A DNA stretch of 64,000 nt from a virus. Positions 1 to 64,000 of this stretch are shown here, in pieces. How positions within the stretch are numbered: position 1 is the first letter of the stretch; the number at the start of each line of letters is the position of its first letter. The DNA is taken from positions 117,219-181,218 of the IMG/VR virus record IMGVR_UViG_3300037420_001874. One strand, written 5' to 3'. The position numbers and the translations under genes were made by a program. Below the pieces are notes generated by a model, which made no database searches, was not told the DNA's origin, and saw only the letters and a program-made list of their open reading frames with translations.

Positions 1-2
1 TG

Positions 3-809
3 TCGTTCGGAGAGACCTTTACCAAGAAGGTCGAGCGCATCCAGACGCGCGGGGGCTTCGTCGAGCAGCACTGGGGCGACGACCTCGGTGAGATCCAGGC
101 CGACAGCTCTACCGGGGCGTTTGTCAACCTCTATGAGGGTCTGTCGAGCGTCGCCCGGCAGCGGACGATCGCGTGGGACCGCTACCGGGACCTGCACGAC
201 CTCTTCAAGAACAACGGTTCGGTCTACGACCCTTACGGCAACATCGTCCTTCAGGGCAACGTGATGTTGCTCTACGACCGCGGGACCTACCTCGGCTACT
301 TCCGATCGTTCGAGGTCGAAGAGACGGACGAGTCTCCGTTTGCCTTCACGATGAACTGGTCGTTCAAGGTCGAGAAGACGATCTACCAGATCCCGCAGAA
401 CCAGAGGGGCGAGCCCATCCGGGCCCCGGCCTTCCAGTCGAAGAACCAGACCAACGCCACGTCTCTTTCGCTCCCCGGCGCCGGGGTTCCGGAGGACGGG
501 CGGACAGGGCTCGAACGCATCGCCGACAACCTCAAGCAAGAGGCATTCGGCGACGCCCTTCGTGCGGGCCTGGAGAAGGTCCTGCCCCAGGTTCCGGGCG
601 CTGTGTCGCGCACGGCCAAGGCGGGCAGCGAGGCTGCCGACCAGGTCTTCACCGAACTCAAAGGCCAGGTCAGCGCGGCCATCAAAGAACAGCAAGAGTC
701 GTTCGTCCGGCTGTTCGGCGGGGGTACGAGCGGCCCGACGGACAAGGGTGGGGCGAGCGGCGGAATCAAACCAGGCAGCGGCGGCAAGCCCCTGCCGACG
801 AAGAGGTGA
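3..809 (+). CDS. Tail tube-initiator / CIS-tube-like baseplate protein (5'-truncated)
   Basis: Frame is open from position 3 (SFGETFTKKVERIQTRGGFVEQHWGDDL...) to TGA at 809, so the track ORF at 261 is internal. Shares xE(Q)HWG and Y.G.F.SF...E...P....(W/Y)...F.V motifs with the C-terminal domain of the next gene. Confidence 0.6.
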   Translation, partial: SFGETFTKKVERIQTRGGFVEQHWGDDLGEIQADSSTGAFVNLYEGLSSVARQRTIAWDRYRDLHDLFKNNGSVYDPYGNIVLQGNVMLLYDRGTYLGYFRSFEVEETDESPFAFTMNWSFKVEKTIYQIPQNQRGEPIRAPAFQSKNQTNATSLSLPGAGVPEDGRTGLERIADNLKQEAFGDALRAGLEKVLPQVPGAVSRTAKAGSEAADQVFTELKGQVSAAIKEQQESFVRLFGGGTSGPTDKGGASGGIKPGSGGKPLPTKR

Positions 810-812
810 CCT

Positions 813-2960
813 GTGGCAGACGGTCTCAAAACGCGCGAGCAGATCCTCGCTTCGGCCGACTTCTATGGGCCTACGATCTACTCGGCGCTCCAGTTCTACT
901 CGAACTTCGAGCACGGCCAGGATTGGGTGAGCGCGGACTTCATCCCGCTCACCTCGGCCAAGCCCAACCCGAAGCTCTTCGTCGTGGGGCTTCTCCCCCC
1001 GACCTCGAACATCAGTGGAAAGCTCCTCGACCGATCGGCCTCGATCCGAAACCTCCAAGGCGGTGGCGAGCAGAGTCTCGATCTCACCCAGAGCAGCGCT
1101 GGGGCAGATACCGGTCCGGCGGCCGGCGCTGGTGGCGCTGTGTCGGCTACGGGGGGGACGGGTTCGGGGCTCGCGGGCTACATCGTCACGGCCCCCGGCT
1201 ACACGATCACGCAGGGGCAGGGCAACGTCAACATCGGCGCCGCTCCGGGCGGAGTCCCTCCGGGGCCGAACGGGGAGCCCCCGACCTTCAACAACTTCAG
1301 CGTTCCTCAACTCTGGTCGATTCTGCGTGAGGCATACCAGCAGCTCTACGGCCGGGAGCCGACCGCGACGGAGCTTCAGTTTTACACGGCCCAGTGCCTC
1401 CGGGAGACGAGCGGCAAGCTGCCGAACAACAATTTCGGCTTCATCGGCAACTACAACAAGCCTCCGGCTGGCAAAGAGACGTTCCTCAACGCGAACGGCA
1501 AGTATTTCAACAGCTACCCCTCCCCTGTCGATGGGGCCAAGGCGTTTCTCGGGCATATCCCTGCCAACGCCAAGGCGGCAGCCCAGAGCGGCGATGCCAT
1601 GGGGTACATGACCTCCCTTGCGCAGACGGGCTACTACGGCGAGCCGGTCAAGGTCTACTATCACGGCACGGCAGCGAGCCCGAAGGAGGGCATCTTTCCG
1701 GCGCTCCTCGGGCAGGTATCCCGGTCCATGGCGGGCACGGGTGTTACGCTCGATAACGCCAAGGGCCTGCCGGCCTACCCGCCGGAGGGATGCGCCTTCA
1801 ACGAGGACATCTTCCAGTACCGGGACCGTAACTTCCCCGGCTGGAAGCAAGGCAAGGGAGGAATGAAGCCGGGAGACCAGTTCCGGTTCATGCCCGGGTC
1901 CATCTACCCGTCGACCTGCCCGCTTGCCGGCCAGACGCCCCAGACGGCCGAGACGAAGACGAGCTTTGCCGGCGAGGGGTCCGAAAACGCCAAGGCGGCG
2001 GCCAAGGAAGCGAGCAAGGTCGGCGACAAGGACCTCAACAAGACCGAGCTGGGCAAGAAGTTTCTGGCGGCGCAGGCGGGGGAGATCCTCGCCACCGCGG
2101 CGGCGCTAGAGACGATGAAGAACACGCCTCCTCTGCGCTTTCTCGTCAACCCGTCGAGCTTCAAGGTCGCGAGCGAGAAGATCATCTCCGATAGCAACTG
2201 GACGCGCAACGGGCCCATCATCGAGCACTGGGGCGACGGCCAGGACAAGATCGACTTCTCGGGCAAGGTCGCGGCCTTCTTTGCCATCGACGCCAACCCC
2301 CCGGGCGGGGGTGTCACCGGGGCGCCGGGCCTCACCCGCGTCGCCCGCAACTACTCGGCGAGCTACCACAACTTCCTCTCGCTCTGGCTGCTCTACCGGA
2401 ACAACGCCGGCATCTACGTCAACGACCCGACGACGGGCAACGGATCGACGCGCCTCTCGATGGTGGGGTCGGTCTACATCTATTACGACAGCATCCTTTA
2501 CATCGGGTCCTTCGACAGCTTCAACCTCACCGAGAGCGCCACGTCCCCGCACACGCTCGAATACAGCGTCCAGTTCACCGTGCGGGCGATGTTTCTCCTC
2601 GACCAGCCCTCGCCGGAGGGGACCTACGGCGCCCCCAAGCTCTTCTCGAAGGGCGAGGCGATCCCGGCGCCCGGAGAGAAGCAGGACGCCGACCCGATCG
2701 ACGACGACCTCTTCGCCGAAGGTCGCCGGGCGGCGGCTGAGGCTCGCCTCCGGGATACGAACCTGGAGTACCAGCGGCAGGCGGCGGAGTTCGACAAAAC
2801 GACCGTGTTCGCCCCCGAGAGCGAGCAGGACCAGATCACTCGCAAGCTTCAAGAGGAGTTCGCGAAGAACCCTCCGAAGGGCAGCACGAAGCTCGACCCG
2901 GCCGTGAAGAAGGCGCTTCGGGGAGATGTGAAGCCGACGCCTGTGACGAAAGGTAAATGA
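813..2960 (+). CDS. Baseplate protein: GH73/FlgJ-like muramidase domain fused to a tube-initiator-like domain
   Basis: Motifs AQCLRETSG..NNNFGFI, FNSYPSPVDGAKAF and LAQTGYYG match the GH73 pattern. C-terminal LVNPSSF...EHWGDG...YIGSFDSFNLTES...EYSVQFTV is paralogous to the previous gene. GTG start. Confidence 0.65.
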   Translation: MADGLKTREQILASADFYGPTIYSALQFYSNFEHGQDWVSADFIPLTSAKPNPKLFVVGLLPPTSNISGKLLDRSASIRNLQGGGEQSLDLTQSSAGADTGPAAGAGGAVSATGGTGSGLAGYIVTAPGYTITQGQGNVNIGAAPGGVPPGPNGEPPTFNNFSVPQLWSILREAYQQLYGREPTATELQFYTAQCLRETSGKLPNNNFGFIGNYNKPPAGKETFLNANGKYFNSYPSPVDGAKAFLGHIPANAKAAAQSGDAMGYMTSLAQTGYYGEPVKVYYHGTAASPKEGIFPALLGQVSRSMAGTGVTLDNAKGLPAYPPEGCAFNEDIFQYRDRNFPGWKQGKGGMKPGDQFRFMPGSIYPSTCPLAGQTPQTAETKTSFAGEGSENAKAAAKEASKVGDKDLNKTELGKKFLAAQAGEILATAAALETMKNTPPLRFLVNPSSFKVASEKIISDSNWTRNGPIIEHWGDGQDKIDFSGKVAAFFAIDANPPGGGVTGAPGLTRVARNYSASYHNFLSLWLLYRNNAGIYVNDPTTGNGSTRLSMVGSVYIYYDSILYIGSFDSFNLTESATSPHTLEYSVQFTVRAMFLLDQPSPEGTYGAPKLFSKGEAIPAPGEKQDADPIDDDLFAEGRRAAAEARLRDTNLEYQRQAAEFDKTTVFAPESEQDQITRKLQEEFAKNPPKGSTKLDPAVKKALRGDVKPTPVTKGK

Positions 2961-2963
2961 AAA

Positions 2964-5900
2964 ATGGCACGCAGTCCCTTCCAGGGCACCTACAGCCCGA
3001 ACCTCCGGCCCACGGTCGTCCACGCCCCCGATACGCTCGTCTACATCAACGGCGAACCGGACGTGGTCGGATGCCCGCAGTGTCGGCGCAAGTTCGATCT
3101 CTCGAAGTACATCACGTCGGTGCAGGTGGACCTCTCGGTCGAGAGCGTGCCGGGCTCGGCCAACATCACCCTCTCGGTCCCGCGCCACGTCATCGACGAC
3201 TTCATGTTCGACGGGGTGCCGCTCATCTCGCCCATGATGGAGGTCGAGATTTTCTCGAAGGGCTACTACCTCGTCGAGGGCCTGCCCCAGTATTACCCTA
3301 CGTTCTGGGGCCTGGTCACCGAGGTCAACGACAACTACTCGGGCGGCGAGCACACGGTCACGATCGCGTGCGCGGACATTCTGAAGTGGTGGGACATTTG
3401 CCGGATGAACATCAACCCGGCGTTCACGGCTCCGAAGGGCCAGCTCGGGACGAACATCTTCGGCAACGTCTTCTACGGGACCAACCCCTACGACGTGATC
3501 TACACGCTCGCCAACATGGCCTTCGGCGACGTGATCTTGGGCACCGGCTCGCTCATCTCGCTCTACAAGGAGGGGCAGCAGAAGAAGACGTTCGACACGG
3601 CCCTCGGCGATATCATGGCCTACTGGCAGCAGAGGTTCGGTAAGATCCGATCGAACCTCCTGCTCTACGGCATGAACGGGGTGGCCATCCGGGGCGCGGA
3701 CCTCGACGTGGCCTACCAGAAGGGTAAAGCGACCAAGAGCAAGCCCTTTGCCTCGGCGGCCGTCCGAAACGCCAACGGCGGCGACGCCAACGCCCAGGCC
3801 ATCTTCGATCCGACAAGCCCCAACGTCCACGCCTTCCGGACGCAGTTCATGAATGCCGGGCAGGTGAACTTCTGGCAGAGCGAGTACCAGAGCAAGCTCG
3901 AAATCGCCAACGGCGCCAAGGAGGCGATCGGCTTCGAGTTTTACATGGACGTGACGGGCGATATCGTCTTCAAGCCGCCCTTCTTCAACCTCGACGTGCT
4001 GTCAAACAAGCCCGTCTCGTGGATTCAGGACATCGATATCATCGACTGGGACTTCGGCGATTCCGAGGCCGAGGTCGTGACGCAGCTCTCGATCCAGGGC
4101 AACTTCGGCGGCAACACCGACTACGGCCTCGACGAAGCGGCGACGCCGTACACGTCCGTCACCGACTACCACCTGCTTCGCAAGTTCGGCTGGCGCTCGC
4201 AGACCTACAACAGCGAGTTCATGGGCGACCCGCTCCTCATGTTCTACCACGGGCTCGATATCATCGACCGGATGAACGCCAAGGAGTTCCGGGCGACTGT
4301 GACGATCCCGATGCGCCCGGAGCTTCGCCTGGGATTCCCGATCTACATCGCTCCGAAGGATCAGGTCTGGTACATCCAAGGGATCTCGCACAGCATCCAG
4401 TTCGGAGGCCGTGCGACCACGACCCTGACGCTCACGGCCCGGCGAACGAAGTTCAAGGCTCCCAAGGGGATCAGCACGCTCAAGATGACCGGCGAGACCA
4501 AGCCGCCGGCTGCCCCCACGGGCAAGAAGTCCTCGCCCACCAAGCAGGAGCAGAAGACGGCGGCTCCGACCAAGGACGCTCCTCCGAAGGAGACGAAGAA
4601 GGGTCCGCCCACGACCCAGCAGCTCGCCCGCAAGACCTTCTCGCTCGATATCGGAGGGGCGGCGCAGATGCCCGCGGTCGACCTCGATCCCGAGAAGCCC
4701 GAGACCATGACGCCCTACGAGCCGCTCATCCTCCGGCACCCGAAGACGGGCCGGATCTGCGGCTATCCGAACGTGGTCATGGTCTATACCCGACCTTTCA
4801 AGGACCTCACCCTCGACCAGTTCAAGCGGGTAACGGGCAAGGGGGCGGGCAAGGGCCAGGTGAAGCAGGCGAGCGCCAAGAGCCAGCAGGCCATCAACCA
4901 GATCCGCGACAAGGGCCTCGCTGCGGCGGCCGATGCCTTCAACGACACGACCGTGGACAAGCTCGTCGAGAAGTACAACGCCAACCGCTGGCGCTACGGG
5001 CTCAACTCGGCCGGTGTCTTCGTCTACGCGCACGATACTGAAAAGGCCCTGCTCTCGTTTGCGCTTCTGCCCGCGGCGAACATCACCGTTACCCAGCAAG
5101 GGCAGGCGACCAAGACGAGCCCCTTCTCGCACTCGGCCATGATCCGGCCCGTGTCCGACGAGCGTGGGTTCGAGGTCATCGGCCACTTCCGCTACGGGCG
5201 AGGAGTCTCTCTGCGAGATGGTCGGCTCGTGCTCACCGACGGCAAGAACGAGGCGGCCAGCGTGGGCCTTCAGCTCGCGCTCTCGGGCGACCTCTTCGCC
5301 TCGCTGACGGCCCAGAGTCAGGGGCTTACGGCCGTCGTGTCGGCCTATTCGAGCCCCGCCGAGACGCTCGCTCGCCTCGGCGACGACGACTTGCAAACGG
5401 CGGCGGTCATCCAGCCGAACACGATGGATGCCTCGACGGCAAAGTTTGTCAACACGGGCGACTCGTTCGTGGACACGGCCCCTCTCGGGTCCCCTGAGCA
5501 GAAGGGCCTCCCCCCGAGCGTCGAGGCTTCGCAGCTCTCCCGGGCGCTCACCCTCGCCGAGATGGGGGTGAAGGGCGAGTCGATCCCGGCCGAGGACAAC
5601 TGCGTGTGCATGTCCGGTCGAGCGGACCTCGCCTTCATCAACGTGGGCTATTCGGTCAAGACCCTGAACCCGGCAAGTCCCGAGGTCGAGGTCTTCAACC
5701 AGGGGGGTGCGGCCAACTTGCAAGACGGCACCGTCGAGGGGGTGACCTCCTTTGGCGACCGAGAGCTTGCCAAGGAGCTGGGGGGCGGGGCCGCAAAGCC
5801 CATCGCGGCCGAGCTGAAATACGACGCCGTCCGGACCAAGGTGGAAGAGTATCTCTCGACCCTCTACGGAGCGCTCGATGACGTACACCACCAGTACGAG

Positions 5901-6455
5901 CAGGCCATCCGAGGCAAGCTCCTCGACCCGGGCGGTGACGCTCCGTCCGGCCTCGGTCTCGGCGACCCCTCGAACCCCGAGAATGCGGACTTCGAGCCTC
6001 CTTTCTCGGCCCCCAATCGGGCGAACCTCGGCGACCCCATCGCTACGGCCCTTCAGGGAAGCTCCGCGCGAAGCGACATCAAGAAGAGCTGGCAGAAGTT
6101 CGGCGAAAGCCTCGACAAGAAGAGCAAGCTCTTCGCCAAGCAGCAGAAGGTGCTCAGCCTTCAGAACCAGCTCGCCGATCTCAAGAAGAAGAAGGCGGAC
6201 GCGACCGGGGGCGGAGTCTTCCAGAACACGTTCAAGGACCAGGGCCCCCCGCCTGATACTTCAGCTATCGACAAGGAGATCGCGGCTGTCACAGCCGAGC
6301 TGACGAAGCTCCAGATGGAAATCCAGGCAGGTATCGCGTTATGCCCTCTCGCGTTCCGATGGGGTACAGCCCCCGCAAGCCGTTCGTCAACGAGGACAAC
6401 CCCTACGCCCACACCCGCGTGGGGGTCATCACCTACGTGGACGAGCTGCACATGA
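2964..6455 (+). CDS. Baseplate hub protein (gp27/gpD/VgrG-N-like); likely ends at TTA 6339-6341
   Basis: Hub-like motifs: ITSVQVDLSV..VPGSANITL, FWGLVTEV, GFEFYMDVTGDIVFKPP, ATVTIPMRPELRLGFP, YIQGISHSIQFGG..TTTLTL. It lies before the spike gene. Under code 11 it overlaps the next gene by 115 nt. Confidence 0.7.
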   Translation: MARSPFQGTYSPNLRPTVVHAPDTLVYINGEPDVVGCPQCRRKFDLSKYITSVQVDLSVESVPGSANITLSVPRHVIDDFMFDGVPLISPMMEVEIFSKGYYLVEGLPQYYPTFWGLVTEVNDNYSGGEHTVTIACADILKWWDICRMNINPAFTAPKGQLGTNIFGNVFYGTNPYDVIYTLANMAFGDVILGTGSLISLYKEGQQKKTFDTALGDIMAYWQQRFGKIRSNLLLYGMNGVAIRGADLDVAYQKGKATKSKPFASAAVRNANGGDANAQAIFDPTSPNVHAFRTQFMNAGQVNFWQSEYQSKLEIANGAKEAIGFEFYMDVTGDIVFKPPFFNLDVLSNKPVSWIQDIDIIDWDFGDSEAEVVTQLSIQGNFGGNTDYGLDEAATPYTSVTDYHLLRKFGWRSQTYNSEFMGDPLLMFYHGLDIIDRMNAKEFRATVTIPMRPELRLGFPIYIAPKDQVWYIQGISHSIQFGGRATTTLTLTARRTKFKAPKGISTLKMTGETKPPAAPTGKKSSPTKQEQKTAAPTKDAPPKETKKGPPTTQQLARKTFSLDIGGAAQMPAVDLDPEKPETMTPYEPLILRHPKTGRICGYPNVVMVYTRPFKDLTLDQFKRVTGKGAGKGQVKQASAKSQQAINQIRDKGLAAAADAFNDTTVDKLVEKYNANRWRYGLNSAGVFVYAHDTEKALLSFALLPAANITVTQQGQATKTSPFSHSAMIRPVSDERGFEVIGHFRYGRGVSLRDGRLVLTDGKNEAASVGLQLALSGDLFASLTAQSQGLTAVVSAYSSPAETLARLGDDDLQTAAVIQPNTMDASTAKFVNTGDSFVDTAPLGSPEQKGLPPSVEASQLSRALTLAEMGVKGESIPAEDNCVCMSGRADLAFINVGYSVKTLNPASPEVEVFNQGGAANLQDGTVEGVTSFGDRELAKELGGGAAKPIAAELKYDAVRTKVEEYLSTLYGALDDVHHQYEQAIRGKLLDPGGDAPSGLGLGDPSNPENADFEPPFSAPNRANLGDPIATALQGSSARSDIKKSWQKFGESLDKKSKLFAKQQKVLSLQNQLADLKKKKADATGGGVFQNTFKDQGPPPDTSAIDKEIAAVTAELTKLQMEIQAGIALCPLAFRWGTAPASRSSTRTTPTPTPAWGSSPTWTSCT

Positions 6456-8509
6456 GGTGCAACGTCCGCGTCCTCACCGGCGGCGAGGAACGCTTCGAGG
6501 TCGACCTCACGCAGGCGATGGCGGGGCCGAGGAGCTTTCTCGGAGGCATCCCCGAGGTCAACTCGCTCGTCATCGTTGCCTACCGCCGCAAGCACAAGAA
6601 CCTGTTTGACGCGGTCATCCTCGGCTACATCCCCGTCGGTAACATCCTCGGCCTCCGGTTCGACCCCTTCTCCGGGGTCAACCCGAACGCTCTCGACCCC
6701 GAGGACAAGGTCGATGCGCAGGCCATCTTCGGCAAGCATGTTCGGTACAAGCGCATCCGAGGCAAGCCCGGCGATGTGATGGGCATGAGCGCCTCGGGGG
6801 CCGAGTTTCTGCTCTCGAAGGACGTACGGCTCTTCAACCGAGCCGGCGACCTCATCGAGCTTCGCGACTCTGACCGGACGCTCATCACCCAGGCGGTTCA
6901 CCGGGTCCACTCCGACGCGGGCACCTACGCCTTCTCCGGGCCCATCCGGCGCGGGGCGATGGATCTCCCGCTCGATATCTTCCAGACCGACAAGGACGGC
7001 AACCTTACGCGCGTCCTGAAGACGGCGGCGGAGCGGTACTTCGGTCGGGACGATCTCTTTCTGACAGGCCCCTCGGGCTCTTCTTTCTCGAATGCAGCCG
7101 GCCACGTCCTCGACCGGGTGAACGACACCGAAGAGTTCCCTCCGGTCACTTACTCGAACGGCAGGCGGGCCTACTACGCTGGCACTGACCCGGCCGCTAA
7201 CTTCGAGTCCTCGACCGGCTCGGGCGAGACCTTCACCGAGCACCGGCTCGAAATCCGGCACACCACCCCTGTTCAGCAGGAGGTGCGCGAGGAGATCGAC
7301 GGCTTCTCGGCCGATCGCCCGGTGCCCTTCATCGAGCAAGTCTTCGGGACGATTGTTGGCAACGACCCGTATTCGTCCGAAGGCCAGCGGGCGTACGGGC
7401 GGGTGCTCATCCCTCGGATCTTCGACGACTTCGAGCAGACCGCGCCCCCCACTTCGCCTGGGCTCTCGATGGATGAGGCCAGCCGTGCCCCTGGGGGGCC
7501 GGACGAGGCTCTTACGCGAGCGGGCGCCTACCTCTTCCGTATCCGTCCTCCGAAGAGCCCGTCGACCAGCGTGTTCGGGGTCGCGGTCTCCAAGCAGGGC
7601 AAGCTCCATGTCAACGTGCCGGGGTCGTCCGAGGAGCACGCGGGCAACTCCCGGAACATCTCGGCCGAGGTCAACATGGAAGGGGCGCTCAAGATGCGCC
7701 TCGGCGCCACGACCCCCGAGCAGATTTCGCTTCACATGACGCTCGACGGAGCGCTCTATGTGAAGATCGGCCAAGACGCGCTCGGCCGAAGCATCATCAC
7801 GGACTTTTCCGGGTCGGTCAAGAACGTCTACAAGGGTAACGACGCCGACGGGGTGGCCCGATCGGTCGAGGTCCAGGGCAACGCCGAGAAGTCGATCTCG
7901 GGTAGCTACACGAAGACCGTCCAGGGCTCGCACACCTCGCGGGTCTCGGGCTCGCACTCGACGCAAGCCACCGACGTGGCCGTGAGCGCCCTCAACGGCT
8001 ACTCGGTCACGGCCCAGAGCCAGAACGTCACCGTGGCTGGCAAGAGCCAGTTCAACTTCGCCCTGCTCGTGCAAGAGACCATTGCCGCGGGGGGTAAGAT
8101 CATGACCGTGCTTGCGGGCGGGGTGACCAGCACGGTCGCTGCGGGAGCGTTTACCCAGACCGTGGCGGCAGGGGCGACCACGTTCGCCAACCCGGGCGGC
8201 GCCTTCTCGGTCGCGGTTGGGGCGGGGGCTCTTAGCCTGACCACGGCCTCGGGGGCTGCTGCCATCACGGCCGGGGCAGGTGCGGTGTCCGTCTCGGCGG
8301 GTTTGGCGCTCACCCTGACTGCGGGCCTGGCCATGAACCTGTCGTCGGGGGTTGCGATCTCTCTCGTTGCCCCGCAGGTCCTTGTCGGCGGCCCCGCGGC
8401 GGTCTTCGGCGTGGCTCGTGGGGCCCCCATGCACCCGCCGGGCTCGCCGAGCCTCGATTGGATCACCGGCTCTCCTTTGCAGGGTTCGGCCGTTTTCAGG
8501 TCATGGTGA
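6341..8509 (+). CDS. Central spike protein (gp5/gpV/VgrG-C-like)
   Basis: N-terminal OB-fold-like segment (RVGVITYVDELHMRCNVRV...GGIPEVNSLVIV) and C-terminal short beta-strand repeats (SVEVQGNAEKSISGSYTKTVQGS; SVAVGAGALSLTTASGAAAITAGAGAVSVSAG). Confidence 0.7.
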   Translation: MPSRVPMGYSPRKPFVNEDNPYAHTRVGVITYVDELHMRCNVRVLTGGEERFEVDLTQAMAGPRSFLGGIPEVNSLVIVAYRRKHKNLFDAVILGYIPVGNILGLRFDPFSGVNPNALDPEDKVDAQAIFGKHVRYKRIRGKPGDVMGMSASGAEFLLSKDVRLFNRAGDLIELRDSDRTLITQAVHRVHSDAGTYAFSGPIRRGAMDLPLDIFQTDKDGNLTRVLKTAAERYFGRDDLFLTGPSGSSFSNAAGHVLDRVNDTEEFPPVTYSNGRRAYYAGTDPAANFESSTGSGETFTEHRLEIRHTTPVQQEVREEIDGFSADRPVPFIEQVFGTIVGNDPYSSEGQRAYGRVLIPRIFDDFEQTAPPTSPGLSMDEASRAPGGPDEALTRAGAYLFRIRPPKSPSTSVFGVAVSKQGKLHVNVPGSSEEHAGNSRNISAEVNMEGALKMRLGATTPEQISLHMTLDGALYVKIGQDALGRSIITDFSGSVKNVYKGNDADGVARSVEVQGNAEKSISGSYTKTVQGSHTSRVSGSHSTQATDVAVSALNGYSVTAQSQNVTVAGKSQFNFALLVQETIAAGGKIMTVLAGGVTSTVAAGAFTQTVAAGATTFANPGGAFSVAVGAGALSLTTASGAAAITAGAGAVSVSAGLALTLTAGLAMNLSSGVAISLVAPQVLVGGPAAVFGVARGAPMHPPGSPSLDWITGSPLQGSAVFRSW

Positions 8510-8510
8510 G

Positions 8511-9083
8511 ATGCCCATCTCCCCGGTCACTTCCGCGCCCATTCTGACGGGCACCCTTCTCTCGAATGCCATCGTGGGCGTCGCTACCCCCAGGCTCGCA
8601 AGCGGGGTGGCCAATGGGCTCAGCCTTTGGCTCCCCACGGTTACGGTCAACTCGACCGCAGCCGGTACGCTTGGGGTGGGGGCCGGCCTCGTCCCGACGA
8701 TCCCCGTGCCTACCCCCGTGCTCTACGCGGCCTTGGTAGCCTCGTTTGCAAGCCGGGGCCTTCTCGGGGTCATGTCCCCCTTGGTCATCAACGGCTTGGC
8801 CGCGGGGCTTTCGCTGGTCTTCCTTCAGGGCCAGGTGGTGACGACGCAGCCGAATGTGGGGGTGGGGGCCGGGGTGGCGACCTTTGCGGCCCCTCCTGCC
8901 GGTCCTCTGATGAGCCAGGGCTTCGTTGCCGCGGGGCTCACGGGCATCGGACAGGTGCAGCTCGCCTCGGCGATTGGCGATGCCCTGGGGACCGTTTTTT
9001 CTGCTTTGGTCCTGCCTCTAGCGGTAGCCGGCTCGCCCAGCATCGTACCGTCCTCGGGCCCCGGGACCGGCAAGATTCTATGA
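8511..9083 (+). CDS. Small Gly/Ala-rich structural protein, possible spike-tip protein
   Basis: ATG at 8511, 2 nt after the spike stop (the track start at 8352 is an overextension). 190 aa, two similar halves, ends GPGTGKIL. Confidence 0.45.
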   Translation: MPISPVTSAPILTGTLLSNAIVGVATPRLASGVANGLSLWLPTVTVNSTAAGTLGVGAGLVPTIPVPTPVLYAALVASFASRGLLGVMSPLVINGLAAGLSLVFLQGQVVTTQPNVGVGAGVATFAAPPAGPLMSQGFVAAGLTGIGQVQLASAIGDALGTVFSALVLPLAVAGSPSIVPSSGPGTGKIL

Positions 9084-9096
9084 AAATGAGGCAGAC

Positions 9097-12000
9097 ATGG
9101 CTTTCTCCGTTACCGGCTACGTCCTCGAAAAGCCCCGGGTCGGGACATCCAACTCCCCCTTCACGTCCTCGCCGGACAACGTCGTGTCCGACCCGTCGGC
9201 CTTCGATGCGGCTTTCCCCTCTTCGGAGGAGAACCCCCGGACCGAGTACCTGACGCTCGTGCTCTCGGATGGGGACTTGGCGAACGCGGAGTTCGGGTGG
9301 ACCAAGAATGAGGTCGTCAACCGGTTCGACTGGGACGGCCAGGGGCAGCGCTTCCGCACCCTGCCCGGTGCCCCTCCGATCACGATCGGCACCCTCAGCC
9401 CGACGGCCAACACCACGCGCCTGAAGGTCAGCCAGATCCCCGCCGACCCGGCAAAGCTCTCGCCCAGCGTGGCCCCTTTCCGGATCTCGGTGGGGACGAC
9501 CGGCTCGGGCGTGTCGTTCGTGGTCGATGTTGTGGCCGACGACGCGGCCCTCGTGGCCCCCGGCCTTCTGATGGGCCATGTCCGCTTGAGCCTCACCACG
9601 GGTAACTTGGCTTGGGCTTCGACGGACCTCTCTTCGTACAACGGGCAAGCGGTCCGGTTCCAGCCGCAGAGCTTCTTCTCGTTCAAGGAGTCAACGGGCC
9701 ACATCGGCGATGTGGGGGGCACGATCCTGCTCTCCCCGATCCCGGGCGCGGGGCAAAAGCCCCTTGTCCGGATCGGCTTTGGGCTTTGGCTCACGCCGGT
9801 GCAGGTCTTCTTCGATTTCGCGTTCTCCTCGAACCCGGCTCCGGGCACGTTCGAGTGGTCGCTCGCCACGGGCAAGATCAAGTTCAACTCGACCGACGTG
9901 GCCGCGTTCGCCGGCCTGCCGGTCTACTACGACGGGGTCCTCTTCGAGAAGAACCTCCGGCTCCCGTCGCAGAGCCTCAGCACAGTCGCTTCCCCCTCGT
10001 CGATCTTCGGGGTCCCTTCGGCAGGCTCAGACCTGGTCTTCCGGGCCACTTCGACGCTGCTCACGGGCGGGGGCACCATCATCGCCCCCAACCAGCTCCA
10101 GGATAGCTTCTCGTCGCTCACGTCCGTGGCCAAGGGGGACGTGGTCACGATCACCTCGGCGGGGCCCTACTTCGGGACTCGGCGGAAGGTGACGGCGGTG
10201 GCGGGGCAGGTGATCACCGTCCAGCCCCCTTTCCCGATCCGGGGGTCGGTGAGCTACGCGGTCGAGCGGCTCCACATCCAGTTCCCCGAGACCGTCCGCG
10301 TCGACAGCTTCGCTTCGGTTCCCGCCCCTCCTGCCCCGGGTGCGGGACAGGTCGAGGTCGACAGCCTCGGGGCCGTGCAGCTCTCGGCCCAAGATGTGGC
10401 CAACTATGGCTCGCTCGCGCTCAGCGTGGTCTTCGGGGACTTGCCGATCGAGCGTGGGGTCTCGCTCCGGCTCTTCCGTACCCCGGTCGATCCGAGCGGG
10501 ACCGAAGACGCCTACAAGGACGTGTCGGCGTTTTACTCGGTCGAGGGGGCGACTTTGGCGAGCCCCATCCAGCCGGTGCCTCTGCTCTTTCTGCCTTCGG
10601 TTCCGGTTGACGACCCGGCCTTCCCCACGACCATCACCGTCGAGCAGGGGACCGGAAGCTATACGGGCCAGCTCGCGCGGCTCGACACGCCCTCCCCCTC
10701 GGCAGGTCTCGGCTACTTCCTCGACCCCGACAAGCGAGAGTTTCACTTCGCCCAGCGCAAGAACGGGGTGATCGTCCAGCTCCCCTCTCCCGTGGGGGCA
10801 ACGGCTCTTCCTGACCCGCTCATCGACCCGGACAACCTCTCGCTTACCCTCGACCAGGGAGCGGGTCCGGTGGCCCTCACGCTCGGGACCGACGCCCTTC
10901 TCGATGCCCAGTCGGGGCTTCTGTCCTTCGTGGCGACCCAAGGCACGGTTCTCTTCAGCGGGCAAGCGACCCTGGCCTCGTCGAGTCTGACCGACCCGTC
11001 GCAGAACTTCTCCTCGGTGACGCAGGGCGACCTCGTGGTGATCGCCTCGGGGTCCGCAAAGGGGGTCTACACGGTGCTCTACGGGAGCGGCGCTTCTCTC
11101 TACGTGCAGCCCGCATTCCTCGCGTCAGGGACAGGGGTTTCGTACGAGGTCCGAAGGGGCAAAGAGACCTTGGCAGACCGATTCTTCCAAGAGGTCTCGC
11201 TGGCTGACCCGGCCACCAAGGTCGAGCGCATCCGGGCCCTTGGGGTGACGCAGAACTCCCCTCGTCTCTCCGTCGCGACGGCCGACGCCGCAAAGATCCG
11301 GTTTCGCTTTGGCGGGTCGACCTTCTCTTCGTCCGTCGTGACCGTGGCCAACGACGGGTCATTCACGAATCCGGCCTCGCTCAGCCCTCAGGTCGTCGAG
11401 GTGAGCCTCGCTACGGGGCACCTCAATTTCAGCTCCTCGGATGTGGCCTCTTCGCAGACGGTCTACGCGGTTCTTCTTCTCACCGAGCAGAAGGACTATC
11501 GCCTCGATGCCGTCCGGGGTCTCGTCCAGGTGACCGAGCGGCTTCTCTCGAACGACGAGCTTCTCCTGTCGTACATTCCGCTCGACAGCTCTGGGAACGC
11601 CCTCCCCCCTGTCGTGGAGCGGGGTACGTTCCTCGTTCGCAAGGAAGTCGGCTCGCATCCTTCCGAGGGCAACACCGTCACGTTCAACCCCCTCGGTCGC
11701 ACGGTAGCGAGCAACCCTCCACCGCAGGTCTATCGGGGCGGTCGGCCGCAGAGCAGCGCTCAGGTGTTGATCGACACGGCCACCTCGACCGTGACCTTCC
11801 AGCCGGACACGCAAGCGACCGATGCTCTGCCGCACGGGGCGGTAGTGGAGCCCGACGAGCGTATCTACATCGACTACTACGTCTACGAGGCGATCGGGGG
11901 CGAGAACACGACCAGCGTGCTTCAGCCTCCGATGCGGGTCACGCAGCTCACGCTCACCGACGGATCGTCATCGTTCACCCTCCCCGGCAACCGGATCTCG

Positions 12001-15000
12001 GACTTCCCTACGTTGTGTCTGCTCCGCGTGGCGGGCTCGGAGGTCTACCTTCTCCAGAGTCCCTACTACGACGGGACGAACACCACCATTTCTCTGGTCT
12101 ACCCGCAGACGTTCCGGAGCGACCAGACGCGCCCGAAGATCGAGGTCTCTTCGGGCCCCACGAGGGTGCTGGCGGGGTATCTGCTCCCGAGCTACTTCGT
12201 CCTTGAATCGAGCTACGAGACCGTGCCTCGGGGTATGAACAAGGTTCGCGTCCCCGGGGATGCCACGGCGTCGTACCGGACTGGAACGGTGCTCGTCTTT
12301 GTCGATGGGGGCGGGAGCCCCTTGGCCTTTTACGCGGTCACGGGGGCTTCGTACGACAGTGAGAGGGACCGTACCGAGATCACCCTCGCGACCAACACCT
12401 TCCAGCAGTTCACCCCCGGCACCCACCAACTTCGCCGGAGCCTTCGTCCCATCTACGATTCGGTGACCAAGGAGGTGCAGACCGCTCGGGTGCCGATCCT
12501 CACCGAAAGCTACACGGTCTTCCGTCAGGTCGAGGGCCAGGTGGGGCAGGTTCTTGCTGCTGGCACCGACTACACGATCGACGATGGGGGCAAGGTAACG
12601 TTCACTTCGGCGCTCGGGGCCGGTGAGGAGTTCTCGATCTTCTACGTGGGCCATACTTTGGTCAGTGGCCAGCTCACGGCCTCGTACACGACCAGCATCG
12701 CCCCGAACGCGAGCAACGGCCTCGCGGGGCAGACTCTTTCGGCGAACTACTGGGTTTTCAACCCGGATACGTTCTTCTACCGGGTCGAGACGCTGACCAA
12801 CTTCCGAGGCGAGGTGGCCGAGCAATACAAGACGGCGGCCAAGGCGTCGGTGCCTTCATTCGGCCCGGTCACGAGCAACGCCTCGGGGCAGAAGCTCTAC
12901 GAGCAAGGGCGGGAGTCGGTCTTCTTCTCCGAGGGCCGGCTCAAAAATGAAGACGTGGTGGCCCGCGCCACCCTCAAGTTCTACAACGACCTCATCCACT
13001 ACCTCGAAGATGTTCTTCAGAACCTCGATGGACGCGTGGTGGGCGACTACGACGGGCGCTTTCAGTTCGACGGCTCGACGGGCGCAGAGGTTGCCTCGTT
13101 TGATCTGGCGACCAACCAGATCGACGACCGCATCAAAATCTCGGATTTTCCCGTGCTCGTGCAGTCGATTTCGCCGCTGGTCACGGTGTCGATCGGAACG
13201 TGGCTTCGGGCCTGGGAGCCGAGCGCGTTTAGCCGGTTCTACCCCACGCGCCGGGTGTGCTTTGGCGTCGCAACCGATGGCATGGGAGGGGGCGGATCGA
13301 ACCCCGCGACCGGCACGCCGATTGTGGACTTCGAGACCAAGAACCTGACTTCGGTGTCAACCATTGCCCGTCGCGCTCCCCGGGCCCGGGTCATGTCCGA
13401 TGCCGTGGTGGGGCAGAGCACCCTTCAGGTCGACCATGCCGACGCCCAGAGCGATCCGGTTCTTCGGCCCACGTTTGCCGCTGACATGCGCCTCGTCATC
13501 CCTGGCTACGTGGACGACCCTTCGTATGTCACGGTCACGGCCGTCAGCTCGACGAGCATCTCGTTCACCCCCGCGCTCACGGTGGCGGTCCCTCGCGGGG
13601 CGACCATCACGCTCTCGGCCTCGGATTCGGTGAGCAACACTCCGGCGGGATACCAGAAGACCTTCCGCCCGGGGTTCGATTTGGGCGTCGACCTCGAAAA
13701 GGGACAGCTCTCCTACGTCCAGCCCTACTTCCCCTTCGACGGGACCTTCCCCGGGGTGCCGGCCGAGCTGTCGGTGCAGACCCCGGACCTTGGCGATCAG
13801 CTCCAGGCCGAAGCCGGCCTGATGAACTCCGAGACTGCTCCGGTCAAGTTCCCGGCTCTCTACGGTGAGGCCGTGGACGACGACGGGGATCAAAGGGTGC
13901 CTCTCATCAACCCGAGCCTCGACCAAGAGACAGGCTCCTACACCCTCGAAGCCCAGCTCATCACGGCCCTTCAGGCTGTCACGGCGCCCTTCACGGGTTC
14001 GGGCACGCTGAACGTCGCTCGCACCCAGATCACGAGCACCACGGTTTTCGGCTCCCCGGCCCCGCAGGCGGGAGACCTCGTGGCCATCACCTCGGGGGCG
14101 AACGCCGACTTCTCTTCGCCGCACAACATCGCCAGCTACCGTCGCATCGCGAGCGTTGTGGGCAGCGTCATCACGATCGAGTCGGGCAACCCCTTCCCCT
14201 ACGTGGACGCGGGCACGATCTCGTACGTGGTCGGGGTGAGCACGTCGGTGGCTTCGGGGGCGGGTACGGCAAGCTTCCCTTCGTCTACCCGGATCAAGGA
14301 CCTCGGGGCGACGTTCATCACGGCCGGCGTCCTGCCCGGCTACACGGTGGTGATCCTCTCGGGGGCGGGCATCCTCACGCGCCGGCAGGTCCTCTACGTG
14401 GCCAGCCAGACCGAAATCGAGGTCGACCAACCGTTCACGAGCTTGGTCGCCGGGCAGAGCTACCGCATCACCAAGTCGCTTCTCTCCTACGGGGTGGCTT
14501 CGCAGCTCTCGGCAGCGCTCGTGACCGAAAAGAGCGTGCTCTCGGTCAATGACCACACTATCGACCCCACGGTCATCAATAGCGAGCTGGTGGCCATCGG
14601 CCGCTTCTTCGACTTGGTCTTTACGGACCTGCTCTCGCCCGCAACGCACTCGGCCTCGGTTTCGGGTACGGCCTTGACGGCGACCGATCTGGTGGACTTC
14701 ACGGCCGCGGGGATCGACTCCTCGCACTACGTCTACATCGAGAGCGGGTCGAATGCGGGCGTCTACCCGGTCTCAGCGGTGGGGGGCCCGACGAGCCTTT
14801 CTGTTGAAACCGCTTTCCCCGTCGCTGGCTCGGTGAGCTACCGCATCTGCAAGGCGTTCGGGGTGGGCAAGAAGACCCTCGCCGCTGTCTCTTCGGTCCA
14901 GGGCCCGCTGGTCGATTTCGTGGCCTCGGTGGACGCAATGCTGGCTATCGTGGACGCGGCCCCGGTCATCGGGTCGGGCAACGTCACCGATCTGACCATG

Positions 15001-15270
15001 TACGCCACGCGCGTCTATCCGTCGGACCTGACGGCTCGGCTCGCCGATATCACGACCCGCCAGACGGACGTGACCTCGGCGGTGGCGGCCTTGTCGGCGG
15101 CGCTCAGCTCGGGCGAGCGGCTCTACGACAAGCGCTACGCCTGGATCGACGCCCGGGTGAACCTCGAAAAGGGGCTCTTGCCCAAGATCGCCCGTGCGGC
15201 GGCTGACCGGGTCAAGGCCCAGACCGAGGCGTTGAATCAGCTTATCAAGCTTCTCGCTGTAGAGTCATGA
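9097..15270 (+). CDS. Giant (2057 aa) baseplate/tail structural protein with repeated beta modules
   Basis: Long codon-biased ORF, beta-rich, at least 5 copies of a ~55-60 aa G(V)..GD.V.I.SG...G.Y.V module, helical C-terminus; located in the baseplate cluster. Confidence 0.65.
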   Translation: MAFSVTGYVLEKPRVGTSNSPFTSSPDNVVSDPSAFDAAFPSSEENPRTEYLTLVLSDGDLANAEFGWTKNEVVNRFDWDGQGQRFRTLPGAPPITIGTLSPTANTTRLKVSQIPADPAKLSPSVAPFRISVGTTGSGVSFVVDVVADDAALVAPGLLMGHVRLSLTTGNLAWASTDLSSYNGQAVRFQPQSFFSFKESTGHIGDVGGTILLSPIPGAGQKPLVRIGFGLWLTPVQVFFDFAFSSNPAPGTFEWSLATGKIKFNSTDVAAFAGLPVYYDGVLFEKNLRLPSQSLSTVASPSSIFGVPSAGSDLVFRATSTLLTGGGTIIAPNQLQDSFSSLTSVAKGDVVTITSAGPYFGTRRKVTAVAGQVITVQPPFPIRGSVSYAVERLHIQFPETVRVDSFASVPAPPAPGAGQVEVDSLGAVQLSAQDVANYGSLALSVVFGDLPIERGVSLRLFRTPVDPSGTEDAYKDVSAFYSVEGATLASPIQPVPLLFLPSVPVDDPAFPTTITVEQGTGSYTGQLARLDTPSPSAGLGYFLDPDKREFHFAQRKNGVIVQLPSPVGATALPDPLIDPDNLSLTLDQGAGPVALTLGTDALLDAQSGLLSFVATQGTVLFSGQATLASSSLTDPSQNFSSVTQGDLVVIASGSAKGVYTVLYGSGASLYVQPAFLASGTGVSYEVRRGKETLADRFFQEVSLADPATKVERIRALGVTQNSPRLSVATADAAKIRFRFGGSTFSSSVVTVANDGSFTNPASLSPQVVEVSLATGHLNFSSSDVASSQTVYAVLLLTEQKDYRLDAVRGLVQVTERLLSNDELLLSYIPLDSSGNALPPVVERGTFLVRKEVGSHPSEGNTVTFNPLGRTVASNPPPQVYRGGRPQSSAQVLIDTATSTVTFQPDTQATDALPHGAVVEPDERIYIDYYVYEAIGGENTTSVLQPPMRVTQLTLTDGSSSFTLPGNRISDFPTLCLLRVAGSEVYLLQSPYYDGTNTTISLVYPQTFRSDQTRPKIEVSSGPTRVLAGYLLPSYFVLESSYETVPRGMNKVRVPGDATASYRTGTVLVFVDGGGSPLAFYAVTGASYDSERDRTEITLATNTFQQFTPGTHQLRRSLRPIYDSVTKEVQTARVPILTESYTVFRQVEGQVGQVLAAGTDYTIDDGGKVTFTSALGAGEEFSIFYVGHTLVSGQLTASYTTSIAPNASNGLAGQTLSANYWVFNPDTFFYRVETLTNFRGEVAEQYKTAAKASVPSFGPVTSNASGQKLYEQGRESVFFSEGRLKNEDVVARATLKFYNDLIHYLEDVLQNLDGRVVGDYDGRFQFDGSTGAEVASFDLATNQIDDRIKISDFPVLVQSISPLVTVSIGTWLRAWEPSAFSRFYPTRRVCFGVATDGMGGGGSNPATGTPIVDFETKNLTSVSTIARRAPRARVMSDAVVGQSTLQVDHADAQSDPVLRPTFAADMRLVIPGYVDDPSYVTVTAVSSTSISFTPALTVAVPRGATITLSASDSVSNTPAGYQKTFRPGFDLGVDLEKGQLSYVQPYFPFDGTFPGVPAELSVQTPDLGDQLQAEAGLMNSETAPVKFPALYGEAVDDDGDQRVPLINPSLDQETGSYTLEAQLITALQAVTAPFTGSGTLNVARTQITSTTVFGSPAPQAGDLVAITSGANADFSSPHNIASYRRIASVVGSVITIESGNPFPYVDAGTISYVVGVSTSVASGAGTASFPSSTRIKDLGATFITAGVLPGYTVVILSGAGILTRRQVLYVASQTEIEVDQPFTSLVAGQSYRITKSLLSYGVASQLSAALVTEKSVLSVNDHTIDPTVINSELVAIGRFFDLVFTDLLSPATHSASVSGTALTATDLVDFTAAGIDSSHYVYIESGSNAGVYPVSAVGGPTSLSVETAFPVAGSVSYRICKAFGVGKKTLAAVSSVQGPLVDFVASVDAMLAIVDAAPVIGSGNVTDLTMYATRVYPSDLTARLADITTRQTDVTSAVAALSAALSSGERLYDKRYAWIDARVNLEKGLLPKIARAAADRVKAQTEALNQLIKLLAVES

Positions 15271-15461
15271 TGAACGAAGATGAAAAGCCCGAGGCCCCCG
15301 CCGAGACGCCCTCCGAGCCGCCCAAGGCGAGCTGGGAGCGGCGCGAGACGTTTGCGCTGAACGATCGGATGCGGGAGGTGATCTCGAAGACGGCCGAGGC
15401 TGTCAACGCCGAGATCGCCTCCCTTCAGCGCAAGATCGACAAGCTGACCTACGGAGGCTGA
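15267..15461 (+). CDS. Small hypothetical coiled-coil protein (64 aa)
   Basis: ATGA overlap with the previous gene and fills the gap; helical C-terminus (VNAEIASLQRKIDKL). Confidence 0.6.
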   Translation: MMNEDEKPEAPAETPSEPPKASWERRETFALNDRMREVISKTAEAVNAEIASLQRKIDKLTYGG

Positions 15462-15462
15462 C

Positions 15463-17697
15463 GTGGCGGGTACGGCGGAATGGAAGGCGCTAACCGTCAA
15501 GGCCCCGGGCAAGGACTATCTTGAGAAGGCCCGGAACGTCCTTGAGACGCTCGTTCTTTACCTGGAAATCCTGAAGTCGATTCTCCAGACCATCGAGCTT
15601 TTCCTCATCGACTTCGGCAACCCCATCCGGGCCCTCGTCGAGGCCCTGCTCAAGCTCGTCCAGCAGCTCTTCGAGGCGCTCTCGCAGACGGGGGTATTCG
15701 CTTACTACGACGTGCCCACGTCCGCCAAGGACCCGAGCTTTCATCGCTTTGTGGGCGGCTACCAGGGCTTCACCCAGCGCTTCATCGGCTCGCTTCACGA
15801 CCGGCGGGACCCCTGGCGCCCGCAGCCTTCCCCCGGCATCACGAAGAGCGCTTTTTTGCTCATCGTGGCCGACGCCGAAACGGTCTTCGGGCTTCTGCGG
15901 CTTCTGAAGATCCTGATGCGGTTCTTCGGCAAGGACTTCCTCTCGCCGCAGTACGCCGCGCCGGCCAACGCCAAGGTCCGGCTCGTCGGGGCAAAGCCGG
16001 GATCTTCGGCCGAGAAGGGGACCGACCCGATCTTGCAGGTGGCAAGCGTCTTTACCTCGTCGCTGAAGGGCCTGGCGGTCGAGTGGTCCTTGCCGACCAA
16101 CACCCTGCCGCCGGACCCGGGCTTTCAGGGACTCGTGACCCACGCCGCTCGTGAGTTCATCCCGACCAAATTCCTCATCGAGAAGACGAGCGAGGTCGGG
16201 GGGCCGAAGCCGGTCTACGATACCATCCCCACCGTCTTCGAGGACAAGTCGGGACGGATCATCAACCGCAAGGTCAAGGTGGTGGAGGAGCACGGCGACG
16301 TGTTCCGGAAGTTCGAGAAGTACATCGTCGTGAGCCCTAGCGAGAGCACGGCGACGTTCCTTCTCGGCCAGCTTGGCACCTTCCGCTACGTCGACACCGA
16401 CGTGGAGAAGGACAAGACCTATTACTACCGTGTCCGGGCCTTCTCCGGGCCTTTGGCTGTCAATGCCGACGGGACGATGACCTTCGGGGCGATGCGGTTC
16501 GACCCCATCTCCGGGGGGTATGTGATGGAGTGGCCGTCCTCGGAGGGCGGCTCGAACGCTCCTGTCATCGGCCGACCGACGGGGATCATGTCGGGCCGGG
16601 TTCCGACCGTGCCGACCGACTTCGATGTGATCGGCAACCTCGAAAAGGTCTTCCTTGCGGCCTACTCGATGGGCTTTCACCTGCCCGCCGACGAGAACGC
16701 GAAGTTCGACCCCAAGACGGGCAAGAACATCGACGGCACCTCGGTCATCCAGATCGGCCGCGGGTCGCTCGCGGACGTGGGCGGAGTTCTTTCGAGCCTG
16801 CTCATCCCCACCTTCGAGGCCCCTCCGAAGGCCGAGCCGGACCCCGTCTCGGGCGCCTACCCGGACGTATATTTCAACTTCTTTTTCACCAAGCAGCAGG
16901 CCCGGAGGCTCGCTCAGACCGTGGGCCGCGCTCTGCTCGAAAACAGCGAGCAGCTCGCCCCTTTCCGGACCCTGATGCGGGGGGCGCTCAAGTACCCCCT
17001 TTCGGGGGCCGTGGGCAACGTGGCCGGGGTGAACACGACCGAGGAGATGGTCGCGGGTTTCACCAAGCTTCCGGCCAAAGTTCCGCGCCCGGACGCTCCC
17101 GCGCTCACGGCCGAGGAAGAGGCCGACCCTCTCGGAGGCTCGAACAACGCGGCGTACATCTCGTTCCCGGAGCTGTACGCCCCGGACGTGTACGCAACGT
17201 TCCAGTACGCTTATACCTCGGCCGAGTTTCGTCTGAACCTGCTCGCGATCGTGCGGTTCATCAAATCGTTCACTCTGGGCGGTACGCCGCCTGACTGGCA
17301 GTCGGCAAGCCTTCTGCGGGACATTATCCCATGGTCGGGCAAGTTCCTCTATGACCTGCTCGCCAGGATCGACGCCCTGCTCGCGGCGTTCAAGTCGGTG
17401 CTCGACGAGATCAAGAGCTTCATCGACCTGCTCGTACGCAAGATCGAGGTTCTGGAACGCTTCCTCAAGTTTCTGATCGAGATCCTGAACTTCCTCGACT
17501 CGTTCAGTGCGGGCTTTTACTTCCTGAAGTCTCCGTCGATGGGCGGCGGAGTCGACGAGTGGCGGGACGTGGTGCTCAACGCCGGGGGCACGCCCCCTCC
17601 GTCGGGCCCCGGGGGCTACACGGGCGGCGTTGCCCTGGCCTACGTCGCGCCCGATATCGCCGCGTTCGAGACCGCCCTAGGCATCCTCTTCGGGTGA
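15463..17697 (+). CDS. Hypothetical baseplate-associated protein (amphipathic helices plus FnIII-like segment)
   Basis: 744 aa, GGAGG before the GTG start. FnIII-like FRYVDTDVEKDKTYYYRVRAFS; Leu/Ile-rich helices at both ends. Confidence 0.55.
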   Translation: MAGTAEWKALTVKAPGKDYLEKARNVLETLVLYLEILKSILQTIELFLIDFGNPIRALVEALLKLVQQLFEALSQTGVFAYYDVPTSAKDPSFHRFVGGYQGFTQRFIGSLHDRRDPWRPQPSPGITKSAFLLIVADAETVFGLLRLLKILMRFFGKDFLSPQYAAPANAKVRLVGAKPGSSAEKGTDPILQVASVFTSSLKGLAVEWSLPTNTLPPDPGFQGLVTHAAREFIPTKFLIEKTSEVGGPKPVYDTIPTVFEDKSGRIINRKVKVVEEHGDVFRKFEKYIVVSPSESTATFLLGQLGTFRYVDTDVEKDKTYYYRVRAFSGPLAVNADGTMTFGAMRFDPISGGYVMEWPSSEGGSNAPVIGRPTGIMSGRVPTVPTDFDVIGNLEKVFLAAYSMGFHLPADENAKFDPKTGKNIDGTSVIQIGRGSLADVGGVLSSLLIPTFEAPPKAEPDPVSGAYPDVYFNFFFTKQQARRLAQTVGRALLENSEQLAPFRTLMRGALKYPLSGAVGNVAGVNTTEEMVAGFTKLPAKVPRPDAPALTAEEEADPLGGSNNAAYISFPELYAPDVYATFQYAYTSAEFRLNLLAIVRFIKSFTLGGTPPDWQSASLLRDIIPWSGKFLYDLLARIDALLAAFKSVLDEIKSFIDLLVRKIEVLERFLKFLIEILNFLDSFSAGFYFLKSPSMGGGVDEWRDVVLNAGGTPPPSGPGGYTGGVALAYVAPDIAAFETALGILFG

Positions 17698-17701
17698 GAC
17701 C

Positions 17702-18442
17702 ATGCTGGACTTCCTCGGCACCTTCAACAAGTCCCAGTTCGAGCGGCTCGCGGCCTACGCCCGGGCTCAGCTTCCGCTCGTCTCGGCCCGCATCGCCCAC
17801 CTCTCGAACGAGCTGCTTCGGGTGGGGGTGCTCGTCATGCGCCGCAACGAGAAGCAGGACCCGATCGGGTACATGCCGAGCCCCCCTACGTCCTACCTCG
17901 CGAAGCTCCTCTCGGCCTACGAGGTCCTCGGGGGCGACCCCTTCTTCGACCTTCAGATCCGGAGCTACACCGACCCGATCTACCTCCTTCAAGGCGACGA
18001 GGCGATCTCGGCCAAGATGCTCTCCAGCGGTGAGCCCTGGCCCGAAAGGGTCTTGGCCGATGCCCCCTCGGCCCTTCTTGTGGGCCAGATCCGGGGCACG
18101 ATGGAGGACGTTATCGCCCGGCGGGAAGCCCTCGAACGCAAGATCCGCCGCTGCCTCGACTACGGCGACCAGATCACGGCCGAGATCGAAATGCTTCGCA
18201 AGGTCCGGGCGGCGAGCGATACCGCGGGCTCTCTCGAAGCCATGATCGCCGAAGTCCTCTTGCTCATCAACGACCCGACCTACCGAGCGGTTCCCGACGA
18301 CAAGGGCCGGGACCCGTACGGCAAGCTCGCCAAGGCCCCCTTTTCTTCTTTCGAGTCGGGAGGAGACAGGGACGACGAGTTCGCCGGACCCGGGGCCACG
18401 CGCGAGAACACGGGCCTTGTCGATAACGGAGAGGATGTATGA
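17702..18442 (+). CDS. Hypothetical protein (246 aa)
   Basis: Codon-biased ORF tightly packed in the operon; no family recognised. Confidence 0.6.
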   Translation: MLDFLGTFNKSQFERLAAYARAQLPLVSARIAHLSNELLRVGVLVMRRNEKQDPIGYMPSPPTSYLAKLLSAYEVLGGDPFFDLQIRSYTDPIYLLQGDEAISAKMLSSGEPWPERVLADAPSALLVGQIRGTMEDVIARREALERKIRRCLDYGDQITAEIEMLRKVRAASDTAGSLEAMIAEVLLLINDPTYRAVPDDKGRDPYGKLAKAPFSSFESGGDRDDEFAGPGATRENTGLVDNGEDV

Positions 18443-19575
18443 GCTACGACCGACAACTAGACCAGCTCTGCCCCCACCTCGTGGTCGAGGAGCTGCTCAC
18501 GTTCGAGGGCGACCGGCAGACGGTGATCCCGGTCCGGCCGATCTCCTCGCTCGAATCGGTCAAGGTCCGGTTGAACGGTGCCGTCGAGGTGCCGTTCGAT
18601 GGCGTGCTCACGACGGCGCAGGTGCGGGGCACCAAGACCGGACCTTTCACCATCACCCAAGCGACCAACGAGCTGAGGGTCCGGGTGCATGGGGGCGCCC
18701 CGCAGGTGGTGACCCTTCCGGTCGGAACGCGGATTGCGGCCGATAAGATCGCCTACCAGCTCAACCGGGCCCTCCCTTCGCTGTACTTCTCCGTCGACCG
18801 GGGTGCGATCCTTGTCCAGACCCAGCTCTCGGGGCCCGAGGCGTCCTTCTACATCCTGGGGGGCAGCACCCTCTGTTCGGTCCTTGGCCTGCCCCAGAAC
18901 CGTAACTACCGCGGCCAGCAGGTGGTGCCGGGCTGGACGCTCGTAAACGACCCGAACACGCTTCTTGACCGTCCGGTCCGCATGGTGGTCTTCGACAAGC
19001 CCCTGCGCGGCTTCGACGACTTCATCGAGGTCAACTACACCACCATCCGGCAGGAGTGCCGGAGGTGCGGGGGGCTGGGAGTCGAGAACGATTGGCGCTA
19101 CGGCCAAGACGGCAATGTTGTTGAGGTGCGGGACGAGGCCCTGCTCATCCAGGAAATGATGAAGGCGACCTACACGGCCAAGGGGTCGAACCCCTTCCAC
19201 CCGTGGTACGGCTCTTCGATCCTGGAGCAGGTGGGGCAGAAGATCAGTGCCTCGGGGCTCGTCCAGAACATCATCGTCTCAGACATCTACCGGGTCTTTC
19301 AGAAGTGGCAGGAGATCAAGACCGACCAGGAGCAGAAGGTCGGGCAGTTCGTCTCCGATGCGGAGTTCCCGTTTCAGCTTCTCGGTGTGAACATCGAGCA
19401 GAGCCAGCAGGACCCCACGGTCTTCTACGTGAACGTGGACATCCGAAGCCGGTCGCTCAAGCCGATCCAGCTCTCCCGTGGCCTCCGCGTTCCCCAGCCG
19501 ACAGACCTCCTCGGGAGCACGGCGGCACAGGGCGTCTTTCGACAATCTCTTCGTTCGTACTCCCAGGTGGACTGA
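18439..19575 (+). CDS. Baseplate wedge / sheath-initiator protein (gp25/gpW-like C-terminal domain)
   Basis: LLIQEMMKATYTAKGSNPFHPWYGSSIL...VNIEQSQQDPTVFYVNVDIRS resembles gp25. Preceded by CRRCGG; directly upstream of the J-like gene. Confidence 0.75.
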   Translation: MSYDRQLDQLCPHLVVEELLTFEGDRQTVIPVRPISSLESVKVRLNGAVEVPFDGVLTTAQVRGTKTGPFTITQATNELRVRVHGGAPQVVTLPVGTRIAADKIAYQLNRALPSLYFSVDRGAILVQTQLSGPEASFYILGGSTLCSVLGLPQNRNYRGQQVVPGWTLVNDPNTLLDRPVRMVVFDKPLRGFDDFIEVNYTTIRQECRRCGGLGVENDWRYGQDGNVVEVRDEALLIQEMMKATYTAKGSNPFHPWYGSSILEQVGQKISASGLVQNIIVSDIYRVFQKWQEIKTDQEQKVGQFVSDAEFPFQLLGVNIEQSQQDPTVFYVNVDIRSRSLKPIQLSRGLRVPQPTDLLGSTAAQGVFRQSLRSYSQVD

Positions 19576-19578
19576 CCC

Positions 19579-22500
19579 ATGGTGACGACACCCCAGATCA
19601 AGCTCCGAGACGGCAGTGGGCTCACGACCAACCTGGTGTTCACGACCAACCAAGAGGCCGTGGTCATCGAGGGAGAGGTCGGTGAGGACGCGGCCGACAT
19701 CCAGGTTTCCGTCAACGGCGCCCCCTTTGTCTCCGACCCGGGGCTCGTGCGCTTCGACCTTCCGAGCTTCACCGTACCGAACCTCGACAACTATCCGTCG
19801 GGGCTGACGCTGGAGCCGGGTGAGAACACAATCCTCATCCGGACGATCGACATTGTCGGGGGCGTCTCGGGGACGGCTGTAGCCAACGTCACGCTCGTCT
19901 CTCGCCTCGATGACGTGGGGGCCCAGATCCCGACGGCCATTCGGGTCCGTCGGCGTCGGGATGCGGTGGACATTCTCGTGGCCAAGCCGGCTCAGCGCTT
20001 CGCCACCTCCGGCGTCCCGCTGCCCGACAACTTCCGGGGCTTTCATTTTTACGCATCGACGAGCGCCGCGGGGGCGACGGGCTACGTTCGCATCAACGAA
20101 AAGCTCGTCACGGCGGCGGCGACCGTGTTCGAGGAGACGGCTTCGACGATCTCCTCCGAGGCCGTCTCGTGGGCCAATACCGAGCTGAAGAACCTTCGGG
20201 TTCGCGTGACCGACGAGAGCGACACGGGCGAGGAGCTGGCCGTTCGCTACGACCGGCAGCACGACGTGTCGATCTATACCAATCGGCTCCGGTTTTCGAC
20301 CTCGCTCGAAGACCTGTCCCTCTTGGAGTTCGTCTCCTTCCGCCATATCCGCTCGGGGGGCCCGGGCATCATCAACTCCGACCTCTTCTCGGGGGTTTCG
20401 GATACCGACCCTCTCTACTACGTGGCCACGGCGGTCTACTTCGATCCGGCCACCGGCCAAGAGGTCGAGACCCCCTACTCGCAAGAAGTCCTCGGCTCGC
20501 CGCTCATCATCGACACGGCCATTCGAGAGCTGCCCCGGCGAGAGCAGTTCCAAGTGCTTCTCGACTACATCCGAGCGATCCAGCGGGTCAACGGGGAGAT
20601 CAGCCTCCTGCCGGGCTCGACCACCCGCGACGTGTCGATCGACCCGTTCGCGAGCGAGGCCGAACGTCTCTACTTCTTGCTCGACTTCGTCCACAAGTCG
20701 CAGAGCTTCCTCACCCTCCTTCAGGTCGACGACGCCAACAACGACAGCATCTCGGACCCAGTCGACGGCTCGTCCTACAAGGTGGCGCTGAAGGCCGCGC
20801 TCGGCCTCAGCTCGAACAGCGCCGTTCAGACCCTCATCGACGCCCAGTTCGACAAGCTCGCGGGCAACATGAGCAAGCGTCGCCTCCCGGGCCGGCCGGC
20901 GGTCGGTCAGGTGACGTTCTACACCACGACCAAGCCCTCGTTTGACATTACCATCCCGTCGGGTACGTACGTATCGACGAACGCCGATGCCTCGCTCGGC
21001 ATTCCTTCGATCCGCTACCGCGTCGGAGGCACCTACGTCCTCCGAGCCACGCAGGCCGACGCCTACTACAACTTCTCCAAGAAGCGCTACGAGCTGGTCT
21101 GTGACGTGGTGGCCGAGACCGTCGGCTCTGACGGCAACCGGCCCGCTGGCCAGATCAAGAACGTCTCGGGCGTCTCGGGCGTCTTCGTTACCAACGAAGA
21201 GGCGACCGTGTTCGGCTCGGACCGGGAGTCGAACACCGACCTTGCGGCCCGGGCCATGCTCGGCTTCGTCTCGGTCGATACGGGCACCGAAGGCGGCTAC
21301 GCCTCGACGACGGCCGAGCAGATCGGCGTGGTCAAGGCGAAGGTCGTCAAGAGCGGCGACGCCCTCATGATGCGCGACTACGACCCCATCCGGAAGAAGC
21401 ACATCGGTGGCAAGGTCGATATCTGGGTCCAGGGTCTTCGCGAGCGGCAGGTCGAGGAAAAGTTCGCCTTCACCTTCGAGGTGGCTCGCGACATCGTCTG
21501 TCAGATCCTCGATGCGGCCACGCTCACCTTCCGGGTCCAGGACAGCCGGGTCACGCCGAACACGCCCATCACCGAGATCCTCGACAACCTCTCGCAGGGC
21601 TTCGGCGTCCGCAATGCGAGCCAGGGCCTCGACTACGATCTGACGGGGGTGCAGATCCTCGACTACCAGACGTTCCGGCTGAACGCCGCCCTCTCGACCC
21701 AGCCCGTGACGGGCATCGACGACGTGGTGACGGCCGACTACCGGTTCCGGGTCGTCAACCAGTTCACCTTCTCGTTCCAGCCCGTCCGCCGCGTGGTTTC
21801 GGTCACCGGCGAGGTCTCCGGGGCGCTCAGTCCCGACGCGGGCTACCAGCTCTTCAAGACCGAAGACCCCTTGCTCGAAGGCGAGAGCACGATCGCGGGG
21901 GACTACCTCGCGATCAACCAGGTGGGGGGTATTCCCTCGGGCGCCTCGCTGGTGGTGAACGACGAGAGGCACGTCCTCATCGGCTCGACCGAGGAGCCTC
22001 TCGCTTCGATCGGTATCAACACGAAGACGCTTCGGGTCTTCTCGGCGGACCGTACGGTCGAATACGACGGCCCTGACGAGACGGTGCCGGACTACGAGAT
22101 CACCGAGGGGACCCCCACGACCCCGCTCGCGATCGTCCGGACGGCCTCTTCGAGTATCCCCTCGGGTGCCACGGTTTCGGTCGACTACGAGCACGACGAG
22201 AACTTCACGGTCACCTACGTGATCAACGACCTCTTGCAGGAGCTTCAGCGCACCCTCAACGTCCGCCGCCATCTCACGGCCGACGTGGTGGTCAAGCAGG
22301 CCGTGCAGAACTCGGTCGACATCGAGACAACGGTGCAGCTCAAGGGGGGAGCGACGAAGGACAAGGCTGACCCGGCGATCCGCTCGTCGGTGAGCCTGGA
22401 GCTGAACCAGAAGCTCATCGGCGAGAGCACGGCCCAGTCGGACGTGATCTCGGCCATCGAAAAGAGTGAGGGCGTCGCGTTCTCCTCGGTGCCCATGGCC

Positions 22501-23016
22501 CGCATGGCCTACGCCGACGGGAGCCGGAAGCTCCGCGAGACGCTCTTTTCGAGCTACGCCCACGTTTCGTCGCTCGATTCCGGGGGCAACTCGGCCTACC
22601 TGCTCACGGGCGCCCTGAAGTTCCCGACAACCAACGGCGGGGGCCTGTCGACCGAGCACCGGGGGGTCTTCCAGGACGACGAGGCGCTCACGATGGCTTC
22701 GTCGCTCGCTCTGGTCGCCTCGGCCTCGGGTCAGGCGTACATCATCGGCTCTTCGGGCGCTGTCATCACCGGCTACTCGGACCCCGCGACCCTCGCTGCG
22801 GCGGGCTTCACGACGGCCGAGGCTCAGGCGGCCGAGCTTCTTCGCCGTACGGCCAATCACGTCGTGGTTTCCCTTGCCCCGCCGGACGTGCCCACGTCGC
22901 ACAAGTACGCCGCGAGCTATGTTATCCGAGGCGACAAAGGCGCAAAGGACATCGTTACCTCGGGCATCGAGTTCGCGGACCTCGGCAGCTTCACCCTCAC
23001 CTTCCGCAACGGTTGA
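19579..23016 (+). CDS. Baseplate J-like wedge protein (gp6/gpJ)
   Basis: PAVGQVTFY..., ITIPSGT.V, V.AETVGSDGN, VTNEEATVFGSDRESNTDLAAR, GKVDIWVQG are Baseplate_J hallmarks; follows the gp25-like gene. Confidence 0.85.
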   Translation: MVTTPQIKLRDGSGLTTNLVFTTNQEAVVIEGEVGEDAADIQVSVNGAPFVSDPGLVRFDLPSFTVPNLDNYPSGLTLEPGENTILIRTIDIVGGVSGTAVANVTLVSRLDDVGAQIPTAIRVRRRRDAVDILVAKPAQRFATSGVPLPDNFRGFHFYASTSAAGATGYVRINEKLVTAAATVFEETASTISSEAVSWANTELKNLRVRVTDESDTGEELAVRYDRQHDVSIYTNRLRFSTSLEDLSLLEFVSFRHIRSGGPGIINSDLFSGVSDTDPLYYVATAVYFDPATGQEVETPYSQEVLGSPLIIDTAIRELPRREQFQVLLDYIRAIQRVNGEISLLPGSTTRDVSIDPFASEAERLYFLLDFVHKSQSFLTLLQVDDANNDSISDPVDGSSYKVALKAALGLSSNSAVQTLIDAQFDKLAGNMSKRRLPGRPAVGQVTFYTTTKPSFDITIPSGTYVSTNADASLGIPSIRYRVGGTYVLRATQADAYYNFSKKRYELVCDVVAETVGSDGNRPAGQIKNVSGVSGVFVTNEEATVFGSDRESNTDLAARAMLGFVSVDTGTEGGYASTTAEQIGVVKAKVVKSGDALMMRDYDPIRKKHIGGKVDIWVQGLRERQVEEKFAFTFEVARDIVCQILDAATLTFRVQDSRVTPNTPITEILDNLSQGFGVRNASQGLDYDLTGVQILDYQTFRLNAALSTQPVTGIDDVVTADYRFRVVNQFTFSFQPVRRVVSVTGEVSGALSPDAGYQLFKTEDPLLEGESTIAGDYLAINQVGGIPSGASLVVNDERHVLIGSTEEPLASIGINTKTLRVFSADRTVEYDGPDETVPDYEITEGTPTTPLAIVRTASSSIPSGATVSVDYEHDENFTVTYVINDLLQELQRTLNVRRHLTADVVVKQAVQNSVDIETTVQLKGGATKDKADPAIRSSVSLELNQKLIGESTAQSDVISAIEKSEGVAFSSVPMARMAYADGSRKLRETLFSSYAHVSSLDSGGNSAYLLTGALKFPTTNGGGLSTEHRGVFQDDEALTMASSLALVASASGQAYIIGSSGAVITGYSDPATLAAAGFTTAEAQAAELLRRTANHVVVSLAPPDVPTSHKYAASYVIRGDKGAKDIVTSGIEFADLGSFTLTFRNG

Positions 23017-23022
23017 CCCTCG

Positions 23023-23841
23023 ATGGCCCCTCGTTTCTCGAACGACCCGAACCGCGTCAACCGGACCGTTGCTCAATCGGGCAAGGAGTACAACCTTCGG
23101 CTTCTGCGGCGAGCCAACGCCACGCTGACGACGCTGATGGACCTCCTACCGTCGAACTACATCTCGTCGGTCCAGGGCCCGAACTACACGAACGAGCTGA
23201 AGGCGGTGGCGGTCGAGATCGCCAAGCTAGAGCTGGCCCTCGAAGACGTGGACACTGATACGAGCTTCGCCGGGGTTCGGTCCGACTTCCTCTATTCGGT
23301 GGTGGGCTACCTCGTCTTTCTGAACGGCCGGATGCCGGCGACGAGCCGCTTCGACGACGTGGAGTTTAAGCGTTTTCTCTCATCGGTCATCAAGATTTAC
23401 TTCCAGGGCTCGATTCCCACCTCGATTCGAGAGGGCGTGGGTCTCTTCGTCTCGGGAAACGTCACGGTGACCGAGGACTTCCTGCTCGTCCGGGCGGGGG
23501 CTTCGGGCATGGATGTGTCTGACCAGTTCAGCTTCCGCATCGACCTTGACATGGCCGCTGGGGTGCCCTCGGACCTCTTCACGCTCGATACGAACCTTCG
23601 GCTCGTCCTCGATATCCTTCGCCCGGCTCACACGCTCTTCCGCATCCGGTACATCTTCAAGGACAGCTACACGCCGAACGCCGACCAGGGCGGCAAGATC
23701 CTCGACGCCTACCGCTGGCGCATGGCGAGCTACTACTACGAGGACTATCGGGCCTACGGCGCGGGCGTCCGGGACCGTAACCGCCTCGGCGTGAAAATGA
23801 ACCTCCAGGTGACGGACGAGGACCACTCCGACGACTTTTGA
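23023..23841 (+). CDS. Baseplate wedge protein (gpI/gp7-like)
   Basis: Follows the J-like gene and carries LRLVLDILRPAHTLF (the xPAH motif of gpI-like proteins). Confidence 0.7.
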   Translation: MAPRFSNDPNRVNRTVAQSGKEYNLRLLRRANATLTTLMDLLPSNYISSVQGPNYTNELKAVAVEIAKLELALEDVDTDTSFAGVRSDFLYSVVGYLVFLNGRMPATSRFDDVEFKRFLSSVIKIYFQGSIPTSIREGVGLFVSGNVTVTEDFLLVRAGASGMDVSDQFSFRIDLDMAAGVPSDLFTLDTNLRLVLDILRPAHTLFRIRYIFKDSYTPNADQGGKILDAYRWRMASYYYEDYRAYGAGVRDRNRLGVKMNLQVTDEDHSDDF

Positions 23842-23855
23842 GCCCGGGCGTGCGG

Positions 23856-23882
23856 TTCCTTTTATGTCGGCCCCCATCGTAG
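23856..23882 (+). promoter_or_regulatory. Putative phage promoter (Y-rich-TAT-N13-GTAG)
   Basis: TTCCTTTTAT-GTCGGCCCCCATC-GTAG; the same layout occurs in five intergenic gaps. Confidence 0.45.
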
Positions 23883-23897
23883 GAGGTCGCCGCCCCG

Positions 23898-24419
23898 ATG
23901 CTTGCTCAAACCGTCCGCCTCGCACGCGCGAAGGTGCTTGTTTCTCACGCTCGCCCGTACGACTACGACGAGAAGACCGGTCTCTTCCTCTACAAGAGGG
24001 TCGACGAGGACGAGGAGGCATGGAACCTCGTCACCGACGGCGGCCGGGTCGCCATCCACACGTACATCTACGGGACGACGAGCCAGCGTTCGTCGGCGAG
24101 CCTCGGCACGGGCCTCAACTACATCGCCCTGTCGAACGACGGAACGGCCGCCGCTGCGGGGGACACCACGCTGACCGGCGAGCTGTCGGGTAACGGCCTC
24201 TCTCGCGTTCAGGGTGCGGTCACGCTCCCGACCGGCTCGGGCACGGTCACGACCATCGCCACGACGTTCACCTACTCGGGCGTCTCGCAGGCCGTGCAGA
24301 AGACGGCGCTCTTCGACGCCGGGTCGGGCGGCAAAATGGCCCACGAGATCCTGTTCACCCAGCGATCTCTCGCGACCAACGACACGCTCACGCTGACCTT
24401 CTCGATCACGCTGAGCTGA
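23898..24419 (+). CDS. Tail-collar/fibre attachment protein (gpH N-terminal, DUF3751-like)
   Basis: YIALSNDGTAAAAGDTTLTGEL...VQKTALFDAGSGGKM...NDTLTLTFSIT pattern; AGGAGG upstream. Confidence 0.6.
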   Translation: MLAQTVRLARAKVLVSHARPYDYDEKTGLFLYKRVDEDEEAWNLVTDGGRVAIHTYIYGTTSQRSSASLGTGLNYIALSNDGTAAAAGDTTLTGELSGNGLSRVQGAVTLPTGSGTVTTIATTFTYSGVSQAVQKTALFDAGSGGKMAHEILFTQRSLATNDTLTLTFSITLS

Positions 24420-24460
24420 GCTTCCCGCTCGCCGGTCTCCGCAGAAAGAACATGTAGATC

Positions 24461-25831
24461 ATGGCGAACGTTTATTACGCCAACCAGGCTCTTCAGAGCG
24501 CCAACCACGCCTTCTCGGCCATCTGGAAAGTCACCCGGGCTCTCAAGAAAGCCGGCTGGACCTACATCGCTTCGGGCAACGGCTCGTCGAAGGACACCAC
24601 GGGTGTAGCTACCTCCGACCTCTGGGGCGGCAACGCCGACCCTTCGGCCGATACCTACCCCTCGGCCCTCGACTCGGTGGCGGCCTGGTGGATGGCTCAG
24701 GGACCCACCATTCACAAGGTCCCCGTGAGCACCAACTCCACGGGCACCTTCCAGAAGGGCGAGAAGATCACGCAGGCGACCAGCGGAGCCGAGGGCGAGA
24801 TCCTCGGCTTCATGTACGACAGCGTGACGCCGGCCAACTCGTTCCTGACCATCCAGACCAGGACGGGGACCTTCAACGGCACCAACGTCATCACGGGGGC
24901 AAACTCGGGGGCGACCATCACCCCGTCGGCGACGCCGGTAGCGTTCATCTGCGAGGTTGTTTTCTGGAAGTCGACCGACACAACCAACGGGACGGTCTAC
25001 TACAACCGGGTCAACACGGCCGTCGACACCTCGCTCGGCTCGCTGAAATCGGCCACGGGCTGCACCTCGACGGTGGCTCCTGGCGGAGGGGGCACGGGCA
25101 ACAGCTTCCCTTCGACTGCGGCCACCATCCGGGGGACGGGCGGTTCGGCGAGCCACGGCCTTTGGCTTCACACGACGACGCTCGGCAGCCCCAAGTTCCA
25201 GATCGCGGCCACGGACATCGTGGGGACCTCCAGCTACAGCCCCGACGGCACTTTCTGGATCGTCTGCGGCTGCCCTTCGGTCTCGGCCACGGCCTGCACG
25301 GGCTTCGGCTTCTTCCGCCTCGACGATACCGAGGACGGAGACCTCGACCCGTTCGTCTGGGACTACCAGGGCAGCACGTCATGGTCTCGGACGGCCAACA
25401 CCGGAACGAGCAACGCCGATGTGTGGAGCAATACCAGCACTCGGTACAGCAGCTCCGTCTTTTACTTCAACGGTTGGCGGAAGAGGGGGTTTGCGTCCGG
25501 CGACGCCTGGCAGAACTACTCCTCGGCTCTGCTCTACTTCGCCCAGACCGGCGGCAACGTTCTCATCGACACCTTCGCCACCGTAGAAACCGTGGCCTCG
25601 ACCACGCTGGCTACGCCCCCCAAGGTCCGGGAACCCGTCTGGGTCGCGACGAGGGCGGTGTCTACCAAGCAGCGCAAGGGGACCGTGCGGTGGGCTTTTT
25701 TCACCCCCACCGGCACTGCTTACGACGTTTGGGACTCGAAGACTCTGTTTCAGGTCCAGACCGCTTCCAGCACTTTCGTCGGGTACATGCTGGGCCCCTG
25801 GGATGGAAGCTCCACGCCCACGCAGACGTGA
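24461..25831 (+). CDS. Putative tail fibre/spike protein, paralogue A
   Basis: 456 aa, Thr/Ser/Gly/Trp-rich; alignable along its length with 25838..27472. Confidence 0.55.
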   Translation: MANVYYANQALQSANHAFSAIWKVTRALKKAGWTYIASGNGSSKDTTGVATSDLWGGNADPSADTYPSALDSVAAWWMAQGPTIHKVPVSTNSTGTFQKGEKITQATSGAEGEILGFMYDSVTPANSFLTIQTRTGTFNGTNVITGANSGATITPSATPVAFICEVVFWKSTDTTNGTVYYNRVNTAVDTSLGSLKSATGCTSTVAPGGGGTGNSFPSTAATIRGTGGSASHGLWLHTTTLGSPKFQIAATDIVGTSSYSPDGTFWIVCGCPSVSATACTGFGFFRLDDTEDGDLDPFVWDYQGSTSWSRTANTGTSNADVWSNTSTRYSSSVFYFNGWRKRGFASGDAWQNYSSALLYFAQTGGNVLIDTFATVETVASTTLATPPKVREPVWVATRAVSTKQRKGTVRWAFFTPTGTAYDVWDSKTLFQVQTASSTFVGYMLGPWDGSSTPTQT

Positions 25832-25837
25832 GGAATC

Positions 25838-27472
25838 ATGCCGAACGTAGTTCTTCCGAACCTCACTCCCTACTCGATCAACCACTCGTTCGGCCTCATG
25901 TGGTCGATGACCCGGGCCATGATGAAGGCGGGGTACACCTACCTCAAGTCCTCGAACGGCACGACCATCGACACCACAGGCAACCCCGACAACGACAAGT
26001 GGGGGGCCCCCACCTCAACGGGCAACACAGGAGCGGCGGCGACCCTCTCCTCGAAGACCCTGGACGACATCACGGTCACCGGTCTGACAGGCATGTCGAC
26101 CAGTTCGGTCGGCCGGTTCCTCACGCTGAGCGGCTGCACGACCTCGGCCAACAACGGCTGCTGGCAGATCGTCGCCTACGTCTCGGCCACCTCGGTCAAG
26201 ATCAGGAACGCTTCGGGCTCGGCCGGCGACGCGAGTAACGGGGCGATCACCTGGACCGAGAAAGACCACACCACGACGGCCTACTCCACGGTCCAGGCTA
26301 CCCTGGACGGTGTGGCGTGCTGGTGGCTCTGCCAGGGCCCGTCGCTCCTCAAGGTGCCCATCAATGCCAACCCCTCGCCCGCGTTCAAGCGGGGCGAGAA
26401 GGTGACGCAGGCTGTCTCGCTCGCCGAGGGCGAGGTTATCGGGGTGGCCTACAACACCTCGTCCGACTCGTACATGGTGATCCAGCCCCGGATCGGCACC
26501 TTCAACAGCTCGAACGTCATCACCGGGGCTGTCTCGGGGGCCACGGCCACGCCGTCGGCGACGGTCATCACGTTCGTCTGCGAGATCGTCATCGCCAAGA
26601 CGACCGACATCTTCAACGGGTGGATCTTCTATCAGCGTGTCGATGCCAGCTCGGAGTCGGCCCAGCGGTTCTCGAACCTCGTTCCGACGGCCACCGTCGC
26701 TCCGGGCAACGGCACGACTACCAACGCCTTCCCGACGTACGCTTTCGCGCCCAAGGGGAACGTCAACAGCTCCTCTCAGGCGTGGCTCCAGGGGGTCACC
26801 GGCACAGGCTCCACGATGATGTCGGGACGGGGCCAGATCATTGTCGCCAACGCCATCGGCAACGCCGATACCTCCCCCGACGGCACGTTTTGGGTCGTGC
26901 AGGCCATGCCTGGGCACTCGTCCGAGAGCTTCTCCGGCTTCGGATTCTCCCGCATGGACGACACCGAGGAAGGGGACGTGGACCCGTACACCTGGGTTGT
27001 TTGCAACACGAGCCAGACGCGCACGGGGTCCTCCACCAGCTCCAACTACATGTGGGGCGTGACTGGGACGAGCGGGCAGCAGTTCTGGTCCTCTTCCCCG
27101 TACACCCACCTTGGCTGGAGGCGGCGTGGGTTCGGGGGGACGGGGGACGCATTCGGTACAAGTCTCTACCCCAGCTTCCTCTACCAAGTCGCCCGGGGAC
27201 AGGTCATGTCCTACAACCAAGGCGACCCCGATCGCGTGGCCTGTAGCCCGGCCACCCTGAACCACAGGGAGGCGGTGTGGGTGATCGGGTGCGAGCAGAG
27301 CACTCGTATCCGAAAAGGGACCCATCGCTGGCTCTACAACATCGGGCAAGGCGCCCCTCTTAACGTCTGGGACTCCCGTACCTGGCTTCAGGTCATCCAG
27401 GCCATCCCCAGCCTCAACGGGGGCGTCGTCATCGGCCCCTGGGACGGCGCGACCGACCCCATCTACGTCTGA
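25838..27472 (+). CDS. Putative tail fibre/spike protein, paralogue B
   Basis: 544 aa. Shares KAG.TY..S.NG, WW..QGP...KVP, F..GEK.TQA.S.AEGE, GTFN..NVITGA.SGAT.TPSAT, PDGTFW, DDTE.GD.DP and GPWDG with paralogue A; has an extra ~80 aa insert. Confidence 0.55.
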   Translation: MPNVVLPNLTPYSINHSFGLMWSMTRAMMKAGYTYLKSSNGTTIDTTGNPDNDKWGAPTSTGNTGAAATLSSKTLDDITVTGLTGMSTSSVGRFLTLSGCTTSANNGCWQIVAYVSATSVKIRNASGSAGDASNGAITWTEKDHTTTAYSTVQATLDGVACWWLCQGPSLLKVPINANPSPAFKRGEKVTQAVSLAEGEVIGVAYNTSSDSYMVIQPRIGTFNSSNVITGAVSGATATPSATVITFVCEIVIAKTTDIFNGWIFYQRVDASSESAQRFSNLVPTATVAPGNGTTTNAFPTYAFAPKGNVNSSSQAWLQGVTGTGSTMMSGRGQIIVANAIGNADTSPDGTFWVVQAMPGHSSESFSGFGFSRMDDTEEGDVDPYTWVVCNTSQTRTGSSTSSNYMWGVTGTSGQQFWSSSPYTHLGWRRRGFGGTGDAFGTSLYPSFLYQVARGQVMSYNQGDPDRVACSPATLNHREAVWVIGCEQSTRIRKGTHRWLYNIGQGAPLNVWDSRTWLQVIQAIPSLNGGVVIGPWDGATDPIYV

Positions 27473-27484
27473 AGGGCCTGACCA

Positions 27485-27802
27485 GTGGCCGACCAGGGAA
27501 GCAGCCAGTGGAGAGGCAAGGGGCAGCGGGGGGTCTCGCGCGTCCAGCCGACGGGTATCACGACCGATGGTAAGGAAGGGAGCTACGCCCCCCTCGCTTC
27601 CGACGGGCCCTCCAAGGGCTTGCTCGGCAACACGGCCGCACGGGTCGTTGAAGTTCGTTCCTCCCCGGCCACACCGGCGCCCAGGCAGATCGGCAGCTCA
27701 ATCTCGTCTCGTACGACGACCCCCAAAACGTCCAAGAACTCGTTCACGCAGGTGCAGGTCTGGTCGACTGGCGAGTCCTATACTCTTTTCCGGTCCAGCT
27801 AA
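27485..27802 (+). CDS. Small protein duplicating the N-terminus of the downstream giant protein
   Basis: GTG start, TAA stop; first 48 aa are 41/48 identical to the N-terminus of 27806..33703. Confidence 0.55.
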   Translation: MADQGSSQWRGKGQRGVSRVQPTGITTDGKEGSYAPLASDGPSKGLLGNTAARVVEVRSSPATPAPRQIGSSISSRTTTPKTSKNSFTQVQVWSTGESYTLFRSS

Positions 27803-27949
27803 AGTATGGCCGATCAAGGCACAAGTCAGTGGAGAGGCAAAGGGCAGCGAGGAGTCTCGCGCGTCCAGCCGACGGGTATCACGTCGTCGGGCTCGGAGGG
27901 CAGCTTTGCTCCTCTTGCTTCGGACGGTCCCTACAAGGGCCTGATCGGT
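27485..27949 (+). repeat. Direct repeat of ~144 bp (27485-27628 and 27806-27949)
   Basis: Both copies carry GGCCGA(C/T)CA...CAGTGGAGAGGCAA.GGGCAGCG.GG.GTCTCGCGCGTCCAGCCGACGGGTATCACG. Confidence 0.9.
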
Positions 27950-30900
27950 ACGTCTCGGCTTGATCGGTCGAGGACGATCGCGGTCGCGACAATCGTTGCA
28001 CAGGTCTATACGGCTTCGGCTGCGGAGACCCTGACGCTCTCCGAAAGCGTTCAGTTCGCCCGGGCTGCTTCGGTCGCGGAGACTCTCAGCCGGGTAGAGG
28101 CTTTGTCCGCTGTCTCCGACAAGCCCGTTTCGCCGGCCGAGACCCTTAGCCTTTCGGAAGCGGCGGTGGGAGATCGGGCCCTTCTGCCCATTGTTTCCGA
28201 GACGCTCTCGCTTTCGGAAGGGGCCACGGATGACCGGACTCTTCGCCCCCTCGTCTCCGAGACTCTCTCGCTTTCGGAAGGGGCCACGGGGGACAGGTCT
28301 GTTCGGCCCGCTCTCGCGGAGACGCTCACCCTTTCGGAGGGCAGCAGCAGCCATGTTGTTGCGACCCAGTCTCTTCCGGTAACTCAGCCGTTCGGGGAGT
28401 CGCTCGCGGCGGCCAACGGCAAGGCATACCAGCTCGAAGAGACGCTCACGCTCTCGGAGGTCTTTCAGGCGGCGCAGTTCGCCGTGGTGGCTACGAGCGG
28501 AACAAGCTTCGTTGCAACCTTCCCCGAGCCCGTCCGGTACGATGGCGTGGCCGACAAGGACCACTACGAGGTGGTCCCTGTGAATGGAGGGGTGCCTATC
28601 TCTATCGTTTCGATCGAGCCTACGGTCGAGACTTATGCTGTAGCCACGAACGGAACAGTGGTCGCGGTTGGCAACACCTTGCGGTCGACCCGGCTCCATC
28701 TCTCCACGATCGGGTTCACGCAGGATAGCGTGGGTGACTACATCTCGATCACCAACAGCGGTCTCAACCGAATCACGCAGGCTCGGATCGTCAACGTCGT
28801 CGACAGCCACACGATCGAGATCGACCGCCTTCTGCTTCTCAGCGATCCCAACAATGGGAGCCTGATCGTCACGTACACCTCCGCCGTGCTGAGCGTCACC
28901 GTGAAGACGACCCGCATGACGGGCAACAAGAACTACCGCCTCACGGTGCGCGGTCTTCAGCCCAAGGCCCAGCATCGCTACTTCTCGGCCAGCTCCGAGT
29001 TCGTCTCCAATAGCCCGAAGCCCACGCTCACCAACGTGAGCTTCGAGGCCGATCAGGTCGTGCTCACCTTCTCGGCGCCGATGCGCTCGGACATGGCGCT
29101 CACCGACCCGGCGGAGTACAGCATTCTCGGGCCCACGCCGGTCACGATCCAGGGGGTTTTGCCCCTGTCGAGCCAGCAGGTTGCGCTTCTGACCAACGGC
29201 CTTGGGGTCGGCTCCTATCAGGTGGTGGTCAACGCCTCGGGTACTCCGAAAGACGAGGCCGGCAACCCCATCGACCCGGTTTACAACACGGCCATTTTCG
29301 AGTCGTCTGAGCCCCTCCTCACCCGCTCGGTCTTCACCGACAAGGGGCCGATCGCCAAGCCGTCCGAGGTGGTGCAGTCCGGATCGGGGGTCACGTTCAA
29401 GACCTACACGACGACGACGTTTGGCCCGACGACGTTTTTTACCTCGGATCAAGTCGAGCTGACGGGGGCCTCGCTCACGCCCGATCACGTTGGGCTCTAC
29501 GTCGAGATCACGGGAAGCGAACGCAACGACGGCACCTACCGGGTATCGGCCGTCAAGGCCAACGGCGGCGGCTTCTTCACCGTCGCCAAGCTTCAGGCGA
29601 GCTTCTCTCTGCCCGACACGGCCACGGCGGGGACTATCGGATGGAAGCTTGTGGACCCACGCCACGGCCAGATCGCTGACGACCCGTCGGACGTGGTTGT
29701 GAGGGTCAACGGCGTCCCTGTGGTGCCCGAGGCAGTCATTGGCCTTCTCGGTCAGGTCGTGCTGCCTTCGACCCCCGGTCCGGCGGACGATGTGATGGTG
29801 GACTACGCCTGGGTGCGTAATCCCACGGTCGACTTCCGGCGCCTCAACTCGCACGAGTTCACGCTCAACGCCTGGTCTCACGACCAGCAGTCTTCGTCTC
29901 CTTCGCGGCACGCCTACCGGTACCGAACGGCCCTTGTCGACCCGGGCGAGTTCGTAGCCGATGACATGCAGGCGACGCTCGACGAGCCCCTGCTTCGCGA
30001 CCTCTTCTACCGGGCGTACGAGCGAGCCTACTCGGCTCTTCTGAACGAACCCGACCGTCTTCTTCTGAACACTCCGTCGCATCGGATCGCCTACCCCCCG
30101 CTCGCGCGAGAGGTGGCTTCGGTCTCGGTCGCGTACATGGCCGATACGCTCCCCGAGGCCGACTCCTGGACTCGTAAAGGCTCTGGGGTGGCGACGGTGG
30201 CGAGCGGGGTGCTCACGGCGACCGACAACACAACCGGTCCCTTTCCCGGTGGTCAGCCGCTCTATTGGACCCGGGACCTCGACCTTTCCTTCCCCCACGT
30301 CTTCGCGGCAACCTGGCGCATGGCCATTCCAACGGTCACGACGCTGGACGGCGTCTTCACCGGGCAGGCCGTGGGCTGGTCGAACAACAAGCGTGCGGTC
30401 GTGCTGGGCTATCTCGACGACGGGGACGGCCGGAAGCTCGGTCTTTTGCGACAGGGTTACGGGAACGACTCGTCTTTGCTGGCGGCGTGGGCGGGTGGCG
30501 TTGCCGGGGACGGGTCTGCAACGGGCCTGCCTGCCGACTTCGATTGGTCCATCGTCCACAGCTACCGCTTCTTCCGCGGAGCCGATGGGGTCGTTCGGGT
30601 CTACGTGGATGGTGAGGTCACCGAGATCCTGCGCCTCAGCGAGGATGAGCTTCCCTTCCTGGAGGAGCTGAACGACCCGTTCGACAGCCTCCAAGGGTTC
30701 TTCTTCGGGTCTCTCAGCCGCCCGGCGGAGAGCACGGCGACATGGGACTTCGTCCGCTACCTCGTTCTGCCGACCAACCCCATCCAGACCGCGCCTTCGC
30801 TCTTTGTCGATTACGAGGCCAACGCCTTGCCTGAGCAGGACGTGCTCTCGCCCTGGACCCCGGTGGGCTACCATGGGACCGAGAGGCTCTCTGAGGGCGA

Positions 30901-33703
30901 CTTTTTGGTTCTCGACTCGACCTCGGCCTCCGACGCGAGCGGGGTGGGCCTCGTAGGGGGTGACTTCCACGGCTTCACGCGGGTAGAGCCCTTGCTTTCG
31001 GAGGCCACTCAGGTCGTCCTCGATGCCCGTCTTCGGGTGCAGAACCACACTCATGGCGCCGATCCGAACGCCGTGATGATTGCGGTCGATGACGGCAACC
31101 GGCTGATGCAGCTCAGCTTTTTCTCGCTTCACGAGAAGCCGAAGGTGAGCTACCCGGGTCGGTCTTTGCCCGAAGAGGCGAGCCCCAAGGCTTGGACGGC
31201 CTTCGGCGGAGCCGGGGCCCGGATGATCGGCCGGACCCTTCGCATCGAGGACAACACGGCCTCCGATGGCCGGATCTACTACGTCGAGGACCTTGCTTCG
31301 CCTGGGAGCGAAACCCGAATCATCGGGTCGCTTGCCGACTATGTTCTGGAGGCCCGTGTTCGCGTGGTCTCCTACAGCCCCGATCCTTCCCCGGTGGGCT
31401 TCTGCGGCGTCACGGCGGACGTGTTCGACGGTCTGCGGTCGGTGGGCTTGCTCCTGCGAGAGGATAGCGGGACGAAGTACGTCTCGTTGCATTCGGAGGG
31501 AACCCCGCTCGCCGATTTTGCGTTCGATTGGAACGACGGGAAGTTTCACACCTACCGGCTCACCAAGTCGTCGTCTCTCGGCACGCTCGTTCTCGAAGGT
31601 GCTAACGGCACCATTCTCGGCGACTCCCTGTCTGACCCGGCGGGCTTTGCCGGCGTTCTTCCTGGGGACCATGTCGTCGTCTATTCGGGCTCTTCGGCCG
31701 GCGTCTACCCGGTGGTGTTCGTCTCCGGTACCGATCTGAATCTCGCCACCCCGGCGCTCCCGGGATCGAACTTGTATTACGAGATCCGGCGGAGCAAGAG
31801 CCTGACTGTTTCGGCCTTCGTGGACGGGGAGCTGCTTGGCACCTACGACTACGACAGCTTCGCCAATAGTCTCGGGGTTGCAACGATCTCCTTTGGCTCT
31901 GCGACGGCCGTGACGATGGGGGCGCAGTCGGAGGTTGATTGGGCCTACGTCAACGTCTGGCGCACGGTGAACCTCGACGAAGGCGAGGACCCGAAGTACA
32001 TCGGTCTCTGGAGGGGCGAAGAGGGCGACTCGCTTCTTGGCTATCACCTGCCGACCAAAGTGCAGGGCTTCGCCGAGTCGAGCACCTACAGGCAGTATCT
32101 CTACACCGGAGGCGGCGGCTCGGTCCTGGGTACGGCTTTCTCGGCCTTCTCGGCGAACTTTCCCATGGCGGGCGTTCAGAGCGGCGACATTCTCCATATC
32201 GGTTCAGGCCCCGCTGCGGGCAGCTACCCGATCTTGAGCGTGGCGACCTCTGCCCTGACGCTTGCTACCCCTGCCCCGACCGACAACGCTTTCGGCTTCG
32301 AGATTTACCGCATCCTTGCCAACAACAACGAGATCGAGTCGCAATCGATCAACTTCCTTACCGCCGGGGTCGTGGAAGGGGATTGGCTCGTGGTCGATGA
32401 CGGGCCGAACCGCGGCTCCTACAAGATCATCGTGGTCGCTGCCCACCAAGTGGCAGTCTCTCCGAGCTTCCCGGTCGGTAACGCCGCTCTCCGTTACCGT
32501 ATCCCCAAACCGATCGACTGGACGAGCTACACCCAGCTTCGTCTCGTTCGCACCCCGGGCGGTGAGGTATCCGTCTTTTTCAACGGGGAAGCGACCCCCG
32601 GCATCTCGGTGCCCTACAGCGAGGTGGCTTTGCCGTCTCGCTCGGTCGGGGTGCCGGGCCAGATCAACCGTACCCTCCCCTCGGTCACCTGGGGCGCCTT
32701 CAGCTCTTCCGAGCTTTCGCAATCGAGCTGGGACTACCTGCGGTACGGTGTTGTTCGGTCGCTTGGCGAGGCCAGGATCGTGCCCGAACGACACGCCCTG
32801 AACGAGCGCAACGTCATGTCCTCGCCCGAGCACCTTTCGGGCGTGGTGGCACACGACCACACGCAGTTCTCGGCCTCTTCCACCGGCGTTCCGTACCCGT
32901 GGGAGGAGTTCGTCGAGAACCCCGCTGTCACGGCCCATACCCGGTTGAACGAGGGCACCCCGCTCGTGCCACAGACCCAGACCTACGAGGTCCGGCGGCC
33001 GACCCCGATGCTGACCTTCACGGCGGGCCTGAACAACCCCGAGGACGTGCTCAACTCCCACACCGGATTTCTCCTGAACGACGCCACGGCCGAGGTGCAA
33101 ATCCTCGTGCCCAATGACGTTCTCTACAGCTCCCTTCAGGTCATCGAGCGCGCCGAGGGCGAAGAGGACCTGCTCACGCCCTTCCAAGATGGGGAAGGCG
33201 TCGTGGCCATCAACCAAGTCGCCTTCCGGGGCGAGGTGTGCATGGTCTACGAGGGCGACAAGCTGCCCGAGCAGGACACGAGCGTCTCGCCCCCCTGGGT
33301 GCTTGCCTCGACGACCCCGAGTGACGTAACCGCGTCGGTCTCGGCTGGCGTGCTCAGCTACGGTGTGGGTCCGGGGGGCTCCCAGACCCTCTACCGCAAC
33401 TATACGACCCTGCCGGACGCTTCGCTCGATACCGTGGTCACCTTCCGGCTGCGCATCGCCAACGATGCCTCGGGGGGCACCGGTGATACGGGCGTTCGGG
33501 TGGGCTTCTCGGCCTTCGGGCTGACGGCCGCTCTTGCGTTCGTCACCAACTCTCTCGGCGAGCGTGAGATCCAGATGCTCGACTTGAACTCCGGTGAGGT
33601 GTTTGGTGGGGTGCTCTTCGACTTCCTCGACGGCGCTTTCCACGTCTACCAGCTCACGAAGAACGTGACCCTGGGCACGATCGACCTGGTCATTGACCCC
33701 TGA
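27806..33703 (+). CDS. Giant (1965 aa) tail fibre/baseplate protein with Ig-like and lectin-like segments
   Basis: 20-aa ETL.LSE repeats; Ig-like segments (VVLTFSAPMRSDMALTDPAEYSI); lectin-like beta regions (FDWSIVHSYRFFRG..GVVRVYVDG, DWNDGKFHTYRLTK). Confidence 0.6.
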   Translation: MADQGTSQWRGKGQRGVSRVQPTGITSSGSEGSFAPLASDGPYKGLIGTSRLDRSRTIAVATIVAQVYTASAAETLTLSESVQFARAASVAETLSRVEALSAVSDKPVSPAETLSLSEAAVGDRALLPIVSETLSLSEGATDDRTLRPLVSETLSLSEGATGDRSVRPALAETLTLSEGSSSHVVATQSLPVTQPFGESLAAANGKAYQLEETLTLSEVFQAAQFAVVATSGTSFVATFPEPVRYDGVADKDHYEVVPVNGGVPISIVSIEPTVETYAVATNGTVVAVGNTLRSTRLHLSTIGFTQDSVGDYISITNSGLNRITQARIVNVVDSHTIEIDRLLLLSDPNNGSLIVTYTSAVLSVTVKTTRMTGNKNYRLTVRGLQPKAQHRYFSASSEFVSNSPKPTLTNVSFEADQVVLTFSAPMRSDMALTDPAEYSILGPTPVTIQGVLPLSSQQVALLTNGLGVGSYQVVVNASGTPKDEAGNPIDPVYNTAIFESSEPLLTRSVFTDKGPIAKPSEVVQSGSGVTFKTYTTTTFGPTTFFTSDQVELTGASLTPDHVGLYVEITGSERNDGTYRVSAVKANGGGFFTVAKLQASFSLPDTATAGTIGWKLVDPRHGQIADDPSDVVVRVNGVPVVPEAVIGLLGQVVLPSTPGPADDVMVDYAWVRNPTVDFRRLNSHEFTLNAWSHDQQSSSPSRHAYRYRTALVDPGEFVADDMQATLDEPLLRDLFYRAYERAYSALLNEPDRLLLNTPSHRIAYPPLAREVASVSVAYMADTLPEADSWTRKGSGVATVASGVLTATDNTTGPFPGGQPLYWTRDLDLSFPHVFAATWRMAIPTVTTLDGVFTGQAVGWSNNKRAVVLGYLDDGDGRKLGLLRQGYGNDSSLLAAWAGGVAGDGSATGLPADFDWSIVHSYRFFRGADGVVRVYVDGEVTEILRLSEDELPFLEELNDPFDSLQGFFFGSLSRPAESTATWDFVRYLVLPTNPIQTAPSLFVDYEANALPEQDVLSPWTPVGYHGTERLSEGDFLVLDSTSASDASGVGLVGGDFHGFTRVEPLLSEATQVVLDARLRVQNHTHGADPNAVMIAVDDGNRLMQLSFFSLHEKPKVSYPGRSLPEEASPKAWTAFGGAGARMIGRTLRIEDNTASDGRIYYVEDLASPGSETRIIGSLADYVLEARVRVVSYSPDPSPVGFCGVTADVFDGLRSVGLLLREDSGTKYVSLHSEGTPLADFAFDWNDGKFHTYRLTKSSSLGTLVLEGANGTILGDSLSDPAGFAGVLPGDHVVVYSGSSAGVYPVVFVSGTDLNLATPALPGSNLYYEIRRSKSLTVSAFVDGELLGTYDYDSFANSLGVATISFGSATAVTMGAQSEVDWAYVNVWRTVNLDEGEDPKYIGLWRGEEGDSLLGYHLPTKVQGFAESSTYRQYLYTGGGGSVLGTAFSAFSANFPMAGVQSGDILHIGSGPAAGSYPILSVATSALTLATPAPTDNAFGFEIYRILANNNEIESQSINFLTAGVVEGDWLVVDDGPNRGSYKIIVVAAHQVAVSPSFPVGNAALRYRIPKPIDWTSYTQLRLVRTPGGEVSVFFNGEATPGISVPYSEVALPSRSVGVPGQINRTLPSVTWGAFSSSELSQSSWDYLRYGVVRSLGEARIVPERHALNERNVMSSPEHLSGVVAHDHTQFSASSTGVPYPWEEFVENPAVTAHTRLNEGTPLVPQTQTYEVRRPTPMLTFTAGLNNPEDVLNSHTGFLLNDATAEVQILVPNDVLYSSLQVIERAEGEEDLLTPFQDGEGVVAINQVAFRGEVCMVYEGDKLPEQDTSVSPPWVLASTTPSDVTASVSAGVLSYGVGPGGSQTLYRNYTTLPDASLDTVVTFRLRIANDASGGTGDTGVRVGFSAFGLTAALAFVTNSLGEREIQMLDLNSGEVFGGVLFDFLDGAFHVYQLTKNVTLGTIDLVIDP
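28019..28460 (+). repeat. Coding tandem repeat, 60-bp / 20-aa period (xETL(S/T)LSE...)
   Basis: TCCGAGAC(G/T)CTCTCGCTTTCGGAAGGGGCCACGG at 28196 and 28256, with more degenerate copies on both sides. Confidence 0.9.
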
Positions 33704-33712
33704 GAGGCCCTG

Positions 33713-34990
33713 ATGTCGCGCGACATTCCCATGGGATTCAAGGTCACCTCGGCGGTGGCCCTCAGCCCGACCAAAGTTCAGCTCTACTTCTCGAAGAACC
33801 CTGGCCCCGGCGCCTCGACCTACAACCCGATCAACTACGAGGTGTCGGGGGATCTGAGCGCGGTTCCTGTTCTTCGAGTCGTTCCGGGCAACATCTCGAA
33901 CCAGCTCGTGCTGCTCACGAGCCCTCAGGCCCACGCCACCTACACGGTCTTTGTGACCGACGTGGTCTCCGAGGACAGCGAGCAGATCCAGTCCGAGCCT
34001 GCTGTTTCTTTTGTCGGCTGGCCCCAGGCGACCCCTTTCCGAGCCAAGGCCCTTTCCGCCTCGAAGGTCAATATCCTTTTCGACTCGGATCTGGCTTCGG
34101 ACGAGTACCTGACCAACCCCTCGTCCTACAGCATCCAGGCGCTTACCGGTGGGACGCTGCGGAGGCTCAACGCGACCTCGGCTGTTTCAACCGGGCCTAG
34201 GTCGGTCGAAGTGACCGTGGACGACCTGTTCTACCCGAACATCGCCTACACCGTCTTCGTCCAGAACGTCACCACGACCGACGGGCTGTCTTTCCCGCAG
34301 TCCCCGGCGCAGTTCGAGTGGGTCCCCCCGACCCGATCGCTTTCGGTTCCCTTCCGTCGCTTCTCAGGTGAAGTCCGCTCGGGCTCTTCAGACCAGAACC
34401 CCGACGGGGCCGAGCTTTTCGGGCACCCGAACGGCGTTGTCTTTTTCAGTCCTTCGCTCATCGCCGGGGGCGCCCCGAACTCCCAGATCCAGGTCGATCG
34501 AGTCTCGGCCTGCACCCAGGCGGGCGACACCTACTCCTTCCCCAAGACCAAGGACCCCCCAGCGTTCTACACGCACGGGGCCGGCGTGGTCCCAACGCCT
34601 GCCGTCGCAACCCTGAACTCGGCCTTCGTCCTTTTTGCCAACTTCTACCGGCTTGGCGAAGCCCAGCACAACCTCTCTCTCCAGCCCGAAGATGAGCATG
34701 TGCCGCTCGCCAACGAAGAGGCGATGTTCAAGCTTCGGCAGGTCTACGACCCGGCTCGCTTCGCTCTTCTGAACAGCACCGGGTGGCATCTGTTCGATGG
34801 GACGGGCAACCCCTTCGTGGTCGCCGACAACCTCTCCCCCGTAGGCTCGCCCATCGACCAACCGCTCCTCCATCACGTCTGCCCCCCGGAGCACTTGGCT
34901 CAGGAAGTCTCGCTCGCGCCCGTCGCGGCCCTTCAGGTCGAGGTGGCCGAGACGGTTAGCGTAGCTAGCAGCGTCGGCGTCGCCCCCTGA
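33713..34990 (+). CDS. Structural protein with two Ig-like (Big) domains
   Basis: Two repeats of (V/A)..A.ALS..KV.(L/I).F......(N)P..Y.(V/I); 425 aa. Confidence 0.55.
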   Translation: MSRDIPMGFKVTSAVALSPTKVQLYFSKNPGPGASTYNPINYEVSGDLSAVPVLRVVPGNISNQLVLLTSPQAHATYTVFVTDVVSEDSEQIQSEPAVSFVGWPQATPFRAKALSASKVNILFDSDLASDEYLTNPSSYSIQALTGGTLRRLNATSAVSTGPRSVEVTVDDLFYPNIAYTVFVQNVTTTDGLSFPQSPAQFEWVPPTRSLSVPFRRFSGEVRSGSSDQNPDGAELFGHPNGVVFFSPSLIAGGAPNSQIQVDRVSACTQAGDTYSFPKTKDPPAFYTHGAGVVPTPAVATLNSAFVLFANFYRLGEAQHNLSLQPEDEHVPLANEEAMFKLRQVYDPARFALLNSTGWHLFDGTGNPFVVADNLSPVGSPIDQPLLHHVCPPEHLAQEVSLAPVAALQVEVAETVSVASSVGVAP

Positions 34991-34992
34991 GG

Positions 34993-35018
34993 TTTCTCTT
35001 ATAGCTCCTCCCCGAGTG
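34993..35018 (+). promoter_or_regulatory. Putative phage promoter (TAT-N12-GTGA)
   Basis: TTTCTCTTAT-AGCTCCTCCCGA-GTGA in the gap before 35029. Confidence 0.4.
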
Positions 35019-35028
35019 AACGGAGAGG

Positions 35029-35670
35029 ATGCAAATGCAGGTCGGCGAGAAGATCCGTCAGGTCATCGGCAGGCTTCGGGGCTCGGTTGGGGCCAGGCAC
35101 GAGGAGAACGTCCGCTCGGTCATCCGGGGCGACGTGTTCATCAAGCTCCAAGAAGGAGGGCGGGTGACGGAGGAGCGGGAGTTCCGCAACCTCATCGTCA
35201 AGGACGCCTCTATCCTGGTGGCTCGCCTGATGAAGGACAGCCAGGAGCCGACCAAGGGGCTCTTCGCGCTCGCCGTGGGGACGGGGGATGGGGGTTGGAA
35301 CCCGATGGCGCCTCCTGCGCCGACCAACACCCAGAGGGCGCTCTACAGCGAGCTGACGCGCAAGACCTTCTCCCAGACGAGGTTCGTGGATGCGTCGGGT
35401 ACGCCCACGTCGATCCCGACAAACGTGGTCGACTTCGTGACGACCTTCTCCGAGAGCGAGGCCGTGGGCCCTCTCGTCGAGATGGGTCTCATCGGCGGCA
35501 CGATCTCGACCAACCTCGCCGTCCGAAACCCCGTCACCCCTCCGAACGGGAGTTACGACCCGACGGTGGACCTCACGACGCGCGAGACGATGGTGAACTA
35601 CCTCACCTTCCTCGTCATCAACAAGCCCGCGACCTCCACGATGGAGATCGTGTGGAGGCTCACGTTCTGA
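35029..35670 (+). CDS. Tail-collar/fibre attachment protein (DUF3751-like), second paralogue
   Basis: RNLIV...ALAVGTG...ALYSELTRK...TTFSESEAVGPLVEMGLIGG...INKPATSTMEIVWRLTF; GGAGAGG RBS. Confidence 0.6.
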   Translation: MQMQVGEKIRQVIGRLRGSVGARHEENVRSVIRGDVFIKLQEGGRVTEEREFRNLIVKDASILVARLMKDSQEPTKGLFALAVGTGDGGWNPMAPPAPTNTQRALYSELTRKTFSQTRFVDASGTPTSIPTNVVDFVTTFSESEAVGPLVEMGLIGGTISTNLAVRNPVTPPNGSYDPTVDLTTRETMVNYLTFLVINKPATSTMEIVWRLTF

Positions 35671-35713
35671 TGGCGGGTGCCCCCCGTAATCGTTCAATCG
35701 AGGAGCATCTTCG

Positions 35714-38323
35714 ATGACCACGAAGGACTATGGGGCGGCCGTCAGCGGCTACCTCGACCCGGACAACCGCTCGTTCGAGAACCTCGTTAGCCAGGCTGGC
35801 AAGCCCGTCCTCGATAAGGAGCTGAATCTTGCGGCAGACCTGCAAGCGCTGGCGGCGCAGGCCGTCCTCAAGCAGGCGACGCCTTCGGGGTGGGTGTCGA
35901 ACGAGTTTCTGAGCAAGGCGGCCCCTGTCCTCTCGCTCACGGCTCCTTCGTCCACGCCCAACTACCTCTCGCTGGTGGGGCTCCGGGCGCACGTCAACGG
36001 GTGGCTGCTCGATGTCGTCAACACTGGCGCGGTGGGGGTGAACACGGTGGACCTCGGCGCCGGCCCCTCGGGCAACGGCGCAAAGCGGACCGACCTGGTC
36101 ATCCTGGAGGTCTGGCGCCGGCTCCTCTCGGCCGCCCCCGATACCGACGGCAAGAGCCAGACGGGCCGGATCTGGAAGAACGGCAACGTCAAGATCCCCT
36201 CGGCGTCCGATGCGGCTCTGAACCCCGCCGACGACCTGAAGGACGGTGTCGTCAACTCCGAGACGACCAAGCGGGTGCAGATTCAGTACCGCCTGCGGGT
36301 GATCCAGGACGTGGACATCTTCACCTACCCGGCCGGCCTCGAAGACCCGGCCGTGGTGGCCAACACGGTCCCGGCTTCGGCTGGCGCACCCGACGGCACG
36401 TCCACGATCTACACCTACGCCAACCAGAGCGCCGCGGGGGACCCGGGCCTCTGGAGGGCCGGCAACGGCGTTCCGTCAAACGGCATGGGGACCGTGGACG
36501 GGTATATGTATGCGATCCCGCTTTGCGCCGTCTTTCGTCGCAACACGACCGCGTACGACAAAAACCTGAACCAGAACGGCGGCGTGGCCTCGCCGGGCCC
36601 CTCGGACCGACCTGACGGGCTCTTTCACGACATCATCGACAGCGAGGACGTGGCCGACCTTCGGCGCGGCTCGTGGGTGGGTGGCTGGCCGACGGCCGAG
36701 GTGCTCGAAAAGAACTTCTTCGCCCTGCTCGACAACGAGCTTCGTACCGAGTGGACGACGACGGCGACGGGGGGCGGGGTCTCGGGCCACACGGTCCTTC
36801 TTGCCGACGAAATCGGGGTGAGCACGGCCAACGGCGGAGACGGATCGAGCAATGGCGACACCCCCGGGGCGGCGCTTATCGGCGAGTTCGATTGCGTCCG
36901 GCGCCGTTTTTCGGACCGGCCGAACTACGAGGTCGTGACGGTCTGCTACACCCCTGGTGACCCGTCCGTCTCCGATGCGAGCTGGCAGACCGGAACGACG
37001 GTCACGATCACGCCGACCTCGATCCAAATCTTCCCCTACCAGGCGACGCCGTTCAACTTTGCGGCCTACGCTCCGAGCGGGACGAAGATCATCGACGTAC
37101 TCGGGGCCCGCTTCCGGGGGGCCAACACCGTGAGCTTCGGTAACCCCGATAACGGCACCGACTACGTCATCGCCCGGAAGATCACCGGGCTCGGGGCGAG
37201 CCCCATGACGGACGTGGTCCTCACGGTCGAAAACCCGCTCGACTACTTCCTCACGAACGAGAAGCTCTACATCGACTTGCTCGTGGCCTATCCGGCTGGC
37301 AAGGGCCTGTCCCGCACGCCTGTCGAGGACTTCGGGTCGGCAAGCTTCGTCGTCAACAACACGTCGCTTCTGCCCACTACGGCCCCGCACTCCTTCTCGG
37401 CCATGAGCACGCAGGATCTCGACTACCCGCACCGGGAGGTGGTGCTGGAGTACGAGACGAGCTTGCTCACGCACACGTTCCAGGCGGGCATCGACGACAG
37501 CACGTTGCGCCTTCCGGAGAGGTGCTCTTCAGCGTCGGTCACGGTGGCTGGTTCGCCCGCTGCCATCTCGATCGCGGCCGACGGACGGACGGCGACGATC
37601 ACCCCGGGCCCGCTCCAGTTCGACGTGGTCCAGATCGACTACACGGCGCTCCGGCCTGTCCCGCAGACGGGGGTTCAGTTCACCGTCTACTACAAGACTC
37701 GGGCTCCTCAAGCCGTCCACGCGGCCCTGCTCGGCACGAGCCAGGACTTCACCCCCCGCTACATCTCCCCCCACCTCTACGTCCTGACCGCGGGCTCAGG
37801 TTCGATCGGCGAGGGCTACCCCTTCCCGAGCGCCTACGCCCAGACCGGCGGCGTTCAGACGAAGCCGAGCAGCTCGGCGTGGGTGGGTGAGCATCAGCTC
37901 TCGGGGACCACGGGCATCTACATCGCCAACTTCAACGCCGAGACGGGCTTTCTGAAGCTCCCGGCGCATGTGCCCTACGCCCCCGATCCGGACGCTGTCA
38001 CGTTCGAGCGCCAGCTCGGTGACATCGACGCCGAAGGCCGGGCGTACTTCAACAGCGTACCTCTCGGCACCTACTTGCCGAATGCCTACGGCAGCCCCCT
38101 CGCGAGCGCTCGGGTCCACAAGGTCATCCTTCCGACGGTGATGGAGCTGAAGGCGGATTCGACGCTCGGTCCGAAGGGCTCTCTCTGGCTCGTTCTCCTC
38201 GTTCGATGGGCCGAGTTCGACGCGGATAACGGGATTCACTTCGACACGCTCGCCTCGCTCGCGAACTCGACCACTGCTGCGGTCTTCCGGCTGAACGGCC
38301 ACTTGCTGAACAGGAGCGCCTGA
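35714..38323 (+). CDS. Tail fibre/baseplate protein, DUF4815-like N-terminus, paralogue 1
   Basis: VSGYLDPDNRSF..LVSQAGKPVLDKELN; shares several blocks with 41489..45628. Confidence 0.6.
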   Translation: MTTKDYGAAVSGYLDPDNRSFENLVSQAGKPVLDKELNLAADLQALAAQAVLKQATPSGWVSNEFLSKAAPVLSLTAPSSTPNYLSLVGLRAHVNGWLLDVVNTGAVGVNTVDLGAGPSGNGAKRTDLVILEVWRRLLSAAPDTDGKSQTGRIWKNGNVKIPSASDAALNPADDLKDGVVNSETTKRVQIQYRLRVIQDVDIFTYPAGLEDPAVVANTVPASAGAPDGTSTIYTYANQSAAGDPGLWRAGNGVPSNGMGTVDGYMYAIPLCAVFRRNTTAYDKNLNQNGGVASPGPSDRPDGLFHDIIDSEDVADLRRGSWVGGWPTAEVLEKNFFALLDNELRTEWTTTATGGGVSGHTVLLADEIGVSTANGGDGSSNGDTPGAALIGEFDCVRRRFSDRPNYEVVTVCYTPGDPSVSDASWQTGTTVTITPTSIQIFPYQATPFNFAAYAPSGTKIIDVLGARFRGANTVSFGNPDNGTDYVIARKITGLGASPMTDVVLTVENPLDYFLTNEKLYIDLLVAYPAGKGLSRTPVEDFGSASFVVNNTSLLPTTAPHSFSAMSTQDLDYPHREVVLEYETSLLTHTFQAGIDDSTLRLPERCSSASVTVAGSPAAISIAADGRTATITPGPLQFDVVQIDYTALRPVPQTGVQFTVYYKTRAPQAVHAALLGTSQDFTPRYISPHLYVLTAGSGSIGEGYPFPSAYAQTGGVQTKPSSSAWVGEHQLSGTTGIYIANFNAETGFLKLPAHVPYAPDPDAVTFERQLGDIDAEGRAYFNSVPLGTYLPNAYGSPLASARVHKVILPTVMELKADSTLGPKGSLWLVLLVRWAEFDADNGIHFDTLASLANSTTAAVFRLNGHLLNRSA

Positions 38324-40800
38324 TGCCCTCGATCAAAAACCCCAACGCAGTCGTCAAGGCGGGCGCTGGAAAGCTTTCGGCCAACCAGGTCCCGGCCTCG
38401 GCTCTCTCCTTCGCCCCGGACGGGTCGGCCGATCTGGCCTTGCACATCTCCGACCCGAGCAACGCCCATGTGGCCTCGGCGATCCGACTGCCAGACACGG
38501 TAGACAACCCGACCGAAAACCTCCTCTCCAAGGCGGGTGGTCCGGTCGACGGCGAGACCCTGCTCGACTTCATCGCTCGTGCCAAGGACGCCTACCCCCA
38601 GCCCCCGAGCTACCTCGGCTATTATGACGCGAGCTTGCCGAACTCGGGCGTCCCGTACTGGGACGTGCTCGATTACGCGACCGACTTCGAGAACGGGTTC
38701 GCGCAGACGGGCGGCTACACGAGCGGCTCGAACGTCATTCCGACGAAGTGCCTGGTGCAGCCGACCGGCTTCATCATTCAGCCTTCGGGCACGCTCTACC
38801 CGGCAGACCGGGGCCTGATCACGATCTACCTCCACAACACGGGGGACTTCTTCGATGGCAACTCGGTGCTCTGGGTGGCTCTCTGGCTCGGCCCCACCTC
38901 CGAGATGCCTGCGGACCTGGTGTCGGGTTCGATCGCGTCGGCCAACTTCGATCGATCGCTTCTGAAAGACGGGCAACCTGACTACGTGTCGAGCGATACG
39001 GTGCTCGACTATATCAGCCTGTCGTATCGTCGTCCGAGGCTGCACGCCTACCCCGATTCGCCGTTCTACGAGGACTTCGGTGGGAGCGACTTCTACGGCC
39101 AGCAGGTCGCCTCGTACATCGTCAGCCCGGGTCGTCTTTTCACGACGTACGGAGGCTATCTCATCGTTCACTGGCGAGAGTCTCCCGACCTCACCATGGC
39201 GATGATCGACGGGACGAACCTGCTGACCTATCTCACCCAGGATCGCTGCTACTCGCCGGTGCCGACCCCGAGCGACTTCTTGTCTGGGGCCATCACCAAC
39301 GTCAACCGCCGAAGGATCTACCTCGACGGCTATGGCACGGTGGCCCCTTCGGTCACCTCCGCCACGATCAGCTCGGGCGCGGGCACTACGTTCTATCTCT
39401 CGGGCGTCAGCCACGTCACGTCCGCGTCTTCGTTCACGCTCTCGTTTACGATCTCCGAACTCTTCGGGGACGCGATCGGGCACGGTAAGGGCTACCTGAC
39501 CGGGACGCTGACGAACACCAACGTCCCTGCGGGGTTCCAGTCGCTCCTGCCTCCGGTGCAGATCGACTACACGGCTTTCAATGGCGCGGTCACCAACGTC
39601 CCGTATTACCAGCTCAAGCGCCAGAGCGATGGTACGCTGTTTTCGCTCACCAACGCTCCGCAGTCGACCGACGTGGCGACCTACACGGCCGCCGGCTCTA
39701 CGGTGGGTTCCGCCGTCTACACGCCCCCTTACACGGGTTCGGCGCCGATCACGATCCGTGTGAACAGCCCCTTTGCTGCGCAGGTCGTGGGGACTACCAC
39801 CTCTCAGCTCTCGTACAACAACTACCCCCAGTCCGGATCGCTTACCAAGTCCACGGCCACGTCCGAACCCTTCCTGGATGAGAAGTACCGGTACAACTCG
39901 CTCGTTACGCTCACCAGCAACAACAAACGGATTGTTCCGGTGGGCGGGGACATCTACTTGTCGAGTACAGCGATTGTAGCTGACACGTCGGGTTCGTTGT
40001 TTGGTTCGACCGAACCGAAGCGTGCCCTTCAGGTCGTCGGCGGGCAGGTGGTCTACCCGCACATCGACTACAGCTCGGGCTACCTGCCCGGGGGGCCGAA
40101 CTACGCCACCGTTTTCAGCAGCGATGTGGCTGCGGCTGGGCCCAACGCCATCGGCCGCGCGTACGTCCGAGCCTTCGACACGGGCCAGCCGCGCACCTCG
40201 GGCCGCTTCCGCATCCGAGGCGTCTCGATGGCCAACATCGCCTACGGAAGCGGTACGGGCGTCTACACCGCCGACCAGCCGGGCAAGATGCGAGTCCAGA
40301 TCCGGGTGCCGGGTACGACGGGTTGGCTGAACCTCGGCCGAAACGCTGTTGCCACGGGCGGGTGCCTCACGGGCACCCAGACCTTCTACTACACCTCGGG
40401 CTACGCGACCATTGCCGGTGGTGGCACGACGTTCGCGGATTCGGCGCAAGACTTCTTTGCAAAGGAGAAGCACGACAGCGACGTGCTTTTCATCCCGGTG
40501 GGCCCGAACCGGGGGCTCTACTCGCTCTCCCTGAACACGACCAACTTCGGTCAGCTCACGTCCATCATCGGCACGCTCTCGGATGCCACGAACGTGTACT
40601 ACGAGGTCTACCGAAGCGTTGACGAGATCGCCACGATCTTCAGCTACACGACCGACGTGACCAACAGCGGCCCGACGGGTAACAACGGCTCGGGCGAGTA
40701 TCCGATCTTCATGGAGATCGATATCTTCAAGTTCCTCGGCGACACCTCGACTTCGGCGCTCGGTGTGCTCGGGGTCGAGTGGCTCCCCTTATGGAGATGA
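38323..40800 (+). CDS. Tail fibre-like structural protein; likely ends at TTA 40789-40791
   Basis: TGATG coupling with the previous gene; HISDPSNAHVASAI (a fibre-type H..D...AH.ASAI motif); beta-rich. Confidence 0.55.
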   Translation: MPSIKNPNAVVKAGAGKLSANQVPASALSFAPDGSADLALHISDPSNAHVASAIRLPDTVDNPTENLLSKAGGPVDGETLLDFIARAKDAYPQPPSYLGYYDASLPNSGVPYWDVLDYATDFENGFAQTGGYTSGSNVIPTKCLVQPTGFIIQPSGTLYPADRGLITIYLHNTGDFFDGNSVLWVALWLGPTSEMPADLVSGSIASANFDRSLLKDGQPDYVSSDTVLDYISLSYRRPRLHAYPDSPFYEDFGGSDFYGQQVASYIVSPGRLFTTYGGYLIVHWRESPDLTMAMIDGTNLLTYLTQDRCYSPVPTPSDFLSGAITNVNRRRIYLDGYGTVAPSVTSATISSGAGTTFYLSGVSHVTSASSFTLSFTISELFGDAIGHGKGYLTGTLTNTNVPAGFQSLLPPVQIDYTAFNGAVTNVPYYQLKRQSDGTLFSLTNAPQSTDVATYTAAGSTVGSAVYTPPYTGSAPITIRVNSPFAAQVVGTTTSQLSYNNYPQSGSLTKSTATSEPFLDEKYRYNSLVTLTSNNKRIVPVGGDIYLSSTAIVADTSGSLFGSTEPKRALQVVGGQVVYPHIDYSSGYLPGGPNYATVFSSDVAAAGPNAIGRAYVRAFDTGQPRTSGRFRIRGVSMANIAYGSGTGVYTADQPGKMRVQIRVPGTTGWLNLGRNAVATGGCLTGTQTFYYTSGYATIAGGGTTFADSAQDFFAKEKHDSDVLFIPVGPNRGLYSLSLNTTNFGQLTSIIGTLSDATNVYYEVYRSVDEIATIFSYTTDVTNSGPTGNNGSGEYPIFMEIDIFKFLGDTSTSALGVLGVEWLPLWR

Positions 40801-40801
40801 C

Positions 40802-41452
40802 ATGGCCTCGACCTACTACCTGATCGATCTCTCGTCCGACACGATCGCCGAGGCTGTGGAGCCGCCCGAGGCGCTCCCGCAGGCCCTCATCACCGGCTGT
40901 TATGTCGTCCGCGTCCCGAGCGATGTCGACGTGCAGGAGCCGACCAATCTGGCCGATCTTCTCACGAAGAAGTACCAGGGGACGCTCGCGGCCCACGCCC
41001 TCTTCGCCTCGATCGAGTACGACGATATGCTCGACGCTTCGGGGGTCGACACGGTCAACCCCGCAACGATCAACGTGCAGCTCGGTGAACGTGGGGGGAT
41101 CTGTCTCCTCCGCAACGGCATCCTTCAGACGACCGTGAGTTCGATCGCGTGGTCGGGGCCAGCTCCGGGACCGGACGAGGCCCTCGTGACCTGGGAGGTC
41201 TTCCGCTACGACGACGTGGACGACAAGACCGCCCCCTATGCCCGGTACTACCGCGAGATCGACGCTCTCGCGGCTCCCGTGGGGTGCGAGATCAGCTTCG
41301 ATGGCGGTACGACCTGGACGGGGGCGACGGACAAGAGCCTGACCTCGATCCCCTTGGCGAAGAGGGGCACCTCTCTCGTCCTGAAGTTCTCTCGTACCGG
41401 GGGTCTTTCGACCCACCGCTACTTCCTCGGTTCTTGGTCGGTTCTCTTCTGA
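40802..41452 (+). CDS. Hypothetical structural protein (216 aa)
   Basis: ATG at 40802 after GGAGA (the track start at 40763 is an overextension); beta-rich (CEISFDGGTTW). Confidence 0.6.
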   Translation: MASTYYLIDLSSDTIAEAVEPPEALPQALITGCYVVRVPSDVDVQEPTNLADLLTKKYQGTLAAHALFASIEYDDMLDASGVDTVNPATINVQLGERGGICLLRNGILQTTVSSIAWSGPAPGPDEALVTWEVFRYDDVDDKTAPYARYYREIDALAAPVGCEISFDGGTTWTGATDKSLTSIPLAKRGTSLVLKFSRTGGLSTHRYFLGSWSVLF

Positions 41453-41488
41453 TTCCCCCTCCCGTGTAAAGGACGGATGTAAAAGCCC

Positions 41489-44400
41489 ATGGCGGACAAC
41501 TTCGGCAGCGGGGTATCCCGAGTTCTCGATCCCAAGAAGGCGGCCTTCCACCAGGTCATCTGGCAGAAGGGCAAGCCTCCGCTCGACAGCGAGCTGAACC
41601 TGATTCAGCAGCTCGAAAACGACTGGAGGCAGCAGCTCGTGCTGCGGGGTACGCCTTCGGGCTGGCTCGGCAACGAGACCAACCCGAGCGAGGACTTCGT
41701 CACCCATCCTTCGGTCTCGAATGGGTTCCGTTACGGCCGTCAGAGGTCGGGTGAGAAGCAGGCGATCCAGTGGGCCGTGGTCAACGGCTGGCTCATCCCT
41801 GTCACGGGAACCCGCACCGGCACCCCGCCTGGGGCCCCGAACGATGCCGACACCTGGAACGCCATCGCGCTCGACCCCCCTCCGTCGAACTCGGGCGACT
41901 TCCGCACCGACTTCGTCTTCTTGGAGGTCTGGCTCGCGCGGGTCCCTCCGGCTCCGGCCACCCTGAACAAGCCCTCGGCGAGCGCCATCTACCGCTATGG
42001 CAACGTGGAAGGTGGCATGAGCTACCTTCCCGATGACGTGCAGGACCCGCAGATCGGTTCGGAGACGACCGAGCGCGTGCAGGTCCAGTACCGCATCCGG
42101 GTGGTCAAGGGCCTGCTCGGCCTCTCGACCTACCCCGACGGTTTTGACCCGAGCGTGGTCAAGGCCCAGGGTGCGGCGGTCTCGGCGACGAGCTTCACCT
42201 TCTCGAACATGCGCCAAGAGCTGGGTGACCCCGGCCTCTGGCGCGCGGGCGATGGGACCCAGAACTCGCTCGGGACCGTGGACGGCTACGTCTACGCCAT
42301 CCCCCTCTGTGGCGTGTTCCGTCGCAACTCGGTGGTCTGGACGGGCGACCCCTCGCCCAACCTGAACGGCGCTTTCAACCGCAACCCCACGGCTACCGAC
42401 CGCAGCGGCTTCACCTACTTCTCGCTCAGCCCGACGATCTCGGGTTCGCTCACCGCCACGGCGACGACGCTGACGCTCAACTCGGCGAGCAACCTTCCTC
42501 TCCCCTCGTCGCCTGCGACGCCGGTTCTCATCCAGATCGGCGACGAGCTGATGACCTACACGGGCATCACGGGCACGACCGTCTCGGGTCTGATCCGAGG
42601 GGCTCGCGGCACAACGGCCGAAGCTCACCCGATGGGCTCGGTCATCAAGGTGATCTCCGGTCGGCCCGATGGTCTGTTCGCGGACCAGGTGGCCCTCACC
42701 GACATCATCGATCTGCGTCACCTGGTCAACCCCAACGGCTTCGACTACGCAGCGCTTCTCAAGGCGAACCTCGACAAGCTGATGCGAGGCCAGCTCCGCG
42801 CCAACTGGAAGAGGACCGGCTCGGGCACGCAGGGCCCGTTCGTCTTCTATCAGGACAAGGTCTCGACGAGCGCAGCCTCCCTCGGTGTGACCCAGATCGA
42901 CCGTCCCGATGGCATTCGTCAGGTCTTCTCCGATGCGGCTGTGCAGCAGAAGGTCGAGCTGATCGTCACCCCGTACACGGCTGCGGTCGTTCCTCCGGCC
43001 ACGCAGCCGGCGGGCGCCTCGTGGTCGCTCACGATCAACGCCAATGTGGCCAAGCAGGCGGCTGGCAACATCTGGACGGCGGGCGGTGACGGCGACGAAA
43101 TCGTCATCCCCATCGCCCAGTTCAAGAACTCTCTGCCTGGTTCGGACGCCGATCAGGTACGGTTCCTCAACGACGGGCTCTCGAACGCGGTCGAGATTCG
43201 TCTCGACGGAGAGGCGGACCCGCTCAACTCGTCGCAGTTCACGGTCACCCCGTCCATTCCTGGGCCGAACGATGACCTGGTCATCAAGCTCCAGGGTGTC
43301 GGGTCTCCGTTCCCGACGAGCGCGACGCCGAACCCGGTGAACCTCTACATCACCGTCCATGTCCAGTACGGTGCGGGCCGTGGTCTCTCTCGTCGACCCG
43401 ACAGCCTCCACTCGCTGACGGTGCTCAACCCGAACTCGAACCTGCTCGTGCAGCCGGGCAGCGCTTCGGGGACGAGCAACCTCTTTCCGCTTCGTACGGG
43501 ATGGGCGCTGCTCTGGAGCAAGTACCGGAACGATGTTTACAAGAACCTCCTTCCGGTCACGAGCGAGACGTACGCCGACCTCGGGTCGAAGACTGTCATC
43601 CTGACGCCCTTCCGGGTCATCCAGTTCCCGCAGGGGTCCGTCGGCGTCCGTACGCTCGACGGGGACGGCCTGAACGGCGGCCAGGGCCTCATGCCCCCGC
43701 TCAAGACCGACGGCATCACGGCCAAGTGGGGCACCACCGACCCGCTCGGTCTCTTCGCAAACTGCGACTCCGGCCTCGACGCAGCGGTCAAGAACATCTA
43801 CGTGACCCTGCCCCGGCATCTCGTTCCGGGCTGGGGAGCGCACCACGTCCCGATCCTGCCGGCCGACAACGCGACGTTCGATGCGGGCATCAACTACATG
43901 TTGATGGCAAAGAAGGGCAGCGCGCTCTCCGACGCCGATCACAACCGACAGTACGTCAACTACTCCTCGAACGCCCCGCTCTCGTACGCCTCGTTCTCGA
44001 CGGGCAACTTCTCGGGTGGCGTGACGACGACGGCGACGTACAACTCGACCTTCAGCTACTCGGGTATCACGCACGCGGGGGCTCGGTTCTTCACCGACAC
44101 CCGCAACCTCGGTCGGAAGGGCATCGAGCTGCCTCCCTTCTACGGGGTCGCTCGTCTGTTCGCGGTCTACGAATCGGCGGACTACAAGACCAACGGCTCG
44201 GCCTTCGACCCGGCGACGCGCGAGCTGACGGGCACGGGGGCGACGAACCTGCTTCGGCAGGGCTTCACGGGTCCGACCTTCTGGGTCGAGCTGGACGACG
44301 ACGGCGACAGCACCTTCATCCTGAACGCCGAGGCGCTCGATCTCTCGAAGAGCCCGACGCCGATCAGCACGTTCTCGTCGAAGCACTACGTCATCGAGGC

Positions 44401-45628
44401 GAGCATCTTCGGCTTCGACCGCGGCAGCTTCGACCTCGAACAGCCCTTCCGGCTTCTGCTCAGTCGGGACCGTACGCAGGCGAACACGACTGGAGGCGCC
44501 CCGGCTCGATCGAACAACGTCAACGTCCCGATCGTCGGGCCGACGGGCATCCTTCCCGGTCCGATGAATGCTTCGGACACGGTCTTCGCCAACTACAGCC
44601 GCACCCCCTACCAGGGCGACGCTTTCGGTAGCCAGACGAACTACCTGGACATCGGCTACTACCCCGGGTCGCTCCAGTCGGCGACGGCCTACCAGATCGC
44701 CTCGTCGCAGCTCGACGAGTCGGCCCTCACGCGACCGAACCAGAAGTCCTTGGAGGTGCTCGCTTCGCAGGGCTTCATCACGACGCTCGGCACCGGACGC
44801 CTCTCCGGGGATATCGCGTACGGGGCGGACTTCGACTTCCGCAACGTGGGCTACGAGGACCCGAACAGCTTCCCGCCGTCGTCGGGCATTGACGATCGCC
44901 CCACCGTCCTTCCGAGCACGCTCGACCTGGAGGACGGAGAGGTCGATGGCACCTACCTCGGATGTACCGAGCGTCTGCCTCTCGGCGCCCTTCACCGAGA
45001 CAAGGACTTCCGAGGGGCGCGGTTCGAGGTCTCCGGTGGGGGCTCTGCACCTCTCGCTTACGTCAACGACGAGGGCCTCGCGAACTTCACCCCGAGCCTC
45101 GCCAAGAGCCAGAAGTACGAGCAGACCGAGATCACGCTCCTGCCGGCCACGGCGTCTTCGGGTCAGCCTGGAGACGTGCTGGTCCACGTCGATGGCGAGA
45201 CCGGCAGTTACGGCACGCTCACCAACTTCCGCACTTTCCGCGGGGGCTCGGCGTTCTCGGCGGCCGGTTCGCATCCGGGCGGAGACGTGTACTCGAACTA
45301 CCGCGAGATTGCCTCGACTTCGGGACACACGAATGTCCTCGTGGGCAAGGCGTACCTCGTGCGAAACACGGTCACGAGCGTCGGATCGAATGAGGTCTCA
45401 GCCGGCGACGAGCTGATGATGCTCATCGTCACGACGGCCTACGCGCTGGGGAGTGTCACTCCCATGGTTTCGATGGTGCGAATGAACACCAACGGCACCG
45501 GCGAAGGTCTCTCGGCTGCGGATCTCTACCGCATCGAAGGCCGCCCGCTCCTCTCCAACCACGTTCGCTACACGGTCGACCCGGCCTCGGTGACCTTGCC
45601 GAGCAAGACCATCCTGGGGTTTTACTGA
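41489..45628 (+). CDS. Large tail fibre/baseplate protein, DUF4815-like N-terminus, paralogue 2
   Basis: VSRVLDPKKAAF..VIWQKGKPPLDSELN; ETTERVQVQYRIRV, GDPGLWRAG, GTVDGYVYAIPLCGVFRRN and RPDGLF.D blocks are shared with 35714..38323. Confidence 0.6.
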   Translation: MADNFGSGVSRVLDPKKAAFHQVIWQKGKPPLDSELNLIQQLENDWRQQLVLRGTPSGWLGNETNPSEDFVTHPSVSNGFRYGRQRSGEKQAIQWAVVNGWLIPVTGTRTGTPPGAPNDADTWNAIALDPPPSNSGDFRTDFVFLEVWLARVPPAPATLNKPSASAIYRYGNVEGGMSYLPDDVQDPQIGSETTERVQVQYRIRVVKGLLGLSTYPDGFDPSVVKAQGAAVSATSFTFSNMRQELGDPGLWRAGDGTQNSLGTVDGYVYAIPLCGVFRRNSVVWTGDPSPNLNGAFNRNPTATDRSGFTYFSLSPTISGSLTATATTLTLNSASNLPLPSSPATPVLIQIGDELMTYTGITGTTVSGLIRGARGTTAEAHPMGSVIKVISGRPDGLFADQVALTDIIDLRHLVNPNGFDYAALLKANLDKLMRGQLRANWKRTGSGTQGPFVFYQDKVSTSAASLGVTQIDRPDGIRQVFSDAAVQQKVELIVTPYTAAVVPPATQPAGASWSLTINANVAKQAAGNIWTAGGDGDEIVIPIAQFKNSLPGSDADQVRFLNDGLSNAVEIRLDGEADPLNSSQFTVTPSIPGPNDDLVIKLQGVGSPFPTSATPNPVNLYITVHVQYGAGRGLSRRPDSLHSLTVLNPNSNLLVQPGSASGTSNLFPLRTGWALLWSKYRNDVYKNLLPVTSETYADLGSKTVILTPFRVIQFPQGSVGVRTLDGDGLNGGQGLMPPLKTDGITAKWGTTDPLGLFANCDSGLDAAVKNIYVTLPRHLVPGWGAHHVPILPADNATFDAGINYMLMAKKGSALSDADHNRQYVNYSSNAPLSYASFSTGNFSGGVTTTATYNSTFSYSGITHAGARFFTDTRNLGRKGIELPPFYGVARLFAVYESADYKTNGSAFDPATRELTGTGATNLLRQGFTGPTFWVELDDDGDSTFILNAEALDLSKSPTPISTFSSKHYVIEASIFGFDRGSFDLEQPFRLLLSRDRTQANTTGGAPARSNNVNVPIVGPTGILPGPMNASDTVFANYSRTPYQGDAFGSQTNYLDIGYYPGSLQSATAYQIASSQLDESALTRPNQKSLEVLASQGFITTLGTGRLSGDIAYGADFDFRNVGYEDPNSFPPSSGIDDRPTVLPSTLDLEDGEVDGTYLGCTERLPLGALHRDKDFRGARFEVSGGGSAPLAYVNDEGLANFTPSLAKSQKYEQTEITLLPATASSGQPGDVLVHVDGETGSYGTLTNFRTFRGGSAFSAAGSHPGGDVYSNYREIASTSGHTNVLVGKAYLVRNTVTSVGSNEVSAGDELMMLIVTTAYALGSVTPMVSMVRMNTNGTGEGLSAADLYRIEGRPLLSNHVRYTVDPASVTLPSKTILGFY

Positions 45629-45984
45629 TGGCTCGTGGATCTTTCTCAATCGAAACGGTCCCCCTTCGCTACCGGTCGAAGGGGGCCATGCGGGCCCGGG
45701 CTGTCATCCGGGACATGCTCGCCAACCCGTTTCTCTCCGAGACCCAGAGGATGCACTTCGAGGCGCGGCTTCTCGACATCGCCATTTGGGAGCAGGGGGG
45801 GCTGGGTGTCCGAGGGGGCGGAGGCGGCGAGGGTGGCGGAGGCGGTGGTGTGGGCGGGGGAGGGGGTGGCGTGACGCTTGCTCGGGGCGGCGCCCCCTCC
45901 CCCTCTTCACCTGCGGCCCCTTCGGGTACTGGAGAGCATCACGAAGTGGGTGTGGGCGAGACCCTTCAGGTGCAAGAGTCCTGA
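45628..45984 (+). CDS. Small protein with poly-Gly linker (possible fibre assembly/accessory protein)
   Basis: TGATG-coupled to the fibre gene; GGGGGEGGGGGGVGGGGGG linker; ends GETLQVQES. Confidence 0.55.
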   Translation: MARGSFSIETVPLRYRSKGAMRARAVIRDMLANPFLSETQRMHFEARLLDIAIWEQGGLGVRGGGGGEGGGGGGVGGGGGGVTLARGGAPSPSSPAAPSGTGEHHEVGVGETLQVQES

Positions 45985-46000
45985 TCTAGGTCGTCCGGGT

Positions 46001-46028
46001 TTTCGTTTTATTGGGCCTCCGCTTGTGA
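46001..46028 (+). promoter_or_regulatory. Putative phage promoter (TAT-N13-GTGA)
   Basis: TTTCGTTTTAT-TGGGCCTCCGCTT-GTGA before the holin-like gene. Confidence 0.45.
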
Positions 46029-46038
46029 GGTCCTACCG

Positions 46039-47772
46039 ATGAACCTGGACGACATTTTCAACGCTTTCGTCAACCCCCAGACGATCCTCATCTGCCTGGT
46101 CGTGTACGTGATGACGTTCGCGATCCGAACGGCCGTCGAGGCTCTCTGGAAGAGCGCTTCCCACAACCTGCTCTGGAACGAGCTGTTTCTGCCGCTCGGT
46201 CCGATCGCCAACGGCGCCCTTCTCGGCCTCGCGGCCAAGACCTTCGTGTGGCCCGAGGTGGCGGGTGGCTCGCTCGCCGGCCGGATGATGTACGGCGCGG
46301 TCTGCGGCCTCTTCTCCGCGTTCGTCTACGGCCGTGCTCGTTCGTTCGCCGAGGCCAAGGCTTCGAGCGTGCTCGGGCAGAAGTTACCGTCCCCTCTCGC
46401 AAAGACCGTTCGAGGAGCTTTCACCATGGTTGCCGATCCGAAGCGCGTCGCCTCCAAGTTCACCCAGGCCGAGCGTCTGGCGTCTGATTTCTTCGAGCTG
46501 AGGTACGCGCGGCTCCTCGTCGCGATGACGTTGCAGGAGGCCAAGAAGATCCTTGGCCTCGACCCCCTGAAGACGCCTACCGAGGACGAGATCAGAAAGG
46601 CGTACCGGGCGCTGGCTTTTGCCAACCATCCCGATCGCGGCGGTACCCACGAGAAGATCGTGGAGATCAACACTGCGAAGGACGTGCTCGAAGGCAAGCA
46701 GAAGCCTACGTGGACGCCGTCGCCGTCGCCTCGCCCCTCGAATCCCTGGCCCTACCCGGGTGAACGCGGAGCGCCGCCTCCGCCGAGGGACCCGCCCAAG
46801 CCGTATACGAAGGTGCCGGGTGTCACGTTCGCCGAGGCGAAGAGCGCTGGCAACGTCCCGACCTCGGCCGAGTGGAAGGTCTGCTCGACCGAGACCTGGC
46901 CGAAGGGTGACGCGGGCGAGCGCCGGATCATCTTCTGGGTGGTCTACGGGCAGACCAACAGCCAGCACGTCTTTCTCCTGGTGACGCGCAAGGGCTCCTA
47001 CTACGACCACGAAAAGCGCCTCGAACACGAGAACGAATACGGCATGGCCGTCGCCACGGCCTCGAAGTCGCAGGACCTCATCAAGATCGCTCCGAAGCTC
47101 ATCAAGAGTCTGATGGGCTCAGAGCTGCTCGCCGGCCGCACCGTGAGGGCCCCGGTCAAGTACAAGCTCTGGCCGGAGAGTCAGTCGCTCACCGAGGAGA
47201 CCATCAGCAAGATCGGCTACTCGGGGGCGATGGCGCTGAAGGACGCGCTCAAGGGGGCGGGGGTCCTGACGGGCGACGAGAAGGGCATGGCCGACCGCAA
47301 GTCTCGGGTCGAGGTCTACTGCCGCTTCAATCAGGACAAGTACAAGGCCATGCAGGCCAAGAAGAAGAGCGGCGAGATCCGCATGGTCGAGTCCTGGCAG
47401 GTCGTCGACATGTTCGTGGTCTTCAACGGCAAGGAATACCAGCTCGCCGACGACACGATCGAGAACCTTCAGAAGAACAACTTCATCCTGGCTGTCTTCG
47501 GCTACAAGATGGAGCAGCGCAAGGTTCTGAACAACAACACGGGCAAGATGTTCGGCCGGGGCTACTCGCCGGGCTACCTCATGGGCCTGCTCGCCGACGC
47601 GCTCACGAGCGAGCCCTCGTCGCTCATCATCCAGCTCACGGCCGAGGCCGAGAAGCTGCAAGATGCCGGGGCCAAGACGGCGTGCATGAGGGCCTTCCGG
47701 GCGAGCACCACGCTCGAAGACACGGCCCTGATGTTCGGCCTCGATCTCTACGACGCCTTCCGCGCCCTCTGA
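46039..47772 (+). CDS. Code-11 ORF joining a holin-like membrane protein (46039..46386, ending at TTA) and a J-domain protein (46426..47772); probably two genes
   Basis: First 115 aa contain ~3 hydrophobic helices. TTA at 46384, GAGGAG at 46412-46417 and in-frame ATG at 46426. J-domain LQEAKKILGL...EIRKAYRALAFANHPDRGG..EKIVEINTAKDVL with an intact HPD motif. Confidence 0.75.
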   Translation: MNLDDIFNAFVNPQTILICLVVYVMTFAIRTAVEALWKSASHNLLWNELFLPLGPIANGALLGLAAKTFVWPEVAGGSLAGRMMYGAVCGLFSAFVYGRARSFAEAKASSVLGQKLPSPLAKTVRGAFTMVADPKRVASKFTQAERLASDFFELRYARLLVAMTLQEAKKILGLDPLKTPTEDEIRKAYRALAFANHPDRGGTHEKIVEINTAKDVLEGKQKPTWTPSPSPRPSNPWPYPGERGAPPPPRDPPKPYTKVPGVTFAEAKSAGNVPTSAEWKVCSTETWPKGDAGERRIIFWVVYGQTNSQHVFLLVTRKGSYYDHEKRLEHENEYGMAVATASKSQDLIKIAPKLIKSLMGSELLAGRTVRAPVKYKLWPESQSLTEETISKIGYSGAMALKDALKGAGVLTGDEKGMADRKSRVEVYCRFNQDKYKAMQAKKKSGEIRMVESWQVVDMFVVFNGKEYQLADDTIENLQKNNFILAVFGYKMEQRKVLNNNTGKMFGRGYSPGYLMGLLADALTSEPSSLIIQLTAEAEKLQDAGAKTACMRAFRASTTLEDTALMFGLDLYDAFRAL

Positions 47773-47778
47773 GGTTCC

Positions 47779-48318
47779 ATGAGCCCTGACAGCACGTCGT
47801 TCTGGGCCCGCACCTGGCAGGGCTTCCGAGCCGCCCTCGCGTGGCTCGGTCAGAAGGTGGTCGGGCCCCTGCTCGCTGTTCTCGTCGTCATCGGAGCGAT
47901 CTTGCTCCTGGCGATGGGGGCCAAGGGCCTTCAGATCGGCGGGTTGCTCGGCAAGCTCCTCGGTCGCAAGGACGAGCCCGAAAAGAAGACCGTCGAGATC
48001 GCCAACACGATCCCCCCGGGCCGCGTCGACAAGGACGGAAAGCTCATCCCGCAGGGCACGCCCGACTCGCAGGGGATGGTGCAAGCCGTCGTCGTGCCGG
48101 TCGACCAGCCGGGCCTCTTCTCGAAGCCGGGGACGGTGACCTTCACGCCTCCGGGCGAGACCAAGCCCGTCGAGGTGGTCTTGCCCGACGGGGTCAAGAA
48201 TCAGGACGTGGCGCAGGTCGTGGTCGTCTCGCCAAGCGTGGTCGTTGTCACGGTCAAGGACAGCTCGGGTGTGCCGGCCGCCCAGGTGGACGACCTCTTG
48301 AAGAAGTACGGGGGCTAG
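47779..48318 (+). CDS. Membrane-anchored protein, possible spanin-like lysis component
   Basis: One N-terminal TM helix (LLAVLVVIGAILLLAMGA) and a Pro/Val-rich soluble part; close to the holin-like gene; TAG stop. Confidence 0.45.
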   Translation: MSPDSTSFWARTWQGFRAALAWLGQKVVGPLLAVLVVIGAILLLAMGAKGLQIGGLLGKLLGRKDEPEKKTVEIANTIPPGRVDKDGKLIPQGTPDSQGMVQAVVVPVDQPGLFSKPGTVTFTPPGETKPVEVVLPDGVKNQDVAQVVVVSPSVVVVTVKDSSGVPAAQVDDLLKKYGG

Positions 48319-48325
48319 AGGCGCG

Positions 48326-49927
48326 ATGATGAGCCTGGCAGACCGTGTAGCGGCCACGTACCTCGCCCGGACGCTCCTGGCGGACGATCTCGACTATGAC
48401 GAGCCGGTAGACCGAGACGATCCCACCGGGGACATCGAGAGCATGAAGCGGGGCGACCGGATGCGTTTCGCCCGGCTCGACACCTTCTGGAAGAAGACCT
48501 CGGGGGCGCTGCTCGCCCAGACGAAGAAGGACCTCGAAGCCCTCGCCCAGAAGACCAACTCGGACGTGTATAAGCAGGAGGTCTCTCGCCTCAGCAAGCT
48601 TATCGTCTCGGTCATCAAGTCGGGCGAGCAGTACGACACCCTGAAGAAGGCCCTCCGCGACAAGCTCTGGACGTATGACCTCGATGCGGTTTTGGAGAAG
48701 CTCCTCGGCTTCGAGACCCAGTACGAAGACCTGACCGAGAAGCTCTGGGCCGGGTCAAACCTGGTCAAGCAGTGGAAGGAGCTGACGCGGCTGGAGAGGT
48801 TCCTCTACCGGTACAACCTGCCAAACGAGCTGCGCGAGGAGTACAAGGAGCTGGAAGACAAGAAGCTTCCGGCGGTCAAGAAGTGCGAAGCTTTGCCCAA
48901 CGGGGCGCATCCTCCCTTCGGGACGCGCGGGGCCTGGCTCGGGGGCGAGGTCAGCAACCTGCTTGGGGCCGTCCTCCGGGAGAAGCACAAGGCCCTGGCA
49001 ACCACGTCTCCCGAGGAGCTGGCCGAAGAGGAGGAGCGGGATCGGGCCGACGCCAAGCGGCTGGCCGAAATGAAAAAGGCCATGTCCTCGGCGCTCTCGT
49101 CCTACTCGAAGAAGCTTCTTCGGGAGATCGAAAAGGCGTTCGTGGTCGAGTGGAACGCGAGCGACATCGATGTCTACGGCGGCTCGACGGGCAAGTGGGG
49201 CCAGGCCAAGATGATCCTGTCGCACCCGCGTCGGGATGAGTTCTTGAGCTTGCAGCTCAAGGTCGAGGACTTCGACGAGAGCAAGCTCTCGAACGCCACG
49301 CTCACGGTGGCCCTCAATGTCCTCGGTGGCCCGCAGAAGTGGACCGAGACCTACAACCACGTCCCGGACCCCAAGGCCATCGTGGGCAAGCTCCCCCGCG
49401 AGGAGCTTCTCGCCATCACGCTGCAAACTTCGGTCTACGATTGGCACGACCACGACTATACGACTCGCATCGTCGGTCTGAACGAGAAGGCTGTGCGGCG
49501 AGAGGCTGTGAAGTACGAGGCGGTCAAGTCGATCAAGCGGATCGAGGACCGGCTCGATGACTGGCAGACCGATCAGGAATGGAACCTCCCCCGCTTCCGC
49601 GACCAGGCCGCCGAGGCATTCCGGGACTGGCTCGCGGGCGATGGGGATAGTGCTTCGTACGACGAGCAGGACAAGAAGGAAGCGGAGCTGTACGCGGAGG
49701 CGGACCGGAAGGCCGAAGAAGAGAAGCGGCAGATTGCCAGCCGTCGACCGGCTCAAAAGGCCGTCTTCGAGGCAGAGGCCAAGGAGACCATCGCCGAGCG
49801 CACGCGCTACATCTCGTGGCGGGCCATCAAGGATCTGATCGGTTTCTCGGACGCGGCGAAGAGCAAGCTGGTCGACCAGCTCAACAAGAAGCCCTCCGCC
49901 GTTCTTCAAGTCCCCTACGAGGGCTGA
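48326..49927 (+). CDS. Hypothetical charged helical protein (533 aa), possibly virion-packaged
   Basis: Long codon-biased ORF; N-terminal LADRVAATYLA leader resembles the PKRVASKF leader of the J-domain protein. Confidence 0.55.
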   Translation: MMSLADRVAATYLARTLLADDLDYDEPVDRDDPTGDIESMKRGDRMRFARLDTFWKKTSGALLAQTKKDLEALAQKTNSDVYKQEVSRLSKLIVSVIKSGEQYDTLKKALRDKLWTYDLDAVLEKLLGFETQYEDLTEKLWAGSNLVKQWKELTRLERFLYRYNLPNELREEYKELEDKKLPAVKKCEALPNGAHPPFGTRGAWLGGEVSNLLGAVLREKHKALATTSPEELAEEEERDRADAKRLAEMKKAMSSALSSYSKKLLREIEKAFVVEWNASDIDVYGGSTGKWGQAKMILSHPRRDEFLSLQLKVEDFDESKLSNATLTVALNVLGGPQKWTETYNHVPDPKAIVGKLPREELLAITLQTSVYDWHDHDYTTRIVGLNEKAVRREAVKYEAVKSIKRIEDRLDDWQTDQEWNLPRFRDQAAEAFRDWLAGDGDSASYDEQDKKEAELYAEADRKAEEEKRQIASRRPAQKAVFEAEAKETIAERTRYISWRAIKDLIGFSDAAKSKLVDQLNKKPSAVLQVPYEG

Positions 49928-49956
49928 TTTCTGCCCCTCTGTCGAGGAGAGATCGC

Positions 49957-50613
49957 ATGGTACCGTATTCGATGAAGGCCCCCCGTGAGGGCTTTGGCGT
50001 AGGGGGCCTGCTCGTGCTGGCTCTCCTGCTCGCGCTCGCTATCCTCCTGGTTGCCCGTCCGGTCGAGGCCCAGACCTGTTCGGGGGGTACCTGCGTCCCG
50101 CCCGAGGACATGGCCGTCTTCGTCAAGCTTCTGCGCGACCAGAAGTGCCGGAACGAGACCAAGCCGGAGTTCAAGCTCGACCCGGTAACGATCGTGACCG
50201 ACCAGGAGGGGCGCGTCTTCGTCTCGGGCGGGGGCCCAAAACCGTACGCCCTGACGATGGTGTGGTGTAACTACGAGGTGCGGGCCGAGGGCAAGGTGGA
50301 CATCGTGGTCGCCGTGCCCGAGCGGCCCGAAGAGCCGACCTGGGGCCTTCGGTTTCGACCGAAGTTCTCTTCGGGCCTGCTCGTCTTCGAGGCGTTCCGG
50401 CGCGATCCATGGACCGAGGCGATCGATGTCGGCGCGCTCTGGGACGTGGCCTTCTACAAGCTTCTGAGCCTCAACTTCGCCACGGGCCTTCGCTCGTCGG
50501 GTGTGGGTATCGGCGTCGACATCACCAAGAATTTCGGTGGGTACCTGGGGTATGCCATGGCGTACTCGGGCTTGCGCCACAACCCCTACGTAGGGCTGTC
50601 GTTCGCCTTCTGA
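49957..50613 (+). CDS. Exported protein with a putative C-terminal outer-membrane beta-barrel
   Basis: GAGGAGA RBS; signal peptide (LLVLALLLALAILLVARPVEA-QTC); alternating beta-strands ending YVGLSFAF with a terminal Phe. Confidence 0.55.
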   Translation: MVPYSMKAPREGFGVGGLLVLALLLALAILLVARPVEAQTCSGGTCVPPEDMAVFVKLLRDQKCRNETKPEFKLDPVTIVTDQEGRVFVSGGGPKPYALTMVWCNYEVRAEGKVDIVVAVPERPEEPTWGLRFRPKFSSGLLVFEAFRRDPWTEAIDVGALWDVAFYKLLSLNFATGLRSSGVGIGVDITKNFGGYLGYAMAYSGLRHNPYVGLSFAF

Positions 50614-50659
50614 GCCCCCGGTCCGAGAGGCTCGGCCGCGGTGTATGGAAGGGGAGCCC

Positions 50660-52396
50660 ATGTCGATCGAAGCGCCTGTCGCCAAGCCCAACCCCAACCC
50701 CCTCTACGAGAAGCTCAAGGCAGTCCGAGCGAGCACGAAGGTCGAGCTGCATCCGACGCCGATGCTCAAGCAGGAGATCACGGGGTTCGACGGTACCCCG
50801 CAGCCGTTCAAGCTCCGCTACTACCAGGCGCAGGGCATCTTTCACCTGCTCGCCGTGCCTCGCATGGTCCTCGGCGACGGTACCGGCCTCGGAAAGACGG
50901 TGCAGGTCTTGGGCTTCCTCGCCTACTCGTGGGCCAAGGACACCGAGCCCAAGGCGATTGTCGTCTGCCCGAAGAGCGCGATCCGACAGTGGGAGGGCGA
51001 GATCAAGCGTTTCATGAACAACGTTCAGGTCTTCGTCGCCTCGGGCACGCTGGCCGAACGAAAGGCCGCCTACGCAGGCTGGGAAGCGGCCTCGTCGGAC
51101 CCAACGAAGCCCCGAGCGATCCTCATCACCAACTACCACTCAGTCGTCCGGGACTGGGACTACGGGACCACGAAGGACCTCGGCCCCGACGGCAAGGTCA
51201 AGATCGTGCCGGGCCTTCTCGACGCGATGACCGCTCGAACGAAAAAGCTCATCGTTGTCTACGACGAATGCACGGCGTTCAAGAACCCGAGCACGAAGAC
51301 TTCGCAGACGTGCGGGTTTCTGTCGCAACGAAGCGCGAGGTGCATCGGTCTGACGGCCACGCTCCTCAAGAACAACCTGATGGAGGGCTTCGGGATCTAC
51401 AAGGTCATCCGGCCCGACGTGTTCACCTCCAAGTACAAGTTCATGGAGATGTTCTGCGTCACCGAGATGCAGAGGGTCAAGAGCGGGGGCAAGGTGCCCA
51501 TCGTCGTCGGCTACAAGAACCTCGCGACGTTCCGCTCGATGATCGACCCCTACTTCTACGGTCGGTCGAAGCACGAGGTCTCGAACGAGCTGCCGGCTCT
51601 CACGACCCGCGAGGTCATCTGCGAGCTGTCGCCGGCCGAGGATCGCAAGTACGCCGAGGCCCTCTCGGGCGTCATCGAGCTGGGCGACGGCGAGCTGAAG
51701 GACTACCAGGAGACGAAGGTTCTGACGAGCCTCATCTACTGCCAGCAGGTCGTCAACTCGCTCTCCCTCATCAAGTACGAGGGTGGCGACATGATCTCAA
51801 CCTCGTTCGACGACGTAGAGGTCAAGGACCTTGGGGCGAAGGAGCAAGCACTCGTCGACCTGCTCACCGACGAGTTCGACGACGAGAAGGTCATCGTCTA
51901 CACGCGCTTCGAGGGGCTCGTCGGCCGGCTCCAGAAGGTGCTCGAAAAGCACGGGATCAAGAGCGCTCGTATCACGGGCAAGGAAGACGCGAAGAAGAGG
52001 TCGGCAGCCCAGGCCGCCTTCCAGAACCTCCAGAGCAAGACGCGCGTGATCTTCATCACCGACGCCGGCTCGGAGGCCATCAACCTCCAGGCCGCGAGCG
52101 GCACGATCTTCTACGACACGCCCTGGTCGTGGGGCACGTACGTCCAGCTCCTCGGGCGCATGATCCGCATCGGCTCGCCTCACCAGAACGTGCTCGCCGT
52201 CCACATCATCGCTCGCCGTCCGGCCAAGGAAAAGAAGAAGCAAGAGACGATCGACGACGTGACGGTGCGGACGCTCCGCAAGAAAAAGAGCCTCATCGAC
52301 CGGGTCATCGGCGAGGCGGCCCAGGGTGCGCTCACGTTCGAGCGCGGCGAGGGCTCGATCCGGGACCTCTACAACGAGATGCGCGAGAGCGCCTGA
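50660..52396 (+). CDS. SNF2/SWI2-family helicase/ATPase
   Basis: GDGTGLGKT (motif I), VVCPKS (Ia), VYDECTAFKN (II), TATLLKNN (III), GSEAINLQAAS (V), QLLGRMIRIG (VI). Start may be 50645. Confidence 0.9.
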   Translation: MSIEAPVAKPNPNPLYEKLKAVRASTKVELHPTPMLKQEITGFDGTPQPFKLRYYQAQGIFHLLAVPRMVLGDGTGLGKTVQVLGFLAYSWAKDTEPKAIVVCPKSAIRQWEGEIKRFMNNVQVFVASGTLAERKAAYAGWEAASSDPTKPRAILITNYHSVVRDWDYGTTKDLGPDGKVKIVPGLLDAMTARTKKLIVVYDECTAFKNPSTKTSQTCGFLSQRSARCIGLTATLLKNNLMEGFGIYKVIRPDVFTSKYKFMEMFCVTEMQRVKSGGKVPIVVGYKNLATFRSMIDPYFYGRSKHEVSNELPALTTREVICELSPAEDRKYAEALSGVIELGDGELKDYQETKVLTSLIYCQQVVNSLSLIKYEGGDMISTSFDDVEVKDLGAKEQALVDLLTDEFDDEKVIVYTRFEGLVGRLQKVLEKHGIKSARITGKEDAKKRSAAQAAFQNLQSKTRVIFITDAGSEAINLQAASGTIFYDTPWSWGTYVQLLGRMIRIGSPHQNVLAVHIIARRPAKEKKKQETIDDVTVRTLRKKKSLIDRVIGEAAQGALTFERGEGSIRDLYNEMRESA

Positions 52397-52402
52397 GCAA
52401 CC

Positions 52403-53326
52403 ATGGCCGACGAAAAACCCGTCTGCATGTTCAACACCTGCGACGGCTCGGGTTTTATCGAGGTGAACGAAGACACCTCGGCCCGCTGCCGGTGCTCTCT
52501 TGTCCGGGCGCTCATCCGGCACCTCGGGCCGGACATCGCTGCGGCTCCCGATATCAACGAGAGCCCGCTCTACAAGGTCAACCCCCAGGCAGCGAGAGCT
52601 GGGGAGAGCCCGCTGGTCGACAAGACCCAATCGAACCTCTTTCTGAAGGGGTGGTGGACGGACCTTCTGCCGCACCTGAAGTTCGTGCTCATCGCCAAGG
52701 GCATCGACTTCCCCTACCGCATCGTGACCGATGAGCGGCTGAAGACGATCTATGTCGGCGCCGAAGCCTACCTCTCCCGGTCCCGTAAGCGCCGCGAGGA
52801 CGGGGACTCGTACAACTCTCTCTCCGACCTCATCGGTCCGGAGTTCAAGCTCATCGTCGTTCGGATGGGCTTTCTTGGTCACCGCAACGTCGCGATGCCG
52901 GGCATCCTGAAGGAGGCTCTCATGCTCCGGCAGGCCGCCGGCCGGGCAACGTGGCTCGTCGAAGAGCCCGACCGGCTCTTTGGGCCGTATCACCGGGCCT
53001 ATGACGAGGACGTGGCGAGCTACATCGATCGGCATTTCGAGGTCATCGATCTGACGAGCGAAGAGAAGCCCGAGGCTGAGCAGAAGAACCACGACGCGCC
53101 CATCCCCGACGAGGAGGACTTCACAATGGGTGCCGAAGAGCCCGAGAAGAAGCCTGCCCCGAAGCCCAAGCCGAAGCCGGCTGTTCAGTCGGTCTTCACC
53201 GAGGAGCGCCCTGCAAAGGTCGCCCTCGCTGCCGACCCTCTGCTCGAACGGACCTGGTCGGGGAGCAAGAAGGGCAACTTCAAGAAGCGTAGCGGGGGCG
53301 GCGGCCCCGCAGGAGACAACCTGTGA
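52403..53326 (+). CDS. DnaC/IstB-like helicase-loader homologue with degenerate ATPase motifs
   Basis: N-terminal C....CDGSGFI......ARCRC Zn ribbon and position directly before the DnaB-like gene; NLFLKGWW where a Walker A would be expected. Confidence 0.5.
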   Translation: MADEKPVCMFNTCDGSGFIEVNEDTSARCRCSLVRALIRHLGPDIAAAPDINESPLYKVNPQAARAGESPLVDKTQSNLFLKGWWTDLLPHLKFVLIAKGIDFPYRIVTDERLKTIYVGAEAYLSRSRKRREDGDSYNSLSDLIGPEFKLIVVRMGFLGHRNVAMPGILKEALMLRQAAGRATWLVEEPDRLFGPYHRAYDEDVASYIDRHFEVIDLTSEEKPEAEQKNHDAPIPDEEDFTMGAEEPEKKPAPKPKPKPAVQSVFTEERPAKVALAADPLLERTWSGSKKGNFKKRSGGGGPAGDNL

Positions 53327-54816
53327 GCGGACTTCTTCGGTCGGTCATCGACTACGACGGCAGCGTCACCCAAGAAAACCTCGCCCAGAACTACCTGAAG
53401 CTCCAGCGGGGGCAGGTCGAGTGGACCCGAGGCGACGACAAGAAAATCTTCCAGTTCGTCCAAGCCTACTTCCAGAACCACCTGGAGCTGCCGCAGTCGC
53501 AGACCCTTCTCGACTACTTCGGCAGGCAGAAGGACGATGAAACGGTCGAGCGCGTCAAGGACATTGGCGCGCTCCCGGCCTACATCCGAACCAACTTCAC
53601 CCACCTGCTCCGAGCTACGGTCGAGGAGCAGAACCGAGCGAAGGTCATCACCCTCTTCAAGGAGGGCCAGGAGATCGCTTCCAAGGGCCTGATGATCGAG
53701 GGGGAGAAGAAGCAGGGTACCCGAGAGGCGATCTCGCACTTCTTCCAGAACGCCAACGCCCTCATCCAGCCCGACAACGGCGCCAAGCTCCGAGGCGACA
53801 TTCGCCAGGACGGCCAGGCGATGTGGAACGAGTACGTGACGGCTGAGGCGAACAAGCACCTCGCCCATGGTCGCTACTCGGGTCTTGCCGCGATCGATAC
53901 CGTCTGCAAGGGCATCAAGAAGGGCGAGCTGTGGGTCCACGCGGCGTTCACCGGTGAGCTGAAGAGCACGTTCGCGATCAACTGGTGCTACAACCTCGTT
54001 ACCAAGTACGGCGAGAACGTCTTCTACGCCTCGCTCGAAGTGCCCTACGAGCAGATCCGGCGTATCGCCTACGTCATCCACAGCACCCACCCGAAGTGGG
54101 CCCGGATGGGCTACTCGCCCCTGCCCTATGGCAAGGTCCGAGACGGCGAGCTGAACGACGAAGAGAAGGCGTTCTACAAGCTCGTCATCGAGGACTTTTG
54201 CAACAACCCCGCCTACGGCAGGTTCGAGGTTTGGCGACCCGAGGACGACGTAACGACCGATGACATCAAGATCGAGGCCGAGCTGTTCCACAAGCAGCAC
54301 GAGATCGGCCTGCTTGTCATCGACCATGGTGGTCTCGTCGAGCCCCGCAAGAAGAAGCGAAACAAGGACTACGTCGTCGAGCTGAACTCGGTCATCCGAG
54401 ACTCGAAGAAGCTCGCTCTCAACTTCAACCGCGCCGACGGCGTCCCGGTCCTTCTGCTCTTTCAGATCAACCGGCAAGGTAAGGACGAGGCCGATAAGGC
54501 CGAGGGTCGCTACAAGATCAAGGCGCTCGCCTACGCGAACGAGGCTGAGCGATCGGCGGACGTGATCTCGACCACCTACCTCAACGACGAGCATCGGCGA
54601 TCAGGGACGACGTTGTTTTGCAACCTCAAAAACCGCGACAACCCGCTGTTCGAGCCCTTCACGGCAAGGGTCAACTTCCAGTCCCGTCGAATCACGAACC
54701 TCGACAACCTGGCGGCGGGGTCGACTCCGGGCATGGCCGTCGAGGATCACAGAAGCCTCATGCACGGGGTGACGACCGCCCTTCAGCAGGGCGGGATTGC
54801 GTTGCCCGGGGTGTAA
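53323..54816 (+). CDS. dnaB: DnaB-like (SF4) replicative helicase
   Basis: YSGLAAIDTVCKGIKKGELWV, AFTGELKST (H1), YASLEVP (H1a), LLVIDH (H2), LLFQINRQG (H3), EAERSADVI (H4). Confidence 0.9.
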   Translation: MSGLLRSVIDYDGSVTQENLAQNYLKLQRGQVEWTRGDDKKIFQFVQAYFQNHLELPQSQTLLDYFGRQKDDETVERVKDIGALPAYIRTNFTHLLRATVEEQNRAKVITLFKEGQEIASKGLMIEGEKKQGTREAISHFFQNANALIQPDNGAKLRGDIRQDGQAMWNEYVTAEANKHLAHGRYSGLAAIDTVCKGIKKGELWVHAAFTGELKSTFAINWCYNLVTKYGENVFYASLEVPYEQIRRIAYVIHSTHPKWARMGYSPLPYGKVRDGELNDEEKAFYKLVIEDFCNNPAYGRFEVWRPEDDVTTDDIKIEAELFHKQHEIGLLVIDHGGLVEPRKKKRNKDYVVELNSVIRDSKKLALNFNRADGVPVLLLFQINRQGKDEADKAEGRYKIKALAYANEAERSADVISTTYLNDEHRRSGTTLFCNLKNRDNPLFEPFTARVNFQSRRITNLDNLAAGSTPGMAVEDHRSLMHGVTTALQQGGIALPGV

Positions 54817-54941
54817 GGAAGCCAGGCCCCCTCCGCGAGGTCAATGGTCGGCTGGTCGAGGACAGGGTCTACCGACTCATCCTTGGCTGGCTGGCCGTGG
54901 AAGAGCGAAAGTGGGAAGTGGCCGAAACGCCGGACGACAAC

Positions 54942-55223
54942 ATGGACCGCTTCGACCGTATCGCACAAAGCCAGACCGGGCACGAGAAGACCGTGGCCCC
55001 GCCGAAGCTCAAGATGGACGAGTGGGTCGGCCGAAAGGTCGCGCTCGTCCGGGATCTCGCCACACGGGGCGGGGCGAAGTTTCCTTGCGGTACGGTCTTC
55101 ACGGTCGAGGGGCACTGGCGAGGCAAGCTCCACCTCTACCGGAACGAACCCAAGCCCGCGGCCATCCGGCAGGTCGAGCGGGCTTGGGTCGAACTTCTCG
55201 ACGAGGGTACCCATGGCTCGTGA
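54942..55223 (+). CDS. Small hypothetical protein (SH3-like beta fold?)
   Basis: 93 aa from ATG 54942 (start uncertain); VGRKVALVRD...KFPCGTVFTVEGHWRGKLHL; fills the gap before the Zn-finger gene. Confidence 0.5.
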   Translation: MDRFDRIAQSQTGHEKTVAPPKLKMDEWVGRKVALVRDLATRGGAKFPCGTVFTVEGHWRGKLHLYRNEPKPAAIRQVERAWVELLDEGTHGS

Positions 55224-55860
55224 CTGGGGCGCAAGCGAAGAGTTCCAGCGGGAGGCAAAAGTCACCGAGCGCCGGGAAGCTTCGGCTCAGTGGGTCCGGG
55301 ATCGCATCCAGAACGTCAAGTCCGCGGTCACGGCCCACGACGTGTGCCGGCACTTCGGGGTGAAGCTTCGCTACGCTGGGTCTTCGCACTCCGAGCAGCT
55401 TAGCTGTCCGTTCCATGGTCCGGACAACCGGCCCTCGGCGAAGATCCACCCCGAGTCGGCTCGTTCAGCCTCGGCCCTCTACTGCTTCGTCTGCCAGAAG
55501 CGCTGGGGCGTCATCGACCTCTGGCGCATGTTCAAGCAGTACGGAGACGATATTCGGTTCACCCAAGTCCTCTTCGAGATCGAGCGGGCCTTCGGCATCA
55601 CGGTACCCGACGGTCCGGCGTGGGAGCGGGAGGAGAAGGGGCCGAGCGAGGCGGAGGTCGATGCCCGGAACCTGCTCGACGTGTGCGAGCGAAGGCTCCG
55701 CGACGCCAAGCCCAAGTTCTCGTGCGAGGGATTCATGAAGGTGTCGTATGCTCTCGACCTCGCCTGGGGTGAGTTCGAGAGCCGAGCCTCCCCGGCGGAA
55801 GACACGAAAGCCAAGGCGCGGGTCATCCTTGACGTGATCGGTCGGAAGATCCGTGCCTAG
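55213..55860 (+). CDS. Stand-alone CHC2 zinc-finger (primase Zn-binding domain) protein
   Basis: LSCPFHGPDNRPSAKI...LYCFVCQKRWGVIDL; GAGGG before ATG 55213; no TOPRIM domain. Confidence 0.85.
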   Translation: MARDWGASEEFQREAKVTERREASAQWVRDRIQNVKSAVTAHDVCRHFGVKLRYAGSSHSEQLSCPFHGPDNRPSAKIHPESARSASALYCFVCQKRWGVIDLWRMFKQYGDDIRFTQVLFEIERAFGITVPDGPAWEREEKGPSEAEVDARNLLDVCERRLRDAKPKFSCEGFMKVSYALDLAWGEFESRASPAEDTKAKARVILDVIGRKIRA

Positions 55861-56281
55861 GCGCCTGACCCTGCCCACGCGGGAGCTGGGCGAGCTGAAG
55901 CTCCAGGTCATCTATCAGAATGACGGGGCGTGGGAGGCGGCGTGGGCGCCCCTCCAGCGTGACCCCCTGGCTTCGCTCTTCACGGTCGTATCGAAAGAGA
56001 CCTGGACGCACGCGCTCAAGGGCTGGACTTTGCCGCTGGTTCAAGCGCTCGGCATTCCTCCCGAAGGGGCTTTGCGCAAACTACCGAAGGGGGGCGGCGC
56101 TTGTTTCAAGAGGGGCAGGTGTCCGCATTACAATCGTGACGAATGCGTGCCTTCACACAAGAAAATGCCGTGGTGTTTTGAGCCCGGAAGTATCGAGTCA
56201 GAAGCGGCTAGAAGGCTGGGTGCGGAAGCTGTCGGTCTATGGCGCGAGGGGGTGTATATCCTCGTAGTCGAAGAGACCTGA
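55853..56281 (+). CDS. Hypothetical protein with a four-Cys cluster
   Basis: CFKRGRCPHYNRDECVPSHKKMPWC; sits between the Zn-finger and polymerase genes. Confidence 0.55.
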   Translation: MPRRLTLPTRELGELKLQVIYQNDGAWEAAWAPLQRDPLASLFTVVSKETWTHALKGWTLPLVQALGIPPEGALRKLPKGGGACFKRGRCPHYNRDECVPSHKKMPWCFEPGSIESEAARRLGAEAVGLWREGVYILVVEET

Positions 56282-56291
56282 CGGAGGATTC

Positions 56292-59200
56292 GTGCCCGAC
56301 TTTGACGATGACGACGCCCTCAATGACCTGCTTGCCGATGTGCTCGCCCCCGAGAGGCCGGCCGGAAAGGCTGTAGAGGTAGAGGTACCGGCCCCGGAGG
56401 CGCGACCGGAGCCGGTGGCCCCGGCCCCCCCTGCGGAGAGTCTGGAGGACGAGGACTTCAACCTCGATGACCTCGGACTCGGAAACCTCGGCGCTCTGCC
56501 TGAGACGACCGCTCCCGCTCCGCGACCCCGAGCCGCGTACGAAGACGACGGAGACGACCCGTCGACCTTCATGGCCACGGCTGGTATCAAGCAGGAAAAG
56601 CGCGTCTGCTACAACAAGCGACCCTGGATGGCCTCGCACACGTTCGTCCTGGTCAAGACGATCGAGGAGCTGCGCGAGGTCGTTGACCGGGCGATCAACG
56701 AGACGCACCGATGCTCGCTCGACCTCGAAACCGAGGGTCTCGACACGCGCATCTACTACGGCGAAGGGGACGTGGACACCTGGGAGGGCTTCCCGGACAG
56801 GACCCGTCTGCCGGCGACGGTCCACAAGATCGTCGGCTACTGTCTCTCGCCCGATGGGCAGACCGGCTACTACATCCCCGTTCGGCACCGAGCCGAGGAG
56901 GGCGAGACCCCTCCGGGCAACATCGATCCCTTGCTCGCGGCCCGAGAGATCGCCCGGCTCTGCTGGGCGGCTCAGCCGAAGCTTACCGAGGCGGGGCTCG
57001 CCAACGACCCTCTCGCGAGCCCCAGCATCGAGGCCCCGGGACCGGTGCGCCTGTCGTTCTGGCACGCGAAGTTCGATCAGGAGATGCTCTACCCGGTCAC
57101 CGGGATCGATTACTGGCACCCGGACTCGTATGACGACGGGATGCTCATCTATTTCGTTCGCTACACGAACGACAAGAGCCTCGGTCTCAAGGAGAAGGCC
57201 AAGGAGCTGCGGACGAAGCAGGGTCATCCGTACGAGATGATCAACCTGAACGAGCTGTTCATCAACTCGGCGGGTAAGAAGCGCGAGATCGACTTCCCGA
57301 GCCTGCACCCTGAGGAAGCGTACGAGTACGGCGCCTCCGATAGCATCTGCACCGAGCTTCTCTGCAAGAAGCCCGAGAACATGGAGATCGCGACGGGGCA
57401 GCACAACGACAAGAGCGACTTCGAGCGGAAGAAGAAGCACGCCATGTCGTTCATGTACCGCCTGGAGAAGCAGGTGGCGCAGGTGCTCCGGGGCATGGAA
57501 CGGCCTCGGATCAAGATCGACAAGCCCTACGTCCTGGACCTCGTCGAAGAGGCCCAGAAGGAAGCGGCCGAGTACGAGGCCGAGATCCGCGCCGTGGCCG
57601 CCACCGTGGGCATGGCCGAGGTGGACTTGCGATCGTCGGGTCAGCTCTCGGACTTCCTCTTCACCGACAAGGGCCTGAACCTCGAACCGAAGCCGGAGCA
57701 GAACGAGGCGTCAGGGCAGTACAAGACCGACGCCGACACGCTCGAAGCCCTGCTCACGAACAACCCGCAGATGAACCCCATCCTGGGGAAGATCGTCAAG
57801 TTTCGGCAGATCGACAAGGTCATCGGGACCTACCTGCACAACATGGCGAACAACTGCGACGCGAACGACGAGATTCGCTACCAGTTCAAGCAGACCGGGG
57901 CCGCGACGGGTCGATTCTCCGCCCCCGCGGGCGACCCCGAGCACGGCTACTCGGGGGTACCCATCCACGGTATCCCGGCGACCTACGACGACAAGAAGCC
58001 CAAGGTGGCGACGGCCCTGCGCAAGGCGATCGTCGCTAGACCCGGCTTCGTCATGGCCAAGATCGACTTCGCGGGCGAGGAGCTTCGCATCGCGACCAAC
58101 CTCTCGAACGAGCCGGTCTGGCTGAAGGAGTTCAGTGAGGGGACGGGCGACCTCCACACCATCACGGCCCGAGCCTTCTTCGGCAAGCAGGAGGTCTCGA
58201 AGCAAGAGCGGCAGATGGGCAAGATGGCCAACTTCTCGCTGCTCTACGGCGGCGGGGCGCAGGCCATTATCCGGGCGACGGGCTGCAATATCGTCGAGGC
58301 CAAGCGCCGCAAGGAGAACTTCGACAAGGCCCTGCCCACGTTCGCCAAGTGGGTGCGCAACCAGAAGGCGCTCTGCCACAAGGAGAAGGGGGTCTGGACC
58401 GCCTTCAAGAGGTGGATCGCGGTACCCGAGATCGACGACCCGGACAAGGCCCGCGTCGGCGGCGCCGAACGAGCTGCGGTCAACTATCCGGTCCAGGGTA
58501 CGGGCGCCGATATCATGAAGATCGCGCTCGTTCTCCTGCACAAGGAGTTCTACCGGAGGCGATGGCTGCCCGAGCAGGATGACATCGTCCGGATGCTCCT
58601 CACGGTTCACGACGAGATCGTCTTCGAGATCCGCCCTTCCCATCTCGAAGAGGCGATGGCCGTCATCATCGAGCTGATGGAGAAGCCGGGCGTCATGGCC
58701 GGGTGGAAGATCCCGCTCGTGGCCGAGCCCCTCGTTGGCCTCTCGTGGGATGCCAAGTACGACTGGCACCAGCTCAAGCACGGCAAGAAGAAGAAGGACG
58801 GGCAGGTACCCAAGGACGGAGAGGTCGAGTACGACGGGCGTATCTTCCCGAAGATCCCCTCCTGGCTCGAAGGTTATGTCACGACCGACTGGATGAAGGC
58901 CGGCGTGGTACCCCCTTCTTCGGCCCCCGCGGCTCCGGAGAGCCCTCCGCCTGCCCCCGAGACCCCTCCGGCTGCTCCGGTGGCGGTGGCGGCTCCTGAG
59001 CCCGAACCCAAGCCCGAGGCCCCTCCGGCCGTTTCGGTACCTACCCCGCCCCCCTCCTCTCCGAAGCCGGTAGCAGCCCCTTCTTCCGAGGTCCTTACGC
59101 TCCGACTCTCGGTCCGGACCCGGCGAAGCGCCGAGGAAGTGGCCGGATTTGTCCGGCATTTCTCCGCCCCCGAGGGCAAGGTGCTCCGGTTGCTTGACGT

Positions 59201-59306
59201 GGACGGGACGCCCCTCGTGGACGTGGGGGACGGCATCCGGGTTCGTGGCGAGCTTTTTCACTACGAACTTTACAAGCATCGCCTGACCCCCGATCGGCCT
59301 TACTGA
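56292..59306 (+). CDS. polA: Family A DNA polymerase with 3'-5' exonuclease (no 5' nuclease domain)
   Basis: Exo I SLDLETEG, Exo II WHAKFDQEML, Exo III YGASDS; TGAATGRFS, motif A KIDFAGEELRI, motif B RQMGKMANFSLLYG, NYPVQGTGADIMK, motif C TVHDEIVFE. Confidence 0.95.
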   Translation: MPDFDDDDALNDLLADVLAPERPAGKAVEVEVPAPEARPEPVAPAPPAESLEDEDFNLDDLGLGNLGALPETTAPAPRPRAAYEDDGDDPSTFMATAGIKQEKRVCYNKRPWMASHTFVLVKTIEELREVVDRAINETHRCSLDLETEGLDTRIYYGEGDVDTWEGFPDRTRLPATVHKIVGYCLSPDGQTGYYIPVRHRAEEGETPPGNIDPLLAAREIARLCWAAQPKLTEAGLANDPLASPSIEAPGPVRLSFWHAKFDQEMLYPVTGIDYWHPDSYDDGMLIYFVRYTNDKSLGLKEKAKELRTKQGHPYEMINLNELFINSAGKKREIDFPSLHPEEAYEYGASDSICTELLCKKPENMEIATGQHNDKSDFERKKKHAMSFMYRLEKQVAQVLRGMERPRIKIDKPYVLDLVEEAQKEAAEYEAEIRAVAATVGMAEVDLRSSGQLSDFLFTDKGLNLEPKPEQNEASGQYKTDADTLEALLTNNPQMNPILGKIVKFRQIDKVIGTYLHNMANNCDANDEIRYQFKQTGAATGRFSAPAGDPEHGYSGVPIHGIPATYDDKKPKVATALRKAIVARPGFVMAKIDFAGEELRIATNLSNEPVWLKEFSEGTGDLHTITARAFFGKQEVSKQERQMGKMANFSLLYGGGAQAIIRATGCNIVEAKRRKENFDKALPTFAKWVRNQKALCHKEKGVWTAFKRWIAVPEIDDPDKARVGGAERAAVNYPVQGTGADIMKIALVLLHKEFYRRRWLPEQDDIVRMLLTVHDEIVFEIRPSHLEEAMAVIIELMEKPGVMAGWKIPLVAEPLVGLSWDAKYDWHQLKHGKKKKDGQVPKDGEVEYDGRIFPKIPSWLEGYVTTDWMKAGVVPPSSAPAAPESPPPAPETPPAAPVAVAAPEPEPKPEAPPAVSVPTPPPSSPKPVAAPSSEVLTLRLSVRTRRSAEEVAGFVRHFSAPEGKVLRLLDVDGTPLVDVGDGIRVRGELFHYELYKHRLTPDRPY

Positions 59307-59320
59307 GGCTTACGCCGCAA

Positions 59321-59348
59321 TTTCTCTCTATCACCAGGTTCTTCGTAG
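59321..59348 (+). promoter_or_regulatory. Putative phage promoter (TAT-N13-GTAG)
   Basis: TTTCTCTCTAT-CACCAGGTTCTTC-GTAG directly abutting ATG 59349. Confidence 0.45.

Positions 59349-64000: not shown

Follow-up and report, generated by a model that had tools for sequence, protein, structure and literature searches.

A leucine codon apparently serves as a stop signal in a 435-kb soil phage and a second group of relatives

Introduction

Does the triplet TTA encode leucine in this phage, or does it end genes? The question is raised by one junction in the window, as we call the whole stretch of 64,000 nt that was analyzed, where a baseplate-hub-like gene is followed by a central-spike-like gene. 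The hub open reading frame (2964..6455, 1163 aa) contains a single in-frame TTA, at codon 1126, and the first canonical stop in its frame is the TGA at 6453-6455. To our knowledge, the codon reassignments known in bacteria and phages all give a stop or sense codon the meaning of an amino acid. Here, we propose that UUA terminates translation in this phage and does not encode leucine, so that the hub would end ...MEIQAGIA; we put the probability of this reading at about 0.85. In both the 435-kb soil phage and a second group of its relatives, a sense codon has apparently become a stop.

Changes from sense to stop have been recorded only for mitochondria and one plastid group: UUA is a stop codon in the mitochondria of labyrinthuleans/Thraustochytrium (NCBI table 23), UUA and UCA are stops in peDinoflagellate plastids, and UUA and UUG are stops in the mitochondria of Pseudoscourfieldia (Pycnococcus) and Marsupiomonadales (PMC12574857). 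Our literature search found no report of UUA/TTA stops in bacteria or phages.

A lone TTA at the hub/spike junction

The features of the window are listed in Table 1; the gene census of the window was made with TTA read as a stop. The junction reads gcg TTA TG ccc. As an earlier note on this sequence had observed, the lone hub TTA (codon 1126; tta, 6339-6341) shares 1 nt with the spike ATG (atg, 6341-6343). The note had likened this geometry to that of TGATG junctions elsewhere in the window, and these were found, with the ATG at 38323, 45628, and 63710. When TTA is read as leucine, the open reading frames 2964..6455 and 6341..8509 (722 aa) share 115 nt, which is the sole overlap of more than 20 nt among the 35 gene calls under table 11 and agrees with the claim that the window holds only one large overlap. 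The stretch thereby added to the hub, LCPLAFRWGTAPASRSS...SCT (38 aa including the Leu), had been described as an off-frame tail; both its GC3 and its codon-usage score proved to be off-frame-like, with a GC3 after the TTA of 0.61 in the hub frame versus 0.95 in the spike frame, and a coding score of -1.01 versus +0.63. The chance that the lone TTA among 1163 codons would fall within one codon of the position at which relatives have their stop is about 3/1163.

Positions 4000-9000 of the window were compared with contigs from two sequencing runs of soil metagenomes (depth 33 and 9), one of which may be the source sample, and 0 differences were found. As the contigs of the two runs are identical to this part of the window, a one-off error of assembly can be dismissed for the junction.

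Table 1. Features of the hub/spike junction and other genes of the window that are proposed to end at TTA.
Feature	Position	Strand	Remarks
Baseplate-hub-like gene	2964..6341	+	1125 codons, then TTA as proposed terminator; predicted protein end ...MEIQAGIA; homologues of 52-62% identity end a few residues from codon 1126
Weak Shine-Dalgarno-like AGGCAGG (putative)	6325..6331	+	10-16 nt 5' of the spike ATG
TTA codon 1126, proposed terminator	6339..6341	+	its final A doubles as the A of the spike ATG; offset of -2, as for the L002 TAA
Central-spike-like gene	6341..8509	+	722 aa; start is the ATG of TTATG
Table-11 hub 'tail'	6342..6455	+	37 codons + TGA; noncoding in the hub frame; equals the spike N-terminal coding region
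ATGA, spike internal Met38 on the hub-frame TGA	6452..6455	+	incidental, not the junction
Gene with putative TTA end	38323..40791	+	822 codons, TTA at 40789, again TTATG
Gene with putative TTA end	46039..46386	+	115 codons, TTA at 46384; in-frame GAGGAG and ATG after it
Gene with putative TTA end	60314..60640	+	108 codons, TTA at 60638; past the alignment end: 5 residues in G001, 3 to TTA, 10 to the canonical stop
Gene with putative TTA end	60827..62404	+	525 codons, TTA at 62402; past the alignment end: 5 residues in G001, 11 to TTA, 22 to the canonical stop

Relatives end the hub at the spike start

The earlier note had proposed that the junction be inspected in related phages. This comparison showed that, relative to the start of the spike, the hub stops of seven relatives lie at -16, -16, -8, -6, -2, +1, and +1 nt; for the window, the figures are -2 for TTA and +112 nt for the first canonical stop. 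The junction of relative L002 reads tcg TAA TG cct, with the TAA at the same -2 offset as the TTA of the window. L002 and L038 have TAATG, the junctions of L034 and L003 are of the ATGA type, and the remaining relatives have gaps of at most 16 nt, so the arrangement in which terminator and start overlap by one base is conserved in relatives. Overlaps of -1 and -4 nt between stop and start (TAATG, TGATG, and ATGA), with termination-reinitiation coupling, are a known arrangement (PMC10666635). As in the -1 nt overlaps, the proposed terminator and the next ATG have a single A in common; only the terminator triplet differs, being TTA.

The C-termini of the hub homologues agree with this arrangement. 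In relative G001, the hub continues for 9 residues past the end of the alignment, and the window hub has 9 residues before TTA versus 47 before TGA. The C-terminal HSPs of hub homologues end at a median residue of 1119-1121. For 59 of the 69 homologues that were informative, the projected end falls in hub residues 1116-1135, a range that includes the TTA at codon 1126. A conserved LCPLAFRWG extension, which the earlier note had named beforehand as an observation that would speak for leucine, is absent in 103 of 103 hub homologues examined. One homologue, P0135, does align with the hub tail; it comes from a second phage, its own hub ends ...TTA TG..., and its tail is likewise the spike N-terminus read off-frame.

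The spike start is equally well placed. Homologues align with the spike from residue 1-8 through residue 721, their length is 713-746 aa in more than 400 homologues, and the spike of L036, read from its own TTATG, is also 722 aa long. No Shine-Dalgarno-like element was found 5' of the alternative ATG at 6359.

A further ATG, at 6452-6454, was overlooked in the earlier note; it belongs to the spike frame and shares bases with the hub TGA (ATGA). The junction might then be a matter of annotation, with the hub running to the TGA at 6455, the spike starting at ATG 6452, and TTA being a normal rare leucine codon; the lone distant match in a protein search of a phage collection, which begins at spike residue 37, would fit such a start. 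We rejected it since spike residues 7-37 are conserved across more than 400 homologues, align in all close homologues, and hold residues that are at least 90% conserved (G8, P11, F15, G28, V33, and D34 in the spike N-terminus), and since the first beta-strand of the predicted N-terminal domain comprises residues 25-34. Moreover, the spike start adjoins the hub stop in relatives. The probability of this annotation reading is negligible.

The protein labels used here differ in their basis. 'Hub' is only a lead, taken from an unnamed PHROG and from language-model neighbours among GpP/gp44/gpD-like baseplate families. The label of a gp5/gpV/VgrG-like spike is a weak one. It comes from weak matches to PHROG 430 and 694 (E 5e-4 and 3e-3; 'baseplate hub subunit and tail lysozyme') and from a predicted structure with a mean pLDDT of 55, whose best fold matches, also weak (E 0.01-0.1), are the AlgoCIS, P2 gpV, PVC, T4 gp5, and R2 pyocin spikes, VgrG, and OB folds. 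A Pfam search with hub and spike gave no match, a PDB sequence search gave no meaningful match, and neither the window junction nor L037 showed DNA similarity to deposited phages.

TTA at gene ends throughout the genome

About 65 of the 536 genes of the 435-kb phage (~12%, about one in eight) end in TTA when the triplet is read in this way. We evaluated the coding score downstream of TTAs that are preceded by strong coding (n=20) and found a mean in-frame score of -0.19, with 60% below 0. For 13 sense-codon controls, the downstream score was +0.37 to +0.66, with 0-12.5% below 0 (versus TTA, Fisher p=1.4e-8). The mean downstream scores after the canonical stops were -0.50 for TGA, -0.34 for TAG, and -0.14 for TAA.

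Comparison of C-termini with those of G001 was informative for 102 genes, namely 86 without TTA and 16 with TTA near the end. For the former, the median difference from G001 is 0 residues (IQR -1 to 1), and 7 of them extend by more than 15. Under table 11, the 16 TTA genes over-run G001 by a median of 33 residues, 12 of them by more than 15 (p=5e-8); with TTA taken as the end, the median over-run is 0. The earlier note had called the hub junction the strongest single-site evidence that TTA terminates. Termination is supported, but 'strongest' is debatable, since several other TTAs coincide exactly with the stop of a relative and have far longer extensions under table 11. Some loci count against TTA ends: for one pair of paralogous genes, alignment continues 5-6 residues beyond TTA and relatives are ~10 residues longer, and in two genes, TTA lies 20 and 65 residues past the stop position of the relative.

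Among 42,820 homology-supported codons, there is 1 TTA, situated six residues from the end of an HSP near a C-terminus. As 343 off-frame TTAs lie inside open reading frames, the avoidance of TTA is frame-specific. By itself, the absence of interior TTA is weak evidence, because ATA, AGA, and CTA are also very rare at 65% GC. No flanking motif or structure signal was found at the terminal TTAs: no flanking position exceeds 0.29 bit, and 306 off-frame TTAs lie inside genes, so reading frame alone tells the sites apart. Backup stops after TTA are not enriched: the next canonical stop lies a median of 73 codons away, versus 37-106 after ordinary stops.

These data bear on two further explanations. 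TTA could be leucine throughout and the hub could have a real 38-aa C-terminal extension that overlaps the spike, as a tolerated stop-loss from TAA to TTA. A single A-to-T change from the TAATG of L002 and L038 would suffice, and GC-rich DNA has stop-poor off-frames in which long extensions are possible. However, the same event would be needed in ~65 genes, always giving TTA and never another neighbour of a stop codon, and would produce extensions of up to several hundred codons, some running antisense through convergent genes. The hub tail has neither coding signature nor conservation, and the pattern is repeated in a second subclade. We therefore regard stop-loss as highly improbable. Negligible, in our estimate, is the possibility that sequencing systematically renders TAA as TTA, or that RNA is edited or cleaved site-specifically at TTA. 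Error is opposed by the agreement of the two soil runs and by four further contigs from other runs, which show the same TTA pattern; in addition, 12 convergent gene pairs have one TTA/TAA triplet in common, which could not be 'corrected' on both strands together. Editing or cleavage is opposed by the uninformative flanks and by the abundance of off-frame TTAs inside genes.

TTA and TAA interchange in a second subclade

A second subclade of relatives (L036-L041) has a GC content of 55-58% and shows the same pattern. At its hub/spike junction, two phages (L036 and L037) read TTATG and a third (L038/L039) reads TAATG. Where the spike meets the next gene 3' of it, whose N-terminus MPITPA... is conserved, L036 has TAATG and both L037 and L038 have TTATG. 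In-frame TTA occurs 12 times at partly overlapping loci, which amounts to ~11 distinct sites in ~26,000 non-redundant codons, and all occurrences lie within the last 28 codons of table-11 open reading frames. No interior TTA was found in the ~26,000 called codons of L036-L041, whereas relatives of similar GC that use TTA as a sense codon have 11-21 interior TTAs per 4,500-6,000 codons. With the L037 spike as query, no relative was found in IMG/VR or GTDB genomes. The spike tree, which contains an open fork, is compatible with one or two origins of the TTA-end trait.

Taken at the level of sequence, these comparisons show genes ending at TTA at the hub junction, genome-wide, and in the second subclade; they speak to where genes end, not to the manner in which the peptide is released. 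Independent lines agree on termination at TTA: the collapse of coding potential, the C-termini of homologues, the interchange of TAA and TTA, and the lack of a tRNA-Leu(UAA) in the phage where a relative with TTA as a sense codon has one.

tRNAs, release factors, and a possible mechanism

The phage genome (G000) encodes 44 tRNAs, without Leu(UAA) and Leu(UAG), and no remnant of either was found in it. G001 encodes both tRNAs and uses TTA as leucine; at 230 aligned TTA codons of G001, leucine stands opposite in 51%. Searches of G000 and G001 for RF-1, PCRF, Pth, eRF1/eRF1_2, GTP_EFTU (translational GTPase), and SmpB domains found none, and no ArfB-type domain was found among the phage-encoded proteins.

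We propose that the ribosome would stop on the UUA at 6339-6341, at the end of the hub. As this UUA and the spike AUG share a base (UUAUG), re-initiation on the spike is possible, and UUAUG would be a case of termination-reinitiation coupling for which relatives use UAAUG, UGAUG, or AUGA. With TTA as the hub end, the tight translational coupling of hub and spike found in all relatives would be restored. Standard RF1 and RF2 strongly disfavour a pyrimidine at position 2, which counts against the proposal; release at UUA would probably be the work of a class-I release factor of widened specificity, most likely the host RF2, in a cell that presumably offers no competing tRNA-Leu(UAA). This mechanism is drawn by analogy with organelles (PMC12574857), as no recognisable release factor was found in the phage. 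The likely history is one of codon capture: TTA may first have been purged from reading frames, the phage tRNA-Leu(UAA) may then have been lost, and TTA may at last have become interchangeable with TAA at gene ends.

Alternatively, UUA could be an unassigned, 'hungry' codon that is read by no tRNA, so that ribosomes would stall on it and drop-off, rescue, or slow near-cognate release would free the peptide; it would effectively be a terminator, with no new release-factor specificity. The phage itself could create this state, for example by destroying the host tRNA-Leu(UAA) as a form of host shut-off. Unassigned codons occur in high-GC Micrococcus luteus, and the phage has neither a tRNA-Leu(UAA) nor, as far as found, a release factor. 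Stalling, however, is expected to tag or trap the product, and ~12% of genes, structural ones included, depend on TTA without enrichment of backup stops. Drop-off plus Pth has been discussed for the UUA of Streptomyces (PMC10732093), but neither Pth nor SmpB nor ArfB-type domains were found in the phage. TTA and TAA also swap freely at homologous junctions of close relatives, as equivalent signals would. On balance, we consider a hungry codon improbable, though less so than the other alternatives.

Where termination at UUA by a release factor is concerned, the code could belong to the host or to the phages. We give about even odds to the following: either the soil host bacteria read UUA as a fourth stop, through an altered RF2/RF1 and the loss of tRNA-Leu(UAA), or the phages impose the code on a standard host through an unrecognised factor. 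A host code would mean that, for the first time, a sense codon is seen to have become a stop in a free-living cellular lineage, and the gene ends of phages from at least two lineages, with 55-65% GC, would be adaptations to it; a phage-imposed code would be equally new.

Comparison with known systems

Like the UUA-stop codes of organelles, the phage code shows a comparative signature: UUA is absent from conserved gene interiors, it stands at the stops of homologues and interchanges with them, and tRNA-Leu(UAA) is missing from the phage set. The organelle codes concern tiny gene sets and a dedicated, mutated organellar RF2 or RF1a, whereas the phage has 435 kb and ~536 genes, uses a bacterial host translation system, and has no release factor found encoded.

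In human mitochondria, AGA/AGG end two genes and are read as a -1 frameshift onto UAG. Both there and in M. luteus, as would be the case here, an open reading frame is ended by a codon without a tRNA. Unlike in human mitochondria, no shift onto a canonical stop is available at the hub site or at about half of the TTA sites. A +1 frameshift onto TAA/TAG after TTA was rejected as an explanation, being possible at 31 of 65 sites only, with the hub site not among them.

In Lak megaphages and crAss-like phages, TAG or TGA is recoded to an amino acid (PMC8346664, PMC7886860). As in those large phages, genes are mis-predicted under table 11 and the tRNA set fits the changed code, but the direction is reversed, from sense to stop, and TAG, TGA, and TAA all remain stops here.

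In Streptomyces, rare UUA codons are under bldA control, and UUA-triggered bypassing has been proposed for phage Hau3 (PMC10732093). As there, UUA is special and nearly unused in GC-rich genomes, where phages exploit its poor decoding. The UUAs of Streptomyces and Hau3, however, lie inside genes and are decoded or bypassed for a full product, whereas the TTAs of our phages lie at conserved gene ends in place of stops, also at 55-58% GC, and their tails carry no coding signal. With these precedents, and with the next gene in frame after several TTAs, one could envisage a conditional terminator, governed by a regulated, bldA-like host tRNA-Leu(UAA), at which UUA stops or is read through according to host state to give extended or fused products and timed expression. 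Against this, the products of read-through would be of no use, since the majority of tails are off-frame or antisense junk that lacks a coding signal; at the hub junction, read-through yields just the 38-aa off-frame tail, and the sites share no flanking motif or structure signal. A conditional terminator is thus very unlikely, although slightly less so than stop-loss.

Implications

If UUA does terminate, a bacterial-type translation system can gain a fourth stop codon. The relatives would offer a natural test case for codon capture, showing TTA as a sense codon with its tRNA, TTA vanished, and TTA as a stop. Standard gene callers would misplace many protein ends and neighbouring starts in these megaphages: they make the hub 38 aa too long and displace the spike start, and elsewhere they produce fusions of up to several hundred codons. 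A TTA-stop code could also mark host range or hinder the exchange of genes. The host to look for would be a bacterium from soil that has an altered release factor and confines TTA to the ends of its genes.

Other codons appear to have kept their meaning. UUG and UCA are still sense codons in the phage. G000 has a class-II tRNA with a CUA anticodon; the recoding of TAG at which this hinted is not supported by the downstream scores after TAG and TGA given above, which are those of stops.

The hub gene ends at a TTA triplet overlapping the spike start

A single virus record (435,218 bp, 64.8% GC) contains the window on its minus strand, at 115,929–179,928; this record carries direct terminal repeats, and its completeness is estimated at 100%. 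Read with the standard bacterial code (table 11, TTA as leucine), the baseplate-hub-like gene (P0001) runs through its sole in-frame TTA and overlaps the central-spike-like gene (P0002) by 115 nt; 'hub' and 'spike' are plausible, tentative labels. An earlier note, made from the sequence alone, had proposed that this TTA is a terminator, stating that the overlap was the only large one in the window and citing three TGATG junctions. Our gene calls agreed on both points: this was the sole overlap >20 nt, and all three junctions were present. No differences were found in window 4000–9000 against contigs assembled from two soil-metagenome runs. Past the TTA, GC3 was 0.61 in the hub frame vs 0.95 in the spike frame, and the codon-usage score dropped to −1.01 in the hub frame but was +0.63 in the spike frame.

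Relatives have the same overlap arrangement at this junction, but with canonical stops. In seven of them (spike identity to the window's 50–59%), the hub stop lay, relative to where the spike begins, at −16, −16, −8, −6, −2, +1, and +1 nt, and the L002 junction, tcg TAA TG cct, has the geometry of the window with one base different. The window hub has TTA at −2 and its first canonical stop at +112 nt. Among 103 hub homologues, the C-terminal-most alignments ended at hub residue 1119–1121 (median to 90th percentile), and the projected C-terminus fell at residue 1116–1135 in 59 of the 69 that were informative. The conserved LCPLAFRWG extension, which the earlier note regarded as evidence against termination, was absent from these 103 homologues. 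The only one whose end aligned with the table-11 tail, P0135 from a second phage, proved to be another case of the same TTA phenomenon.

A second ATG in the spike frame, overlapping the hub TGA (ATGA) and not considered in the earlier note, would leave nothing unusual at the junction. However, when the spike is aligned to its homologues on four related viral contigs, the match begins at residue 7–8, and more than 400 database homologues are of equal length (713–746 aa, coverage 99–100%). Furthermore, G8, P11, F15, G28, V33, and D34 are conserved at ≥90% in a 33-sequence alignment, and the first predicted β-strand of the N-terminal domain comprises residues 25–34. The 115-nt stretch therefore codes for the spike, and the second ATG was rejected as its start. 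Database gene calls beside terminal TTAs are displaced: the window spike is stored as 716 aa from ATG 6359, not as 722 aa from ATG 6341.

Coordinates of the features described in the text
Feature	Sequence	Position	Strand	Length	Remark
Hub ORF (P0001)	window	2964–6455	+	1163 aa	table 11
Hub in-frame TTA	window	6339–6341			codon 1126
Hub/spike junction	window	6336–6346	+		gcg TTA TG ccc
Spike ORF (P0002)	window	starts at ATG 6341	+	722 aa	
Rejected spike start	window	6452–6454			ATGA
Spike end	window	8507–8513			TGA, then gATG of next gene (MPISPV...)
TTA-ended genes with common letters	window	60638–60645; 62402–62409			
TTATG upstream of window	phage genome	255111 (window −179)	reverse		
tRNA(CUA)	phage genome	331929–332021	complement	93 nt	
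Tandem TTA GCC TTA	L036	8116–8124			
Displaced spike call	L037	9887–10001			
Shortened call after spike	L037	12058–12124			

TTA behaves like a stop throughout the phage genome

TTA ending is genome-wide, and the hub/spike junction is a well-supported example of it. In 402 ORFs of the phage genome chosen by GC3 periodicity (~106,000 codons), TTA occurred 57 times in frame vs 343 times off frame, and the final tenth of the ORF held 37% of the in-frame TTAs vs 7–21% for 17 other codons. Coding potential was scored from codon log-odds, with the middle sections of long ORFs as the training set. Beyond TTAs that followed strongly coding sequence (n = 20), the mean in-frame score was −0.19 and was below 0 in 60%, whereas beyond 13 sense codons (among them the rare CTA, ATA, AGA, TCA, and ACA) it was +0.37 to +0.66 and below 0 in 0–12.5% (Fisher p=1.4e-8). 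Mean scores beyond canonical stops were −0.50 (TGA), −0.34 (TAG), and −0.14 (TAA). As the scores downstream of TTA are like those of stops, TTA behaves like a stop rather than a sense codon.

A simple gene caller that treated TTA as a stop called 536 genes, ending in 340 TGA, 77 TAG, 65 TTA, and 54 TAA, vs 492 genes otherwise; overlaps >30 nt fell from 10 to 4. TTA-ended genes lie on both strands along the whole genome, five of them in the window. Three contexts were seen: TTATG; TTA with a Shine-Dalgarno-like element and then an ATG downstream, frequently in the same frame; and TTA as the complement of the TAA ending a convergent gene. In 12 convergent pairs, one common triplet ends both genes, as TTA and TAA on opposite strands with no intergenic space; this accounts for 12 of 16 convergent TAA-ended genes, and the hub/spike junction is not among these sites. 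Such shared triplets work only if TTA terminates, and strand-specific sequencing error cannot account for them.

Genome-wide, backup stops were not enriched beyond TTA, and a sequence logo revealed no flanking motif separating terminal from off-frame TTAs. Only 31 of the 65 TTA sites, the hub/spike junction not being one of them, would allow a +1 slip to TAA or TAG. Together, the lack of a motif and the limited availability of slippage indicate that the signal is one the ribosome reads, in frame.

The earlier note had also remarked on letters common to two TTA-ended genes near the end of the window; both do have TTAGCAGC after the last sense codon, and the genome-wide logo showed no general motif of this kind after terminal TTAs. 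Just upstream of the window, TTATG also joins a 1284-codon tape-measure-like gene to the gene running into window 3–809. The corresponding junction is TTATG in L036, L037, and L038 too, and a canonical stop aligns there in G001, a complete relative.

Gene ends match those of a complete relative that uses TTA as a sense codon

Comparison with G001 (451,925 bp, 52% GC) was informative at the C-terminus for 102 genes. The 86 without TTA end as in G001 (median difference 0, IQR −1 to +1), with seven extending >15 aa. The other 16 have a TTA close to the end; under table 11 these over-run by a median of 33 aa, and by >15 aa in 12 of 16 (p=5e-8), and ending them at TTA gives a median difference of 0 (IQR −0.25 to 5). 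At five genes, including the hub (9 residues vs 9), TTA coincides exactly with the G001 stop. One alignment apparently spanned two TTAs; the G001 stop aligns with the first, and the remainder pairs the overlapping downstream gene out of frame. Among 42,820 homology-supported codons there was a single TTA, six residues from the alignment end. In G001, TTA is an ordinary codon, with 230 aligned TTAs facing leucine in 51%; at leucine positions spelled TTA in G001, the window phage uses CTC, CTG, or CTT, never TTA.

TTA and TAA interchange in a second subclade

TTA-ended genes were also found in four contigs from four other sequencing runs, representing three distinct phages (L036; L037; L038 with L039–L041) of 55–58% GC, whose spikes are 53–54% identical to the window's. 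In-frame TTA was counted 12 times in these contigs; allowing for partial overlap of the loci, there are ~11 distinct sites among roughly 26,000 called codons without redundancy. Every one is within the last 28 codons of its table-11 ORF, mostly as TTATG with the ATG opening the next gene. TTA-sense relatives of similar GC have 11–21 interior TTAs per 4,500–6,000 codons; GC pressure alone thus does not explain the purge of TTA.

L036 and L037 have TTATG at the hub/spike junction, and L038/L039 have TAATG. At the spike/next-gene junction, L036 has TAATG, and both L037 and L038 have TTATG; this second junction lies between a conserved family C-terminus (...VRSI) and a conserved N-terminus (MPITPA...). 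The spikes of these swapping relatives are 76–85% identical. Such swaps between close relatives are the behavior of synonymous stop codons. The spike tree groups the window phage with the second subclade and with two TTA-sense lineages in a single supported clade of unresolved internal order, which fits one origin of the trait as well as two. L034 (60% GC) lacks both TTA and ATA over 4,427 codons, and all its stops are canonical; it looks like a 'codon vanished' stage.

ATA (Ile) numbers 0–6 per 5,000–7,000 codons in the TTA-terminating contigs L036–L041 and 16–36 per 4,500–6,000 codons in TTA-sense relatives of similar GC (L001–L005, L033, L035), making it 5–10 times rarer in the former; AGA is low too. 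ATA could be another codon that is being lost, or its rarity could mirror host codon usage; in the window phage genome it still acts as a sense codon. One L036 gene ends with a tandem TTA GCC TTA just ahead of the next gene's ribosome-binding region and ATG. The L037 spike is stored in the database as 696 aa, with a displaced call beside a terminal TTA, and the following gene is called 22 codons short of its conserved MPITPA... start.

Leucine tRNAs and a possible route of termination

Among the 44 tRNAs of the phage are Leu(CAA), Leu(GAG), and Leu(CAG); Leu(UAA) and Leu(UAG) are absent from this set, with no remnant of either in the genome, whereas G001 encodes both. Genes ending at TTA occur in at least two lineages, and in the window phage this ending goes together with the lack of a phage-encoded tRNA-Leu(UAA). 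No RF-1, PCRF, eRF1_2, Pth, SmpB, or GTP_EFTU domain was found in either genome, so release at UUA must rest on the host or on an unrecognizable phage protein.

We propose that the ribosome terminates on UUA and, at the hub/spike junction, would re-initiate on the overlapping AUG; −1 nt stop/start overlaps are a known class in translational coupling (PMC10666635). The organelles known to have UUA stops are labyrinthulean mitochondria (table 23), some mitochondria of green algae, and peDinoflagellate plastids. For these, release by a class-I factor of widened specificity has been proposed, and the change goes together with a Ser204 substitution in RF2 or with an altered RF1a (PMC12574857). By analogy, release in the phage may involve such a factor. 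In the main alternative, which we consider less likely, UUA would simply lack an assignment, and ribosomes would be freed by slower, non-canonical routes; TTA and TAA, however, interchange freely, backup stops are not selected, and structural genes depend on the TTA ending. Phage code changes described so far turn a stop into sense, whereas termination on UUA would be the opposite. The literature searched, which was incomplete in coverage, contained no report of phages or bacteria in which a sense codon had become a stop.

The phage also encodes a class-II tRNA with anticodon CUA (amber-suppressor-like), a long variable arm, A73, and encoded CCA, far from the main tRNA array and without a counterpart in G001. 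Despite this tRNA, TAG still acts as a stop by the coding-potential test.

Follow-up and report, generated by a model that had tools for sequence, protein, structure and literature searches.

The window analysed here is a stretch of 64,000 nucleotides from the genome of a tailed phage from soil (435 kb, 64% GC), and all positions are numbered from its first letter. Under translation table 11 one of its frames stays open for 577 codons, although its parts are better described as the predicted features below.

46039–47772, plus strand: frame open in table 11, from ATG 46039 to TGA 47770–47772, 577 codons
46027–46030, plus strand: GAGG, Shine-Dalgarno-like, 8 nt upstream of the start of the membrane-protein gene (read from the letters)
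46039–46386, plus strand: predicted gene for a three-helix membrane protein of 115 aa, with TTA 46384–46386 (codon 116) as its putative terminator
46387–46425, plus strand: spacer of 39 nt (13 codons), putatively intergenic, open in frame
46412–46417, plus strand: Shine-Dalgarno sequence GAGGAG, 8 nt upstream of the in-frame ATG 46426
46426–47772, plus strand: predicted gene for a J-domain protein of 448 aa, consisting of a J domain, a proline-rich linker and a conserved C-terminal domain
46546–46704, plus strand: J domain (PF00226), with the HPD motif at 46627–46635 (H197-P198-D199 of the fused frame)
46807–47769, plus strand: family-specific C-terminal alpha/beta domain of the J protein (J-protein residues 128–448)

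The positions given in the original prediction for the open frame, the TTA, the GAGGAG and the ATG at 46426 were all reproduced, as was the presence of an HPD motif. GC3 is 0.89 (0.887) in the membrane-protein gene (46039–46383) and 0.90 in the J-protein gene, compared with 0.50 (7/14) in the 14 codons that comprise the TTA and the spacer (46384–46425). Across the whole phage genome, only 0.34% of the gene-interior windows of 14 codons have a GC3 that low. The composition of the junction is unlike that of a gene interior, and the linker is intergenic-like. The arrangement GAGGAG-N5-10-ATG occurs at 40 sites in the genome, half of which (20/40) are called gene starts. Residues 110–135 of the fused frame have no match in any relative, and a scan of the junction for promoters and terminators returned nothing that exceeded shuffled sequences. 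The data sets listed as carrying the stretch included no RNA run.

The downstream part is a J-domain protein, as had been proposed from its HPD motif. Residues 170–222 of the fused frame score 34.1 bits (E = 3.1e-8) with the Pfam DnaJ model (PF00226), whose curated cut-off is 27.8. All members of a six-sequence alignment have H, P and D, and across 47 members of the family these residues are conserved to at least 90%. The AlphaFold (AF2) model of the protein has a pLDDT of 86.8 overall and above 90 across residues 40–90, and its J fold superimposes on the J domain of Tim14 (Z 9.8, rmsd 2.5, 62 residues), with many other J domains matching at Z 6–7. The C-terminal domain (128–448) is modelled with pLDDT above 90 in most blocks of 10 residues. 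Searches with the full-length model of PDB, AFDB clusters, VIA wide and the Atlas returned J-domain matches only, with no convincing match to the C-terminal domain, and an Atlas feature search gave no usable match for this domain. The best whole-protein matches in BFVD, at low TM, were the J proteins of the T4-like Aeromonas phages 65 and 65.2, and a tblastn search of 50,697 GenBank phage records with the J protein retrieved nothing at E ≤ 1e-5.

Homologues of the J protein were found in huge phages. They are 359–453 aa long and begin at residue ~127–134 of the fused frame, which maps to the ATG at 46426. Forty representatives of this family, whose typical size is about 380–450 aa, align at E < 1e-30 across query residues ~15–447. 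In nearly all of the best 150 of the 729 family representatives the J domain is located at the N-terminus, and among these 150 the membrane part is present only in the open frame described here. The closest characterised counterpart in design is Rki of the T4-like phage RB43, the first phage J-domain protein to be characterised, which likewise joins an N-terminal HPD J domain to a phage-specific C-terminal part and is encoded by a phage that lacks an Hsp70 (PMC3486835). The present protein differs from Rki and from its counterparts in Aeromonas phages 65 and 65.2 in having no tblastn match among GenBank phages and a C-terminal domain of ~320 residues without a recognised fold match. No Hsp70 gene was found in the phage, which implies a partner of host origin for the J protein. 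Through its HPD J domain the protein would most likely recruit the host DnaK/Hsp70 to whatever client or site the conserved C-terminal domain binds.

The upstream part shows one strong hydrophobic helix and two weaker ones in hydropathy plots, and its AF2 model, built with 18 homologues, contains helices at residues 13–36, 44–65 and 79–112, the pLDDT dropping past residue 110. Its homologues are 17 stand-alone proteins of 106–179 aa, whose conserved core ends at residue ~107–109 and is followed by variable Pro/Ala-rich, acidic tails of 10–70 aa. Homology sets the end of the core and leaves the exact end at residue 115 unfixed. The gene is terminated by TGA or TAA in each of 13 huge-phage loci.

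In order to find out whether the two parts are normally encoded together, as one of the checks suggested with the original prediction, their arrangement was compared in related phages. In all relatives fetched, the membrane and J parts belong to separate gene families and often lie far apart. Four relatives have the membrane-protein gene followed by the J-protein gene, with spacers of 6–23 nt and frame offsets of 2, 1, 0 and 2; between these adjoining genes there is always TGA or TAA. No fused homologue was retrieved with the 577-aa query or found among the best 150 J-family representatives. The expectation that this locus normally gives two proteins is borne out by the separation of the parts in relatives and by the use of TTA at gene ends throughout the genome, described below. 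A transmembrane segment and a J domain on one chain, as in membrane-anchored J proteins of the DjlA/Tim14 type, appear here only under table 11 read-through.

TTA is found at the ends of about 70 genes of the phage, beside TGA, TAG and TAA, all three of which are still used. When in-frame TTA codons preceded by 30 strongly coding codons were examined, the coding score collapsed after 26 of 29 (0.90), as it did after TGA (0.89), TAA (0.88) and TAG (0.84), compared with 0.15–0.25 for ordinary codons. The three TTAs without collapse comprise one in-frame restart and two at which a convergent gene has its TAA stop. With TTA treated as a fourth stop, the optimal gene model scored 3999 bits higher, the number of genes rose from 575 to 616 and the coverage from 0.855 to 0.891; the control codons were mostly negative, the best being AGA (+1124) and CCA (+1013). 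Both the gene caller and the coding scores are simple models of our own. When TTA counts as a stop, this caller returns the membrane part as a gene of 115 aa. Many of the TTA ends have the form TTATG, or TTA followed by a ribosome-binding site and ATG in any frame, and the next standard stop may lie up to hundreds of codons downstream.

Comparison with orthologues pointed in the same direction. Homologues in the related genome G001 (407 kb, 57.8% GC) were aligned with 40 genes that end in TTA; the alignment stops a median of 5.5 residues before the TTA, and the G001 frame ends a median of 2 residues past the alignment, the same as for genes ending in TGA, TAG or TAA; in 10 of the 40 comparisons both the offset and the tail are 0. 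One gene, encoding an AAA protein, ends in TTA in the phage versus a standard stop in 15 of 15 relatives. Pfam searches at eight other in-frame TTA junctions were mostly uninformative, one of them joining two complete DUF4419 genes in tandem. The collapse test, the gene model and the orthologue ends agree with each other, and the idea implicit in the original prediction, that UUA ends translation here, is thereby supported.

G001 also served as a negative control. It encodes a tRNA-Leu(TAA), clearly uses TTA as a sense codon inside genes and ends them with standard stops, and using TTA as a fourth stop in this genome gained only 113 bits. Among small loci from other relatives, TTA is a sense codon in L004 and L008 (49% GC) as well, and L001, L002, L005 and L007 are too short to judge. 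The phage itself encodes 44 tRNAs, including those for Leu with anticodons CAA, GAG and CAG; tRNA-Leu(UAA) is absent from this set. Its tRNA-Leu(CAA) was compared with the tRNA-Leu(TAA) of G001 to see whether it might have arisen from the latter by an anticodon mutation; the two are 72% identical, versus 77–78% to other Leu tRNAs. UUG is still a common sense codon in the phage. No RF-1, PCRF or peptidyl-tRNA hydrolase (Pth) domain and, using ARAGORN, no tmRNA were found in the phage.

Taken together, the locus very probably holds two separate genes, with UUA ending the first and the J protein initiated independently at 46426. Composition, homology and genome-wide statistics show where the predicted genes begin and end. 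Ribosomes would halt at UUA 46384–46386, releasing a three-helix inner-membrane protein of 115 aa, and the 448-aa J protein would be made by its own initiation at AUG 46426 via GAGGAG. UUA would not be a leucine codon in this phage; it would be the end mark of about 70 genes. The open frame of 577 codons exists because the two genes chance to share a frame and the spacer of 13 codons between them contains no standard stop.

The same lack of a backup stop means that any leak at UUA would yield the fusion. The terminator could be leaky or conditional, a UUA-reading tRNA-Leu, supplied by the host or varying with growth phase, giving some read-through and thus a membrane-anchored J protein of 577 aa with DjlA/Tim14-like topology beside the separate products; UUA-dependent regulation and bypassing have been documented or proposed in Streptomyces and its phages (PMC10732093), and membrane-anchored J proteins do exist, DjlA and TIM14 being among the fold matches to the J part. 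This is nevertheless improbable. After the TTA ends the next gene is found in the three frames 11, 10 and 11 times out of 32, so that in-frame followers (11/32) are as frequent as expected by chance. The relatives with the same gene order differ in their frame offsets, each with a standard stop, and fused homologues were not retrieved. The RNA structure at the junction is not unusual (z = +0.9), offering no stimulatory element. General decoding of UUA would lengthen about 70 more proteins, in the extreme by hundreds of residues, and the Leu tRNAs of the phage (CAA, GAG and CAG) should not decode this codon. If UUA were conditional, for example on growth phase in a bldA-like manner, a DnaK-recruiting J protein tethered to the membrane via the three-helix protein would couple the physiological state of the host to a late phage function, a prospect that we likewise consider improbable. 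The conditional fusion acting as a switch for lysis timing, put forward in the original prediction, is not supported, given the chance distribution of follower frames, the varying offsets in relatives and the lack of both a fused homologue and a junction RNA structure.

A single true protein of 577 aa, in which TTA encodes leucine and the membrane part serves as an N-terminal anchor that the J protein has newly acquired in this phage, is highly unlikely. Table 11 does yield one open frame, and N-terminal additions are seen on other members of the J family (e.g., P0097, P0118, P0172 and P0027). However, the linker is intergenic-like, a strong Shine-Dalgarno sequence and an ATG lie precisely where the homologues start, TTA is a gene end at about 70 other sites with concurring orthologue ends, and the fused form is confined to the present genome. 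The possibility that a true TAA or TGA was mis-called as TTA, which is one substitution away from either in this metagenome-derived genome, is hardly credible, given that the 70 sites share no flanking motif, that TAA, TGA and TAG are called normally elsewhere in the genome, and that independent Logan contigs from two soil-metagenome runs and samples (31x and about 10x) show no difference from the genome over 42450–62449. The agreement takes in the TTA end at 46384 in both runs and those at 60638 and 62402 in the first, although these runs might themselves be the source samples.

Termination at UUA, ending the first of two separate genes, has its nearest precedents outside phages, and the literature reports of UUA as a stop codon that we found concern organelles only, namely the mitochondria of Thraustochytrium/labyrinthuleans (NCBI table 23), peDinoflagellate plastids and Marsupiomonadales mitochondria (PMC12574857). 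As in these organelles, the leucine codon occurs in the phage only where homologues end and is absent from gene interiors. The organelles, however, have small genomes and a known alteration of RF2 or RF1a (PMC12574857), whereas the phage genome is 435 kb in size, has 64% GC and carries no release factor of its own; in addition, UUG remains in common use as a sense codon in the phage, and TGA, TAG and TAA are all kept as stops. UUA would cause peptide release, probably via a host release factor of widened specificity, by analogy with organelles using that code. This proposed mechanism follows the organelle precedents, since no release-factor domain, Pth or tmRNA was found in the phage.

Stop codons are recoded in crAss-like and Lak phages, with TAG read as Gln (code 15) and TGA as Trp (code 4) (PMC9523058, 10.1101/2021.08.26.457843). 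These phages share with the present one genes that are mis-called under table 11 and many tRNA genes of their own. The direction of the change is opposite, however: in those phages a former stop is read as sense and table 11 splits genes, whereas here a sense codon would act as a stop and table 11 would therefore fuse or over-extend them. In Streptomyces UUA is the basis of bldA-dependent regulation, and UUA-triggered bypassing has been proposed for the terminase of phage phiHau3 (PMC10732093). The likeness to our locus lies in a very rare UUA in a high-GC system, positioned between coding blocks and followed by a short non-coding stretch. In phiHau3, however, the flanking blocks are pieces of one conserved protein that have to be joined (PMC10732093), whereas those of the present phage belong to two independent, stand-alone families. 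In this respect the locus departs from UUA-triggered bypassing or control of the bldA type, its two parts being separate in relatives rather than pieces of one interrupted protein.

If UUA truly terminates translation in this phage, it would represent a sense-to-stop codon change beyond organelles, and dozens of proteins would be fused or over-extended by the standard annotation of such phages, the public 577-aa entry being one instance. It would also raise the question of whether a host or a phage release factor reads UUA, and may form a new layer of phage–host incompatibility. The locus is a useful test case, since the genes are in frame without a backup stop and termination (115 + 448 aa) is separable from read-through (577 aa). 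It also defines two families, both common in huge phages, one of small three-helix membrane proteins and the other of J proteins with an uncharacterised domain of 320 residues.

The membrane protein had further been called holin-like on account of its topology and position. Its small size and helices agree with this call; a holin family match and an adjoining endolysin or lysis cassette do not accompany them. The protein matched no Pfam or PHROG family and had no tblastn match in GenBank phages. In the structure search of BFVD the matches were weak only (best E = 0.27), several of those named 'Holin' having a TM of 0.4–0.5; three-helix bundles are a common arrangement. An Atlas feature search returned only unnamed viral clusters, with Phage_holin_5 present on just 12–19% of the members in the clusters at ranks 69 and 91 (scores 0.86–0.87). 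No Pfam lysin domain was detected in the neighbouring genes scanned (35.7–59.3 kb), and SLT, Phage_lysozyme and Amidase_2, the three families searched for genome-wide, were found nowhere in the phage. The protein resembles class I type holins, with their three transmembrane helices, in being a phage protein of ~100 aa with three helices, and differs from them in having neither a holin match in Pfam or PHROG nor an adjacent lysin, as well as in having long-tailed relatives. The holin label is based on size and predicted helices and is putative. The genes scanned at 35.7–59.3 kb are tail-fibre-like or unknown, or encode SNF2, DnaB, primase and PolA, and the membrane-protein gene has the tail-fibre module on one side and the replication module on the other.

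Under table 11, positions 46039–47772 form one uninterrupted frame of 577 codons, in which the original prediction had recognised a holin-like gene and a J-domain gene joined through a TTA. The source record is a single virus genome of 435,218 bp with direct terminal repeats and 64% GC, and the window represents its minus strand. All coordinates of the original prediction were confirmed on re-reading of the sequence.

Features of the locus (window coordinates, strand of the window)
46039: ATG of the membrane-protein gene, with GAGG 8 nt upstream
46384–46386: TTA, codon 116 of the fused frame
46412–46417: GAGGAG, Shine-Dalgarno, 8 nt upstream of the in-frame ATG at 46426
46426 to 47770–47772: J-protein gene, ATG to TGA, 448 codons

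GC3 is 0.89 in 46039–46383, falls to 0.50 across the 14 codons that begin with the TTA and precede the ATG, and is 0.90 in the remainder of the frame; values as low as that of the junction occur in 0.34% of the 14-codon windows within genes of this genome.

The two parts of the frame belong to separate families. A search with the 577-aa frame matched exclusively J-domain proteins of 338–455 aa, and in five full-length homologues (359–453 aa) the alignment begins at about residue 118–140 of the frame, the first ∼117 residues or more being absent. A search with the 448-aa J protein, exhaustive and without profiles, retrieved 729 representatives, 40 of them at E < 1e-30. Of the best 150, nearly all are 380–450 aa long with the J domain at the start, and the few N-terminal additions among them are other domains, never the membrane part. 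One protein of the family, P0027 from another phage (744 aa), contains a copy of the C-terminal domain without the J domain, followed in the same frame by a complete J protein; it could have arisen by tandem duplication or be a further pair of genes wrongly joined. For the first 115 residues, 17 stand-alone homologues were found (106–179 aa, 46–68% identity), with a core conserved to about residue 107 and variable Pro/Ala-rich tails, and the gene stops at TGA or TAA in all 13 huge-phage loci fetched.

The local gene order is also conserved, running from genes for a very large product and one of 220 aa, through those for a fibre-like protein of ∼1,520 aa and a 98-aa protein, to that for the membrane protein. 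At this locus the slot of the 97–99-aa gene of the relatives is occupied by a frame of 118 aa (45628–45984), which contains long runs of glycine, has an only moderate GC3 (0.71) and was not called by our gene model. The J gene directly follows the membrane gene in four relatives, as here, with spacers of 6–23 nt and frame offsets of 2, 1, 0 and 2; in other relatives it lies tens of kilobases off or is present as several paralogues. Residues 1–106/109 of the fused frame align with the membrane proteins of the four same-order relatives and residues 136/152–577 with their J proteins, from residue 9–20 of the latter. Since the alignments split in this way and residues 110–135 have no match in these relatives, the J protein appears to start at the methionine encoded at 46426. 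Whether the two parts are separate genes in related phages, a check proposed with the original prediction, can thus be answered in the affirmative: they form distinct families with, where they are adjacent, a standard stop between them and a varying offset, and their fusion was found in no relative compared. A conserved protein of ∼180 aa with a single transmembrane helix at its N-terminus is encoded after the membrane gene in all relatives, either directly or past the J gene; therefore, it seems to be the membrane-protein pair that is conserved as a unit, with the J gene as a variable insert.

The product of 47779–48318 (179 aa, one N-terminal transmembrane helix) shares its N-terminal motif (SFW/SFG...W) with proteins encoded downstream of the membrane gene in four of the fetched loci (L007, L010, L013 and L014) and, judging from sequence, seems to be the invariant neighbour of the 115-aa protein. 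Further downstream, the 218-aa product of 49957–50613 has an N-terminus resembling a signal peptide and ends in ...SFAF; it has no Pfam matches and is reminiscent of outer-membrane beta-barrel proteins.

In a crude set of ORFs of this phage, only one codon is rarer than TTA, which is concentrated near ORF ends. A codon log-odds score trained on 41 long ORFs was applied to the 30 codons following each codon that was immediately preceded by 30 strongly coding codons free of stops. Coding potential was lost after TTA in 26 of 29 cases (0.90); the rates were 0.89, 0.88 and 0.84 for TGA, TAA and TAG, 0.71–0.42 for other rare codons and 0.15–0.25 for ordinary ones. The sites take the form of TTATG, of TTA and ATG separated by a few bases, of TTA with a Shine-Dalgarno sequence and ATG in any frame, or of TTA with a terminator-like hairpin, and the distance to the next standard stop, located within the following gene, reaches hundreds of codons. 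When TTA was added as a fourth stop to an optimal, non-overlapping gene model, the total score increased by 3999 bits, and the number of genes rose from 575 to 616 and the coverage from 0.855 to 0.891, with 70 genes of the whole phage terminating in TTA. Among 20 control codons the largest gain was 1124 bits, and most lost score. The gene after a TTA end lies in frame 0, 1 or 2 in 11, 10 and 11 of 32 cases, an even spread predicted by a terminator and not by a sense codon.

At two sites of this genome (plus strand, 89879; minus strand, reverse-complement 401117) the TTA end falls on the TAA that stops a convergent gene on the opposite strand; TTA and TAA being reverse complements, the convergent genes share the terminator triplet. 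Elsewhere in the genome (L022, G000:C1:327822–330101), two complete DUF4419 genes stand in tandem and in frame, split by a TTA and a 42-nt spacer, and are read under table 11 as a single 759-aa protein.

Every gene of this phage, read through TTA to the next standard stop, was compared with six-frame ORFs of a relative, G001 (407 kb, 57.8% GC; first 400 kb compared). For the 40 TTA-ended genes with a match, the alignment ends a median of 5.5 residues before the TTA and the G001 frame stops a median of 2 residues past the alignment, both medians being the same as for genes ended by TGA, TAG or TAA. Both distances are zero for ten TTA-ended genes, though read-through would add up to 90 residues, and in other close matches it would add up to 200. 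The AAA gene at 60827–62404 has a standard stop in 15 relatives at the position of the TTA. TTA is also rare in G001, which serves as a negative control, but at four of the ten sites tested there it is clearly a sense codon within a gene, and treating it as a stop gains only 113 bits. G001 encodes tRNA-Leu(TAA); the 44 tRNAs of this phage include leucine anticodons CAA, GAG and CAG, and none for UUA. Relatives at 49% GC have TTA within genes, and the TTA-end trait is specific to this phage among the genomes examined.

In G001 (L028–L047) there are 11 TTAs in 42,561 codons, several of them within ∼10 codons of a standard stop (e.g., minus-strand, reverse-complement 17326, 22705, 66650 and 73977); these rare, end-proximal TTAs could represent an intermediate stage toward reassignment. 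A suppressor-type tRNA with anticodon CTA ('tRNA-Pyl' in ARAGORN) is encoded outside the window at G000 C1 complement 331929–332021, and two such tRNAs are present in G001 (35459–35532 and 35791–35867). TAG terminates ∼89 genes in this phage, in agreement with orthologue ends, and is therefore still a stop for many genes despite the CTA tRNA. ARAGORN also called a four-base anticodon (ctca) in a tRNA of G001 (complement 347126–347200).

The locus offers a clear in-frame example of what is most likely a sense-to-stop use of UUA throughout the phage, which we place among non-standard termination codons. Phages are well known to recode stops as sense codons (PMC9523058 and others); in the literature searched, sense-to-stop UUA was reported only for organelles. 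The first gene would yield the 115-aa protein with three helices and end at UUA, and translation of the second would begin at its own Shine-Dalgarno sequence and AUG. Genes for release factors, peptidyl-tRNA hydrolase and tmRNA were not found in the phage. The switch to UUA stops in organelles is accompanied by RF2 substitution or RF1a changes (PMC12574857); by analogy with these codes, release at UUA would probably be performed by a host release factor of widened specificity or by host machinery altered during infection.

It seems unlikely that UUA is merely an unassigned codon, because stalling would be costly for ∼70 genes, the largest structural ones included. Leaky termination at UUA, which the spacer, having no backup stop, would not arrest, is improbable: the in-frame arrangement occurs at chance rate and is not conserved among relatives, fused homologues are absent from the best 150 J-family representatives and from the search with the 577-aa query, and the junction RNA folds no better than shuffled sequences. 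Nothing tested thus supports selection for a fused product, and the conditional fusion originally envisaged is not upheld. UUA-triggered bypassing has been proposed for Streptomyces, in the phiHau3 terminase (PMC10732093), but there both sides of the UUA belong to one conserved protein, unlike at this locus. Random or assembler error at the TTA is excluded by Logan contigs from two sequencing runs on two soil-metagenome samples, possibly the source of the record, which show zero differences from the window (31x over 45868–62449 in the first run, ∼10x over 42450–56786 in the second) and cover the TTA at 46384, those of the first run also covering the TTAs at 60638 and 62402; a platform-wide bias is unlikely, since the seventy TTA sites have no common flanking motif.

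As to function, the helices of the 115-aa protein (residues 13–36, 44–65 and 79–112; model confidence drops past residue 110) and its size fit a holin, the identity first suggested for it, yet this assignment is doubtful. The protein matches no holin family in Pfam or PHROG, its fold matches are weak, and its relatives have long acidic proline-rich tails. The gene has the tail-fibre module on one side and replication genes (SNF2, DnaB, primase, PolA) on the other; no lysin was found nearby, nor were SLT, lysozyme or Amidase_2 domains found anywhere in the phage.

The J-domain call is borne out by a Pfam DnaJ match above the curated cut-off (fused residues 170–222; HPD at 46627–46635). The AlphaFold model of the J protein (pLDDT 86.8) consists of the J domain, which matches Tim14 with a Z of 9.8, followed by a proline-rich, disordered linker and an alpha/beta domain of 320 residues, modelled with confidence, for which PDB, AFDB clusters and the Atlas gave no convincing match. 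Since no Hsp70 gene was found in this phage, the J protein presumably recruits host DnaK. Such recruitment has been demonstrated experimentally for the RB43 phage protein Rki (PMC3486835). As a whole, the J protein of this phage is matched best in BFVD by J proteins of the T4-like Aeromonas phages 65 and 65.2.
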